Assembly: GCA_002245135.1 (NCBI GenBank)
Contig: NGBS01000583.1
Coordinates: 62,001 to 126,000 of the forward strand
Direction of reading: 5' to 3'
Source: Proteromonas lacertae
Taxonomy: Eukaryota
Length of the DNA: 64,000 nucleotides
The notes beneath the pieces are model-generated. The model did no database searches and had not been told where the DNA came from. It saw only the letters and a list, made by a program, of their open reading frames with translations. How positions within the stretch are numbered: position 1 is the stretch's first letter; each line of letters starts with the position of its first letter. A program made the position numbers and the translations under genes. Of the stretch, positions 1 to 64,000 are shown piece after piece.

Positions 1-234
1 CCAACGTGAAATGCAATGAAAGTGAAAAGCATGATTACATGCACCCCACGCGATCTATAGTGATCAAATAAATATATATACGGTGCATTCTCCTGTAGAC
101 TCTGACACTTGGCAATCTAAGCAAGGTTGCTGCAAATCGTTCCTACAAATAGCACATGTTACACTTTGTATATTATATGACCATAATGTAATAGCATTCC
201 ATGTTGATACTTGAATAATTTTATTATCTGACAT
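1..234 (-). CDS. RBX1: RING-box protein 1 (Rbx1/Roc1), 3' end runs off the window; missed by the ORF track
   Basis: Manual translation from ATG 234 with one 27-nt GT-AG intron gives MSDNKIIQVSTWNAITLWSYNIQSVTCAICRNDLQQPCLDCQVSESTGECT|IAWGACNHAFHFHCISRW, the Rbx1 RING-H2 signature. Confidence 0.9.
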
Positions 235-353
235 ATATGATCCTATAAATCAAAATTTTAAAAATATTTTGAAAAATATATTCGTTACAGAGTGAATAAA
301 AAATCAATTTATCAACTTATTAATAACAAATAAATAATATAACAATAATATAA

Positions 354-1706
354 TTATAATATAGATTCTATTTGTTGATATTCCTTCTTTTGGAATGAGT
401 TCTTCTTCACTACCATCATAATCTCATTATAAGAAACAAATATTGCTTCATACAATGATTCACTAATCTTAGCATCTCTCAATTTAGAGTGTAACAAATT
501 AATTAGAATATTTATTCTCTTAAATTGGTTTATTCTCTTATTTAAACATTCTAATAACATATTAACAATAGTGTTATCAATTGAGAATAGCATTACTCTA
601 TACAATAAAATAAGGTGATATAAAGTAGATTTCAATTCATCAAATATCTCAGTAATATCTTTTTCTCCTGAACTTATCATTCCTGCGCTTTGAATTGATT
701 CAACAGGTGATAATACTATTGGTAAACATTCAATTAAATTATTCAAATATTGGTTAAAAGAATTTGGATAATTCTTTGGTTTTTCTTGCAACAATGGAGA
801 TATAATATGTAATGAACAAACCATATAATTTTCATCATCAGTATTACAGCCATACTATTCATATTAATACATATATATATATATACATTAACAAGCGATT
901 GAACAATTGATATAATATCTTTATTATTTGGATTATTTAAATCATATTTTGTATTACTAAACTGGTTATTTACACCATCCATTAGCATCATTAATGAACG
1001 CATATAATTCTCCATTGCTTCATACTATTATATATATATTATTAATATACTGATGGTTGTTCTTCAGTCTTACACCAATTTTCAAACCTTTCACTCATAT
1101 AATGAAGTATATTTACATCATTTAATCTTGGCATCATTTCCATTGGTTGATAATGTAATAGTGATAAAACAAAATATGAACATTCATCTATTAATTCAGA
1201 TATTAATGAATTATTGATAATCCACAACAGCTTATTCAGAAATTCATTTTCACAGAATAATATCATGTATTTTACCCCATGATCTTTATTAATCTTCTCC
1301 AGCAGAATTGAAAACAGCTTAAACAGCTGAATCAATATTTGGGGAATATTACAACTCAAAGCAAGTGTATGTAACTGTTGGTAAAATTCATCTTGGCAAA
1401 ATATAGCATTAACTGCATTCATATCATATGCACATATGTTACACAAAATACCTAAATATATCTATGATTAAAGTAGTAGAGTGAATATACTTCCTTCTTT
1501 CTATTATCACTATCATTCAATCCATTACAAACATAATTTAATATATTGTTATGCAAAAAATTTCTGATTTAATATATCAACAATGAGTTATACTGAATAT
1601 TCTTGTTATCGTTACTGTATTCCCACAGCATAAGCCCAATAGTCTCTAGACTATTAGATTTAGGTTCTGCTGTTGAGAATTTCTTCAGCAATTCTCCTAT
1701 GTCCAT
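354..1706 (-). CDS. ARM/HEAT-like helical protein, SAAL1-like (4 short introns)
   Basis: Spliced ORF from ATG 1706 joins ORF fragments 1042-1446, 743-1015 and 354-824. The N-terminal LMLWEYSND...NFL...RKKEIYLGILCNIC resembles the SAAL1 WDMSxD...RxxEIxxGILGN motif (recognised from memory). Confidence 0.55.
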
Positions 1707-1778
1707 TAAAAATTAAAGAAATTAAATCCCAAATATTTATTCGTTTTTTTATGAGGTTTGAGAGTTTGTCAATAAAAA
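1500..1778. repeat. 279-bp direct repeat, copy 1 (5' flank, exon 1, intron 1 and part of exon 2 of the SAAL1-like gene)
   Basis: Identical by eye to 3281-3559 (offset 1781). Confidence 0.95.
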
Positions 1779-1924
1779 GTAACGGATTAATTTTTAGAAA
1801 AACATAAAATATAAAATACGCAAGATCTGTTAAAATAAAAAGAATAGAAATAAAAAAACTACTAAAATTGCTTTTATTTACCCAATAACAATTAAAAATG
1901 CGTTATAAACAAGATTTATTGAAT

Positions 1925-3094
1925 TTAATATTTGGAATAGTCAGGTTTTCTTACTGCCCAACGATAACTATCATGATAGCCAGGCATTTCTAATCCTAAA
2001 TCTTGAGCTACATGTCTTGGGAAGAAAGCATCTCTTAACACTCCTCTTCCGATTAACACTAAATCAGCTTCATCATTCACTATTAAATCATTCGCAATTT
2101 TACCATCACATATTCCACCAACTGCTGCACTTGGAATTCCCATCTTATGAATAGCTTTAGCATAAGGTAATTGATGATCCCAATTTGATGGGATTTTTTG
2201 ATCTTCAACTAAACCAGCACTACTTGCATTTATTAAATCTACTTCATATTTTTCATGTAATTCTTTTACTAACTTCAATGTATCGTCTAAAACAGTTCCA
2301 CCTTCTTTATAATCGGTACAACTTAATCGAACAAATAAAGGCATTTCTTTTGGAATTACTTTTCTCACTTCTACACAAATATCTTTTAATAATTTCGTTC
2401 TATCTACACCATATTCATCTTTACGATGATTACTTAATGGAGATAAAAATTCATGAATTAAAAATCCATGAGCAGCATGAATTTCTATAAAATCATATCC
2501 ACATTTTACTGCTCTTCCGGCTGTTTCTTTGAATTGTTTTACTATCTCTTTTATCTCTTCAATTGTTAATTCATGAGGTGTAGGCCAACTACCATATGCA
2601 ATTGCACTTGGAGCTTCAGTAACCCATCCTCCCTCTTCATCAGCTGGAATATAATCACGCTTAGATTTATCAGCACTTATAGGATACATAGAGCCTTTTC
2701 TTCCAGCATGACCTATTTGAATACCTATTTTACACCCTTCATTATGAACATAGTCAACTATTCTTTTATAATCTGGAATAAATGAGTTATCCCATAAACC
2801 TAAATCTCTATTAACTTTAATAAATCACTATATACTTAAAACTACTTCTTCCTTTTGGACAAACAGCTGTAACTTCTTGAATTATAAATCCAAAACCTGC
2901 TAAAGCGTAAGATCCTATTCAAATAGATAAATATCACATACCATATCTCACTATATGAAAATCAGTAGGATGTCCATCTTTTCCATCAAACTAATTGATT
3001 AAAATACAACTAATACCATTCCCATCGGTGGTATACCTAATCTATTAGGAAATGTTACTCCACGTAATTTAAATGATGTAAATAAATTTGACAT
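1925..3094 (-). CDS. Old Yellow Enzyme / NADH:flavin oxidoreductase, YqjM(NamA)-like class; 3 short introns
   Basis: Spliced: MSNLFTSFKLRGVTFPNRLGIPPMGM|FDGKDGHPTDFH...DLGLW...GIQIGHAGRKGS...IEIHAAHGFLIHEFLSPLSNHRKDEYG...ADLVLIGRGVLRD. Confidence 0.93.
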
Positions 3095-3277
3095 TATTGA
3101 TTTTAATGGAATAAAACAAAGAAAAGAATGATTTTTGTGTTTCTTATACTTGTAACGGTTAAGTGTTTCTGTAAACTTAAAACTATTCATTAGTATTTCT
3201 ACATAAACTAAATACATTTTGTTATCATTATATATATAGCACTTTAACCTAAAACTAGTTATTTATAAATAATCTTC

Positions 3278-3487
3278 TTATCTATTATCACTATCATTCA
3301 ATCCATTACAAACATAATTTAATATATTGTTATGCAAAAAATTTCTGATTTAATATATCAACAATGAGTTATACTGAATATTCTTGTTATCGTTACTGTA
3401 TTCCCACAGCATAAGCCCAATAGTCTCTAGACTATTAGATTTAGGTTCTGCTGTTGAGAATTTCTTCAGCAATTCTCCTATGTCCAT
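3278..3487 (-). pseudogene. Truncated 5' duplicate of the SAAL1-like gene (59 codons, stops at TAA just past the repeat edge)
   Basis: Lies in repeat copy 2. ATG 3487, same 30-nt intron, ends GAT AAT AGA TAA at 3280-3278. Confidence 0.8.
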
Positions 3488-3559
3488 TAAAAATTAAAGA
3501 AATTAAATCCCAAATATTTATTCGTTTTTTTATGAGGTTTGAGAGTTTGTCAATAAAAA
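3281..3559. repeat. 279-bp direct repeat, copy 2
   Basis: Identical by eye to 1500-1778. Confidence 0.95.
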
Positions 3560-3784
3560 ATTAAATTAATTCTTTAGTTGTTTTTATTCCCTATGCTGTA
3601 AAGGTATATAATAATGAATTTGAGATTATAGTTGGTGAGTAAGTGTATTTAACAAAATATTTTAATATGAATAAATCAAAAATATTTTAATAAATTATTT
3701 ATTATGAAACTAAATATGCTATTGTAAAGTAGAATATATAATACATATATAAAATAATATTTATTATTTATTATTATTACTTAT

Positions 3785-6700
3785 TTAATAATATGTTGTT
3801 TCAGACCATCTATTTGGATTATTCTGTTGAACTGTATTATTATTATTATATTTCTTATTTTTATCATTATTATATCTATTATTTCTATTCCTATTCATAC
3901 TCATTGCAGAATTCATATTATTCCTATTATTTCTATTATCACGATTTGACATAGTCTTTCTATAAAACCTAGATTGTTCAAACAGCGAATTACCAAACCT
4001 ACTTTCATATAAAATTTCATTTGCTGAGACTAAATAATTCAAATTATAAGTTAATGAATAAGATAAAGACTGCAATTTGGATGGTTCTTTTCTGTGGAAT
4101 AACACTGTGTTTGTAGTTTGATCCCAAGATGCTAATAACATTCCATCCACCATCATTTTACTGATTATACTATGAATTGTATTAGAATTGAGACAAAACA
4201 ATTCTTTTAATCTTTCTAATGATAAGGAGTCATAATAACCACTACAATTCAATACATATGTCTGTAGAGCAGTATCTTTAATCCAATGTTCTAAATTACT
4301 CTTAAATTTATCTAATTCATTATATTTAAATATATTCCATATTTCTAATGATTGAATTGCATTATTTGCTTCAATCCAATCACCATCTCTTAAACTAACT
4401 GTAGCATACATGACATTATCTTTAGCAGTTTCAGCTGGACCTAAAAACAATCTCTTTTCATAATTCATTAAATGATTTGTAAAACATCGATAATGATCAT
4501 TTATTCCAACTATATTGTGGTTTGATATTGCTAAGGATGGGACTATTACTATCATACATGATATGAAATAACACACTTCTATTAAATCTAAATTTATATG
4601 TTGAATTGAGGGTAATAATCTTCTTTTCTCTTGTTTTATTTCATCTGCAGTTTTTTCACCATTTATTACTTTATAATTTATTCCTAAATAATTAAATAAA
4701 TATATAAATATAATAGATAGATAGATGTTATTAAATCCCTAAGACAAATGCCTCATTAACTTCATAAAGTTATGATTACAATTGAATGGATGTATAATCA
4801 TTCAGACTCGTCATCTTGTTCTTCATTGGGATAATAATATTAATAATAATTAGTAATATATAGACAAGATAAATACCTTGTGCTAATAATTCTTTTGCTT
4901 TCTGTTTATATCCTTTAGGGAATAATAAACCAATTAAACAATTCATACAGTTAATATGATCACCCATTCTAAATGCAGCTAATCCTAATTGAGTTAATGC
5001 TCTATTATATAACACCTAAATAAATAAAATATATTGATTTATATATTAAAATAATGTAAGACTTTTATACAACTATAAGAATGACTTTTTATAACATTGA
5101 AATAGAGAAAAGAAAGTATTTATTCATATTCGAACCTATATATATCAATATTTATATTAAAATATCAATAATAACTCAGTTCGAATTTATACACAACATA
5201 TTATATATATATACCAGTAAACTATATTCATCAGGAGTAGTAGGAGTAATTGCTGGAATAATGGATTGTAATTGAGTTAATAACAACAAATCTCGAGCTT
5301 TCACAAACTTATCATGTATTGAGTAATAGTATATTAAACATAATATACATCTCTGTTTACAATATTCACTACCATTTTGATTAATATAAGTAACTAAATC
5401 TTCTAATTCTTTCTCCCAATCATGGTTCTTTATATTTACATTATTTGGTTGTTTTCCCCAACTTGCTGGGTTGGTGATTTGTATATCAAAGTTATCAGGG
5501 ATAGTTGTATTGGAATTAGAAGCAGGATGGTATTGTAGTTTATCACCAAATATTTGATAGAGTGTATAATCCTTATTTTGTTCATCTGCTAAATTATTGT
5601 GTTTATAATATCTATTAAAATATAATTATAAATAAATATTTATATCAAGATTTTATATATATATAATTAAGAGTGAGATTGTATATTATTTCAGTTGAAC
5701 TATACTATTAAATTCAACATGTGTTGATTTAGATAGAAATTTTGACATCATTATATAATATATAGAGTAATAAATAATAAAGAAATGTATATAATATTAA
5801 TAAATCAGTTGAGCAATAAAAGCCACATAATATATTCAGAGCGAAAGACAACCATCCTTTATTAATACAACAATAGTATTAGAATATATAAGTATTAATA
5901 TTAATAATCAGTTGAGCAATAAAAGCCACATAATATATTCAGAGCGAAAGACAACCATCCTTTATTAATATTAACACAATGATTAGAAGTAGTAATAGTA
6001 TATATTATATATAATCAGATTTAATGTAAGTTTGACTTCATATATTAAAGTCAGAGATTGTTCACAACCATCATTTATATATAATAATAATAATAATAAT
6101 ATTAATAAAGAAATAGATTAATATATACCTTAATTCAACTATCAATAATGATAATTGTGATGTAATATCTGGTTTATTCAGTTTCTTATAATAATCAACA
6201 CCTTTATATAATGTTTCTATCAATGGTAATTCATCAGGTAATCTTATTAAATAATCATTACTACTGCTATCTATATTCTTTAGACTCTTATTATAATCAC
6301 CTGTTAATCTATCTAATATTAATGATGGCATTAGTGGAACTGGGATTATATTTAACTATACAATATATAGTAATATATATTAATACATTGTCTGGTATTT
6401 GTGCATTAAATTCATATGTCAATAACAATTCATAATTTTCATTCTTTAATAATATATCTAATAATGTTGATAATATTCTAATAGATCTTCTCCATAAGTG
6501 AATAGATAAATGAGAATCAGGATCTTTATGAAATTCAGTCTATTATTAATAATATATATATATAATATATACAATTGTTGTAATTAATCCCAATCCAGTC
6601 ATAATCTTGTAATAGTCTTCATATTTCTGTGATTCATTATATAACTGTGTTAATATCATTATTTGTTCTACTTTATTCACTTTCTTACCTCTATTCTCCA

Positions 6701-7690
6701 TTGTTTTACAATATGTCTCTATTAGTTCATCTAATGTATTAATAACTAATTCTTTCATTCCATATTCATAATTTGCATTAATCTTCTCTTCTTTTCTCTT
6801 CTCTTTCTGTCTCTCTCCTCCTTGTACTGCTGTTACTTTCTTCTTTTCCATATCCTTCTTCATTTTCTCAATATCTTTTGGTTTTAATGTCCATTTATCT
6901 CTCTTAGATGTATAGACTACATTATCATCTTCATCTGAACTACTATCACTACTAGATGAGCTAAAGATATCCCATTCTTCATCCTCATTGGCTGTTGGTA
7001 ATACATCATCATCATCATCACTCTTTTCAACTTGTTGTTCATCTTCTTCTCTTTCTTCTTCTTTCTCTTCAAATGCATCAGGATTTTCTCGGCATTCATC
7101 TACTTTTTTTGCTGTGTTTTCATCTTGAAGTATTTTCTTCAACTATATATAACATATTATTATTATTATATAAAATATACAGTCTGTTTTACCTTTACAA
7201 ATGCCTTTGAGGTGATTTTTGATAATTGCTTTTGTTCAGTTTTAGATAGTTTAGCTACTGTGTCTTCAACTAATACTAAACATTGAATGTAACTCTTTGG
7301 TAAGCCTTCTGCCTCAATAATTTGCTTCAGTTTATCGCTAATTTGAGCATCAAGATTGGCAAGATCTATATGCAAAAATATTAAATTATTATTATACCTT
7401 CTACTAATCCAATCCAATCTTTGTTGTTGGCATGATGTCTAGTCATTGCTATTACAGTATTGAGTGTTTCAAAGTGTTTCTGACTAATATAAGCAATAAA
7501 AACAGTAAATATACCGATGACTTTTAGCAACTCTTGCTTCATCTTCATCAGAATCATCTGAATCACTAACAGCCCATCTTGAAGTTGGATTTGTTATCTT
7601 TTGATCAACAATTTCTTCTTCTGAATCAGAACTTTCTGGTGATTCTTCAGAATCAGAAGAATCACCAGCCCAAAATCGACTACCTTGCAT
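3785..7690 (-). CDS. EIF3C: Translation initiation factor 3 subunit C (eIF3c/NIP1); multi-exon, snoRNA host
   Basis: N-terminal SRFWAGDSSDSEE; LYNRALTQLGLAAFRMG; ELLAQG; H(I)NLDLIECVY; C-terminal PCI domain (YDSLSLERL...HSIISKMM...ASWDQ). Long introns at 4684-4876, 5016-5214 and 5612-6128. Confidence 0.95.
4735..4832 (-). ncRNA. SNORD15: Box C/D snoRNA U15 (SNORD15; guides equivalent to yeast snR13/snR75), intronic
   Basis: Minus strand: ATCCC stem, C box ATGAAGA, guide AGATGACGAG, D' CTGA, internal hairpin, guide GAGGCATTTG, variant D box CTTA, GGGAT stem. Both guides complement the conserved LSU stretch CAAATGCCTCGTCATCT, as in vertebrate U15. Confidence 0.9.
5052..5190 (-). ncRNA. Candidate box H/ACA snoRNA in eIF3c intron 5016-5214
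   Basis: Hairpin 1 closed by TTCGAAC/GTTCGAA, H box ATATGA (ANANNA), hairpin 2 closed by ACTTT/AAAGT, then ACA plus 3 nt. About 140 nt inside a 199-nt intron. Confidence 0.6.
5691..5751 (-). ncRNA. Box C/D snoRNA, guide for LSU UGAACUAUG (snR60/SNORD80-like A site)
   Basis: C box ATGATGT, guide GTATAGTTCA, D box CTGA, AT-rich terminal stem. The guide complements the conserved LSU sequence GGTGAACTATGC. Confidence 0.7.
5805..5858 (-). ncRNA. Box C/D snoRNA, tandem copy B (guides GTCTTTCGC and TTATTGCTCAA)
   Basis: Variant C box AGGATGG; TTGTCTTTCGCT-CTGA (D') complements LSU GGCGAAAGAC; TTATTGCTCAA-CTGA (D). Terminal TATTAATA stems. Confidence 0.7.
5908..5961 (-). ncRNA. Box C/D snoRNA, tandem copy A (core identical to 5805-5858)
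   Basis: Exact duplicate of the 5805-5858 core at offset 103, while the flanking spacers differ. Confidence 0.7.
6015..6074 (-). ncRNA. Box C/D snoRNA, guide for the LSU A-loop GAUUGUUCAC (yeast Um2921/snR52-like)
   Basis: C box ATGATGG, guide GTGAACAATC-T, D' CTGA, C' ATGAAG, D CTGA. The fifth-nucleotide rule points to the second U of GAUUGUUC. Confidence 0.78.
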
Positions 7691-7774
7691 TAATGCAGAA
7701 ATGCAAAAAAAGCTTGTTAAATTAGGCTTGAGTCTATTATTCTTTTTGCATTTTTTATTTTTGTTTTATAAAAA

Positions 7775-8051
7775 ATGATGGATCTAAGTGCTTTAATGGG
7801 TCAACAAGAAAAACCCAGATATAAGTATCAATATATAATCTATTTCGTTAGTAAATTAGCTGAACAAATAAAGAATATATTTCATCCAATGTGGGATGTA
7901 TTGGGAGATACTCCAGAGAAAAGAACAGAAAGAGTATATATATATATATTCATTATATTATTTCTTTTAGGCAAAATTTATGTTTCATACCACAGTATTT
8001 GCAGTAACATCATCTGTAATGTATTTCTATGGTGATCGTTTAGCTGTATAA
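7775..8051 (+). CDS. Small tail-anchored protein (about 70 aa), plant-Tom5/animal-Tom6-like; 2 introns
   Basis: Spliced: MMDLSALMGQQEKPRYNKLAEQIKNIFHPMWDVLGDTPEKRTERAKFMFHTTVFAVTSSVMYFYGDRLAV*. Single C-terminal TM segment followed by a YGDxxxV tail. Confidence 0.5.
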
Positions 8052-8133
8052 ATGTGTTATTTGTTTTTTTATTTATTCATTATGTTTTTTTTTAGTTAAT
8101 AACAAACTGTTTAAACAATAATATAAAAATAAT

Positions 8134-10416
8134 TTACACCCTTGATAATGCATATAAAAATTCATTTAACTCTTTAGGAACACCAATAGAAACAGGAATA
8201 TGTTGCCACATAAAATAGACAGATATTAACATCATCCATACTGCCACAATATGCAAGGCCTATTTAAATATATATATATATATATAAACGTAAAATACAT
8301 AACAATTGAAATTCATTAATGTGAATAACAACAAACATAGAGTAATCTCTGAAATAATAATATAATACTTTCTAATGAGAATAAATCTTTTAGATGTTTC
8401 AACTTTATCATTATTACTTGAGGTTTCTACCTTTTGTTGTGTAAAAGTCAATAAGAACTTATACTTCCAGTTTAAATAATAAAATGTTGTTAAACAAAAA
8501 TCAAGAACAAATGTTTGGATATACTTATACATATCTGAAGAATGATAAGTACCAGGTGGAGCACCAAAGAATCTTCTTACATCATAATAATATCCTAATT
8601 GTTGAGCCATAATACCAATCTTTGCCAATGCTACAATGAAAAATATTGAATGGTATCTTGTAACTTCATAGAGTAAATGAATGATTACCATCACTTGAAA
8701 TATAAACTGGATTAAACACATGAATGGAATTGAGTATGAAATAATATATTTAACATTTATTTCATGTATTAAAGACTCAGGAAAGAAAACTGTGTTAAAC
8801 TGATAAGCTAATATTGAAAATATCAATATCAATAAGGAAATATCTGGAAATTCACCTTGATCTTTTGGAATTACAGCTTTGACTACTTTGATTGTAAAAT
8901 AGAATGGAGATAATAATGAAATAGCTGTAAGGCCAAACAATATTGAAGCAACATAAGCACCTGAATATATTAAGATAAACTGAGCTGGATTAGGTAATTC
9001 TAAATTGAATCTGAATAAAACTTGAATACTATACATCATTATATAAAACATAAATATTCCTGTATCTTTTAACAATTGTAAATGATTTACTGGATTAATA
9101 ATATCAAATACATTAGAATCTGGTTTTACAAAGAATGTTAAAACACATAATAATAACATAAATACAGATGCAGCTGGTAAACGAGGACAATAATGAACAG
9201 TAAATAGTGTTTTATAATAGGAGAAAGTGATATTTACTTTTTCAAAATCTCTATAACCTCTAAGTAAATCATATTCTACTTGATTCTTTGGTATAATTGT
9301 ATGAACTAAATGATTATAAAATGCAGCAGTTCTTTCTTGAGGAGTTAAAAACGATCTTTTTGTTGCATTTGACATTAATGGTTGATTTGAATAAACATCC
9401 CACAACGTTTGAGTAAACAATTTTATCCATCTATTACAATAAACAACTTCATGATGATCTAAAGACATCAATAACCCATCTATATGTGATGTAGATAAAG
9501 TAAAACCAAATTCTGGAGAAACAAATGAATTAACCATCAAATCAGTTGGATATATAATCAAATCTCTCCATCCACCAACAATACCAAACACATTGAAAGA
9601 ATAATTTCCATTCTTTCTTAAGGATCTATAGGAATGAACTAAATAAGAATCCCATGAAACTGATGGTGATAAATGTGGAGATGATATTGTGATTAATGAT
9701 AGCACTTTATCAGTTTTCTATTGTTTATATATATATATGGATTAAGATGTATATATACACATTGTGATTGATATAATGACAAACGAGCAACTACACCACC
9801 CATCGAATGACCAATAATCAATATTTTTGTATCTTTATTGTAACTATTATAATACATATTAAATAATTAAAATACAATGATAAAATATTGTTAATAGCAT
9901 CACAAGCAAATTCTGCTTCCTCTTTCAATGAATTACCTGAATAAAAAGAACATTCTAAACCGAAATCTAAGGTATATAAATCAAAATAGGAGTTGTTTAA
10001 TTTGTGTTGTAAATCCAACAACTATTTAAATATTCAATTAAATAGAAAAATAATATTACCATTGTTCCAATATATTGAATATTTTGATATAATCCTCTAC
10101 TTCCAGGCATGAAGACAATTGGCTAAACTCCTTTGCTAATTGGATATGAGCGATCATAGTATCGATATAATGAATATTTATAATGCCATTTATTATAATT
10201 CTTACAAATTTCATTGGATTTAGTTTCGTTCACAGGAATTGAATCATAGATTGGAGATCTAATATCGTTAATTATATTATTGAATGTTTACGTTGGTAAT
10301 GGTGGACAGGATCCAACTGATGATATATTAATCAACATGAAGTAGTATCCTTGATATGCTGAATAACAGTATAAACATCCAATTACGAAAATCGAAGCTG
10401 TTACTAAATTAAACAT
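8134..10416 (-). CDS. PGAP1: GPI inositol-deacylase PGAP1/Bst1-like (in-frame TAG at 10125-10123)
   Basis: N-terminal TM, YKYSLYRY, PIVFMPGSRG, lipase motif IIGHSMGGVVAR, ITISSPH, GGWRDL, DHHEVVYC, multi-TM C-terminus; 5 short introns. Confidence 0.85.
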
Positions 10417-10749
10417 TAAAGTTTAAAATCAGTCGTGTTTATTCTTTCTTTTAATACTTATAATAATAACGTGTCTTTAAAAAATCAATTCATTTTTACA
10501 GGAAACATATATTCATCTCCCATATATATTCTCTAAACTAAAGAGAGAGTATCTCTCATTTCAACACTAACTTATACATCAATTACATTAATATGTCACA
10601 TAAAATTTAAATTTATATATTTTATTTATTCATATCTAATCATATTGATAGAGAAAAAAGTCAATACATTAAAATACAATTCTAATACACTAAAATACAT
10701 CAGAAAAAAATAGCTGTTATATTTTTTAATCTTCCGTTAATAACTTGAG

Positions 10750-12395
10750 ATGGAGAACACCTGTGCCAGTAATTCTACTAAAATCAATGAACTAAAACCT
10801 ATGTCAACAGAATACGCTGTATAATTATTCTTTTACAATCACTAGTCAAGATTATTATCACCTAAATATTATGGAGCTATAAGAACCTCACCAAAAAAGT
10901 GTCAGACACCAAAAGTTGGGTATGAAATTCTATCTATATCGTATATATAGCGAAAGTTGCGATAGATTTATACCGTGCAGATCTTCATCAGAATTAGAAT
11001 CAGCATTCACATTTGACGATTTTGCTCAATCATTTTCACAGTATTATTGTATTTTGTATAATCTCAAATAAGAAATGAATCTTCTACTAACACTACATCA
11101 AAGAATATAACAATTGACGTTGACTCTCCTTACTCATTAATGCTACAATCAGAATTATTAGGCATTGACTCACTTCCTTCAACTCCAATATCAAACACAA
11201 AGTCACACTCATCTGCTACAAATTCATCATATAATAGTCCTCAAACATCACCTAAAAAAATACTTCACTTTTCTCCCAAAACTCCAGAAAGAACAAAATC
11301 ATTTTTTTCTCCAATTAGTAACAATCATTTTATATCATCTCCGCTTGTACCAAATAGAAAAATTCCAACTATTCCATTCAAAATGTTAGATGCTCCTGGT
11401 TTAAAAGATGATTTTTACATCAATGTGTTAGATTGGTCAAAAAATAATATTATTAGTGTTGGACTAGAATCTACAGCATATTTATACAATGCAGTTAATA
11501 ATAATGTATAAATTACATATATATATCTTAAAATAGATAATAGAATTATCAGATTATGAAAATGATTATGTTTCATGTCTAAAATTCAACGGTGAAGGTA
11601 ATCTACTCACAATAGCCACTAATAATGGTAAAATACAAATATGGGATGTTGTTAATACTTCATTAATTAGAGAATATAAGAGTAATGGTTCAATAAATCA
11701 TCGAAGAGTAGGTACATGTAGTTGGTGTGGTGATTCTACGATAGCAACAGGTAGTAAAGATGGTATAATAACAATCAGAGATATACGATGTTCTACTGAT
11801 AATATACATTTATTATATGGACATAGTGATGAAGTGTGTGGTTTAAAATATAGTTATCCAACTCAAAATATCCAATTAGCATCAGGAGGTAATGATAATA
11901 CAGTGTGTATATGGGAACCTAACCATAGTTGTAGACCTATTCATATATTGAAGGATCATACTGCCAGCAATCAAAGCCTTAGACTGGTCACCGCATCAAA
12001 ATGGACTATTAGCTAGTGGAGGTGGTACTGCTGATAAAAAGATAAGATTTTGGAATACTTTTACTGGTAGTTGTTTGAATACAGTTGATAGTGGTAGTCA
12101 AGTATGTAATATATTATGGAGTCCTCATGTTAATGAGTTTATTACTAGTCATGGTTTTACTTATAATCAGTTGAATGTGTGGAAGTATCCCAGTTGTAGT
12201 ACAATTGGTACATTAACAGGGCATAAGTCAAGAGTGTTATTTTTGTCATTATCTCCAGATGGACAATCAGTTGTATCTGGTGCTGGAGATGAAACATTGA
12301 GATTTTGGACAGTATTTCCAGAGAATGTGTTAAAAAGCCAAAATAGACTAAAGAGTCAGAGGTTATTAATTGATAATTCATTGGATATTAGATAA
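10750..12395 (+). CDS. FZR1: APC/C activator Cdh1/Fizzy-related (WD40); +1 frameshift at 11964-11965 in this copy
   Basis: C-box DRFIPCR, Cdh1-type [28 protein letters not shown]40 repeats, [11 protein letters not shown]-terminal IR tail; 4 short introns. Confidence 0.9.
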
Positions 12396-12764
12396 TTATG
12401 TAAAATGTAGTTAAGTTATTTAATTAATTCTTCATATGTGTTTGTTGAATATTATTTTAAAATGTGTTAAAATAGAGATTGTATTGATAAATTTTTTGGG
12501 GGTTTATAACAAATAATATTCTACATATATGTACAGATGATTTTATCTTTTTTATAGTAATATAAATCAGAGATTATCTAATTTTATAATAAAAGGCTTA
12601 AATCGTCCATTTATTATTAAAAAGACGTTTTTATCTATTAAAAAATGACTAGTTCTCGCGATATATGTTTGTACATAATAAATAACCAAACATCAAAAAC
12701 TTATAATTATTATTATGAAAAATCACTACTCAAAAGAATCTTTTATTAGTAATTATTTGGAATA

Positions 12765-13109
12765 ATGTCTGAAACACGTAGTCCTAGTTTTGTAAGTGCC
12801 AATAGTTCTCAAAAACAGTTTGTAAGAAAAGTATTTCACAACCCTTGCCAGTATTGGTACTGTGGTTTATGTGCTTGTGTTACATCCATTTTTTTATTTT
12901 TTTATACCTTATTTGCATTAATATTCACTTCATTATGGTATTTCATCAAAGGTTTATGGAATTGCATAACTTGTAACTGTGATGAAAGTTTTTGTGGCGA
13001 TGAGTTTTTTGGTGAGTGCACAACATCTTGTGATGGTGGCTGTTCATATTTAGGTGAATGTTGTTGCGATTGTTTAGGTTGTGCAACATGCCATCCTAAC
13101 GATGATTGA
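12765..13109 (+). CDS. Small cysteine-rich membrane protein (114 aa), copy 1
   Basis: Intronless ORF with a central hydrophobic segment and Cys-rich acidic tail (GECCCDCLGC). Confidence 0.7.
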   Translation: MSETRSPSFVSANSSQKQFVRKVFHNPCQYWYCGLCACVTSIFLFFYTLFALIFTSLWYFIKGLWNCITCNCDESFCGDEFFGECTTSCDGGCSYLGECCCDCLGCATCHPNDD

Positions 13110-13707
13110 AGTAAATATAAAAAGTTATACATTGTAATGTTTTTATTAATTGTTAGAATGAAGAAACTATTTGTCATAAACACTAACACATATAACTGAA
13201 TGTATAAAAAAATAGGCTTGTTGTAGCTTTATTTTAGTTTTTTTATTTCTTAGTAATAAAAGTAAATGCATATATGTGTGATATACATATAATAAAGGCA
13301 TATATGTAAATAATAGTAAAATATCATTTAAAGCATTGATGTAATATTAAAATACTCCTATTGATGAATAATTATTATATTCATTGTTAATATATTAAAT
13401 TATATAGTATTTATTTCTTATGTTAAGTGTCGTACAAAAAAAATTAATGTGTACACTAACCTTTAATATTGTTCTTATGCAAAAAAAGATGTATATAACA
13501 ATGTTTGATGGTATGAAAATGAAAAGCAAAGTCAGTAACAAAAATGCAGTACGTCTTATTTAAAGCTTATATGAGATTAACAAACAACAAGCTGATGCTA
13601 ATTGTATTAATCCATATGTGAATAGTAGTTAGCATAATGAAATAATAAGAAAGATATAAAAGTAACGAAAATAAAATTCTTTAAAAGATTAGACTAATTA
13701 AAATACT

Positions 13708-16700
13708 ATGATATTGGTGTTTTTATTGTTGTCAGGAGGTATAATATTTTATTTTTAACATTTAGTTTTATGTAGTCCTTGTCTTAAGTTCAGCAATGAG
13801 ATCTATCTCATTTTAGGTAGTGAAGTTGAAGTTTGTTCTCCATTTAGAAATGGTCGATCATGCGCAGTTGATAGAAGTTTGCCAGAAGGTTTGACTCTTA
13901 AAGAAGACTGTAGAATTGTTGGATTTACCAAAATGGCCTGTAGAACAGAATATTTTACACTTAAATCATACAATAATGATAAAATTATGGAAAAGAAGTT
14001 ATTTTCATTAGGTGTTTATGAAAAACTCGAGAAATGTGGTTATTCTGATGGTTCAGGAGTATTTATGTTTCCAAAGGATATAACATCGTCATTATCACCT
14101 CCTAAATGCAATGTGGAAATAGAAAAATGTTATAGTTATGATAAATTACCCAAATTTGTAAAAGTGTATGAAGATGGTTCAATCCTTTTATCAAATCCAA
14201 TAAAATCAGAATTAGGTGTTAATGTGATTTGTTATAATAAAGTGAGTGAATATAAGATGAAGTTGAAAATAAACATTATTGAAGTATCTGAAAATGGTAA
14301 TGATAAAGTTCGCAATCTTCAAAGCAACATAATCCAAAATATTTGGGAATTTTCTAATAATAGACAACCAAATGATATATGGATGATTGGTTTCAGAGAT
14401 AAAAAGAATTGGATAGTAAGTAATTCGTTTCCTCCAAAATCAAAAACAACAAGATATTATCGAAACACATTTACCATTACTAATATAAAAGAAACTGGTC
14501 CTCCATTACTTAAAATAACCTTTAATGATGGAATTCTTATTTATGTAAATGGAAAAGAAATATATAGAAGAAATTTTTTTTCAGGTGGAATAGACACCAC
14601 AACTACATCAAGGAAAAAAGAAAAAAGAAATATGGAAATATCAATTCCTCTAACAGTAATTAAAGAGGGAATTAATTACATTGGAATAGAAGTTCATTCA
14701 TATTTATCCAATCCATTGAATCAAGTTGATTCTCTTTCTTGTACAATAACATTAAGTAATCCAATTACAACTACTCCAACTCAAATATCTACAATTGATA
14801 CAGTCACTCAATATTATCAATCTGCTTCTGGAAAAGAAGTAAAAGAAGTAAAAGATATGAATAACATTTTTTCAATTGGTAGTGGTTATATCGAATATTA
14901 TTTAACTTCATTAGTAGACTCCAATAAAGAATTTGATTGGTTTCCATTCAATATTACTTATTCATTTAATAATAATAAAGCCTTTTATTTCAATCAATTT
15001 AGTATAAGTGGTTGTTCTGATGATGAAGACTATCATCCTAAACATATTAGAATATATGGTTCAACAGATAGTGATGGTATAGAGTGGGAATTACTGTATG
15101 AAAATGAAAATTTAGGGTTGACTGGTAAAAAATGCACAACTATATTATCCAATTCATTACCATCTGATAAATCTTACGAAAGATATAAATTGGAAATAAT
15201 TTCAATTAATGATTTTCCTACTATCACTTCTGCCTATATTAAATTTAAATTATTTGTAGTAAATGTTGAATCATTACCAATGTGTAAAAGTGATTCTTTT
15301 GGATTTTCATCAGTATATGCTGGAGGAACATCTATAGTAGAATGTGGATCAGGATTTATGAAAAGAAAATGTTTATATGCTAGTGTTACTAACACAGCCA
15401 AATGGTCAGATGATATTGATAAGTCAAAATGCTATAATGAAAATGTTTATGTTTCAACCTATCCAAATATAACTAAAACCTATGAATTTGATAAAGAAAT
15501 ATCCTCAATCACACCAAAATCACAATATGTGAGTATTAGTGGAAAAATACTAAAGGTAAATAGTAATATAGAAACAGTTCAAAGATTTGAAGTGATATTG
15601 AGTGATTTAACAGAATATGATGTATATGTAAGTGCTGTAAGAGATGTTGGTAAATGTAGTTATGGAGTTGATAGTATTCGAATTTATCCAATTGAAATAG
15701 ATCTAGAATTGCTATGTTATCATAAACCATCTTATATATCAGTTTATAATCTTCCTACTGGTTTAAATGTAGATAAAAATGGTAGAATATATGGAATGAT
15801 AAGCGATCCAACTGAAAAAGAGGAATATACAACAGTAATTACATATATAATAGATAAAAAATATGAATTAGAGATAAAATGGAATAGAAAAAAAGTAGAA
15901 ATGAGTTGGGGATTAGAATTTGTAAATTTTGCAGAATCTGGCCAAGATGGAATGGATGATAATGGTTACAACTTTCATAACAGTGAATTAAAAGATATTT
16001 GGTCTAAATTTGAAAATGGAAAATATAAAATAGCAACAACAGAAGCATTATATACTACTAATGTTAAAATATCGGATTCAAAAGGTGAATGTCTTAAGTA
16101 TTTATGGAAGACTTGTCAAAATGGTATAGCCAGAATGAGAGGATATGTAAAAATTGATGAAGATGGAGAGTATACATTTTATGGAAAATCTGATAGACAA
16201 AAATTTGCCTTAAAGAATTACGAAGACGAATTATATAATACAAATGGTTTTTTTGAAGAAGGAAGCTATAAAGTTACATTAAAAAAAGGATATTATGCAA
16301 TTGGATATTTATCATGGTATGGTAGTGGATCTAGTGAATTTCAAGCATACCTTCAAAAAACAGGAGGTAATAAAGAATTATTGGATGATAGAATATTCAG
16401 GGGTGGGTTTGTTATTTCTCATTTATCATATAATGTTTTATTTGTTGAGTTAAAAAAGTATGATGATATATTTCTAAAACCAACTTTCAATGGAATTCCG
16501 TCAGAATGGGAAATAAGTCCAGAAATTAAAGGACTGTCAATCAAACCTGATGGAACAATAGAAGGATATACTTATGTCTATAGTAGTGACTATAAAATAG
16601 TGGTAGTAAAATCTGTTAGTAAAATAGATATATGTGAAATTTCTACAGAATTTCAACTTCATCTTTTTGATAAATACAGTATTAATCAAAATGGTTTAAA

Positions 16701-18240
16701 AGTTAAATATTATTATTTTGATGCAATTGATGTAGATAATACAATTAATATCTCTACACTTGATAATAAACATTTTAGATTAGAGAGATTTGAAGAAAAT
16801 ATATATCACGAAAAGAATGATAATTTATGGAATGATTTACCAGAAGAATTGAGTTATTCATTTATAGCTCATTACAGAGGATATTTTAATAATAAACTTT
16901 CAACTAAAAAAAATATTACAATCTCTCTAGAATGTCATGATTATTGTAGATTGAATATTGAAGATAAGTATATAGAGTGTAAAGGATATGGTTATCACAA
17001 AAAATCTGTTGAAATGAATCTAGATAATAGTTTATATGATTTAGAAATAATATATGCAAAAGGAAATGAAGATAAAACAAAATTACTAAAAATTTATTAT
17101 TCTATAGATGATTCTGAAGGAAAAGAAATTCCTGAATCATTATATTTGTTTAACGCAGAATATCCAGTGTTATATAATCCAATTAAGACTCATTACTATA
17201 AAGATGTATTAATCTTAATTCAATCTCCTATCAAATCTAAATCATTTAGTGAAAATATAGCCAATGTAAAATATTCAATTAGTCCTTCACTTCCTCCTGG
17301 AATGAAATTAAATGAAAATGATGGATCAATTGAAGGAATAAGTGAAATAATTGATGAAGATAGAAATTATACAATAAGAATTGATTTTAGGAATAACAAA
17401 CATTTTTATTCTTCATTTTCATTTTCAGTATTACCTAAAATTGAACCAATAATTGAATATCCAATTAATAATATATCCATAAAAGCAGGAGAGAATATTG
17501 AACTTACACCTTCTAACATGAAATGTGAATATATAAATGCTGCTGGTTTACCAGCTGGTATAAATATAGATAAAGATGGAAAAGTTTATGGTATTAGCAA
17601 ATATAGTTTTGATAAAGATGTGGATATGGATTGTTTTACATATAAAAAGAAAAGTGTATCTATTCACATAACAATAATATCTGATGAAACACTACCCCCT
17701 ACCACTATAATACCAACAACAGAAACACCTACGTCTGCTAAGCCAACTATAAAAATGGTTGAATTGTTCTTCTTTATTCACATCAATATTACTACATTAA
17801 CAGCAAATGAAATAAATATAATTGAAGAATCTTTAAAAGCAATATTAGAAAAACTAAACATTGATATGTCAATTACTAAAGTTAAGATTGAAATGATGAA
17901 AAGAAGGATGAGAATATTATCTGAGTATAAGTTAAGAGTCATTATAGAAACACCAGAAACAGAATCTACCAATGTAACATCAACTATAAAATATTTGGCT
18001 GAAAATGAAGGTGAATTACAGAATGAGATAAAGAATAGAGTAGATAAGGATTCTGACTTATATAATTCAAAAATAGAAATTGAGATAGAAAAGAATGATA
18101 CATCACCTCCACCTGAGAATGAAGAAGAAAGTAACAATAATGTAGTGATGATAATAATTATAGTTGTAGCTGTCGTTGTAGTATTAGTATGTTGTGCTAT
18201 TACATGTAGAATTATCAATAGGAAAAATGTGAAAAGATAA
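13708..18240 (+). CDS. Large type I cell-surface protein (about 1500 aa): He_PIG Ig-like repeats, galactose-binding-like and PA14-like domains, PT linker, SEA-like juxtamembrane domain; copy 1
   Basis: ATG 13708 plus a 27-nt intron gives signal peptide MILVFLLLSGVLCS. Repeats of LPxGLx(I/L)xxxGxIxG; PA14-like F(I)AHYRGY...ECHDYCRL; C-terminal TM (VVMIIIIVVAVVVVLVCC) and basic tail. Confidence 0.85.
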
Positions 18241-18393
18241 TATTGTTATAAATAGAAATTGATATCTTATTATTATTATTATTATTATGATAAATTGTAT
18301 TTAAGGTAATCATTCTTCATTAAATGGCTATATTATGGTACATTTATTTTTGAAGAAGAATATTAAAAAATCGAAAACCCTCTAGAAACCCCA

Positions 18394-18420
18394 TGCTCAA
18401 TCGATTGAGCACATGCTCAA
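18394..18420. repeat. Triple short inverted repeat TGCTCAA/TTGAGCA/TGCTCAA in the palindrome spacer
   Basis: Perfect 18-bp palindrome TGCTCAATCGATTGAGCA (18394-18411) overlapping TTGAGCA-CA-TGCTCAA. Confidence 0.9.
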
Positions 18421-18726
18421 ATGTAATCTACCCTTTTTTAATTTCCTTCAATTATAATGACTCTAATGAAATTAAGTACATTTATCAGCAAAACAAAATT
18501 TGTACTAAAATTTTAGTTTAACACAATATTCGTTTATAAAATATGACTTACACAATTTACTATGTAAAATTTTAAAGGCAAAACTTGTACTTTTATTTTT
18601 TTAATATTCTTCTTCAAAAATAAATGTACCATAATATAGCCATTTAATGAAGAATGATTACCTTAAATACAATTTATCATAATAATAATAATAATAATAA
18701 GATATCAATTTCTATTTATAACAATA

Positions 18727-21700
18727 TTATCTTTTCACATTTTTCCTATTGATAATTCTACATGTAATAGCACAACATACTAATACTACAACGACAGCTA
18801 CAACTATAATTATTATCATCACTACATTATTGTTACTTTCTTCTTCATTCTCAGGTGGAGGTGATGTATCATTCTTTTCTATCTCAATTTCTATTTTTGA
18901 ATTATATAAGTCAGAATCCTTATCTACTCTATTCTTTATCTCATTCTGTAATTCACCTTCATTTTCAGCCAAATATTTTATAGTTGATGTTACATTGGTA
19001 GATTCTGTTTCTGGTGTTTCTATAATGACTCTTAACTTATACTCAGATAATATTCTCATCCTTCTTTTCATCATTTCAATCTTAACTTTAGTAATTGACA
19101 TATCAATGTTTAGTTTTTCTAATATTGCTTTTAAAGATTCTTCAATTATATTTATTTCATTTGCTGTTAATGTAGTAATATTGATGTGAATAAAGAAGAA
19201 CAATTCAACCATTTTTATAGTTGGCTTAGCAGACGTAGGTGTTTCTGTTGTTGGTATTATAGTGGTAGGGGGTAGTGTTTCATCAGATATTATTGTTATG
19301 TGAATAGATACACTTTTCTTTTTATATGTAAAACAATCCATATCCACATCTTTATCAAAACTATATTTGCTAATACCATAAACTTTTCCATCTTTATCTA
19401 TATTTATACCAGCTGGTAAACCAGCAGCATTTATATATTCACATTTCATGTTAGAAGGTGTAAGTTCAATATTCTCTCCTGCTTTTATGGATATATTATT
19501 AATTGGATATTCAATTATTGGTTCAATTTTAGGTAATACTGAAAATGAAAATGAAGAATAAAAATGTTTGTTATTCCTAAAATCAATTCTTATTGTATAA
19601 TTTCTATCTTCATCAATTATTTCACTTATTCCTTCAATTGATCCATCATTTTCATTTAATTTCATTCCAGGAGGAAGTGAAGGACTAATTGAATATTTTA
19701 CATTGGCTATATTTTCACTAAATGATTTAGATTTGATAGGAGATTGAATTAAGATTAATACATCTTTATAGTAATGAGTCTTAATTGGATTATATAACAC
19801 TGGATATTCTGCGTTAAACAAATATAATGATTCAGGAATTTCTTTTCCTTCAGAATCATCTATAGAATAATAAATTTTTAGTAATTTTGTTTTATCTTCA
19901 TTTCCTTTTGCATATATTATTTCTAAATCATATAAACTATTATCTAGATTCATTTCAACAGATTTTTTGTGATAACCATATCCTTTACACTCTATATACT
20001 TATCTTCAATATTCAATCTACAATAATCATGACATTCTAGAGAGATTGTAATATTTTTTTTAGTTGAAAGTTTATTATTAAAATATCCTCTGTAATGAGC
20101 TATAAATGAATAACTCAATTCTTCTGGTAAATCATTCCATAAATTATCATTCTTTTCGTGATATATATTTTCTTCAAATCTCTCTAATCTAAAATGTTTA
20201 TTATCAAGTGTAGAGATATTAATTGTATTATCTACATCAATTGCATCAAAATAATAATATTTAACTTTTAAACCATTTTGATTAATACTGTATTTATCAA
20301 AAAGATGAAGTTGAAATTCTGTAGAAATTTCACATATATCTATTTTACTAACAGATTTTACTACCACTATTTTATAGTCACTACTATAGACATAAGTATA
20401 TCCTTCTATTGTTCCATCAGGTTTGATTGACAGTCCTTTAATTTCTGGACTTATTTCCCATTCTGACGGAATTCCATTGAAAGTTGGTTTTAGAAATATA
20501 TCATCATACTTTTTTAACTCAACAAATAAAACATTATATGATAAATGAGAAATAACAAACCCACCCCTGAATATTCTATCATCCAATAATTCTTTATTAC
20601 CTCCTGTTTTTTGAAGGTATGCTTGAAATTCACTAGATCCACTACCATACCATGATAAATATCCAATTGCATAATATCCTTTTTTTAATGTAACTTTATA
20701 GCTTCCTTCTTCAAAAAAACCATTTGTATTATATAATTCGTCTTCGTAATTCTTTAAGGCAAATTTTTGTCTATCAGATTTTCCATAAAATGTATACTCT
20801 CCATCTTCATCAATTTTTACATATCCTCTCATTCTGGCTATACCATTTTGACAAGTCTTCCATAAATACTTAAGACATTCACCTTTTGAATCCGATATTT
20901 TAACATTAGTAGTATATAATGCTTCTGTTGTTGCTATTTTATATTTTCCATTTTCAAATTTAGACCAAATATCTTTTAATTCACTGTTATGAAAGTTGTA
21001 ACCATTATCATCCATTCCATCTTGGCCAGATTCTGCAAAATTTACAAATTCTAATCCCCAACTCATTTCTACTTTTTTTCTATTCCATTTTATCTCTAAT
21101 TCATATTTTTTATCTATTATATATGTAATTACTGTTGTATATTCCTCTTTTTCAGTTGGATCGCTTATCATTCCATATATTCTACCATTTTTATCTACAT
21201 TTAAACCAGTAGGAAGATTATAAACTGATATATAAGATGGTTTATGATAACATAGCAATTCTAGATCTATTTCAATTGGATAAATTCGAATACTATCAAC
21301 TCCATAACTACATTTACCAACATCTCTTACAGCACTTACATATACATCATATTCTGTTAAATCACTCAATATCACTTCAAATCTTTGAACTGTTTCTATA
21401 TTACTATTTACCTTTAGTATTTTTCCACTAATACTCACATATTGTGATTTTGGTGTGATTGAGGATATTTCTTTATCAAATTCATAGGTTTTAGTTATAT
21501 TTGGATAGGTTGAAACATAAACATTTTCATTATAGCATTTTGACTTATCAATATCATCTGACCATTTGGCTGTGTTAGTAACACTAGCATATAAACATTT
21601 TCTTTTCATAAATCCTGATCCACATTCTACTATAGATGTTCCTCCAGCATATACTGATGAAAATCCAAAAGAATCACTTTTACACATTGGTAATGATTCA

Positions 21701-23259
21701 ACATTTACTACAAATAATTTAAATTTAATATAGGCAGAAGTGATAGTAGGAAAATCATTAATTGAAATTATTTCCAATTTATATCTTTCGTAAGATTTAT
21801 CAGATGGTAATGAATTGGATAATATAGTTGTGCATTTTTTACCAGTCAACCCTAAATTTTCATTTTCATACAGTAATTCCCACTCTATACCATCACTATC
21901 TGTTGAACCATATATTCTAATATGTTTAGGATGATAGTCTTCATCATCAGAACAACCACTTATACTAAATTGATTGAAATAAAAGGCTTTATTATTATTA
22001 AATGAATAAGTAATATTGAATGGAAACCAATCAAATTCTTTATTGGAGTCTACTAATGAAGTTAAATAATATTCGATATAACCACTACCAATTGAAAAAA
22101 TGTTATTCATATCTTTTACTTCTTTTACTTCTTTTCCAGAAGCAGATTGATAATATTGAGTGACTGTATCAATTGTAGATATTTGAGTTGGAGTAGTTGT
22201 AATTGGATTACTTAATGTTATTGTACAAGAAAGAGAATCAACTTGATTCAATGGATTGGATAAATATGAATGAACTTCTATTCCAATGTAATTAATTCCC
22301 TCTTTAATTACTGTTAGAGGAATTGATATTTCCATATTTCTTTTTTCTTTTTTCCTTGATGTAGTTGTGGTGTCTATTCCACCTGAAAAAAAATTTCTTC
22401 TATATATTTCTTTTCCATTTACATAAATAAGAATTCCATCATTAAAGGTTATTTTAAGTAATGGAGGACCAGTTTCTTTTATATTAGTAATGGTAAATGT
22501 GTTTCGATAATATCTTGTTGTTTTTGATTTTGGAGGAAACGAATTACTTACTATCCAATTCTTTTTATCTCTGAAACCAATCATCCATATATCATTTGGT
22601 TGTCTATTATTAGAAAATTCCCAAATATTTTGGATTATGTTGCTTTGAAGATTGCGAACTTTATCATTACCATTTTCAGATACTTCAATAATGTTTATTT
22701 TCAACTTCATCTTATATTCACTCACTTTATTATAACAAATCACATTAACACCTAATTCTGATTTTATTGGATTTGATAAAAGGATTGAACCATCTTCATA
22801 CACTTTTACAAATTTGGGTAATTTATCATAACTATAACATTTTTCTATTTCCACATTGCATTTAGGAGGTGATAATGACGATGTTATATCCTTTGGAAAC
22901 ATAAATACTCCTGAACCATCAGAATAACCACATTTCTCGAGTTTTTCATAAACACCTAATGAAAATAACTTCTTTTCCATAATTTTATCATTATTGTATG
23001 ATTTAAGTGTAAAATATTCTGTTCTACAGGCCATTTTGGTAAATCCAACAATTCTACAGTCTTCTTTAAGAGTCAAACCTTCTGGCAAACTTCTATCAAC
23101 TGCGCATGATCGACCATTTCTAAATGGAGAACAAACTTCAACTTCACTACCTAAAATGAGATAGATCTCATTGCTGAACTTAAGACAAGGACTACATAAA
23201 ACTAAATGTTAAAAATAAAATATTATACCTCCTGACAACAATAAAAACACCAATATCAT
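18727..23259 (-). CDS. Large type I cell-surface Ig/PA14 protein, copy 2
   Basis: Same 1453-aa ORF as copy 1, with the mirrored signal-peptide exon. Confidence 0.85.
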
Positions 23260-23857
23260 AGTATTTTAATTAGTCTAATCTTTTAAAGAATTTTATTTTC
23301 GTTACTTTTATATCTTTCTTATTATTTCATTATGCTAACTACTATTCACATATGGATTAATACAATTAGCATCAGCTTGTTGTTTGTTAATCTCATATAA
23401 GCTTTAAATAAGACGTACTGCATTTTTGTTACTGACTTTGCTTTTCATTTTCATACCATCAAACATTGTTATATACATCTTTTTTTTCATAAGAACAATA
23501 TTAAAGGTTAGTGTACACATTAATTTTTTTTGTACGACACTTAACATAAGAAATAAATACTATATAATTTAATATATTAACAATGAATATAATAATTATT
23601 CATCAATAGGAGTATTTTAATATTACATCAATGCTTTAAATGATATTTTACTATTATTTACATATATGCCTTTATTATATGTATATCACACATATATGCA
23701 TTTACTTTTATTACTAAGAAATAAAAAAACTAAAATAAAGCTACAACAAGCCTATTTTTTTATACATTCAGTTATATGTGTTAGTGTTTATGACAAATAG
23801 TTTCTTCATTCTAACAATTAATAAAAACATTACAATGTATAACTTTTTATATTTACT

Positions 23858-24202
23858 TCAATCATCGTTAGGATGGCATGTTGCACAACCTAAACAATCG
23901 CAACAACATTCACCTAAATATGAACAGCCACCATCACAAGATGTTGTGCACTCACCAAAAAACTCATCGCCACAAAAACTTTCATCACAGTTACAAGTTA
24001 TGCAATTCCATAAACCTTTGATGAAATACCATAATGAAGTGAATATTAATGCAAATAAGGTATAAAAAAATAAAAAAATGGATGTAACACAAGCACATAA
24101 ACCACAGTACCAATACTGGCAAGGGTTGTGAAATACTTTTCTTACAAACTGTTTTTGAGAACTATTGGCACTTACAAAACTAGGACTACGTGTTTCAGAC
24201 AT
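23858..24202 (-). CDS. Small cysteine-rich membrane protein, copy 2
   Basis: Identical to 12765-13109. Confidence 0.7.
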   Translation of the reverse strand: MSETRSPSFVSANSSQKQFVRKVFHNPCQYWYCGLCACVTSIFLFFYTLFALIFTSLWYFIKGLWNCITCNCDESFCGDEFFGECTTSCDGGCSYLGECCCDCLGCATCHPNDD

Positions 24203-24571
24203 TATTCCAAATAATTACTAATAAAAGATTCTTTTGAGTAGTGATTTTTCATAATAATAATTATAAGTTTTTGATGTTTGGTTATTTATTATGTACAAAC
24301 ATATATCGCGAGAACTAGTCATTTTTTAATAGATAAAAACGTCTTTTTAATAATAAATGGACGATTTAAGCCTTTTATTATAAAATTAGATAATCTCTGA
24401 TTTATATTACTATAAAAAAGATAAAATCATCTGTACATATATGTAGAATATTATTTGTTATAAACCCCCAAAAAATTTATCAATACAATCTCTATTTTAA
24501 CACATTTTAAAATAATATTCAACAAACACATATGAAGAATTAATTAAATAACTTAACTACATTTTACATAA

Positions 24572-25250
24572 TTATCTAATATCCAATGAATTATCAATTA
24601 ATAACCTCTGACTCTTTAGTCTATTTTGGCTTTTTAACACATTCTCTGGAAATACTGTCCAAAATCTCAATGTTTCATCTCCAGCACCAGATACAACTGA
24701 TTGTCCATCTGGAGATAATGACAAAAATAACACTCTTGACTTATGCCCTGTTAATGTACCAATTGTACTACAACTGGGATACTTCCACACATTCAACTGA
24801 TTATAAGTAAAACCATGACTAGTAATAAACTCATTAACATGAGGACTCCATAATATATTACATACTTGACTACCACTATCAACTGTATTCAAACAACTAC
24901 CAGTAAAAGTATTCCAAAATCTTATCTTTTTATCAGCAGTACCACCTCCACTAGCTAATAGTCCATTTTGATGCGGTGACCAGTCTAAGGCTTTGATTGC
25001 TGCAGTATGATCCTTCAATATATGAATAGGTCTACAACTATGGTTAGGTTCCCATATACACACTGTATTATCATTACCTCCTGATGCTAATTGGATATTT
25101 TGAGTTGGATAACTATATTTTAAACCACACACTTCATCACTATGTCCATATAATAAATGTATATTATCAGTAGAACATCGTATATCTCTGATTGTTATTA
25201 TACCATCTTTACTACCTGTTGCTATCGTAGAATCACTACACCAACTACAT
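24572..25250 (-). pseudogene. FZR1: 5'-truncated Cdh1/Fzr1 duplicate (C-terminal WD40 repeats plus IR tail, frame intact)
   Basis: Begins at the duplication breakpoint with an in-frame TAA immediately upstream and no ATG. Lacks the C-box and first WD repeats. Confidence 0.85.
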
Positions 25251-25495
25251 TAAATGCTATTAAATTATTATTTTAGAAATAACTCTATGCTTGTTGCGAT
25301 TTACATTAATGAATTTAAATTGTTATATTACTCTCCTCATCACGTATTTTCATTAAATTAAAAAAATAAAAAATGTTTCTTTAGTGATCAAGCCAAGCAT
25401 TTTATAATATCAAAGGTCTAAATAAAATTCTTTGATTATCAACAGAATTACTATTCTTTACTTTTCTTTTTTTAATTCATTATTCATAAATTAAA

Positions 25496-27444
25496 ATGCC
25501 ATTTGGAGATTATGAACGTATTGATTTGTTAGGAAAAGGTTCGTATGGAGAAGTATATTATATTTTATAAGATCATTAGGTATTCTTAGTCAGACATAAG
25601 GTTGAAAGAATATTTTATGCTATCAAAATCGTGGATATAAATTATATGCAAGAAGAAGAAAAAAAAAGATGTTATAAAGAGATTGACATAATGCAAAATT
25701 TGGTTCACCCAAATGTAGTTCAATTAATAGTATATTAGTTAGTATTATCATATATTAGGAAAGTTACCTTAATAAACGAAATTCAAAGCTTCAAATAGTA
25801 ATGACTTACTGTGATGGAACTGATTTAGGAAAATTGATTGATAAGAATATAAAATCAAAAAAACACTTTAAAGAATTTAGTGTGATGAATTATTTTGTGC
25901 AAATTCTCTTAGGTTTAAATTACATTCACAGCAAACGTGTAATTCATAGAGATATAAAGCCAGATAATATATTCCTTTTAGGTAATGGAAGATTAGTAAT
26001 AGGAGATTTAGGTGTTTCAAAACTATTAGGTACAAGATCAAATGCACAAACAACAACAGGAACACCATATTTCATGGCACCAGAATTATATAAACAGGAT
26101 ATTTATGATTATAAAGTAGATATTTGGTCATTAGGAGTGTTATTGTATTATATGGTTACTTTTCATTATCCTTTTGATTGTAAGACTTTACTTCAACTAA
26201 ATCAAAATATTATAACTGGTAAATATAAACCAATAACTGATTTTACTAAAGAATATTCAAAAGATATGGAGAAGTTAATTAGCGAATTACTTACAGTCGA
26301 TCCTAAACACAGAGCTACATCATTCAGATTATTATCAAATTCATATATACAGCAACATTTAGTTACTCTATTTCATGAATTATTAAACCAACCAAATAAC
26401 AAGATGACTGATGGAACAATTAACATTAAAAATGCTTTAAGAGATTATGCCAAGCAAAATGGATGTAAAGTGAGTATTGAAGATAAAATAGATATTCCAG
26501 TATTATATAATGTATATGTTAAACAACTTGAAGAAATTGGTATATTAGATGACATAGTCAATTCAATATGGAACAAAAAACAGACAACAAGTGAAAAGGA
26601 TATAAAGTTACATCGACTAGATATAGAGGAACAAAGAAAATGTGTTATAAAACAGTCATTAGCAAAAGTAAAAATACAAAAAGAAGTGAAACAAAAGAAA
26701 ATCATCGAAAGAAGGATTAAGAAAAACAATAACTATAAAAATATTGATAAGAATATTAAAGAAGAATTTTTAAAGATTTACACTGATTTGAACATTCAAC
26801 CAGAAAAATGTTTTACTCCAACAATGTTATTAGATTCTGGTATTTCCTTTATCGATATACATGCTCCACCTATAAACAATAAATGTGAAGATGAAATTTT
26901 AAATGATGGCACTAATGATATTGACAGCAATAATACACAAGAGTTAAAAGATGATGGATGGGTTATACCAAAAACTGATGATTTTGAAAATATTGATGAA
27001 TTGAATGCAAAAGAAAAAGAACTTGAAGAGGAGTTATTTGTTACTTGCAAAACAATAAGTGAATTAAGGAAAGAAGTAAAACCTAATTGTGTATTAGCTG
27101 TAATTCCAGACAGTGATGATAGCGAAAGCGATGATAGTGAAAGTGAAGGTGATAATGTTGAAGAAAATTATAAAGATAATTCCATCAAAAAGAAATGTAA
27201 TTTATTAAAGAATGAAATTAAAGCTGAAATTGGAGATAAATATTGTACAGTATATAATTACCTCAATGTAATGACAAGAAAAAATGAAGGCTTCGTTTCA
27301 GAACTAGATAATCCTTCAACAATAAGAGAATTGAAGTTACTTTTTCAATCAGACAATGATAGTTATGCATTAAAATATGGAAAGAAAATCTGTGATATTA
27401 TTTTTATGGAAAAGCTATTAGATTATAGCTCTAACTTAAATTAA
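25496..27444 (+). CDS. NIMA-related (NEK family) Ser/Thr kinase; 2 introns
   Basis: MPFGDYERIDLLGKGSYGE|V, YAIK, HPNVV, HRDIKPDNIFL, DLG, GTPYFMAPE; coiled-coil/acidic C-terminus. Confidence 0.9.
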
Positions 27445-27542
27445 ACATTATAATTAATTGTATTGTATTAATATATGTATAAATATTTTAATAATAATAA
27501 CAAAAACAACAAAAATATATGATAGTGATGAGATTATATGTT

Positions 27543-30500
27543 TTAGGTGTTTAATACACCAGCAACGCCAAAATGAATGCATATTGACATAGCTTTTTCA
27601 GTTTCTTCATAACTTCGGATAAGGTGGTAAATCAACAGAAAAGAAGCAAGTATGAGCAGTTGGTAATGATTTTACATTTCCTTGTTTACTAATCTTAAAT
27701 TCATTTGGCCATTTCTTAGACGGTAAACGACTTCTGCCCCAACAGAATCTAATCCATAATGATCTTTCACTATCATCCCAACTTTCCAAAACCTTCCAGA
27801 AGTATTCAATTGTTGGATCAGTTGGTGTATAACCAGAATAAGTAGTATGACTTTTCAATTCACTAATATCTATCACACTTGTACCACATACTAAATATTC
27901 TAATTCTTCCCATGTAAACATTGATAATGAATGTAATGGAACAACACTACCAAATCCTCTTTGAATTGCATATAGTTGTAAATCAAACTCATGTAATCTT
28001 GTTTCTAACACCAAATCAGCATAATAACTACGTTTGGCATAAGTAACACTCATTGAAGCACCACCTGCTGTTACTTCTATATCACAACCATTACTACTTG
28101 GTGTAGTGAATGTTAAATCATTAAATAATTCATTAAACTCATCTTCAGTTAAACTCTTATCTTGTAATTGACTTAATAAACCAACAGTAACTGTATCAAT
28201 TTGATATAAATCATCTAAACATGGCTTTATATTCAAAATATATTTCCATACAATTGAAGGAAAATCAAATGGTAAACTATATTCAAATCTTAAAGAAATA
28301 CCCATCAAAATACCAACAAACTCATACATTCCTAAATAATTATTACTATTATAAACTGGATTTGGTATATATTTATCCATATTAATATTAGTTGTATTTC
28401 TAGCATTTGGACATGGTATTAATAATGTCAAATGATCGCTGAATAAATCACTAACTCCTTGAGATATTGAATCTCTAAACAAACCGCCCCAATCTACACC
28501 ACTTTCATTCTGATATTTTATATTCAATAATCTTCCCTTTTCATCTAATGCATGACGATATATTTTTGATGGTTTTTCATTTAGTTGTTTATAATACTGC
28601 ATGAATATACACTGCGATATACTTGGCTCAATTTCATTGTTGGATATACTTTCAAATGATTTTGCATTATCTAATGTCACACTTGTATCTGTTGATAAGC
28701 CAACTATTCTTGTCTGTTCAATTGATAATTGGATGATTTGATTCTTCAAATCAAAGAATATACAAGATCCTAAGGAATTCATTAATGATCCTAAGAAGTT
28801 ATTTTCATCATTATTACTTCCATTATTTCCACCACTGTTATTGTTACTACTATTACTTCCAATATTCTTCATATTGACTAATCTTATACATTGGCTTATT
28901 CTTTTATTAAAATATTTCAATAAATTAAACCTCAATAATAACATCTTTTCACTTAGATTTGGTAAATAAGTATTGCTAATAACATCATTTTCACTTAATA
29001 AGATTTGATTAGAATTTAAATCTAATGCAGATATCTTTAAGTTCTTTGATAATTTATTGCAATACAACACAATTTCAGCATCAGCTCCACTTTCAAATGA
29101 TTTCATCTCTAATAAATCTTTGATTATTTCTTGTTCATTTTCTTTTAATATATTTTTTTCATGACTTGAATTTAGATTATCAGTATGAAGCAGTATCAAT
29201 AACCCATAATAATTCTCATCTTTTACATTGCAGTTTGTTGTATCAATTTCATAATGAATCTTTGATGTAGAAATAGTGAAATTGGTTAACTTGGAGTTAT
29301 ATTCATAATTCAAACTACCATCATCATATTGTAATGAGAATATAATTCCTTCACATAACTTACAAAGAGGACTGAATATCACTTTAATCTGAGTTGTAGC
29401 AGCATAATAGATATCACCTTCTATTCTATTATTATCCAGTGGATGTGGTGTTTCAATGGAATGAGTATAATAGCATGAATCTAACCAAATACCATTGAAG
29501 ATATTATCAGAAATTAATAAATGCTTAGAGATTGAATAGGCTAAGATTGACATTTCTAAGAATGATTTTAATAATGTTTCTGCTGAGAATGGTGCATCTG
29601 CTCTTACTATATCTAATGAATATGGTGGTGTAAGTGGTACATCAGCATTCACTCTTAAAAATGGAGTTCCAGATATATAATTATTTACTATTTTCTCATG
29701 GTATATTAACTCTAACAATGCCAATATTCCTGGTGGTAAAAAGTAATTATTTTTATCAGTGAATAATGTATAACATCTTTCTGATATTATTACTTCCATT
29801 TCACTAAATACACTCAAATCAGGCTTGAATAATAATTTATAATTTGGAATATTTGACAATAAAGAACTTAACATATTCACTACTTTTGTTTTGTATAAAT
29901 TTCCTGGTGTTCTAATATAAGTTATCATTGAATTATATATTGTAGAATCAATCGTATATTCACTCTCTAATGCAGTAACTCTAATATTATCTAACAACCA
30001 ATTAGCCCACGACAAATTAGGTTTAATAGAAACATCACTTTCTTTACTCCATTCATTATTAGAATTATCACTCGTTATAATTATTCTAAAACCCCAATCA
30101 TCACTTTTACTGATTGAACTGCTATTATTAGTGTATTCGAAATAAACAATGTTCTGAGCTATTGCAAATCCATTGGTTAATGAGTCTTTATTAGTATATG
30201 ATGTTAATATATGGTTATGATCTGAGTCAGAATAGAATCGAATGATAGAATTATCTGGTATCTTAGTTTCTTTATCAATTGATAGTTTGATATTTCCAGC
30301 TTTAGATATTTTCAATACTGAACTGTATTTCTTTAATTTTCGTAATGGATGTGGTGAATCTTTAAATCTATATTCATCATTACTAACTGCTGGAGATTGG
30401 AAATTACGAATGATTTCGCTGGTTGTTACTTTTGTCATTATCTCTTGAGTTGTTTTATTATCAGATATTAACAGTTTTCTATAGATAGATTTCAAATCGT

Positions 30501-33500
30501 TTAATAAATCACTTTTTATTTTAGAGGTTGATGAATTAGAATCTTCATTTTCTACTATTATATTTAATATATTTTCAGATGTCATAAATAAGATAATAAA
30601 CTCAATCCATACATTCAAATCTTCATTCTTTTCACATATGTTATCAACAGTAAATGGTATATCATTATTCCAACATTTATATACTGAAAATAAGAATTTT
30701 CTACAATAACTGTAATATAACCCTTGAATTGTGTTAATGAATGATTGACTTATACCATTCTCATTGCTTGTATCATTATTGAATATAGTTTTATGGATCT
30801 TTAATGATTTAGGTTTAAAATCACTTATATATATAATATCATTCTTTTCATCATATAATTTCACTTTAGCGATCTCAGTACTAATACAATCTTCATATAT
30901 CAAACCATTTATATCTCTCATTATAATATCACTATGTATTGCTTCTGGATCTTTTACACTAATTAATGTACCTTTTAATATCTTTGCAGCATTTTTATCA
31001 AAGGCTAATTCACCATAAAGTGTTTGATATTTTTTACTAACAGACAATTTCTCTTTAGATTGTTCATCTGTTCTATCTTCACATCTAAAGGATGTAGCTG
31101 TTCCTTGATCATCTAATATTGACTTATTATCAACCACTACTTCACCATCATCATTCTTTTTACTCATTATATTCAACTCATCAGGTATATCAATACTTTT
31201 CCAATATATATTATCATCATAATAATCATTTATTGCAGATTCTTCATTATTCTGATTCACTTCTAATAATAAACCAACCACTTTTCTCTTAAGGCCAGTA
31301 CATATCTGCATTATATTATTAATCTTCGATTTCATTGTTGGATCTTCATAATATTCATCATCATCTTCATCATCATCTAAAGTATCTTCTAATATCTCAT
31401 TCTCTACTTGACTACATTGGAATTTATCTTCTAAAGTGGAATGTTCTTGTTCTTGAGCTATTAAACTTTCTACTTCTCTTCCTCCTTCTAATAACCATTC
31501 TCCAGCTCTATCTGCATCATTATCATTCCTTTCAAGTGCTCTTATACATACAGCAACATCAAATCCTAAAGCAGCTGATAGATTCTCTGCTAATTCTCTT
31601 TTAGCTCTTTCTGCTGCTGATAATGTTTCTTCATGAACTTCTACAGTTTCTATTACTGTTGTTTCTTTCTTCAATGATTGATACAACAAATCACCATTCT
31701 TACATTTCTGTTGATATACTGTTCCTAATAGAACTATATATCGATCATATATTGTATCTGTTGATAAGAAACAATCTAATGGTGATGGTTGAGATGCTAT
31801 TGATAATATATATTTATGAATATTTCTATTGATTATTTCTGGTATTACTTCTTTATATTGTGATTGTATGTAGAGAAATTCCATCACTTTCTCCAACATA
31901 ATAAAACCATTCATCTCTTCCATATTATTCTCATCCATATTCTTAATCTGTATAATAAATGACAAAGCAAAATCATATATTTCAGGTATATAAATCAATG
32001 GACATTCTACAGTAGAAACACTCTTTATTTTATCACAAGTTGTATGATATATTTGACTTGATATTTGATTACTAAACAACAAATGAATTGGTTGTGATGA
32101 TGGTGAATAAGTTACAATAGTACCTACAGCTGTATTATCATTAATAAACTGCACTTTACCACCAACATGTAATACTTCACTATTTGAACAAGAGATACTC
32201 AATATTGCTATTATATCTTTACACAAATCATATTGTTCATGACTTAAGATATCCAATACATTTGAAAGTTTATTTAATTGACTGAATTTGTTGGTAATAT
32301 CGTTGATTATTAATTCACTTCCAATTATCTGATGATAATAGTAATTTCAATAATAATATTGCTTCACTGGATAATACTTGCATATTATAATATTCTCCTA
32401 CTTCCATGTTATGATTATTCATATTCTTATTGAATATAAATGGTTTTGATATGAGATTATAGTAGTGTTGGTAATATTCCAATACCTGGTGGTGCTGATG
32501 ATGGAGGTGTATTTGGTAATGATAATTGAAAGAAATGTAATATTGCTATTTGCATATTGTATGATCCATTTTCTAATATTCTCTTTAAACCAAATAAGGA
32601 TGTTCTATAAATATCAGTATGATGTTGTTTTGGTATTCCATTCAATCTATTTAATAATAATAATAATAATATACAAATATGTAAAAATATTACAAAACTT
32701 ATTCTGCAACATATATGATGCTATTTGATTCTTTTCTCCACCTTTATATTGTTTAGCAATTCTGTTTAATTCATCAGATATATAACTCAAATATGTTTTC
32801 TTCATATCATCATTATCTTGATCAATAGAACCTTGAATAGAAGGAACATTTAGATTACTACCATCATTACTTCCTTTACGAAGTGTAAACTTAGCTGTAT
32901 TACTATGAACATGTACTGAATCATTAAATTGAAACAATAAGAAGTATAATAACAAATTAGTCGATGTTTTCTGAACTGTCTTTTCAACGAATTTTATAGC
33001 TTCTTTCTGTGAGAATGGTAAAGATGAATATTTCTCAGGGATTGTAGATAATATTGCATTATCATCTTTTACTTCATTAATAGCATTATAATACTTCTCC
33101 ATTGGTTCTATCAATATACTTTTATCATTTATTACATCAATATCCACTTTAAGTTGTTGTAGCCATGATTGTAATTGGTATATACTATACTCACCATTCG
33201 ATATTGCATTTATTAACTGTTTCTTATCCCATATTACATAATTCATCCAACTTAATGGTGGATTAACGTTATTATTATTGTCTTTGTTTAATGTTAATTG
33301 AATAGAAGGTAAATTCCTTATTAATGAGAAGAAATCCATGGAAATATAATCCTGAGTAGTATAATGCAATGATAAATTATATAATATCAAATGAATTAAT
33401 GAATAGTTCTGTTCTTCAGGTTTTAATGAATCATTCAATAACACTAAAAATGTTTGATATAATTCAATAAATGAATCTCTTAGATTCTTATAATTTCTAG

Positions 33501-36500
33501 CATTAATTCCATCTAAACAACTACTATAATGATGTTTTTGATATAATACATCATCATCTTTTACATCATATAAATTACCTCTCAAAGAACTACGGAATGT
33601 CAATAAACAACAATCTATTGAAGTATGTAACTTTATATTCTGTATTAAATAATTCAACCACTTAAAACCATATATTCTATACAATAATCGAGTTTGCCTT
33701 AGTGATAGGACTGAATATATTTCATCAGGAGGAACAAAATTACCTTCTTCCACATAGAATATACAACTCTTACATATACTTTCTATTCTATTATATTGGT
33801 TAGAATCTTCGTTGTATATTTCAGTCTGATCATCATCATCATCATCATCATCATCGTTTACTTCTTCAGCATCAAATGTATCAGAATATAAATTATTCTC
33901 ATATGAATCTTTCTTACTTCTGAAACTAGAATCCATTGATTTGAACTTTAAGAATGGTAATGATGCTGTTTTTGACTTGTTTGTATCATAAGTTGATATT
34001 TCATTTATTTCATTATGCATATAAGATGATATATTGAGTAAATAATTCAATCTAGATAATACAGAATCTTGATATTTCTCAAAGGTAGTTGGTTTATATT
34101 TCTCTAATTCTGGATTAGATGGTGTAATTTTTGATTCATCCATTTGACGATATTCATTCTTACGATTCAATAAGAATATTCTTAACTCACATATCTATGC
34201 AATACAATAAAACAATCAAATAATAGTATATATATATATATATATATATACGCTTGTATTTACTGATGTAAATGATTCATTATCTTCAACATTCAATAAA
34301 TCATCCAAATCAACATTTATATCATCAGTAACCAACTTATTCATTATTTTCTCTGCCTTCTCTAATAAACCAGTATGTTTTAACAGTACAGAACAATAGA
34401 TTGATTCTACTAATGGAAATCTTCCCATTTTATATTGTAATTGTTGTGATTTATTACTATATTTATCATTTAACCATTTTAAGAAATTGATACTTTCATT
34501 TGATTCAGGATTCTCTATATAAATATTAATAAAATAATATATATATATATATATATATATACTAAAATATTCAATTATTGGGTTTTCAATATGTTCAATT
34601 TCATCACTATTATGAGTATATAAATCACTACCGTCTGGTAACTTCAAATCTATTGGATAATCATCAGATTGTAAAGGTAATAAATCATAATTACCTTCTA
34701 ATCCACCTTTCATTAAATTCCATTTAAGATATGGTTCTACTTTATTCTCTATATCTGTTATTTTAATACTCTTTATCATTGTTGAAGATAACTTGCCACA
34801 TAGTAACAATAATGTCTTTTGTATATCCAATAATAATGGTATTTCTTCATGTCTATAAATATTTGAAAGAGTAATTTCTATATTACAATTCTTTAGTTCT
34901 AATTCTAAGGATATTGGTTTATTCTTTGTATCAACAATAACACATGGAAATAATGATTCTGGACCATAAAATATTCCATAACTTATATTATTATGTTTCA
35001 TAGAAAATGAACCATTTGTTGTATCTAATGATATAACAATTATATCTCCATTTTGATAATTTGGAGTATTCTTCAAATGCAATCTATCATTACTATTATT
35101 ATAGGTTAATTGATGATGTGTTGCTGAATAGATATACTCTTTTATATGTGTATTATTACTATTATTGTCTTTCTTTTTTTCTTCTTCTTTCTCATCTTCT
35201 TTATCTTCATTATTCTCTTTACCTTCTTTTTCATCTGATAGTGTAAGAATAACCAATATTCAATAATGAATCATCATTGATTCTATTAATCTTAATAATA
35301 AACTCAACAATGCAATTTTGATATTCTATAGAATGATATATTCGTTTATTCTTATTATCACAATTAAATGCACATCCATTTATTAATGTTGATGCATTGA
35401 ATGAAGCGTCATCTATTTCTTCACTGAATTGTATATGTGGTAACAGACTTAAATAATTCATACTATCATAATTTTCACTAACAAATAAAGTAGTCATTCC
35501 ATAACCAGAATTCTTAATAGTATGAGTTGATATTATATTTCCAGTCTTTAAATAATCATTCACAACAGTAATATATTCATTTTTATATATTTCTTTACCT
35601 CTTAAATCACGACTATACCAAGGATCACCACTATTAGCAGTTTCACTACTACATAACACATAGCTCTTATCAGGATGTAAGACAATTGGCGTATATAACT
35701 CACTATATGCATATCCTAACTCATCAATAGGTGAATCTTTATTAACAATACAGCTAGCAATAATAATATTCTGTTTTAAATCTAATAATTGTAATATATG
35801 TTCAGATTTCAACTTCCCTTTAGATAATGATTGGTTTACTGCTCTTCCAAGTGAATAAATAACTAAGGGTTTACGAGGTTCAAACACAAATCCAATATTT
35901 CCACTAACATTATCTCTTTCACCTGTATATAATACATCAAATATATTAATAGGTTTTGGTAGATGCTTCATCATTGACCATTCATTTATATCATTATTCA
36001 TTAATCTTATATCATATTCTTTACATTCTTGGCTTTTATCACATATTTTATCGAAATCTATTGCTATTTCTACTGTAATTGATAATAATTGAGAGGATAA
36101 ATATATCTCATCGCTTAATGAATAGATGAATATCAATAACAATGGAAACATCTCTTTGAATATTGAATAATTCAACACTTTCTGTAATAATTCTTTAGTT
36201 ATATTCTTATTCACTATATAAGAAGATAATTTCTTTATTGTAGTTAAAAATGCCATAACATATTTTGTTAGTATGATTACAGAATCATGATTAGCCTGTA
36301 ATACAACATGCATAAAGAAATAATAGAAATAATTGAATAAGAAATGAATAGCAGAATTCAATACAACATCAGTAACATTACATTTATCTTCAATATGATC
36401 AATTATTAGTTTGTAGATTGTTTCTAATAATGAATGGAAGATAGGTAACATCGTATCCACTAAATTGGATTTGCAGTTGAAAATACCTTGGAATAAAGAG

Positions 36501-39419
36501 AACAGTATTTCACTATCATATGATAATAATGATATAATATGAGATATAAACACTGAATTACCTTTACTGTTGTTATTTTGAGATAAATTCAATATATAAG
36601 AGAGTGTAGTTGTATTTCTATCTGTTGTAGATGGACGGAATAATGTTGATCCTTTTATTACAATCTGTGCAAAGAGTTTGATATTTTCATCATTCAATGA
36701 ATCATCTATATTGTTTATATATTCATCTATTATTGATTGTAAGTCTATTAACTCTTTACATAACACATATTCGCCATTTTCATTGATTTTATACAACCCA
36801 AACTCTTTAGGATCAATTCTACTCTTATTAATAGCAATTAAATTGTATAATAACAACTGTTGAACTGATAATAATATCTTATTACTATATTTACCTTTAT
36901 TATCATGTATTAGTTTCAATAAAGATGTAAATGCTTTGAATGAATAAGTACTTAATTCATACCAATAGGGTAATTCAGAATGAGATAATAACATTTTCTT
37001 TTCTAATGATAACTTTGATAATTCGTTTAATATATTGATATATGATATTACACAATCTTCAGTAGTTTCTATCTTTTCATTATCTTTAGGATACATTGAT
37101 TCATATACTGATTTAGAATAGAATAATGTATCAACTAAACCAACTTTATAACTACTATCTCCACTTATTCTTTCAATAATTAATCGTATTGTCCAACACT
37201 TTTCAATAGGTAAATCATATTTATATTGTTTCTCTTCTTTAAATGTAAATGATTCAACAAATATTTCAATATTTTCTGAAGGATTTCTTTCATTCACATT
37301 CTCTATTCTAATCTTCAATTCATCACCGTCTTTATAATCATTTGGAGTTATATTAATATAACCAACAACATGATAATACTCTCTATTTGTATTAATCGTC
37401 AATTCTAATGGAATATTCTTGATAGTATAAGCTTCATAATAATGACTAGGAATAATACCCATAAAATCATATATTCCATCATATAAAGGTACTTGATTAA
37501 TAGATTTATCTACAGACTCTAAAGTCTTATAATCGTTACTAATACTCCTTGGTATTTCAACTGATAATATTGATACTTGCTTAGATGAACCATAGAAACA
37601 AACAGCTGGCCAAATAGGTCGGTTTTACATCATTAAATGCTACTTTAAATGGTTGTTTATTAATAGAGAAGGAGATAGTACCAGTAATTAAGTTTAATTC
37701 AGTGGTTACAGTATCATGAGGATGTATTTTATCGAGTGTTCCTTTCTTTGTTCCTAACTGATATAATTGACCATTAAAAGCTCTATACATATATAAGTTA
37801 GGTGAATTTTCATAACTACTATTTGTTATATTATTAGAAGTAGCAGCACCAAAACAGGTCATTTCATCGTTTAATACATCATTTTCTAGTTTAAATGTCC
37901 AATAATATATCCCAGGAGTGGTAAATGATTGATTTACTATTACATGAGTGTTACTACTACTTGTACTCTCAACAGATCGATTTCTATCTGATAATTGGAT
38001 TCTTGGTGATGATTTAGAAGCATCAAAGGTTGCTTCTATTGTTGAATTTTTAATAAATGAACTGGTTAACTCTGATTTAATCTCAAATATCTTTTCCTTT
38101 ACTGGTTCTTTGAGTTTTAAGAACAATTCCCTGTTTTCTTCTTCATCTTCATTACATTGTAAGAATATTCTACATGCATTTAATGAAGAGGATAATAAGC
38201 CAGAAGCTCTTGATAGTAATAATAATATATTCAACAGTTTTGAAGATGGTGGTTGGGATAACGAACTCAATATAGTTGTATAAGATGTTCTTTTTGATAC
38301 TTCTAATGACTCACTTTTATAATCATATAATTGTATATGTTTAATACTTAATGTCTTGGATTGAGTACTGGTATTATCATCATAATGGAAAGTCAATCCA
38401 ATTCTACTGATTCTTTCACTATAATTCAACTTTACATTGATTATTTGTCTATGAATGGATATTGTTTGAATATTTGCTGATTTTACATCGTTTATATCTG
38501 TGTATAACTCTATCGTAATTTTACTAGCATAATCACAAGGTAAAGAATATTCAATCTAATAATAATAATTAAAAAATAGTAATTGTATAATTATACAGAT
38601 AAACAATAGCATACTGATGGATTTTGTAATTCACAAGTCCATAATATATCTTCATCATTTACTGTAATAGCTCTCCAATAGTCATCGTTATTTGATAGAC
38701 TCCATTCAACATTACTACCTCGATCAACATGAGATGCTTTGACTGTTTGTTTTTTGAATTGAATTTGATTGGACACGAATAATATAGCTGGAGATAACTC
38801 TTCCCATAGTTGGAGAGGAGACATATTCTTTAATGCAGCTAATATATACTCATTCATACATTCAGTATGAACTGCATTAGGATTCTTGTTGAATGCTTCT
38901 ATTACTACACTTATATAAAAATTAAGAACATCCTTTACATCATCATCTGCAATTTTTATTTGATAATCACTTGAAACATATGGTTGGTTGTAATTTTGAT
39001 GTGATTTTAGTAAAGTATCGTAAGTAGATAATAAAGTTACCAATCGTTTATGGACAGTAGTGACAAATTCGTTGTGATTAGATCTTGAAAGGATTATTTC
39101 TGCAAACAAGTGTTCCAATCTTGTGGCAATAGACTGCTTCTCTGTGTTGTTTCCTAAACCACAACTACAATATAATGTAAAAATGATACTTCAAGTAATT
39201 CTTCATTTTCTCTGCAAGTAGATTGATTTTGTTGCTTACAGTTTTGGGAAGTACATACTCATACCCACCTACATCTGGTACTTCATTTGATGCAGTTGAT
39301 GAATTCAAGAAAAAATCATTACGAAGATTGTACTCTAGTATCCTAATTATTGACTCTCCATCCTTTATATTCGACCAAAACGAACCAGAATTTTCATCAG
39401 CTGATACTGAGTTACCCAT
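27543..39419 (-). CDS. Giant (roughly 3900 aa) HECT E3 ubiquitin ligase with SPRY, beta-sandwich and UBA domains; several apparent single-base frameshifts
   Basis: Start MGNSVS (myristoylation-like); SPRY (DEMTCFGAA...YRAFNGQLY); UBA (LGFDVAVCIRALERNDNDADRAGEWL); HECT (ESGVDWGGLFRD...RFCWGRSRLP...LPTAHTCFF). A +1 correction near 27614 gives the terminus PYPSYEETEKAMSICIHFGVAGVLNT*. Confidence 0.88.
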
Positions 39420-39473
39420 ATAAAGCTTTAAAAAATCAATTTAAGGAATTGATTTTGAATAATCTTGATTTTT

Positions 39474-42400
39474 ATGGGTGAAGCAAATCACTATACACTT
39501 TATCAAACAAGTTTGAACTTTTTTTCTTGCAAAATGATTGAGACGCTTTCACAGAAACCATACAATTTGCATGTCACACGATTACTTGTATCGCTTACTC
39601 GCTATTGCAATAGGTTGAAAGTCATGATATTGGCAATGTAAAACAAATGGGATTGAAAACATTATCTGCGGTTGTGAATAACCTAGATGCATTAGATTCT
39701 CAATATTTAAGAAAACCATTAGAAATTATTAACTCCTATTTAGAAAAACTTAAACCATGTCAGTTATTTACAGATTGGGCTCCACAGCATGTATTAAATT
39801 TTCTTTAATAACTATTTAGGTTGTAACATCAAATGAACTGAATTTAGAACAGTGTAAAGCTTCTGCAAGTTCATCAACTGACAACACTTCTCCAAATCAT
39901 GCTTTTTCTAATGTAGTTGGTAAATGGTCAGCTAAAGTATGGTTTAGATTGTATTTATCTAATTAAAATAGGTTGGTGAAGAAAATCTTTCAACATGGTC
40001 AGTTTCATTTGAAAAACCTCATATAATCACTATGATTAAAATAATTTTTTCATGCCATCCATATCATGTAGTAGTATTGGCAAAACCAGAAAATCCGTCA
40101 TCTCCACTAGTCACTCGTATATATAGTATGTATAATTATAACATTTAGTTGCTTGTGTCAGTACTTATGCTATTAGCAATGAAAAATCTATACTTTTACC
40201 ACCATATGCAACAGATCAACTAACATTAGTATTTATGGACAATAGATCAGAAGCAAAGCCATGTAGTATTGATTCTATACAGTTTTATACATCTGGAAAT
40301 GCTGAATTATATAGTTCAGATATACAGACATTGAAAGATATTGAATCATGTTTGAAATGTTGTTGTACTCCATCAAATCCTTTAAAGAAATTGACATTTA
40401 CTGCTTTGTTCGTATAATTATATATATATTTGTATATAAATAATAGTCATTTTCATTATGTACAGGTTCATTAGCTTCTTTATTATCAATGATTAAGATA
40501 TTACTCAACGATCAATATGAATTTGAAGATGAAAGTGAAATTAATAATTTTATGAAGTTATTATTAGAATTATGTAATGCTTTAGATGATAATTTCATAT
40601 TAATGAATAATGATGCTGAAAGTGATGCTGTATTTCTACAATCATTGAGTGGTGATGATATTAAAATATCATTAGATGGGAAGACAGTAACATCTTTAAA
40701 TGATAGCAAAACAGTATAAGTTGATATATAATAATATATAAAATAGTATGCAATTGTAGATTATCCATGTGATGAAGGTAAATATACATGGACTTTTAAG
40801 AGTTTGGATAGTCGTGAAAGTGATGAAATGACCTGTTTTGGTGCTGCAATCTATCCAGTAACAGAAAAAGAGTATTTAAATAGTAAAGAAATGTGGATGT
40901 GGAGAGCTTATAATGGTAGTTTATATTCACAAGGAAATCAATTGGCTAATAAAGTTGAAAAGATTCATAATAATGACTTGGTAAGGTTTGAGTTAGATTG
41001 TGATGAACATGTAATGAGATTGTTTTTAAATGATAAAGAAATGAGCGAATCATTTAAGAATGTAAAAGGCACAATATATCCAGCTGTTGCATTTTATGGT
41101 CCTTCAAGAAGTGTTGAGTTAATATCTGTTGAGAAAATGGATAAGAAAGTAACAGAAGCAGTTGTATATTTGTGTATGCAACAGTTGAAATCAGTATATA
41201 TATATATATATTCTTATTTATTAGAGTAATGTTGGTTATGGTACAATTGGATTAAATGATAATATGGGTTATGATGACTTAAAAATAAAAATAAATAAAG
41301 AGTTAATCAGAAGAGGAGTATCTATTCATCCACCTTCTAATGGTACAAGCCAAGCTGTATTTTCAATACCAAGTGGTCATTTCTGTAGATTTACAACCAA
41401 AGTTGGAATAAATGATGATGTCAATTGTGAAGTAAGTGGTTGTGTATTTAGAGTGAAAAGTGATAATACTTTATTGTGGGAATCTTCTGCAATTAATAGA
41501 TCTGGTGTAATTGAGAAATGTGATATACAATTAGATTCTTCATTTAATAATATAATATTAGAAGTTGAGTGTAATGGTTTGAATAGTATTATTATTATTA
41601 TTATTTATATATTGTATTAGATTGTTGCCATGCTGTGTTTATTAATCCAATTTTATTATCCAATAAACTACCAAATAATATGAAAATATATCTTGATATA
41701 CAACAATCAAAACCAAAGAATGTATATGTAGATATTAATTGTTATTATAAATAGAGTCTTGAATTAGCACATTGTATATTAAGATTAATAGAGAATCAAT
41801 GCAAATATCATATTGCTAATATGAGTTCAATTTATAAAATAAATCCACTAGATACTGGTATATAGAAATTATTAATATATTAATTTATAATTGAATAGAA
41901 GGTATAAATATGGAAGAACCATATTCAATTGATTGTACGTCTGAATCATTAACATTAATATATGAAATATTGAAAGATTTATTAAGTGATTGGAAGAATA
42001 AAATTGAATTGATTATTGAGATTCTTTATGTATATATTTATTATTGTTTATTTATTGTCTATTTAGATATTATATGCCACACTTAGAAAGATAGTTCATA
42101 GTAATATAGATATGAATGTGATAGGATTATATCAACATCCCATATTATCAAAATTCATTGAATTATTAGATGAGATAATATCGAATGATGAATATCCATT
42201 ATCAATTGGTGCATTATCTCAAGAAATATTAAACTCATCACAATCAATACTGTATATATTATATTATATATGAATATAGATTTCCTGATTCTCTTATTCG
42301 TGAAGAAAAATTCAAAAAGACAATCGAAGAAGGTTGTATAATAGAAATACAGTTTTCATGGCCTGTATTATTTGCTAAAAAAGAGAAACCTGATGATTTA

Positions 42401-42787
42401 TGTGAGAATGATAATACAGACTATAGATATGATACAGTGGTTTGTAACATTCAAGCTTTCTGTATTGAGAATAACATTAGACACAAATTATATGGTAAAA
42501 TGAATGGATTTATATATCTTATCTTCGAATTAGAACCAAAATGTGGAAATGATATATTAGATAAGATAGTAGATATAATGACGGAGAATGATTTAGATCC
42601 TTTTACCTTTTTAGATGGAAGTGAAGAAAACCAGATTTTTGTGCAGACTGAGCATTTTCCTTCATTTAATAGACATGATAGAGAGAATTCTGAACCAGGA
42701 AATGGTATTATAAGAATATATCCAAAAGGAAGATGCAGTTTTGATGATTTAGGTAAATATATTCAAAATTATTTGAATTCATTTTAA
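39474..42787 (+). CDS. Multi-exon protein with discoidin/DOC-like, SPRY and NPCBM-like domains; paralog of the HECT gene N-terminus, no HECT domain
   Basis: Spliced ORF from ATG 39474 through about 11 short introns. SPRY DEMTCFGAA...WRAYNGSLY...YPAVAFYG; NPCBM-like RGVSIHPP...FTTKVGINDD...FRVKSDNTLLWES...HAVFINP. Confidence 0.8.
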
Positions 42788-43290
42788 TTATATTATATAT
42801 TATTGAATATCTTTGTTGATATGATGATTTTAAAATAAAACCAACCTTTTGAAACGAATATATTTTTAATAATTAACTATATCATGCTATAACATGTTTG
42901 TATAGAATATAAAGCAATAATTTAACTGTATTCATCATAATTTAGTTTTGCTAAGTATTTATTACATAAATAATATGTAACTAACGAATTGAGTAACTGT
43001 TTATTAAATAATTCTTTTCTTATAAGATAATGAACTAATTTATAATAAAAATCATCTCAGTAACAATGCCTTTATCATTACTGTAAAAATTATTTAACTC
43101 ACTCAATATTCATAATTTACCTTTTTCATCTATATTAAACGATAAAATATACATTACTATATTTATATACTACATTTAAATTGCATATAAACCTTTATAT
43201 CCTTCAAAAAATCGAAAAAACTGAATATTCAAGCCAAGTTTTTAGGTTGGTTTTTTTAAAACAAAATTTGTGTTTGTCATTGTTTAAACA

Positions 43291-46200
43291 ATGTCTAGTG
43301 TAGTGTTTATAAGATATCATTTTATTTTGATTTTTCTTGATAGTATCAGATAAAATTTAATTGAATAGAAAAAAAAGATGAGAAGTATAAGACTTCTCTT
43401 ATGTTGTATAGGCAACTGTTCCTATTTTTTACCTGATTTATGGTTGATGTTGAAGAAGACTTTATTGTTCAAGAAAAGACATTATTTCAGAACATTCTGT
43501 GAAATCGTATAAAAGTCTAGTTAATATTGTTAGTTCATTCCAGTTATCATTGCACTGATATTTATTCCTGTGTATTTCTTATTTGAAACTGATTATTACT
43601 ACGAGGAAAAGTATTTTTAAAATTCAATTTATATTTTGTATAGTTTTGCTTTGAGTGCTAGAGAAGTTTATCCGCTTGGTGATATGTTTGCTCATGTCAA
43701 GTCTATTGGATATCACGTTGCTGTAATTGGTAAAGAAAATGATGTTAATAACTTCATTTCAAAAATGGATGATTTTTACCCTGGTTTTAAGTTTAATAAG
43801 AATATACTGACTTATGCTGAGAAGCAGAGTATAGGTAATGATATTGATTTATTGGAAATACCTAAATTATCTGACATAGCTAAAGTGTTTAAAGATGAAG
43901 GTTCGTTCAATAGTTATGTGAAGAGCAGAGATTATGTTAATCAAGATGCAATAGTTTTTGCAATTACAATAAACAAATATCTTTTTTTGTATAGTTTAAA
44001 TAATTAAATATATCAGTTTTCTTAATAAATATTCATATTTGAAAGTGGAAATTATGATTATTTGTTAAGATATAACCATTCAGATCCAACACCAAATTTC
44101 AAGAGTGAAACTTCGTATAATTACTATTTACCCTTTTTTTTATTATAGTATTAATGATCCTTGGACAAATATAGTGAAATGGGATGACATTGATGATTTT
44201 ATATCAATGGACTATAAACCAAAATCTCCAAATCCAAGTGAAGAAGATACATTAAAAGCAAAAGCTACATTTGATAAAACTCAAGGTTTTTTAACATTAC
44301 AAAACTCAATAGATAAAATGATTATTAATAAAGAAGCTGACAATAAATTAAGTGATGAAGAGTTGTATGAAGTATTTAAAACAAAAACTTATCTTGTGAA
44401 AAGAGATATTGTATATATATCATGACCTTTTTTTAATATTTGTAGAACGAAAAAATTCAAAATGCAATTCAAACATTGAATAATACTCACAGTGATGTTT
44501 TAATGCCTGAAATAAGAAAACTAACAAAAGAGTATAATCACATTCCTCAAGCAACAAGAATTGCTCTTTTCCCTCAATTTGCTCAAGAAAGAAGCATGTT
44601 CTTTTATAGTATGTCACTTGCAGTTGGTACATTATTCGTTTTGATTTACATGTATACAAGTTCATGGATGGTATATGACGTTGTTTATGAAAAAGAAAAG
44701 AAATTAAGAGAAGGTATGTGTATGATGGGTTTAAATGAATCTGCATTGAATTGTTCTTGGTTGATAATCTATTTTTTAGAAACTACAATATCAGCAATAT
44801 TAATTACAATTATTATGTATATTAAAACTTAATAATACAATTTAAATAGGGCATTCTTATTAGATCATTCCAATGTATTCTTCGTGTTTTTGATTTTCTT
44901 TTTGTATGGAATTACACTTATTTCATTTGTGTATTTAATCTCAACATTCTTCAGTCGAGCTAAAACAGCAGTTATAGCAAGTGTTATTTTGTTATTCATC
45001 TTCTTCTTTATAGCTATTTTCTTCAGTATGATATTAATTTCTTATCTTATATTAATAGAAACAACTGATATGTCTTATTCAACTAAAATGGGTTTATCTA
45101 TCTTCTTTCCTGTTGCATTTGATTTAGGTTTAGGTGTATTCTGCAATCTAGAATCTAATGGTATTGGTTTAACTGTATCAACAATCAATAAATCATGGAA
45201 AGATCAAACTTATTCAGGTGCTATTTTGATGTTATTTGTAGATACGGTTGTGTATTTGATACTAGCTTGGTATTTTGACAGAGTAGTTCCAAGGGAATAT
45301 GGCACTCATTACAAATGGTATTTCTTATTTACTCCCTCTTATTGGTTTGGAAGTGATCATGATAACATTAGAGTAACTGATAGTTCAAGTGATGAAGATT
45401 TAAAGAATCCAGATAATCTAGATGCTAATGGAAATAAAAAAGCTCATTTTGAAGATATAGAACCAAGATTGAAAGAAATGTATAATCAAGGTAAATGTGT
45501 AGATGTTAAAAGTCTATTCAAGACTTTCAATACACCAGATGGCAAGAAAGTGGCAGTTAATAATTTGAATATGCAAATGTATGAAGGTCAAATCTTTGTT
45601 TTATTGGGTCATAATGGTGCTGGTAAATCAACAACAATATCAATGTTAAGTGGTTTATTTAGTCCAACTAGTGGTAGTGCTACAATGTATGGATATGATT
45701 CAAATAGTCAAATGAGTGAAATAAGGAAGATAATGGGAATTTGTCCACAGCATGATGTACTGTTTGATGAATTAACAGTAAGACAACATTTAGTATTATT
45801 TGCTCATTTGAAGAGAATTCCTGAAGATAAGATTGATGTTTCAGTAGAGAAAATAATCAATGAAATAGGTTTGAGAGAAAAAGTAGATTATCCTTCTTGT
45901 AATTTAAGTGGTGGACAAAAGAGAAAATTGAGTGTAGGAATTGCTTTGATTGGAAATTCAAAAATCGTCTTTTTAGATGAACCAACTAGTGGTATGGATC
46001 CTTATTCTAGAAGAAGTACTTGGTCAATACTACAAAGTAATAAAGAAGGAAGAATCATCATATTAACCACTCATTTCATGGATGAAGCTGATCTGTTAGC
46101 TGATAGAATTGGTATTATGCATGATGGTCAATTAATATGTTGTGGAAGACCTCATTATTTAAAGCAAGAATATGGAATAGGATATACATTGACTGTAGTG

Positions 46201-49200
46201 AAGAAATCTCTTGATGATGGTCCAAAAATAGAAGTGTTAGTAGGTGAAATGGTACCTGAAGCAGAATTATTAACTGATGTAGGTAAAGAAATCTCATTTA
46301 GATTGCCATTTGCCTCTGGACAACAATTCCCTGCATTATTAAAAGAAATAGATAACAACAAAGATAAATATGGTATTGATAGTTATGGAATGTCAGCTAC
46401 AACTATGGAAGAAGTGTTTTTAAATTCGGCAAAGATTGCTGATAGAGAGAATATGTTAGAAGTTCAAAACTCTAGAAAATCTGGAATATCTAAAATTCAA
46501 TTAAACAAAGAATATAAGCAATTCAATCGAGCAGAAGCATCAAAGAAAAATATGTTCTTCATTCATTATGCAGCTTGTTTGAAGAAGAGAATGTTGTATG
46601 TAAAAAGAGATTTGAAAGGAATAATATGTCAAATCTTAATCCCCATTGTAGTAATGCTATTAGGTTTTCTGTTTATGTCTATGGATTTTTCTTCACAACC
46701 TCCAATGTATGAAATATATATATATATATAATTAATTTAGATTTGATATTGATACTCGTTACTATAACAAGGAAGTAGCTAATTCAACTGAAAGATACAA
46801 GACTGTCTTACCATATGATAATGTAAAGAGTGGTTCAGCTGTTGAATTTCTTAAATACTTAGAGAAGGATGATGTTGTTCCAAATCCATTTGATGGTTCA
46901 AAATATTATAGTGATGATGGTTGTCTTCTTGAAGAAAGTTTAAAATCAATGACTGAAGATAAGAGAAAAGAAAAATGTCAATCAGTATAAATTATGTTTC
47001 ATATATAAAAAATAGATTAATCAAAACAAAGAATTTGCTGTTCCAATATATGGATTATATCAATACTTAAGGGAAACAGCAAATGATGAAGAAGCAACAA
47101 AATATATTGCATTTGCTCAAGTTCCAGATCTTACAACAAACAGATATGTCTCTTATATATTTGTAAATTCTTCAAGTTCTCATGCTAGTGCAATTGGAAT
47201 GAATCAATTGAATCAAGCATTGTTAAGATATTATTCAAGTATAGCAGATGCAAAATTATTAACATCTGGATCAGTAATGCCATTTACATTTAGTGATGAA
47301 AATGATGCTGAGAATATTAAAGGATTTGCTATTCCAATTGTTAATGTTTTAGCTCTTGCATTTGTTGCTTCCTATTATGTTTCATTTATAGTTAAAGAAA
47401 AAGAAGTAGGTGTGAAACATCAGCAGTTGATTAGTGGTGTTAGTTTACCTGCTTATTGGATTGCTACATTCACATGGGATATGTTGACATACTTACTTCC
47501 GTATATTACTATATTATAATAATATTATATATGAATAGATGTATATTTGGAATAGTATTTATGTATATCTTTGATCTTAAATCTTTTCAAAATCATATTG
47601 GAGTTGTAATTGTTTTATTCATTCTATATGGTTTAGCTGTTGCTCAATCAACCTATTTCTTATCCTATATATTCAAAGTTCACTCATCAGCTCAAAATAC
47701 AGTGTTGTTTCTTAACATTATCATTGTTTTATTCATCGATTTGAAATTTATGTTAGGTCAAATTAAATCAACTTGCAGATTAGGTGAAGTTTTAGAGTAT
47801 ATATATATATTCAATAATTATTACTATTTAGTTGGTTCTTCTTGATATTCTTCCCTGGTTATACATTTGGTATTGGAATGTACAGATTAGGTATTTGGGA
47901 TTCTTTAAGTATGATGGATGGTATGTGTGATATGTTACATAATATTCCAGTTGATATTCAACCATATCCTGAAACTGGAGGTGAATTTGCGTTTGACAAA
48001 ATAGGAAAGAGTATATTGTTTTTAGTTCTTCAATTTGTAATATATGGATTTTTGGCAATTATTACTGATTATATTCTGTCATATCCTAAATTAAAACAGA
48101 AATTTTTCGCAGATAAAGATTTACCAAAAAGATGTTTTACACCTGATGAAGATGTGAAGAATGAAGCTGACAGAATAAAAGAAGGAATGATTCATGAAAG
48201 TGGAAAGAAAGAAACTATTCAAGTTAAAGGTTTGAGAAAAGTCTGGAATGGTAAAAAGATAGCTGTTGAAGATTTGAATTTTGGTTTGATACCTGGAACA
48301 TGTTTTGGATTTTTAGGAATAAATGGAGCAGGTAAAACCACCACATTAGAAATGTTGAGTGGAGATATAATTCCAACAAAAGGAACAGCAACAATAAGTG
48401 ATTTTGATATTCTAACTGATCAAATAGAAGTGAGAAGATTGTTAGGATATTGTCCACAATTTGATGCTTTATTAGATTTACTAACAGTAAAAGAACATTT
48501 ATATTTATATGCTAAAATCAAAGGTGTTCCTGATGATATAATTGATGATGTAATAAATGAAAAGATAGAACAAATGGATTTAGGTAAATTTGTGAATAAA
48601 ACAGCTGGTTCATTAAGTGGAGGAAATAAACGAAAGTTAAGTGTAGCAATTGCATTAATAGGAAATCCTCCATTAGTATTCTTAGATGAACCATCAACAG
48701 GAATGGATCCAGCAGCAAGAAGGCATATGTGGAATATAATAGCTGATATAACAATCAAGAGATGTGATACAACAATAATCTTAACAACTCATTCAATGGA
48801 AGAAGCTGAAGCATTATGCACATTGGTTGGAATAATGGTAGGTGGAAGATTGAGATGTTTAGGATCTTTACAACATTTGAAGAATAGATTTGGCCAAGGA
48901 TTTATGTTAGAAATCAAATTAAAGGAGAATAAAGAAGAAGAGGTTAAAGAAAAGGTAAAACAAATATCCTCTTTTGAAGGTGAATTATTATATGAGGAAG
49001 ATATAGAAGATGTTTGTAAAGAATTGGGAAGAATTGATCGATTTGATTTAATCAATGAAATAGACAGTGGTTGGTCAATTTATAGTGAGATTAACAAACA
49101 TAACCATGTAAGTAAGTCTTTCTTTGTTGATTGGTGGATAATGGAAGATAGAGTAAAGAATTTAACAGATACATTAAAGCAGATGTTTAATGATATTGAA

Positions 49201-49497
49201 TTGTTAGAAAGACATGATACTTATTTAAGATTTAGAATCGATACTGAGAACTTAAAACTTGGTGAATTATTTGATTTAGTAGAAGGAAAGAAAGAAGAAT
49301 TAGCAATTAAAGAATATAGTTTTGCTCAAACTTCATTAGAACAAATCTTCAATTCATTTGCATCTCAGCAAGAAGAAGAGAAAGGAGAGATAAGAGGATT
49401 AAAGAAACAAGGATCAACATCAATTAGAAGATTAACAACAGGATTAAAAAAGAAATCTAGAAAATCAATTTTAACCTTTGAAGTTGAACATATTTAG
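43291..49497 (+). CDS. ABCA-family full-length ABC transporter (start ATG 43291, or alternatively 43378)
   Basis: LWLMLKKTLLFKKRH N-terminus, EKEKKLREGM, two NBDs (GHNGAGKST/LSGGQKRKL/LDEPTSGMDP and GINGAGKTT/LSGGNKRKL), TSLEQIF; many short introns. Confidence 0.95.
43977..44036 (+). other. U12-type (minor spliceosome) AT-AT intron, 60 nt, containing a possible internal 28-nt GT-AG intron (43989-44016)
   Basis: 5' site ATATCTTT, branch-like TTTCTTAAT near the 3' end, terminus CAT. Removal restores the frame AITINK-FESGNYDYLLRYN; the GT-AG intron alone leads to a stop. Confidence 0.75.
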
Positions 49498-49750
49498 ATT
49501 GGTTATTTTTATATAAAATAGTTGTTTAATAAATATTTTGTTTTGGTGTTATAAACTATAATTAAAGCCATATAGCATTATTTTGTAAGTATTGTTTTTA
49601 TCTCTATTATCATTTATATTTTCATCATCATTTTCATCATTTACTACTCCTCTTAATATATATATATCCATTTGATTTGTGTGTTTTTTCTTTAAAATAA
49701 CAACAACAATTATAGAAATAAACTAATATAATATAAAGAATAATTAGAAT

Positions 49751-50944
49751 TTAATCTAACATACTTTCAACATCAATATCACCAAACTCATCTTCATTAT
49801 TTGAATGAAGTGATCTATTACTAGCACGGTTTGGATCTTTTACAGAAGCAAGACTAGGAGCAGCATCAGGAGCTGGCGAGGAAGCTGGTTGACGACCTGG
49901 ACCAGGTGGTGGTGGTCTTCTTGGCATAGCTGATCCATCATCACCTCCTCCTCTTCCATTATTTGGATTGATTTGTGGAGGTGGTGCTCTTCCTCCTTGT
50001 GCAAACGTAGTTTGACCGTTATTAACTTGATTTCTACGCTCTAATTCTGCATATTGAGCAGCGAATACATCTGAATTTTCACCTAAATCTTTACATAAAG
50101 CTACCAAGTATCTTAAACATTCAATATTTTCTGGATATTGTTTATGAATATCTTTATACATCTGTAATGCTTTCTTTAAGTTACCTAAACGTCTATAACA
50201 ACTAGTAACCATCAATTTCCATTTCACTTCATCTGGTTGAACTTCAGTAGCTCTTTCAAAGAAGGAAATTGCTTCTTCATACATTTCAGATCTGACAAAC
50301 CATAATCCAAGCCAAGATATAACATCTAAATTAACTGGATAGAATTTATAACTTTCTTTATGATAATGTAATGCTTGAGTATCATCATCTTCTTGACTAA
50401 ATAATTGACCTAATCTTGCAGTAATACCTGGATCAGTTGGAACTTTAGCTAATAACAAATTATAATATTTTATAGCTTCTTTTGGTCGATGTAATATTTC
50501 ATAAATTGTACCTATTTGATAGAATACTTCTGGATTACCTGGAGTTACTTGCAATAACTTCTCAAATGCTTGTAATGCTTCTTCCTGTGGTCCTACACGT
50601 TTTGCTACCAATCCTAAATTATAGATTGCTTCACTACAATCAGCTTCAACACCAATAGCTTCTAAATACATCTCTTTGGATTTATCATATTCTTCTTTAA
50701 TATAATGGCAATTACCTTTGTTTACTAAAGCTCTAGCATTATATCTATCTTTCTTTACAGCTTGAGTAGCATATTCATCAGCTTGTTTGTAATCTTGTTG
50801 TAAGAAATACATGAATGATAAGTTATTAGAGACTTGTGATCCTAATTGTTGATCTCTCTTTTCTGGTCCTCTTAATACTTTGGTAGCTTCATCAATCTTC
50901 TTTTGATGCATCTATTTTAATAATAATAATATTATTATTTATTA

Positions 50945-50982
<38 letters not shown>

Positions 50983-52349
50983 AGCAACTGCTTTACAAAC
51001 TTCTACTTCATTTGCTAAACTAGCATACTTATCTCTTAATTGAGTTATTACCCAATCATAACCATCAAATTCATTATATAACTTCTTATCAACACCTGCA
51101 TCATTCTTTATTATCTTTTCAGCTACTTTAGGAGCTATTAACTTAGCTGCTTTTACGATGTATTTTTCACATTTATTACGATAATTGTAATAGAAATCTT
51201 CTAATGGACGAGCTACAGCTGTTTTGGGTCTATAATTCTTAGTATCAATTTCATCGTTTTCAGCTTCCTTTTGTTCCTCAAAGGATGGATCTTCAATTGG
51301 CATATTGATTAAGTTAGTAAAACATGTTCTCATTTTACTACTATCGTCAATGGCATAATAACAAATTATCAAATTATAAGCTGTTTGAAAATCTATTAAA
51401 AAATCAATTAATTAACATTTATATTTTTATACCAGTGTTTTGAGATGTACTATTCAATATACCTTCATATGCCTGAATAGCTTCCAAGAAATTACCTGAC
51501 TTTACATATGCATTACCTATATTCTTTTGAATATCTAACTGCATTTGTCTCATATTCTGACCTGGAATTCTATCTAAGGCCATTTTATACATTTTTACGG
51601 CTTGAGGGTATTTACCTTGTTTGTAGTAAATATTACCCATATTTACACGTAATCTACCTGCTTGTTGATACTGTTTGTTTTTCACTATCAATTCATATGT
51701 CTTTAATGCTTCTTCATACATTTCATTGAGTTGGAAACAGTAAGCTAAATTAAAATCAATTGCGAATTTCAAATCGAAATTTACTTGATCTGCTAATTGA
51801 TTTTCTTCTCGGTATCTTGTCAATTTACGCTCTTTTTGTGCCTATATTATAATATGTCATTAATTAATATATTTAATACAGCTTGTTTTGCTTTATCTAA
51901 AGCATCACGGTAGTTTTGATCTTTAGCTGCAAATGCTGAATCCTCTAAAGCAGAATTTACTTGTTTCTCCATATCGTGAGCCATTTCTTCTGGACCGACA
52001 TCTTTTGTATCAATCAAAGGTTTAGTTGCGAAAGAAGAGGTTGGATCAAGCGGGTTTGTCTTAGCATTGAAATTAGCAGCATTTACTGAAGTCATTGGTC
52101 TTGAACCATCTCCAGAACCTGGAACTCCTAACATTGCTGCTGTAGCCATTCTACTTCCAGTTGGTGCTCTTGGACCAAATGCTGTTCTAATAAAATATAT
52201 AAAAACAATGATATAATATACTTCATAGCTGTAGTTTGTCTCATTGCAGTTGGTGGTGGTGGCTTTGAATAAGGGTTAAACATTGCGTTTCCTGCCCCTT
52301 GATCAAAATCATACAAGTCATCATCATCGTTTTTATGATCGTTAAACAT
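49751..52349 (-). CDS. IFT88: Intraflagellar transport protein 88 (TPR protein); 4 introns
   Basis: RPMTSVNAANF, AGRLRVNMGNIYY, DRYNARALVNKGN, EAIGVEADCSEAIYNLGL, VPTDPGI, KWKLMVTSCYRR, YPENIECLRYLV. Confidence 0.96.
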
Positions 52350-52472
52350 CGAAAATAACTATTTAAAATTCAAAAATTTTATAACGGATTTGATTGACTG
52401 TAATTACATATTCATTTTACCAAAATTCAAAACACGTTAAATAAATAAATTATACAACTATATTTTCTTAAT

Positions 52473-53404
52473 TTAGAATGATGTATGTCTAGACAGTCTT
52501 TCTAAAAGTTGGTGATAGTTGTTGTAATTAATATACTCCAATAACATCATTACCAACATAGACAAAACAATTACAAATATTGACCACCAACTAACAACAC
52601 ATTCACCATCTTTTTCATACCAAAAAATATATTTTCCACATTCTATTTTATATTTCTCAATAATTGTTCTACAATGACTTCTCTATAAATAATATTAACA
52701 GAAATTGCAAATACATCATCATCATTATAGCTAAATATATTAAATAATACTCTATTTTCGAAGTCACTTATTGAAATATTATTATCATTATTATTAATAA
52801 ATGACAAAGGAACATTAATCATATTATCTAAAATTATTCCACTTTTCAGTGTTCCTTTTCGTTTTATTCGTATAACACTATATACATATCAATTTATATG
52901 TGATAGATATACGTTTCATTTTTTCTATTTGATTTTACGAAGAAATTTAAATTCATTTCCATGTTATTCAAACTGTTATCTTCTCTTAATCTAAATGTAA
53001 AAGAAGGTAGAAAATCTGTCTCATTTTCTGGTATTATGAGTTGATTATCTTCATCCACTGATATAACATCAACCAATTTTAGAATTAAATCATAAATTTC
53101 ACTTGGTACTTCTAAATCAGAAATGGAATAAGAAAAATGAATTACCCAAAAACTATAATATAAAAGTCTAAGAAACAATACCTGCTGTATTTACTATACA
53201 AAGGATAACCACATAAAGACATATTATAAATTACAGTAGTTCGTGAAAATAAAGCGGGATTGTCTTGACTATACTCTTCAGAAGTCTGATTACAATCTAT
53301 TAAAAACAATATCTATGCAGAAGCATACTTAAAGGTTTATCAAGTCTCTTACCACATACAAGAAATAATGATAATAATAATATAATCATGGATGACAGTG
53401 CCAT
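52473..53404 (-). CDS. Signal peptide plus C-terminal TM protein resembling a single degenerate pepsin-like lobe; 4 introns
   Basis: Spliced: MALSSMIILLSLFLVCG...LCGYPLYSKYSSFWVIHFSYSISDLEVPSEIYD...LPSFTFRL...TM (WWSIFVIVLSMLVMMLL)...HTSF*. Confidence 0.55.
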
Positions 53405-53541
53405 TTCGAAAATAACAAAACAAATTTTCAAAAATAGATTCGTTTCAATTTCTAAACAAAAACAATAAAAAACATATCTACAATTTATAAAACATTCTGA
53501 AAAAGTATAAAATGATGTATTTTAGTCATTTACACATCATT

Positions 53542-56145
53542 TTATACTTCTTTATTTAATTTTATTACTACTTCTTGTTTATTTTTCACATCTTCATTAC
53601 TATCATCAATTTCTATTTCATTAGAAGATTTAGTATTATCATCTTTCTTTTCTTCTTCTTCTAGTTTATTCTTCATTCTATCATTATCACAAAACTTACT
53701 TCTATCACCAATTTCAATAATAGATTTAATACTATTTACTTTATTCTTCTCTTCTATAGCAGATCTAATACTCCCAGACGATATTTCAGTTTCTAGAATA
53801 TCTAATTTTATTTCATTACTATTACAATTATCATCTATTTTCATTTCAACATTTGATAAAATATTCTCATCTTTCTTATCACTCTCTTTATGATGATTCT
53901 CTTCAAATTTATTCATTGCAATATCTTTATAACAACTATTCTTACTATTATCATCAACTTCCATAGTAGATGTAACAATCTTCTCTCCTTTATTTTCATT
54001 TTCATTACAAGAATCTTCTGGTTGTTGTTTTATATTATTATTAACTTCAACTAGAGGTTTATTAAAATCAACTCTCTTTTCACTATTAAAACTTTCTTTA
54101 CTCATCTTCTCCATAACAGCTCTAACGCCATTCATCAGAGATAAAGAAACTCTATCTGCAGTAGGAACTGGTGATCTATATATAGAATGATGAGAAGGTT
54201 TTGAAAACTCACTATTCTTCTTATAATCATAATTCTTCTTCAATAAGCAATTCCTACAAGTATTCAATATTATTACACTATCTTTTTGGTCTAATTTAAG
54301 AAATTGATCTAAAGTTTTACCACATTTCTTATGACATCTTTTACATAATATATGAGCTGCTTTTGGATCTGATTCTCTATCAGCCCAATCGTATAATTCA
54401 CCCGATTTCTTTATATCATTTAAACTACAATCAAAACATATATAATTACCTTCTTTATCTATAAAACAATCATTTCTTAATCTGACATCTCTACAATAAT
54501 AACATTGTATTTTTACTGTGTAGTTATATTGATAAACTTCCAAAGCTTCATCTAGTTTTTGAGGTAATACACCAACTTTGGATATAACATATCTTTTCCT
54601 ATCTTTAAACTCATATTCGTAAGGATCAAATCCAATACTTTTATTACCTTTTTGTTCCTTCAATTCTTTGGCTGATTTATTAGTTTGAATTCTTTCCATT
54701 TCTATTACACTTGTTCTTAATGGTTCATCATATGCTGGATTAAATTGAATAGGAAGTGATTGAGATGAAGATGAATGTTGTTGTTGTTGTTGTTGTGGTG
54801 GTGGTGGTGGCGGAGGAGGAGGTTCTTCATTTGAATTATTATTACTGCTATCATCAAGAGGAGTTGGTAGAATAACTTCTTCAATTTTATTATTAATTTG
54901 TTGTAATGTGATTGTGGAGTTTTTATCTTTGTTTTCTACAGATGGTGATTTACCAAATACTAAATATGGCTTTGAATTTAATATACCAGATTCTACTTTA
55001 TCTAAACCAGGTATATGTTGTAGTGCAATTGCTTGATTATTATTATTATTATTATTTGTTGGTATTCCTATATTCAATCTCTTTTCTAATTCTAACAAAT
55101 TTTGTCTTTCTTGTGATACTAATAACACTGAATTGCTGTTATTATTATCACTTGGAGATATTTTATTAGTAATTGAACTGTTACAAAATGGTCTATCTTT
55201 TATATATTGTACACATTTCTTCAACAAACAATTTCTACAAGTATTTTGAATTATTAATCCTTTTTGATCGATTTTTAGAAATTGATTAAGTGGTTTACCT
55301 CTCTTTTTATGACATCTTTTACACATTATCCATCCTTTTTCATCTTTATCTTTATCACTCCAATCATATAAATCATTGAAATCATATCCACTAGCACATC
55401 TTGCACAAATTGTATTATTTGTTATATCGTTAAATGTATCATTTTTATAAACGATATGATGACATTTACTACATTCAACTGTGATATTTTTTAATTCATT
55501 ATATTCTCTGTACGCTTTATCAATATCTTTTGGTATTGATCCACTTTTGGATATAACATTTTGAGTTGTTCCATCAGAGAATTTGATTGTATGAAATGAT
55601 GATTTTGGTTTAGCAAAATGATATGAATTTGATGATGATGGTGGTAGTGGATAGAAAGTATTTTCTTCAGATATTATTAATTGAGATTTCTTTCTACCTC
55701 TAGTTCGATTTTCTACCATTAACATTTTATTATTTGTTGTAATTAACACTTCACAACTATTTACTGATATGTTTATATTACCGTTGAATATATCACTATA
55801 TGGATCATTAGCTGAATTGTATAATGGAATATATATTGGAACGTCTGGAGTGTAGGTAATTGGAGTAGCAATTCTGACATTAGATACTTGGCCTACTACC
55901 TTATGAGATGATATAAATTGCTGTTTATCATCAATATGCATAACACACTCACATGAATTACGTTGTATAGAAAAATTAACATTAGAGTTTGTTTTTTTAG
56001 ATACTGTTACTCCCATTTCAATTTTATCATTTACACCATAACGAATTGATTTTACTTTCTTAGATATGATCCTCATCACATCTTCGTTTACTATATCTCT
56101 ACTACAATTAGAGGAGTATGTATAATTTCTGTTTTGTTGCATCAT
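53542..56145 (-). CDS. Intronless protein with two 8-Cys (4 x CxxC) modules, paralog A
   Basis: 867-aa ORF. Modules CSKC/CARC/CKRC/CRNC and CYYC/CFDC/CKRC/CRNC; poly-P/Q linker; acidic tail. Confidence 0.8.
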   Translation of the reverse strand: MMQQNRNYTYSSNCSRDIVNEDVMRIISKKVKSIRYGVNDKIEMGVTVSKKTNSNVNFSIQRNSCECVMHIDDKQQFISSHKVVGQVSNVRIATPITYTPDVPIYIPLYNSANDPYSDIFNGNINISVNSCEVLITTNNKMLMVENRTRGRKKSQLIISEENTFYPLPPSSSNSYHFAKPKSSFHTIKFSDGTTQNVISKSGSIPKDIDKAYREYNELKNITVECSKCHHIVYKNDTFNDITNNTICARCASGYDFNDLYDWSDKDKDEKGWIMCKRCHKKRGKPLNQFLKIDQKGLIIQNTCRNCLLKKCVQYIKDRPFCNSSITNKISPSDNNNSNSVLLVSQERQNLLELEKRLNIGIPTNNNNNNNQAIALQHIPGLDKVESGILNSKPYLVFGKSPSVENKDKNSTITLQQINNKIEEVILPTPLDDSSNNNSNEEPPPPPPPPPQQQQQQHSSSSQSLPIQFNPAYDEPLRTSVIEMERIQTNKSAKELKEQKGNKSIGFDPYEYEFKDRKRYVISKVGVLPQKLDEALEVYQYNYTVKIQCYYCRDVRLRNDCFIDKEGNYICFDCSLNDIKKSGELYDWADRESDPKAAHILCKRCHKKCGKTLDQFLKLDQKDSVIILNTCRNCLLKKNYDYKKNSEFSKPSHHSIYRSPVPTADRVSLSLMNGVRAVMEKMSKESFNSEKRVDFNKPLVEVNNNIKQQPEDSCNENENKGEKIVTSTMEVDDNSKNSCYKDIAMNKFEENHHKESDKKDENILSNVEMKIDDNCNSNEIKLDILETEISSGSIRSAIEEKNKVNSIKSIIEIGDRSKFCDNDRMKNKLEEEEKKDDNTKSSNEIEIDDSNEDVKNKQEVVIKLNKEV

Positions 56146-57097
56146 AATACTGTTATATTTATATTAATTTTATTAATTATAAGTTTCAATACTTCACAAA
56201 ATGAAATGAATTAAATATGAGGTTTGGTCAGATCAAGTTCTTAGTTTCTTTTTTTCTTTTTTACCTCTTAACAATGATTTTTATCAATTATTTTATATCC
56301 AACATCCACATTATGCTTATTATGGTTTAGTAATTTAATAGAAACAGGATCATTATGAAAATGCATTGATTTCGTTGTTCTTATATTAAAGTAATATATA
56401 AACATGCTAATATAATTATCCAATGACAAACATTAATATTATCTAAGTTATTATAAATAGAGCTTTTTATTGATTATTAAACAGACTTTCACCCCCAATT
56501 TATTGAATGTTAATGCATTATGCATATAATTATAGTATGACAAATAAAAAGATCAAAATTTTACAGATTGAAGCAGTTATTCTTGAAAGACTTTAGCTGT
56601 TATGTCTACCAGTTCTCTATAACAATGATGTAGTATATATTAACATTATATAATTATATATCACAAAAGCTGTTTGGTTAGTGTATTAATGTAAATTTGA
56701 AGGTGATAATGATTTATGAAGTGGTTATACAATTTTTGATAGTAATATAACATATATAGATGAAAATTGTTAATCAGATTTATGAGTATCAATACATCAC
56801 CTAATTTTCAGAATTATTTAATATAGAGAATAAATTGAATAAAATAATCGTGAATATAGTTGTTTCTATGATATACATGCTCAATGGATAGTTAATTTAG
56901 GAGAAATTAATGAAATGAAAATATTGAAACGACTATATGAATAATACATTTAATACAAGTTAATACAATTATCATATGTCTTCATTATCATTTGCTTATA
57001 TAGAAGAAACATTGAAATATAATTTACCGAATGTGATTGTATAGATGTATTATATATGAAATAGATAAAAGAGAAAATAGAAAAAAGTGTATATGAA

Positions 57098-60000
57098 ATG
57101 GATATAGTTTTTGAAGAACATGAAGACATTAAGATGGTAAAAATCATCAATATTCGGAATCTCAAAGAAAAATATATATTTAAATTTAAAGAGAATAGTT
57201 TTTTCTTGTTAGATTGTGTTTTGTCCTTCATTTATCCTTCTAAAGTATTTCGATTGGATGCATATAATGAATACATGCTTGTGTCACGTGAATATTACTC
57301 TGAAGATATGGAAGAGCTGATTCAAAGTGAAACTATACAAAGTGATTATATATGTAATGTGATTTGTTCATTATGTAATGTATTGATGATAATGAGTGAA
57401 TATAAAGTAATAGTAAACAATTTGAAGAATAGTAATATAATATATGAAGGAGATAGTGAGGTAAAAGTATGTGATTTTTATCTAAACACTTTGAGAAAAG
57501 ATGAAGATATGAGATTATATGATATATGTTTCAAAAGTCCAGAAGAGTTGAATGGTTTGGAATGTAATGAAAGAAGTGTGATTTGGTCAATTGGTTGTAT
57601 TTTATATGAAATGATTTGTAAGAAATTACCATTTAATGAAGATAATAATATCAATAAAACTATGAATAATATTCTGAGATGTAGATACAATATAGATGTA
57701 GAATGTGATGAGTGGATGAAAGAAATGATAGAAAGAATGTTAAAAGTGAAGAGTGAAGATAGAATGAGTTTAAAAGAGTTGAGAAAAGAGATGAAAAAAA
57801 TGAGTGAAATATTAAAAGATGAAGAAGATAATTATATGATGATATGTAATGAGAGAAAAGAAGTATTATATTGTAATGATAAATTAATTGCTACATTTCC
57901 CATAATATATTCATCAGAATATTATGTTAAGAGTGATAAATGGAAAGACGTTCGAGATATATTGATAGACTCATACAATAATAAACCAAATGAGAGAATA
58001 TTATCAATATTATTGATGATGAAATTATATGATGAAGATTATTCAATACAAGATAAACTAAAGGTTCAAATTCTCCATCAATGTGAAGAAAGAAAAGGCT
58101 TTTATTTAGATAGAATGATATTTAATATAAAAAATGATTGGAGTGATAAGAATTTTATTAAAATTGATAGCAAATGTATTTGGATGTGTGAAGAAGGAAT
58201 GAATTATTTCTTCAGAGTAGTGAAACTAATCAATCCATCAACACTTATATTTGGTATAATTAACACTTATTGATATATATATAGGTAATATTTCAATTCC
58301 ACTTCATTATCAACCATTATTTGGAAAGTATTTTTCTAAATTACCTTATCTTCAAGAATTAAGTTTATCTTCATGTAGTCTAACTTCTCATTTCATTGAA
58401 TCATTTATTAAATCAATTCCATTTATGAAATTAAAATTTATAAATCTTGCTGGTATTTATCTGTATTTATTAATGTAAAATAGCTAATCCAATTGGTGCA
58501 AAAGGATTTAAATTATTACATCCATATTTACATTTGTTAATCAGCAAAAAAAATGAATTGGATTTACACAGAATGAAATTGACTGATGAATCAATGATAT
58601 TGCTATCAGAAGAAATATGTAAATATTCAAATATTAAGAAAATAGATATTACAGAAAATAGAAATATTCATTCAAAAATATTAAAAACCTTATTCTTGAA
58701 ATTTTCAATTTCAAGAATATTATTTGATTTTAATGGAAATACAAAATTGCTTATTGATAAAGATATTCCAGAATTAGTGAAATATATCAAATATAATGGC
58801 AGTAATGAATTACATATAAGTAATTGTGATATTGATGATGATATATTCAAATCATTCATTTCATTAAGATCAAAAGAATTAACAGAAATAGAACAGTTAG
58901 ATTTAAGTAGTATAATTTGATATTTTTCTATTATATAGATAATAAACTTACATACAAAAGTATTGAAATACTGACTGACAATTTATCTATATTTCCAAAT
59001 CTTAAACATCTTAGATTATATGGAAATGAAATTGGAGATAAAGGAATGAAAATATTATCTCCACATTTGAAGTTAATAGTTGGAGATGATTATGATGGTT
59101 TTATAATAAATTGTTCAAGTATTTTAAATATTATTATAATAAACAATAGAAATGGGATTATCTTCAATAGGATTAAATTATGTATTCGATGGTTTGACTA
59201 GTATTAATGAAACAATAAAAGAATTCAACATAAGTTGCAATAATATAGATTCAGATGGAATAGATAATTTTATGAATTACATAAAACAAAGAAAAAATAT
59301 TGAAAATTTTTGGATTCACAGTATATTTATTTTTAATATTTTTTAAATAGATAATCCAATTGGCAATAAAGGATTTATATTGTTGTCGAATTATTTGAAT
59401 AAATTAAATTTTCATGAGATAGATATGAGTAATACTTCAATAGATGATGAAATTGTTACATTATTAACACATAAAATTGATACAATGGGAAGATGTGCAA
59501 ATATATATTTACAAGGAAATAATATCAGAATGAAGGGATTAAAATCAATTTGTTCAAAATCGTTAGAAAATGTAAAATATCCATTTATAGAAATGAATAA
59601 TTCATCATGGAATAATGAAGAGTTGGAATCATACTTGAATTATTGTATTAATAAGAAAAGAAAATGTGATAGATGTTATGATTTTTCAAGTATAATATAT
59701 AAATTAATAATGAAATAGATTTAAAACTTAAAGATTCTCATGTTTTATTAATTAAACAGATTGATTATAAAACACTTGATTTATCAAACAATAGAATTAG
59801 TTATAAAGGATTAAAAGAATTAATTGATTCTTCACCTAATAATGTTATATTTATTTCAATATATAACAACCCAATTGGAGATGAAGGAATTGAAATAATA
59901 TGTAGATATTTAAATAGATTTGTTGTTGATTATTACTATTCATTAAATCTTTCTAGTATTATATAATATATAATTTGAATAGATGTAGGAATGAGTGAAA

Positions 60001-60284
60001 AAGGATTAAAAATGATAATAGAAAGATTAAAAGAATGTAAACCATTAAAAAAAATAAATATATCAGGAAATGAATTAGATGAAAGAGAATTAAGATTAAT
60101 GAAATCAAATGAAGAAGTGTTTCATGATTTAGAAGAATTAACATTAACTATAAATGAGAATATAGATAAAAGCGAATTAAAATCGTTTTTACATGAATTT
60201 TCATTTATAGGAATCATTAGATTAAATGGAATTGGAGAAGAAGAAAAGAGAGAAATAACTAGAGAATTAATCAATATCAGTTAA
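57098..60284 (+). CDS. Pseudokinase plus RI-like leucine-rich-repeat protein; 7 phase-1 introns; 5' end uncertain
   Basis: Kinase fold with VNNLKNSNI (no HRD), DFY, SPE, IWSIGCILYEM, followed by LRRs (LRLYGNEIGDKGMKIL, NPIGNKGF, NPIGDEGI). Confidence 0.8.
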
Positions 60285-60543
60285 GTGATCATTTTGTTAT
60301 TATTATTAAAATATACATAGTCTAAGTATAAAATTTTCATTTTTATCATCATATACAAAATCTAGTCAAATTAAGCTAATCAATCTACACTTTTACATCT
60401 AGTTCATTTTTAAAATTATTTCTGTAGTAATAACGACCTCTGTAATTAATTTAATTTTATTAAAGCTTAATAAACCTATTAATGATAGTAATTTATTCAT
60501 TTATTCAAATCTATTTTGACAATTTTGGATTCTTTTGTTTTAT

Positions 60544-61578
60544 ATGATTGTATTGATTATATTTATGCTTCTTATTCAAGTATAGTAAATAGTTTTTAAA
60601 ATTTATAGAATTCATTATGCTTTCAGAACCTTTTAAACACAAATTACGAAATAGATATTATCTCAACGTCTATATTTATAGTTATATGGATAATATTTAT
60701 ATTTGTAGTTACATATACTATTTATCAATATGTTGCTGAAAAACAGACACATGAAGGTCTTTTAGTATGTTTAGGAGTATTATATTGCATAGGTAGTAGT
60801 ATTATCATCATGTTGTTATTGTTGTTATATGCTATCTCGATTTTTTGGGTTGTTATTTCAAAGAGACAGTTATCTTGATTGGATTCAAGAGATATTTTAT
60901 CTATTGTCATGGGGGCCATATTTATTTATTATATTTGAGGTATCACAAGGATGGCTAGTAACAAATGAACAAATTACATTTATATTATTACCCAAAATAA
61001 TAGTAGTAATGTGGTTTATGTCTCATACAAGTTTTGTTATATTAAAAATATATGTAAAGTATAAATTTTAAGGTTTATAAATTCATAGAGACTCTGATGT
61101 TAACCCATATTACACTTGGGCTGGTTATTTTGAATATATTTGTGATGGTTTAATTGCGTTGTTATTGTTAGGTTGTATTATAAGAATTATATTAGTAGAA
61201 AGGCTAAAAGATAAACGAATATTCTATTTTGTTACTCTCTTCTTCACTGAACTTTGGTTATTAAGTGCAATTGGATTTGGTTTAGCTTCAAATATAGTTT
61301 CATATGGGTTTAAACTGAATTATGTATAGATATATATCTGTTAATGATATAGTTTTATTCAGTTGAATTTTTAATGTATTTCTACTGGTTAGTGTATGTC
61401 AGAAGTTTTAAGAATGTGTTTGTAGTTCTGCATCAAAGATCGCTTCTTCTTGCAACAACAGAACAACAACAACCACATTCAATTTTGAATAGTAAGTTTT
61501 TATTATGTTATATTTTACTTAATAGGTACTGTTAATTTTGTCTCACAGTTTTATGGAAATCCTTATGATGTATTGTAG
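60544..61578 (+). CDS. Multipass membrane protein with signal peptide (possibly GPR180/GOST-like 7TM); about 5 introns
   Basis: Spliced ORF MIVLIIFMLLIQ|NSLC... with successive hydrophobic helices, ending FYGNPYDVL*(TAG). Family assignment is tentative. Confidence 0.55.
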
Positions 61579-61725
61579 AAGTTAGTTTGATTATATAATT
61601 TAGTTTTTTAAAGTTGTGTTTATTTGCATATATCTCATTCCTATCATCTTTTTCCACCTATTTTCGATGGAATACTGCAAAATAAAACAATTCTGATAAT
61701 AAAATTAATAATTAAAGAAAATTTT

Positions 61726-63780
61726 CTAACGAATATAATTAAGACCTTTCTTTTTAGTAAGATAACAATGTCTACAAACATTTGCAATGCATAACACGCC
61801 GTCTTCATCCATACGTAAAAATTGATCAACTGCTTTTCTCATTTTACAGGATATACATAGTATATCATTAACACTTCTATTATTCTCCAATAATGACCAA
61901 TCAGATTTTTCTTCATGACTTTTCATACATAAATTACATACATAACATTTTTTAATATTTACTATACATCTATCTTTAGTGATATTTTTATTGCAAACTG
62001 AACATCTTACAAGCATACTCAAATTTAATTTATATAAACTGAATGCTGTTCCTATATTCAATGGAATTGATCCGATATTAGAAACAACTATTCTTTCCTC
62101 ATCGTCGAATTTTACAATTTGTGGATTATTATGATATTTCTTTGAATCTATTAACTTTTGTAATTTTTCTTTTAGATCAGCATGCGTTAACTTAACGATA
62201 TGCGGAGCTGGATGTTCTGTATGATTAATAGTATTAGTATTAGTATTAGGTGGAGGAGTAGAAGGAGTTGGTGTTGGTGTTTGAGAACGAGATGGTTTAG
62301 GTATTCGTATATCAGCAGAGATAAAAGTATTAAAAAAACTACTGCTAGTCCTATTAGCAAATCTGTAATTATTATTATTATTATTATTATTATTGTCATT
62401 ATTGTAGACATTGATATTGATATTACCATTATTATTTCTATAACTGCTACTAATATTAATATTCCTACTATTGATATTGAGAATATTATTGATGGGAGTA
62501 ATAGGTCTAGAACTATTAATTCCAAAATTAGAATTACTATTAGAATTACTATTAATAGAAGTATTACCTCCACTTTTATTTGTACTACCACTGACTTCTG
62601 TTGATTTTGATCCATAAAGTTTTTTAGAAAGTTCTTCTATTTCTTTACTTTGCTGCATTAATATTTCAATATTCTTCCTTTTTCTTCCTCTTTTCTTAGG
62701 CATTACTATTTTTTCTTCTTGAGGAGGACGGAATTGAATCATTTGGGGAGATAATGGTTTAGGACTTTTTGATAACAAGTTACTTCTATCAATACCAAAT
62801 TTATCACTTTCTACTTCATATTCTTCATCTTCTTCATTATCATCATCTTTATCATCATCATCGTTTTCAATAATAGCATGAATACTATTATCATAATAAT
62901 TATCTTTCTTATATTTATAGAGATTATGATATCTCTTTCTGAAACCAGCTTGATGTGAACAAGTTGCTTTCTTTAAAAGACAAAATCTACATAATGTATT
63001 ATAATCTAAATCTCCAGTAAATGTCTTATACACAAATTGTGAAGTAGGTCTTCTTCTTTTACAATTATCACATTTTCTTGTTGGTCCAGTAAATAATCTT
63101 GTTTCTCTAGGAATCCAATCTTGTAAATAATTTGATTGAATATTTGTTGCACAAGTTGAACACACAAAATTTCCACTGTAAATAAATGATTTATTCTTTG
63201 ACACATCATTTGCACATTTAACACACTTCACTTTTTGTTTTTCAAATTCTTTAAATTCAGCGTATGCTTCATGTAATTCTAAAATATCTTTTCTTGTTTT
63301 TTTGGCATTCCTTTTGTATGGATCTTGAAGTGTATCTTTGTATGGATTGATATTTAAATAATTTTCCACCTCTTTATTATTTTCATATATTGATCTTCTA
63401 CTTACTTTACTATTACTTGGCGGTATATAATTGTATATGCTATGTTGAGAAATGACATTATCTGATACATCTCCTACAGCTATATAAATAGAAGGATCAT
63501 TCTGTGAATTATATTTTGGAGTATAAATTGGACTGTCTATAGCACCAGTAATTGGTATTCCCATCAAAATATTTGATTGTCTCGCATAATAAAAATCCTC
63601 TTTGATTTGTGGTTCTTTTCTTTCATCACATATTGCAGCTAAAGACTTTGATATGAATCTATTTGATGATCTACCTTGACTTTCGTTGTATTGCGTATTT
63701 ATACTCGCTGCTAGCACAACTTGTGAGTTATATGTTTCATAGCTGTGAAAATTATTTTGATTGAATGGAGAATATATCAT
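61726..63780 (-). CDS. Intronless protein with two 8-Cys modules and an AT-hook/NLS-like motif, paralog B
   Basis: 684-aa ORF. Modules CVKC/CSTC/CDNC/CRFC and CSVC/CNLC/CISC/CRHC; PKKRGRKRK; N-rich linker. Confidence 0.8.
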   Translation of the reverse strand: MIYSPFNQNNFHSYETYNSQVVLAASINTQYNESQGRSSNRFISKSLAAICDERKEPQIKEDFYYARQSNILMGIPITGAIDSPIYTPKYNSQNDPSIYIAVGDVSDNVISQHSIYNYIPPSNSKVSRRSIYENNKEVENYLNINPYKDTLQDPYKRNAKKTRKDILELHEAYAEFKEFEKQKVKCVKCANDVSKNKSFIYSGNFVCSTCATNIQSNYLQDWIPRETRLFTGPTRKCDNCKRRRPTSQFVYKTFTGDLDYNTLCRFCLLKKATCSHQAGFRKRYHNLYKYKKDNYYDNSIHAIIENDDDDKDDDNEEDEEYEVESDKFGIDRSNLLSKSPKPLSPQMIQFRPPQEEKIVMPKKRGRKRKNIEILMQQSKEIEELSKKLYGSKSTEVSGSTNKSGGNTSINSNSNSNSNFGINSSRPITPINNILNINSRNINISSSYRNNNGNININVYNNDNNNNNNNNNYRFANRTSSSFFNTFISADIRIPKPSRSQTPTPTPSTPPPNTNTNTINHTEHPAPHIVKLTHADLKEKLQKLIDSKKYHNNPQIVKFDDEERIVVSNIGSIPLNIGTAFSLYKLNLSMLVRCSVCNKNITKDRCIVNIKKCYVCNLCMKSHEEKSDWSLLENNRSVNDILCISCKMRKAVDQFLRMDEDGVLCIANVCRHCYLTKKKGLNYIR

Positions 63781-64000
63781 TTTGTAATATGTATATATTT
63801 TACTAACTATATGAACTCTCTAATTATTATAAAATCATATAATTAGTTTTTTAAATCAAGCCTCAAACTATTTAAGATTTTTCATTTCAAAAAATATTTG
63901 ATGTTAATGTTGAGATTATGTATAAATTTAGTTTTATATTTCTTTGGTGAATATTAAATTATGTATTTACAAAGTTAATAAGGAAATTATACAACACTGA

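Follow-up and report, generated by a model that had tools for sequence, protein, structure and literature searches.

Why should a gene for a translation factor carry three introns of several hundred nucleotides in a region where introns are typically about 30 nt long? The question arises in a 64,000-nt stretch of DNA from Proteromonas lacertae (contig NGBS01000583.1, positions 62,001 to 126,000; hereafter the window), with a G+C content of 26.5%. An earlier note, made from the sequence, had proposed that the three long introns of the eIF3c gene are filled by six snoRNA-like units, one of them U15, one H/ACA-like and four of the box C/D type. We examined the gene structure, the units and their predicted rRNA targets, and compared the locus with known snoRNA systems and with eIF3c genes of other organisms.

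The long introns of eIF3c

The homologues of the gene carry the eIF3c and PCI Pfam domains, and its eight GT-AG introns measure 31, 32, 38, 33, 31, 517, 199 and 193 nt, with the frame staying open throughout. The host gene and its three long introns are as follows:

7690-3785, minus strand: host gene eIF3c, with 9 exons and 944 codons (stop included)
6128-5612, minus strand: intron 6, 517 nt, GT-AG, with four box C/D units
5214-5016, minus strand: intron 7, 199 nt, GT-AG, with an H/ACA-like candidate
4876-4684, minus strand: intron 8, 193 nt, GT-AG, with a U15-type unit

In tblastn comparisons, the homologue alignment is unbroken over all three long introns, with no residues missing: residue 363 of P0153 adjoins both 6125 and 5610, at the two ends of the 517-nt intron, and residue 536 of P0147 adjoins both 4875 and 4684, at those of the 193-nt intron. 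This continuity rules out a hidden exon inside them. No close relative of this eIF3c was found, the best identity being about 41%.

An ab initio parse of the window with a 1/length prior, which passed over the second copy of an inverted duplication and a plus-strand gene near 40-42 kb, yielded 75 introns with a median length of 33 nt, 57 of them no longer than 48 nt. This census and the intron lengths read directly in eIF3c bear out the proposed contrast between introns of about 30 nt in general and 193, 199 and 517 nt in this gene. Twelve other predicted introns reach at least 60 nt; judged by eye, they are mostly gene-end guesses, read-through exons and merged pairs of short introns, and none of these twelve in the window has C/D architecture. 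A 68-nt TA-repeat intron at 50979 looks real and is without boxes. That the long introns of eIF3c hold snoRNA-like cargo is a confirmed observation; intron length as a general flag for ncRNA is the weaker statement, a rule resting on three introns of one gene.

The window has several other features. The inverted duplication (11716-25250) is perfect, about 6.65 kb long with a 226-nt centre at 18371-18596, and duplicates an ORF of 1493 codons, a small ORF rich in Cys and a portion of a CDC20-like gene; between the CDC20-like copies (about 11965 versus 25002), a one-base insertion shifts the frame of the left copy, by assembly error or decay. An exact 279-nt direct repeat (1500-1778 and 3281-3559) flanks an old-yellow-enzyme gene beside eIF3c, whose best named matches are Opalinidae and Blastocystis proteins at 48-54% identity and whose product is close to bacterial proteins too. 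An IFT88 gene at 49751-52275 (E 3e-98) points to a flagellated organism; the Blastocystis sequenced so far have lost almost every flagellar gene (PMC10690189). Both genes fit a flagellated stramenopile of the Opalinata, the group of the nearest named relatives.

Box C/D units and their predicted targets

Four units lie in the 517-nt intron, all on the host strand and without splice sites between them:

6003..6086, minus strand: unit 1, box C/D, C box AUGAUGG at 6074, D' box CUGA at 6054, C' box at 6041, D box CUGA at 6018, 12-bp flanking stem
5895..5974, minus strand: unit 2, dual-guide box C/D, C box AGGAUGG at 5961, D' box at 5942, C' box at 5931, D box at 5911, 13-16-bp stem
5794..5870, minus strand: unit 3, a copy of unit 2 in tandem with it, 103 nt downstream
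5682..5760, minus strand: unit 4, box C/D, C box AUGAUGU at 5751, D' box CUAA at 5732, C' box at 5720, D box CUGA at 5694, 8-bp stem

Each of these units has a box D near its 3' end and internal D' and C' boxes (the D' box of unit 4 being CUAA), the four boxes all falling inside 54-61 nt, and each is flanked by an A/U-rich stem of 8-16 bp; successive units are 53, 49 and 53 nt apart, measured from D box to C box. The 54-nt cores of units 2 and 3 are identical, and the two units have an exact repeat of 65 nt in common, while their outer flanks have diverged. The C boxes keep the GAUG core, with one or two changes outside it relative to RUGAUGA, and the canonical form occurs in none of the five C/D units of the eIF3c introns (the fifth is the U15-type unit described below).

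Scanning about 15.4 kb of non-coding window sequence on both strands for this architecture returned ten matches, eight of which overlap the five C/D units. The remaining two are the same weak candidate, present once in each arm of the inverted duplication outside coding sequence and probably due to chance:

13158-13252, plus strand, and 23715-23809, minus strand: weak C/D-like candidate with AUGAAGA, CUGA and CUUA

The motif CTGA occurs nine times in the long eIF3c introns, against a mean of 2.1 and a maximum of 7 in 1000 shuffles. Rfam gave a divided answer: nothing in the window reached the gathering score, so that all six units were missed, but sub-threshold matches to C/D families lie over the units. 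A 321-nt scan over units 1-3 gave nine weak matches, eight of them C/D families on the host strand, and unit 4 weakly resembles SNORD36 (E 3.4). By their boxes, stems and guides, the C/D units that had been claimed are present, five in all with four clustered in the 517-nt intron. We predict with high confidence that these five are box C/D guide snoRNAs, and the four-unit intronic cluster is well supported.

Targets were assigned by the +5 rule and are numbered as yeast equivalents on proxy rRNAs of other eukaryotes, namely eukaryotic rDNA found inside prokaryote genome contigs. Among 44 motif matches there, 14 are eukaryotic LSU stretches (L017, L019, L020, L033, L035, L038, L040, L041, L044, L045, L048, L049, L054 and L058); L045 and L049 alone are Rfam-confirmed as full LSU, and no proxy locus is known as stramenopile. 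Two near-complete units are found among these rDNA loci, and L045 has a linked 5S gene. Viral contigs were rejected as a source of proxies, all 16 motif matches in them being chance (15 of the 16 were scanned with Rfam, with no match). The bases of L045 fit published yeast modification spacings at all three anchor sites (2278/2280/2281/2288; 2870/2922/2946/2948/2959; 805/807/867/876/898/908; table in PMC5199042), and those of L049 at two of the three. The yeast numbering of the targets is fixed because the bases of L045 match this published spacing.

All four complementarities to conserved LSU rRNA named in the earlier note are present in the proxy rRNAs. The D' guide of unit 1 forms 11 bp with the LSU A-loop and places yeast U2921 at +5 in all five loci holding the site; the D guide of unit 4 forms 9-10 bp with LSU rRNA, with yeast A817 at +5 (four of four loci). 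In units 2 and 3, the D' guide, GCGAAAGAC, forms 10 bp with LSU rRNA in six of six loci, its +5 position being the yeast A913 equivalent, 5 nt off the known Gm908 site. Their D guide pairs over 9-11 bp with SSU rRNA in three of three loci, with roughly the yeast G1419 equivalent at +5. We take this SSU target to be the G nine bases before the one that we number G1428, partly from spacing. The pairing requires the GAGCAAUAA rRNA variant and would be weakened by a variant with an extra G. In the U15-type unit, the guide at the terminal box forms 12 bp with A2281 at +5 and the D' guide 10 bp with G2288 at +5, each in 14 of 14 loci, a match that is partly circular, as this motif served to fetch the loci; these guides also agree with the Rfam consensus, which is independent of the proxies.

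For the D guide of unit 1, no convincing target was found in the proxy rRNAs, nor was one for the D' guide of unit 4, which pairs over just 7 bp near A2220. Two identities were considered and rejected: U49/Cm for unit 1, whose +5 position is the U before G2922, and U36 for unit 4, where the pairing is merely 7 bp and off register. From these pairings we infer as predicted targets the yeast-equivalent Um2921, Am817, Am2281 and Gm2288, together with A913 in the LSU and about G1419 in the SSU.

Could all of this be the chance motif content of A/T-rich introns? No unit has an Rfam match at the gathering level, which would fit chance. Four guides fall on known methylation sites in exact +5 register, and tests of register and of enrichment contradict this explanation. 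We counted CTGA, CTAA or CTTA boxes with a duplex of at least 10 bp to conserved rRNA, using 300 dinucleotide shuffles: 6 of 19 boxes in the long introns bear such a duplex, whereas the rest of the window has 38 of 1438 and the shuffles give a mean of 0.24 (maximum 3); two of the six use the motif that fetched the proxies and two belong to one duplicated unit. With both U15 guides and the duplicate removed, 3 of 16 boxes remain, against a background of 2.6%. We regard chance as a highly improbable account of the whole.

The predicted targets invite comparison with known guides. By the +5 rule, the D' guide of unit 1 would address the same nucleotide, Um2921, as yeast snR52 and Dictyostelium CD25, but the unit has no Rfam match to snR52 and its second guide fits neither Am420 nor Am619; the likeness appears to be one of shared target only, not of demonstrated homology. 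Am817 and Gm908 are the sites of snR60, human U77/U80 and Ostreococcus Ot-CDsno106/Ot-CDsno8, and yeast snR60 guides both (PMC5199042). Unit 4 resembles these RNAs in its predicted target A817, and units 2 and 3 in pairing with the stretch adjoining G908, but the latter two differ in their +5 position and in carrying an SSU guide as well. No Gm908 guide was found in the eIF3c locus. That guides for A817 and for a position five bases from G908 stand in neighbouring units suggests an ancestor that may have been split and shifted. A913 and the site near G1419 are absent from four published lists, for yeast (PMC5199042), plants in the main (PMC11542601), Dictyostelium (PMC8817022) and, as far as term searches reached, Ostreococcus (PMC7671301).

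The single units in the 193- and 199-nt introns

The 193-nt intron holds one further C/D unit:

4735..4831, minus strand: U15/snoR75-type box C/D unit, C box AUGAAGA at 4826, D' box CUGA at 4805, terminal box CUUA at 4743, UCCC/GGGA stem

In Rfam, this 97-nt unit aligns over its whole length with SNOR75, SNORD15 and Tetrahymena TtnuCD10, at E values of 4e-4, 8e-4 and 1.5 in a 1.6-kb scan and of 0.017 (SNOR75) and 0.031 (SNORD15) over the whole window. Its scores against the U15/snoR75 models, 32.4 and 28.6 bits, lie below both gathering thresholds (50 and 75). Like U15, snoR75 and TtnuCD10 (Rfam RF00067, RF02539 and RF02287), it has both guides, for the Am2281 and Gm2288 equivalents; it differs from them in its length of 97 nt, its terminal CUUA, its sub-gathering scores and its host gene. 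Both guides and the terminal stem are intact, and the C box AUGAAGA is also that of the Rfam consensus of the Tetrahymena U15 (TtnuCD10).

The terminal box, at 4743-4740, reads CUUA instead of CUGA, which converts the second sheared A-G pair of the K-turn to A-U. In Kt-23, an A-U pair at this place folds, but hardly at all if the next pair can be Watson-Crick (PMC2790904), and in the U15-type unit the next pair would be able to form Watson-Crick. The unit may be a variant rescued by protein, a copy in decay or the product of a base error. The claim of one U15 thus stands as far as the guides and the end-to-end alignment go, but not for the terminal box or the scores; we file the unit as U15-type by its predicted target, with intact membership unconfirmed.

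Some units might be decaying copies, be it the U15-type unit, one of units 2 and 3 or the D' half of unit 4, and CUUA might also be an assembly error for CUGA. The non-canonical terminal box and the K-turn context rule speak for this, as does the one-base frameshift between the near-identical CDC20-like copies, which implies that single-base errors or decay do occur in the window. Against it stand the intact U15 guides and terminal stem, a C box shared with the Tetrahymena consensus, and the cores of units 2 and 3, identical though their flanks have diverged. We consider decaying copies among the units unlikely.

The 199-nt intron holds a different kind of candidate:

5052..5186, minus strand: H/ACA-like candidate with a hairpin-hinge-hairpin-ACA outline, about 135 nt

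Its 5' hairpin has an internal loop and a z score of -2.7, a value that 4 of 200 shuffles reach; its 3' hairpin, at z +0.5, is weak, and the entire unit folds no better than shuffles (z -0.64). A possible H box, AUAUGA (fitting ANANNA), at 5129 overlaps the end of the lower stem and lies 14 nt from the first loop, and an ACA at 5057 lies 15 nt from the second. The best pocket pairings to the proxy rRNAs score 10 and 12.5 points; 51 of 150 shuffles equal the result for hairpin 1, and 6 of 150 that for hairpin 2. By our count, the best sites are near yeast-equivalent U1042 and U2380, and neither fits the 14-16-nt rule cleanly, that of hairpin 2 violating it. Rfam returned chance miRNA matches only on this intron and no snoRNA family. 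A C/D reading of the intron was rejected, no convincing box pair being present.

We give the candidate about even odds of being an H/ACA snoRNA. That the intron holds just an A/U-rich hairpin or some other structured RNA is a substantial possibility, if somewhat short of an even chance: the whole-unit fold, the weak 3' hairpin, the Rfam matches and the pocket scores, which are not significant, all fit it. The stability of the 5' hairpin, the suitable placing of ANANNA and ACA and the length of about 135 nt argue the other way, and an intron about six times the median length needs some cause. Of the six units said to fill the long introns, then, five are present as C/D units, and the sixth has the outline of an H/ACA RNA but is unconfirmed.

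Proposed release from the pre-mRNA and possible history of the locus

The long introns very probably carry five predicted C/D guides for rRNA 2'-O-methylation and one possible H/ACA RNA, produced from the host pre-mRNA after splicing. Their length would be due to this cargo, and a broadly expressed translation gene would be a usual host. Maturation of intronic snoRNAs proceeds by splicing, debranching and exonucleolytic trimming (PMC11028025). At this locus, the spliced eIF3c lariats would be debranched and the two single units trimmed by exonucleases back to their protein-protected ends, while the 517-nt intron would first be cut in its A/U-rich spacers and then trimmed.

The 517-nt intron has five internal AG dinucleotides. 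Each falls inside a unit or on the initial base of a C box, and the spacers have none, so splicing cannot separate the four units and cutting is likely needed to free them; recursive or nested splicing is excluded on the same ground. The intron also has one donor-like GTATT at 5868 and two acceptor-like TAG inside unit 4. The proposal that endonucleolytic release is needed thereby gains indirect support, but the choice of nuclease is a guess. An RNase III-family enzyme acting on the 8-16-bp flanking stems would be the most likely cutter. Polycistronic snoRNA precursors of plants and yeast are cleaved by RNase III enzymes and trimmed (PMC5122169), and in Dictyostelium, loss of a nucleolar RNase III barely altered methylation (PMC8817022), a result that, by analogy, would count against RNase III as the releasing nuclease here.

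The 517-nt intron might instead stay uncut, as a stable multi-unit RNA (sno-lncRNA-like, capped by its outer C/D motifs) or as joined forms mixed with single ones. Ostreococcus clusters do accumulate stable multi-snoRNA forms (PMC7671301), two snoRNAs in one intron can yield long RNAs with snoRNA ends (PMC11028025), and we identified no cleavage signal in the spacers. Each unit, however, has its own complete boxes and stem, and the spacers are a regular 49-53 nt, as would be expected for separate maturation. We think persistence of a multi-unit RNA rather improbable and favour release of the single units.

Hosting of snoRNAs in introns, their clustering and long external stems are all part of an already known mechanism. 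Several snoRNAs per intron had been called a plant-like arrangement, which holds for plants but is too narrow. Chlamydomonas reportedly has intronic snoRNA clusters, going by a paper's title. Such clusters occur in Arabidopsis, for example in eIF3G (At5g06000; PMC2875012), and equally in Ostreococcus, for example clusters 3 and 5 (PMC7671301). Like them, the eIF3c cluster shows local duplication and packs several snoRNAs into a single intron of a housekeeping gene. It differs in belonging to a stramenopile that otherwise has introns of about 33 nt, and in its units, where boxes C to D take up just 54-61 nt and the flanking A/U stems are long. In these stems it resembles the C/D RNAs of Tetrahymena, which have long external stems and lengths of 55-77 nt (PMC3273799).

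We also looked at introns of eIF3c in other organisms, using metagenome loci (at least 595 matched and 493 were confirmed). No intron among the best 80 of the 493 eIF3c loci holds a guide-plus-box combination of the Proteromonas introns. This absence is weak evidence because the sample is biased: many loci represent spliced transcripts, and a ranking based on the last exon disfavours genes with introns there. Three moss-like loci match the unit 2 guide over 12 nt in their 5' UTR; no C box accompanies this match, and we attribute it to chance. L071 has an insertion of about 200 nt (about 745-940) that lacks a plain GT start and sits one base away from where intron 8 falls in the window's gene; the very similar L070 and L074 do not have it.

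The orthologue introns thus share no cargo with Proteromonas in this sample, but some diatom-like ones hold other snoRNAs:

L067:113-206: U14 in the first intron of a diatom-like eIF3c, Rfam SNORD14 E 0.0028, below gathering
L070, about 3220-3315: U14 in the first intron of a diatom-like eIF3c, recognized by motifs
L067:905-1060, also L064, L065, L068, L069, L070 and L130, with the 3' end in L074: conserved C/D-like element of 150-190 nt in a 5' intron of eIF3c

U14 is found in intron 1 of two of the four diatom-like loci viewed; the first introns of L064 and L068 are shorter, and no U14 was seen in them. The C/D-like element has an invariant 10-nt guide and a conserved internal motif in seven aligned loci, and no Rfam match in the four loci scanned. 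Its guide fits an SSU stretch that we take to be that around yeast Gm1572. L067 alone was placed taxonomically, by Thalassiosira matches at 70-78%. The diatom-like loci resemble the Proteromonas one in host gene, supergroup and the presence of snoRNA cargo in long introns, but differ in having other snoRNAs, one per intron, in introns near the 5' end and at no shared position. This different cargo fits an ongoing mobility of snoRNAs among broadly expressed hosts, as described previously (PMC3511168).

These elements may be combined in a single reading, which we put forward tentatively, as possible though not probable. The Opalinata lineage would have gained a new, recently duplicated dual-guide snoRNA, in which an ancestral snR60/U80 guide slid by five bases and was joined with an SSU guide, methylating A913 and a site near G1419; its snoRNPs would tolerate non-canonical boxes, including a working U15 with CUUA; and eIF3c would be a repeated landing site in stramenopiles, loaded independently in diatoms and opalinates.

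Annotation of snoRNAs in protists is thin (PMC11028025, PMC12309372), and we found no report on snoRNAs in Blastocystis or its relatives, or on the eIF3c locus, in literature outside subscription journals. The eIF3c locus would provide the first concrete guide set for this lineage, including a predicted guide for methylation of the A-loop, and adds two unlisted sites, A913 and about G1419, that can be tested; these and the odd D box CUUA are the points most worth pursuing. Where introns are about 33 nt long, a length above about 150 nt may offer a cheap route to the remaining snoRNA repertoire.

Follow-up and report, generated by a model that had tools for sequence, protein, structure and literature searches.

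Several systems are known in which neighboring gene copies are inverted relative to one another and remain nearly identical in sequence. Palindromes of the human Y chromosome keep more than 99.9% identity between their arms by gene conversion, with tracts of several kb (PMC3723533). In the gut protist Giardia, VSP gene pairs are often disposed tail-to-tail, as described for 5 of 7 pairs in G. muris (PMC7641422) and for 13 of 20 in G. lamblia (10.1101/2022.03.07.483299). Segmental duplication of blocks of several genes, as at the locus examined here, has been reported in Blastocystis, a related gut stramenopile (PMC5608401, PMC12129017); unlike the arms presented below, those blocks are not described in these reports as inverted, adjacent or homogenized, and neither "palindrom" nor "inverted" occurs in the main text of the second (PMC12129017). 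No nuclear palindrome of Blastocystis or its relatives was found in the literature covered (articles proper, few of them from subscription journals).

The window, i.e., the whole 64-kb stretch of DNA analyzed, contains a palindrome of 13.5 kb (Table 1). Self-BLAST of the window returned the two arms (6655 and 6654 bp) as one inverted match of 6655 columns and 99.955% identity, reproducing the arms, the spacer and the three differences named by an earlier, sequence-only reading. These are exactly G/A at 11729, an extra C of arm 1 at 11964/5 and C/A at 13480 (arm 1/arm 2). An inverted duplication with two identical, intact surface-protein genes is supported in the assembly, and the stop codons of these genes end at 18240 and 18727 with 486 bp between them, as had been read. 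The arms end abruptly at the spacer: no erosion was seen at their inner ends, a search of the spacer for a decayed inner arm found none, and its on-axis complementarity (33 of 113 positions) was not above chance. Residual +1 errors are present in the assembly.

Table 1. Palindrome, genes and relic in the window.
Feature	Position	Strand	Basis or remark
PGAP1-like gene, 5' end approximate	8134..10340	-	PF07819, E 1.4e-8; relatives at 90%
Relic source, within conserved coding exon of PGAP1-like gene	8299..8377	-	
Single-copy segment, 3.34 kb	8378..11715	.	presumably lost from mirror copy
Full-length Cdh1/Fizzy-related gene, GT-AG introns of 27-31 nt	10750..12395	+	frameshifted in assembly
Arm 1, original copy, running on into full-length Cdh1 gene	11716..18370	+	self-BLAST
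Cys-rich ORF, 114 aa, 17 Cys, one hydrophobic segment	12765..13109	+	
Predicted type-I surface protein (Ig gene), 1501 aa after 27-nt intron 13739-13765	13708..18240	+	
Spacer, unique, 226 bp	18371..18596	.	
Perfect 18-bp palindrome within spacer	18394..18411	.	
Arm 2, inserted mirror copy	18597..25250	-	self-BLAST
Ig gene, second copy, identical	18727..23259	-	
Cys-rich ORF, second copy, identical	23858..24202	-	
Headless Cdh1 3' copy, 225 codons, in frame, lacking 5' half	24572..25250	-	
Relic: decayed inverted PGAP1 exon piece, 79 bp	25248..25326	+	overlaps arm end by 3 bp (ATG)
Protein-kinase gene, unique, past outer junction; presumably NEK-like	25496..27444	+	Pfam Pkinase

Between arms, not one letter of the Ig gene or the Cys-rich ORF differs. 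The Ig protein is predicted to comprise a hydrophobic N-terminus, a He_PIG Ig-like domain, a Thr-rich stretch, a transmembrane segment near residues 1465-1495 and a short basic tail. In the label Ig/PA14 given to it earlier the Ig-like part passes the Pfam cut-off (He_PIG, 40.2 bits against 24) and the PA14 part falls below it (20.8 against 24). Atlas similarities of 0.85-0.87 to He_PIG clusters serve as leads only, as does the best Atlas match (0.78) of the Cys-rich ORF, for which no Pfam family was found. A search with the Ig protein gave 2 matches among 7990 scored candidates; its best named match is a Blastocystis protein (26%), and the best 150 of 523 representatives include no close orthologue, similarity being at the domain level only (25-41%). 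The sequence-only reading also proposed a gain in surface-protein dosage, a dsRNA hairpin from read-through with possible silencing, and flipping of the spacer. The TGTTTGTT motif has no exact occurrence within 130 bp past the Ig stop (3 mismatches at best), which says little because it is exact at just 1 of 10 gene ends checked. The Cdh1/Fizzy-related assignment was borne out by a search restricted to longer proteins, where the 120 matches listed of 3683 include generic Fizzy-related proteins at 46-61%, which do not inform on lineage. Among metagenome contigs, a 24-nt Cdh1 pattern had 0 exact matches and a PGAP1 pattern 129 matches, of which 0 were confirmed as PGAP1 relatives.

The outer flanks, previously considered unrelated, are not so. 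The 79 bp at the outer end of arm 2 are an inverted copy of an exon piece of the PGAP1-like gene situated 3.3 kb outside arm 1; of the 79 positions 66 match and 13 are substituted, with 0 indels and one stop codon (divergence about 13-16%; blastn E 2e-15). A 69-bp core matches at 60 of 69 positions (E 7e-18), whereas the first 10 bp match poorly and therefore leave the ATG microhomology at the arm end uncertain. No control 79-mer out of 300 drawn from unique DNA scored above 53 matches, and the four other arm-end 79-mers scored 40-45; the local score of 106 compares with maxima of 77 in 100 shuffles and 85 in 93 real windows. Apart from the arms and the relic, the 64-kb self-BLAST has no non-microsatellite inverted match longer than about 60 bp; the relic begins at most 3 bp from the outer end of arm 2, in mirror orientation and order (chance adjacency about 3e-4), and no additional relic was found in the search past 25326.

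With pS 0.31 and pN 0.13 the ratio pN/pS of the relic is 0.44, which, although the numbers are small, fits a dead copy compared with a live one; third positions take 7 of the 13 substitutions, which is not significant (p 0.10). Of a cluster of nine 90%-identical PGAP1 relatives, all 8 members that cover the stretch agree with the gene copy there (26 of 26 residues); the relic departs from them at 6, one being a stop, so that the amino-acid changes belong to the relic branch. A scar of a staggered-break inversion was rejected by reasoning, PGAP1 being continuous on either side of the source piece.

These features bear on a single, very recent template switch, as proposed in the sequence-only reading, here with several jumps (spacer end to 18370, 11716 to 8377, and 8299 back to the kinase promoter), in which the 79-bp piece would have been hypermutated during synthesis or taken from a diverged paralogue elsewhere. 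Short microhomologies are possible at the three junctions (a T-run where the spacer ends, ATG where the arm does) and are typical of template switching. This event is nonetheless very improbable, as mixed-spectrum substitutions at 13-16% in 79 bp, far in excess of junction mutagenesis, would adjoin 6.6 kb of near error-free copying, and a donor that is a paralogue should have an intact reading frame, yet the relic has a stop.

Relic and arms differ in divergence (13/79 against 3/6655, Fisher p 1.5e-23), and the relic-to-arm ratio is estimated at about 600-fold. The duplication had been read as very recent, which is not supported: the relic is diverged by 13-16%, and at the rate of the relic, 143-204 differences would be expected in the 1097 bp of non-coding arm DNA, where 1 is observed, and 88-126 in the 680 bp of the headless Cdh1 piece, where 2 are observed. 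Selection cannot account for the identity of the arms, since non-coding DNA and the dead Cdh1 piece are also nearly identical. Arms at 99.95% identity beside a relic about 16% diverged suggest that the duplication is old and that the arms have been copy-corrected. It is therefore probable, judging from these sequence comparisons, that an old inverted duplication has had its arms homogenized by gene conversion between them, a process mentioned only in passing in the sequence-only reading and adopted here as the main explanation. This dating relies on one 79-bp piece and assumes that relic and arms share an origin, which, like conversion itself, the polarity of its tracts and any selective value of two surface-gene copies, we infer; the identity of the arms and the presence, position, orientation and decay of the relic are observed. 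The relic dates its own isolation and so sets a minimum age for the duplication.

The sequence of events might have been as follows. A segment spanning at least 8299-18370 (about 10 kb), with part of PGAP1, Cdh1, the Cys-rich gene and the Ig gene, would have been duplicated in inverted orientation at a distance of 226 bp past its own end; the inverted PGAP1 piece outside arm 2 indicates that the mirror was likely once at least 10 kb long and lost 3.3 kb. The loss of the counterpart of 8378-11715, which holds the intergenic region from which PGAP1 and Cdh1 diverge, together with the 5' part of each, may have taken place at birth or later, possibly via the 3-bp ATG microhomology; both housekeeping duplicates would thereby have lost their 5' ends while both membrane-protein duplicates stayed whole. 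The outer 79 bp, too short and isolated by 3.3 kb of non-homology, would have escaped correction and decayed as a pseudogene, and the long, close arms would have kept recombining non-reciprocally, with tracts probably favoring the center. The outermost 27% of the arm contains all three arm differences (p 0.019 in a post hoc test; p 0.07 for the two substitutions alone), and one of them lies 13 bp inside the edge (p about 0.01); all three are possible consensus errors, in which case the argument from this gradient would go.

A second account concedes the old duplication and makes the present arm young. An ancient copy would have been deleted down to the 79-bp relic, perhaps with a short inner stub, and a break at the relic site would recently have been repaired with 6.65 kb copied from the neighboring gene block and joined up again at the relic, so that the arms would be alike through youth and not through continual correction. 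It explains why relic and arm adjoin, why the inner boundary is sharp and how an unstable structure survived; in yeast, identical inverted repeats at close spacing are unstable (PMC10164571), which counts against long survival of the palindrome. It also accounts for the absent GC shift: no GC enrichment of the arms was found (0.266 against 0.262 and 0.265 in the flanks), GC of non-coding arm DNA is 0.196 against 0.218 outside, and GC3 of the Ig gene is 0.137 against 0.125-0.225 across 15 other ORFs. As it requires a second event at the same site and in the same orientation, and age alone would not be expected to bias differences outward, this account is considered rather unlikely.

An assembly artefact, either a fold-back or amplification chimera in the contig or the homogenization of moderately diverged arms during consensus building or polishing, is quite improbable. 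The residual +1 errors speak for it, as do the palindromic chimeras known to follow whole-genome amplification (10.1101/173872). Two chimeric joins would, however, have to be placed exactly between spacer and relic, and a simple fold-back is made less likely by the decayed, indel-free relic at the outer junction. The relic is unlike raw long-read error: 13 substitutions with 0 indels would have a probability between 1e-3 and 2e-7 if the share of substitutions is assumed to be between 0.6 and 0.3, respectively, and missed bases are among the nanopore errors seen on inverted duplicates (PMC7229812). Arms as diverged as the relic would presumably not be merged by an assembler, and the identical inverted VSP pairs of Giardia, once doubted as artefacts, were later confirmed (10.1101/2022.03.07.483299).

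The extra C at 11964/5 frameshifts the full-length Cdh1 of the window, while the headless copy in arm 2 stays in frame; this C is probably a consensus error. Introns that could skip it were considered and rejected, as all 8 formal GT-AG candidates have an exon-like composition and would delete conserved WD residues. Were the C real, the palindrome could serve as a genetic switch that controls Cdh1, a regulator of the cell cycle; this reading is most improbable. Full-length Cdh1 would be frameshifted 249 bp inside arm 1 and arm 2 would store an in-frame 3' half; an exchange within the outer 249 bp, by crossover or conversion, would invert the 13-kb interior or replace the C, the two surface-protein genes would supply the homology that drives recombination, and APC/C-Cdh1 would be toggled on and off in a gut protist.

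If the old, conversion-maintained duplication is real, the range of gene palindromes kept by conversion comes to include gut stramenopiles, with a case that lacks GC bias and whose spacer is unusually short for a perfect inverted repeat of long standing. Identity near 100% between duplicated blocks in such genomes would then not imply recency, and the stranded exon piece would act as an internal clock from which the ratio of conversion to mutation can be estimated in one genome. The gain is modest because arm-to-arm conversion is already well known.

Like the Giardia VSP pairs, the locus comprises two identical surface-protein genes inverted tail-to-tail in a gut protist. VSPs are CXXC-rich with a CRGK-type tail, whereas the protein encoded here is a He_PIG type-I membrane protein with another tail and no VSP Pfam family; the arms, unlike the Giardia pairs, also hold the Cys-rich gene and half of Cdh1, and the spacer measures 226 bp against 2025 bp in one G. 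muris pair (PMC7641422). No link of the palindrome to antigenic variation emerged.

With the palindromes on sex chromosomes of mammals (human Y P6, PMC3723533; mouse X, 10.1101/800185) the locus shares gene-bearing arms above 99.9% identity and a unique spacer. It differs from them in having arms of only 6.65 kb, shorter than the 10 kb applied to palindromes of mammals (10.1101/800185), a spacer of just 226 bp and nothing hinting at a sex chromosome. GC-biased conversion, reported for human P6 (PMC3723533), is frequent but not obligatory, and no GC signal is seen here. As in the mammalian cases, the structure appears older than the identity of its arms implies (PMC3723533; 10.1101/800185), its age being drawn from an internal relic and not, as there, from orthologues.

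Self-BLAST of the window returned a single long inverted match (arm 1 against arm 2, 6655 columns, 99.955% identity), interrupted by a 226-bp spacer. Of the three differing sites, two are mismatches (11729, G/A; 13480, C/A) and one is an additional C (11964/5); coordinates and difference counts agree with the sequence-only reading. The inner arm boundaries are sharp and no residual symmetry about the axis was seen in the spacer (33 of 113 positions match). Two short palindromes within the spacer, the first overlapping a 9-bp direct repeat near its left end, represent a possible fragile site or element end.

The window has 26% GC and GT-AG introns of 27–43 nt. Three genes recur in both arms: a Fizzy-related/Cdh1 gene, represented by its 3' half; a Cys-rich ORF of 114 aa, in which one segment is hydrophobic; and a gene for a 1501-aa predicted type-I membrane protein (hydrophobic N-terminus, He_PIG Ig-like domain, C-terminal TM segment). 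The copies of the Cys-rich ORF are identical, as are those of the Ig gene, bearing out the earlier proposal of two identical surface-protein genes; the PA14 label proposed for the Ig protein is dropped, the match falling below the Pfam cut-off. Its top named match comes from Blastocystis (26% across 19% of the query), and no close relative was found in protein collections, whereas the PGAP1-like protein has relatives at 90% identity. The Ig protein may be fast-evolving, lineage-specific or simply missing from collections.

Features of the window
Feature	Position	Strand	Remarks
Direct repeat, 306 bp	1494-1797; 3274-3577		97.7%, differences at edges
Tandem repeat	5787-6018		~105 bp, 88% identity (self-BLAST)
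PGAP1-like gene	8134-10340	-	
Relic source	8299-8377		
Cdh1, full-length	10750-12395	+	runs into arm 1
Arm 1	11716-18370		
Cys-rich ORF	12765-13109; 23858-24202	+; -	
Ig gene	13708-18240; 18727-23259	+; -	
Spacer	18371-18596		
18-bp perfect palindrome	18394-18411		with repeat, 18392-18420
14-bp palindrome	18504-18517		
Arm 2	18597-25250		inverted copy
Headless Cdh1	24572-25250	-	3' piece
Relic	25248-25326		
HECT-ligase ORFs	27607 to ~39190		apparent very large gene
Second frameshift	37619-37622	-	+1
IFT88 gene	49751-52275	-	E 3e-98 to PDB 8bd7_A
Long ORFs	53542-56163; 61726-63819	-; +	

The outer flanks, formerly taken as unrelated, include a relic touching the outer end of arm 2, an inverted copy of part of a PGAP1-like coding exon 3.3 kb beyond arm 1. 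Relic and source align gap-free with 66 matches in 79 positions (core 60/69), whereas no count above 53 was seen among 300 control 79-mers, and 79-bp segments taken at the remaining arm ends or past the relic gave 40–45. The 64 kb hold no second dispersed inverted match of this length, and the probability of the relic falling at an arm end by chance is ~3e-4. It is oriented and ordered as in a longer mirror from which the counterpart of 8378-11715 is missing. Relic and arm 2 share an ATG overlap, although the relic's first 10 bp are poorly matched. Ten of its 26 codons differ from the gene (4 silent, 5 missense, 1 stop; pS 0.31, pN 0.13). Within a cluster of nine PGAP1 relatives at ~90% identity, all eight covering this stretch equal the window's gene at 26/26 residues, and in a second cluster, at 54%, the five members depart from gene and relic alike and have none of the changes seen in the relic. 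The amino-acid changes are thus the relic's own, and it is a decayed pseudogene piece. An assembly artefact or chimera is improbable, as it would require two joins falling exactly between spacer and relic, and 13 substitutions with no indels are unlike raw long-read error (compare passages of PMC7229812).

At the relic's rate, 143–204 differences would be expected in 1097 bp of non-coding arm DNA and 88–126 in the headless Cdh1 piece; one and two were found, respectively. Since purifying selection cannot hold such sites, the arms are either much younger than the relic or continually corrected. A recent repair that re-copied the gene block beside an old scar agrees with all sequence facts but is rather unlikely; one origin followed by correction is the most economical account because the relic is the sole match of its kind and lies at the arm end. 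The palindrome is probably real, old and maintained by conversion, and the "very recent" duplication first proposed is not favoured. A longer mirror would once have included the counterpart of 8378-11715 and then lost it; the relic would time its own isolation, giving a minimum age only. All three differences lie in the outer 27% of the arm (p 0.019, post hoc), one of them at 13 bp from the arm's edge, a pattern predicted if conversion tracts rarely reach heterology; this argument is lost if the differences are sequencing errors. Counting against conversion are the sharp inner boundaries, the lack of any GC lift seen in the arms, unlike human P6 (passages of PMC3723533), and the fragility of closely spaced identical inverted repeats in yeast (PMC10164571).

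The extra C shifts the frame of the full-length Cdh1 inside its WD40 repeats, and homologues align through the arm 2 copy in one frame. A second frameshift, in single-copy coding DNA of the apparent HECT-ligase gene and judged against a paralogous domain at ~41000, is probably a consensus error. A coarse check of 10 ORF junctions showed an AT-rich joining intron at five, no short intron at two and exon-like candidates only at three (the two frameshifts and one further junction). On these grounds the extra C is likely a residual consensus error; that it is real, making Cdh1 switchable by recombination within the outermost 249 bp, is very improbable.

The proposed deletion would have truncated both housekeeping duplicates at their 5' ends in a single event, sparing both membrane-protein genes, a pattern that would fit putative selection favouring a higher dose of surface protein and disfavouring surplus Cdh1. 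A hairpin RNA would require transcription to continue more than 356 nt beyond the stop codon. The Blastocystis transcript-end motif (passages of PMC5608401) is exact after only one of 10 gene ends checked in the window and so does not allow the ends of transcripts to be predicted.

Elsewhere, the IFT88 gene contrasts with the loss of nearly all flagellar genes reported for Blastocystis (passages of PMC12129017). Taken with the Blastocystis match of the Ig protein, it hints that the lineage may be Blastocystis or a relative that has kept flagella. The 306-bp repeats, a near-identical local duplication, flank an NADH:flavin oxidoreductase gene (PF00724) and seemingly include a neighbouring gene's 5' end. 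The two long ORFs, paralogue-like, contain repeated Cys-pair zinc-finger-like motifs with no Pfam match.

Literature searches, limited to openly accessible papers, turned up no nuclear palindrome of this type in this group of protists. Conversion-maintained palindromes are a known process and kind, of which this is probably a new example for the group: it would work like mammalian sex-chromosome palindromes and resembles in arrangement the identical tail-to-tail VSP pairs of Giardia, although it is not a VSP pair.

What the first reader, a model, noticed from the sequence alone, without database searches (positions are those of the whole stretch)
43977..44036. AT-AT minor-spliceosome intron with a GT-AG intron apparently nested inside it (U2-in-U12 twintron)
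Seen: the ABCA frame is only restored by removing 43977-44036, ATATCTTTTTTT[GTATAGTTTAAATAATTAAATATATCAG]TTTTCTTAATAAATATTCAT, giving AITINK|FESGNYDYLLRYN. Known: U12 introns have the 5' site RTATCCTT and a TTCCTTRAY branch site close to the 3' end, and AT-AT is a recognised rare terminus. Here these are ATATCTTT and TTTCTTAAT. Seen: the bracketed 28 nt look like this genome's ordinary introns (GTAT...YAG), and excising them leaves a 32-nt U12 intron, the modal intron size in this window. Inference: two-step splicing, major spliceosome first and then minor, in a genome with very short introns.
Basis: partly seen in the sequence, partly recalled or inferred. Interest (0 to 1): 0.9.

Follow-up and report, generated by a model that had tools for sequence, protein, structure and literature searches.

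The report
Conserved minor intron with inner decoy
This 60-base piece of a lipid-transporter gene in a Blastocystis-like protist has the signals and the exact position of a rare "minor-spliceosome" intron found in the relative's gene, and the ordinary-looking intron inside it is more likely an unproductive competitor than a required first step, though no RNA data could test this.

Summary
Coordinates are right. Removing 43977-44036 is the best of 2,163 in-frame deletions against an ABCA profile. Its U12-type 5' motif occurs once in 54.6 kb of gene sense strand. A Blastocystis-like ortholog (L025) has a textbook 40-nt AT-AC minor intron at the same codon and phase, with no GT or AG inside. So the U12 AT-AT call holds. 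The inner 28-nt GT-AG pair exists and is unlikely by chance (0.1-0.7%). The two-step route is disfavoured: the 32-nt remnant would have its branch A at +21, while 326 of 339 Blastocystis ST1 AT-type minor introns read are all at least 36 nt, branch A at about +30 or later. 'Only restored by' is wrong: a 57-nt GT-AG intron also keeps the frame, but fits worse. Best reading (0.6): one-step minor splicing; inner splicing alone would frameshift to a premature stop. Two-step splicing 0.27. Untested in RNA. The scan's notes hold nothing on this DNA, only a prospero twintron in another genome.

The parts
43977..44036 (+). U12-type (minor) intron, AT-AT ends, 60 nt, phase 2, in the first extracellular domain of an ABCA gene
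   Evidence: best of 2,163 deletions; same alignment column and phase as the AT-AC intron L025:3031-3070
43977..43985 (+). U12-type 5' splice site (ATATCTTT variant of ATATCCTT)
   Evidence: only sense-strand hit in 54,575 nt; 3 of 339 ST1 AT-type rows start ATATCT
44018..44026 (+). U12-type branch site TTTCTTAAT; branch A inferred at 44025 (+49 of the 60-mer, +21 of the 32-nt remnant)
   Evidence: same motif in ST1 rows OAO16203_4 and OAO16963_1
44034..44036 (+). 3' end CAT, 10 nt after the branch hexamer
   Evidence: ST1 spacers are 4-8 nt (read by eye), so this is slightly long
43989..44016 (+). inner GT-AG pair, 28 nt, out of frame if removed alone (premature stop near 44067)
   Evidence: donor at 96th and CAG acceptor at 9th percentile of 56 window introns; stop
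43989..44045 (+). rival in-frame GT-AG intron, 57 nt, ending AAG
   Evidence: 29.9 vs 33.4 bits; acceptor below all 56 curated introns, and it must skip the CAG at 28 nt
43378..49497 (+). host gene: intact full-size ABCA transporter, about 1,900 aa, 11 introns in my model, start codon uncertain
   Evidence: no internal stop; 36.8% identity end to end to P0043; first intron corrected to 43507-43533

Best explanation
The 60 nt carry U12-type signals at a position and phase shared with an AT-AC minor intron of a Blastocystis-like ortholog, and they are likely removed in one step by the minor spliceosome, while the inner 28-nt GT-AG pair is likely a cryptic competitor whose use alone would shift the frame to a premature stop. 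Shown: sequence signals, frame arithmetic, protein-profile fit, shared intron position. Inferred: U11/U12 bind the 5' end and the branch site. Those footprints abut the inner donor and the inner CAG, so the two spliceosomes would exclude each other. A transcript that loses only the inner 28 nt would be left with a 32-nt remnant probably too short for minor splicing, and would be a dead end (likely nonsense-mediated decay). In this lineage the ancestral minor intron (40 nt in L025) probably drifted to AT-rich sequence (ATATCTTT, CAT end) and grew to 60 nt.
For: Top score of 2,163 in-frame deletions, blind to termini (profile from 111 of 120 ABCA homologs). Unique U12 5' motif. L025 minor intron in the same alignment column, phase 2; 4 of the window's first 7 introns match L025 exactly in column and phase, and 2 more within one column. 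L025's intron has no GT or AG inside and its branch A is at +33. PMC5608401 S11 Data, 326 of 339 ATATCC/ATATCT rows read: none under 36 nt; branch A at about +30 or later (by eye); 6 rows of 55 nt or more, including a 70-nt one with no internal AG (OAO12275_1), so long minor introns can be spliced in one step. One equally good out-of-frame GT-AG look-alike lies inside a long open frame of this window (33549, minus strand), so such pairs can apparently go unused. Competition and cryptic U2 sites at minor introns are described in PMC8329584 (passages).
Against: The inner pair is unlikely by chance (0.10-0.67%) and fills the space between the two U12 signals almost exactly. 0 of 47 curated window introns of 29 nt or more skip an earlier YAG, so a major spliceosome that engaged this donor would probably cut at the CAG; an efficient dead end should be selected against. 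The size floor comes from Blastocystis ST1, not from this organism, whose major introns reach down to 26 nt. The 10-nt branch-to-end spacer is outside the ST1 range of 4-8. Minor snRNAs could not be sought beyond the window (none in it; no genome held).
Confidence: 0.6

Rival explanations
1. Two-step, cross-spliceosome nesting: the major spliceosome removes the inner 28 nt, then the minor spliceosome removes the 32-nt AT-AT remnant. The inner intron would be a U2 intron gained inside an old U12 intron.
For: Inner pair at 0.10-0.67% by chance. Donor at the 96th percentile, length within the window's 26-41 nt bulk, first-YAG rule 47 of 47. The intron is 20 nt longer than its ortholog. The gene is intact, so if the inner pair is spliced often, the remnant must be spliceable.
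Against: The remnant (32 nt, branch A at +21) is below all 326 ST1 minor introns read (minimum 36 nt, branch A at about +30 or later). The ortholog's 40 nt plus 28 would give 68, not 60. Neither U12 signal is interrupted, so the first step is not needed. The CAG acceptor is rare here (1 of 56). No inner pair in L025.
Confidence: 0.27
2. Shifted twintron or U12-to-U2 conversion: the major spliceosome removes 43989-44045 (57 nt, GT-AG, in frame) as the main or a backup route, and the U12 signals are relics or alternatives.
For: Canonical ends, frame kept, only 3.5 bits below the best; chosen by my GT-AG-only gene parser. The U12 5' site and AT-AT end are both rare variants, as expected during decay. 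Shifted twintrons are described in PMC3564746 (first third read).
Against: The AAG acceptor scores below all 56 curated introns and needs the CAG at 28 nt skipped (0 of 47 do this). It puts four large hydrophobic residues in a loop where 0 of 98 homologs have three or more. The conserved intron position is the U12 one, and both U12 motifs persist at about 25% protein identity.
Confidence: 0.07
3. Same minor intron, different 3' end: 54 nt (ends AAT, 4-nt spacer) or 69 nt (AT-AG at 44045).
For: Both are in frame. A 4-nt spacer lies in the ST1 range. AT-AG ends are common among the ST1 rows read, and an AAT end occurs once.
Against: 27.3 and 23.9 bits vs 33.4. The 54-nt product has three large hydrophobic loop residues, and the 69-nt product shortens the loop by three residues.
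Confidence: 0.04
4. Only the ordinary 28-nt intron is real, and an assembly indel or pseudogenisation explains the frame.
For: T runs flank the inner pair. The window holds a 6.4-kb perfect palindrome that may be an assembly artefact.
Against: TAA at 44023 and 44026 in the downstream frame means an indel in the T runs cannot rescue the frame. A later indel would add about 10 residues not seen in the closest homolog. The orthologous U12 intron is at the same site.
Confidence: 0.02

Closest known systems
AT-AN minor introns of Blastocystis ST1 (Gentekaki 2017, PMC5608401: passages and S11 Data rows; Larue and Roy 2023, PMC10639083: passages)
   Same: AT start, pyrimidine-rich branch site close to the 3' end, short-intron genome. 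AT-AT ends occur there (6 of 326 rows read). The orthologous AT-AC intron is at the same position in a Blastocystis-like locus.
   Different: ATATCT start is rare in ST1 (3 of 339). This one is 60 nt vs mostly 37-41, with a 10-nt spacer vs 4-8. The host keeps IFT88, which Blastocystis largely lost with its flagellar genes (PMC10690189 passages).
U2-in-U12 twintrons: Drosophila prospero, SRSF10, HNRNPLL, ZNF207, C1orf112 (PMC8329584 passages; PMC3564746 part 1 of 3)
   Same: A GT-AG pair lies inside a U12 intron with AT-type ends; the two spliceosomes would compete.
   Different: Those have both forms seen in transcripts, and conservation across species. Here use of the inner pair is unobserved, it is out of frame, it is absent from the one ortholog seen, and the whole unit is 60 nt.
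Fungal stwintrons, sensu stricto and sensu lato (PMC7138796 passages)
   Different: Stwintrons are U2 inside U2 and, strictly defined, the inner intron splits a donor, branch or acceptor element. Here the outer intron is U12 and both of its signals are intact.

Membership tests
U12-type (minor) intron | extended 5' splice site RTATCCTT-like | tested here: met
   ATATCTTT at 43977, one C-to-T change; unique on sense strands; variant seen in 3 of 339 ST1 rows
U12-type (minor) intron | CCTTAAC-like branch site near the 3' end | tested here: met
   TTTCTTAAT at 44018-44026; same motif in ST1 rows
U12-type (minor) intron | branch-to-3'-end distance typical of the lineage | tested here: inconclusive
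   10 nt after the hexamer vs 4-8 in ST1 rows (by eye) and 6 in L025
U12-type (minor) intron | removal restores the conserved protein | tested here: met
   best of 2,163 deletions; ungapped against P0043 across the junction
U12-type (minor) intron | position shared with a minor intron in an ortholog | tested here: met
   L025:3031-3070, AT-AC, same column and phase
U12-type (minor) intron | junction seen in RNA; U11, U12, U4atac, U6atac in the genome | not testable with these tools
   no genome held; no RNA run listed; no Rfam hit in the window
U2/U12 twintron (competition type) | U2 splice-site pair inside or overlapping a U12 intron | tested here: met
   43989-44016 and 43989-44045
U2/U12 twintron (competition type) | both forms present in transcripts | not testable with these tools
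   no RNA data
U2/U12 twintron (competition type) | arrangement conserved across species | tested here: not met
   the single ortholog with the intron has no inner GT or AG; one distant comparison only
stwintron (sequential nested intron) | inner intron interrupts the donor, branch or acceptor element of the outer | tested here: not met
   both U12 motifs are intact in the unspliced sequence; the inner AG only abuts the branch motif
stwintron (sequential nested intron) | both introns are U2-type | tested here: not met
   outer intron is U12-type
stwintron (sequential nested intron) | outer remnant is a spliceable intron | tested here: inconclusive
   32 nt with branch A at +21, below all 326 ST1 minor introns read; the floor in this organism is unknown
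stwintron (sequential nested intron) | splicing intermediate observed | not testable with these tools
   no RNA data

The most novel reading that the evidence does not exclude
A cross-spliceosome sequential intron: a major intron gained inside an ancient minor intron is removed first, and the minor spliceosome then excises a 32-nt AT-AT remnant. That remnant would be shorter than any minor intron I read, with its branch point only 21 nt from the 5' end. I found no such case in four literature searches.
Probability: 0.27. Interest if true: 0.78.

Novelty: new member of a known kind. Interest (0 to 1): 0.42.

Why it matters
As it stands, it is a minor intron conserved between a flagellated Blastocystis relative and a Blastocystis-like genome at about 25% protein identity. 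That implies the minor spliceosome in this flagellated lineage, for which I found no paper ('Proteromonas' plus 'minor spliceosom', 0 papers in the library). It also shows that at least one Blastocystis-type minor intron predates the split, which bears on the suggestion in PMC10639083 that they may be recent gains. The 60-nt unit is a compact natural test of how close the minor spliceosome's 5' site and branch point can be, and of which spliceosome wins on overlapping signals. If the two-step route is real, it would be a hand-off between the two spliceosomes on one intron and would lower the size floor for minor introns.

Tried and rejected
RNA evidence: no RNA holder was listed for 43300-50200, which is no evidence either way; read laying therefore could not be used. 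No whole genome is held, so the snRNA search and the genome-wide survey were not possible. A metagenome scan with exon 43645-43974 found no relative. A search with the N-terminal 480 aa of P0043 returned only P0043, so ST1 ABCA accessions could not be matched to the ST1 intron list. The protein-representative search never ran. Length-restricted supplement searches are uninformative: the positive control failed. Rows 88-100 of the 336 ATATCC rows were not seen; GT-starting minor introns of ST1 were not examined. Hafez and Hausner 2015 was not held, so sequential U2-in-U12 cases reported there or in subscription journals may be missed. One search (size floor of minor introns) returned 0 papers. 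Of 80 related loci I screened L001-L031: 19 cover the loop; 18 are uninterrupted (some may be transcripts) and only L025 has the intron. Other U12 candidates: 72 sense-strand RTATCY sites were scanned; 8 had a branch-like hexamer downstream, and the 7 others showed no sign of an intron (judged by eye or by lying in open frames). No major-intron branch consensus was visible, so the inner intron's branch point could not be scored. The long eIF3c introns were dropped as evidence for plain long introns because they probably host snoRNAs. My ab initio parser overcalls introns (224). The 56-intron set was filtered for GTA starts, GC at most 22%, at most 70 nt and frame necessity, which inflates the donor percentile and may undercount CAG ends. 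One search had the first intron off by one base (corrected). The spliced aligner chose a 43-nt end for the L025 intron; I prefer the 40-nt AT-AC end for its 6-nt spacer. The 5' end and phase are the same either way.

Full report
Observation. The sequence and coordinates are as described. The 60 nt at 43977-44036 start ATATCTTT, hold TTTCTTAAT at 44018-44026 and end CAT. A GT...CAG pair of 28 nt lies at 43989-44016. In frame the segment has three TAA stops. The host gene is an intact ABCA transporter of about 1,900 aa that aligns end to end with P0043 from Blastocystis sp. Blastoise at 36.8%.

Organism. The window is about 26% GC. It encodes IFT88, whose best named hits are mostly stramenopiles, and its ABCA gene shares intron positions with a Blastocystis-like locus. 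Blastocystis has lost nearly all flagellar genes (PMC10690189, passages). So I infer a flagellated relative of Blastocystis; the species is not established. No genome was held and no RNA run was listed.

Which deletion is right. I built a profile from 111 of 120 ABCA homologs and scored all 2,163 single in-frame deletions, whatever their ends. The top score, 33.4 bits, is 43977-44036 and its two slide equivalents. It is weaker. Its AAG acceptor scores below all 56 curated window introns, and it must skip a CAG, which 0 of 47 curated introns do. It also puts four large hydrophobic residues in a loop where 0 of 98 homologs have three. The 28-nt intron plus an indel in the T runs fails because of the stops at 44023 and 44026.

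U12 identity. The motif RTATC[CT]TT[CT] occurs once in 54,575 nt of gene sense strand, at 43977. A metagenome scan returned locus L025: 40% GC, 29-31 nt GT-AG introns, 48% identical to P0043 and 25% to the window protein over the N-terminal 600 residues. It has a 40-nt intron starting ATATCCT, with branch motif TTCCTTCAT and an AC end, in the same alignment column and phase as the window's intron. Four of the window's first seven introns match L025 exactly and two more within one column. In 18 other loci covering the loop there is no intron. In the RNA-corrected intron list of Blastocystis ST1 (PMC5608401 S11 Data), 336 introns start ATATCC and 3 start ATATCT. Of the 326 rows I read, 6 end in AT, 4 of them CAT. 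AT-AT is the second commonest non-canonical minor terminus in animals (PMC10639083, passage). I put the U12 call at about 0.9. One misfit remains: a 10-nt spacer after the branch hexamer, against 4-8 in ST1.

The inner pair. The window's major introns are very uniform: 53 of 56 start GTAT, 54 of 56 end TAG, median 32.5 nt (the filter favours this pattern). The inner donor ranks at the 96th percentile, the CAG acceptor at the 9th, and the sum at the 23rd. A pair this good appears in the same shell in 0.10-0.67% of trials, so it is unusual. A scan of very many windows will, however, select some such cases. One out-of-frame look-alike of equal score sits in a long open frame in 27,915 nt of ORF cores. 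Removing the inner 28 nt alone shifts the frame to a stop near 44067. The orthologous intron has no GT or AG inside.

One step or two. The 32-nt remnant would have its branch A at +21. Among 326 of 339 ST1 AT-type minor introns (13 rows unseen) the shortest is 36 nt, most are 37-41 nt, and the branch A lies at about +30 or later (read by eye); in L025 it is at +33. ST1 major introns are mostly 30 nt, so minor introns have a higher floor, and matching the major-intron mode is no argument for the remnant. Long minor introns exist in ST1 (6 rows of 55 nt or more), including a 70-nt one with no internal AG. Both U12 signals here are intact without a first step. This favours one-step excision, with the inner pair as a cryptic or competing site whose use would be unproductive. 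The floor comes from another organism, and the low chance probability keeps the two-step route alive at about 0.27. That U11/U12 binding would mask the inner sites, and that the dead-end form would go to NMD, are inferences from general knowledge.

Relation to known systems. It is a member of the U12 AT-AN introns known from Blastocystis (PMC5608401; PMC10639083). Its geometry is that of U2-in-U12 twintrons such as prospero and SRSF10, which are described as competing alternatives (PMC8329584, passages; PMC3564746, part 1 of 3), but dual use is not shown here. I found no report of sequential U2-then-U12 excision (listings; passages of four of the papers); the library lacks most subscription journals and the 2015 twintron review.

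Verdict. A real, position-conserved minor intron with rare AT-AT ends: a new member of a known kind. The nested pair is real in sequence but of unproven use. Interest 0.42. The sequential cross-spliceosome reading has probability 0.27 and would deserve 0.78. Lariat sequencing would decide between the two.

Noticed in passing
window 6130-4680, minus strand (eIF3c gene): Several long interruptions (about 190-500 nt) in a genome of 32-nt introns probably host C/D-box snoRNAs: SNOR75/SNORD15-like at 4831-4735 (E 4e-4, below the gathering score), a weak SNORD36-like match at 5756-5685, a C/D-like unit at 6074-6015, and a repeated unit of about 60 nt near 5960-5800.
   Followed up: partly
window 11716-18370 and 18597-25250: Perfect inverted duplication (6,406 + 249 nt, 100% identical, 226-nt spacer) covering part of a Cdc20-like WD40 gene (name recalled) and a 1,490-aa PA14/Ig-domain gene; a recent duplication or an assembly palindrome artefact.
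   Followed up: no
window about 52400-49650, minus strand: IFT88 gene, showing that the organism keeps flagellar machinery; best database hits only 44-59% identical, so no close relative is in the protein collection.
   Followed up: partly
window 3094-1925, minus strand: NADH:flavin oxidoreductase (Oxidored_FMN) gene with short introns; possibly of bacterial origin, not tested.
   Followed up: no
L025:2570-4140: Blastocystis-like ABCA locus with 29-31 nt GT-AG introns; six intron positions are shared exactly or nearly with the window gene.
   Followed up: yes
PMC5608401 S11 Data, row OAO17064_4: A 63-nt ST1 minor intron holds an inner GT...CAG of 27 nt whose removal would leave 36 nt, the ST1 minimum; likely chance in GC-rich DNA, but testable in ST1 RNA-seq (read by eye).
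   Followed up: no
window 34251-34195, 34562-34515, 50979-50912, minus strand: The longer major introns (48-68 nt) have grown by TA-repeat expansion right after the donor, one way an intron here can reach 60 nt without nesting.
   Followed up: partly
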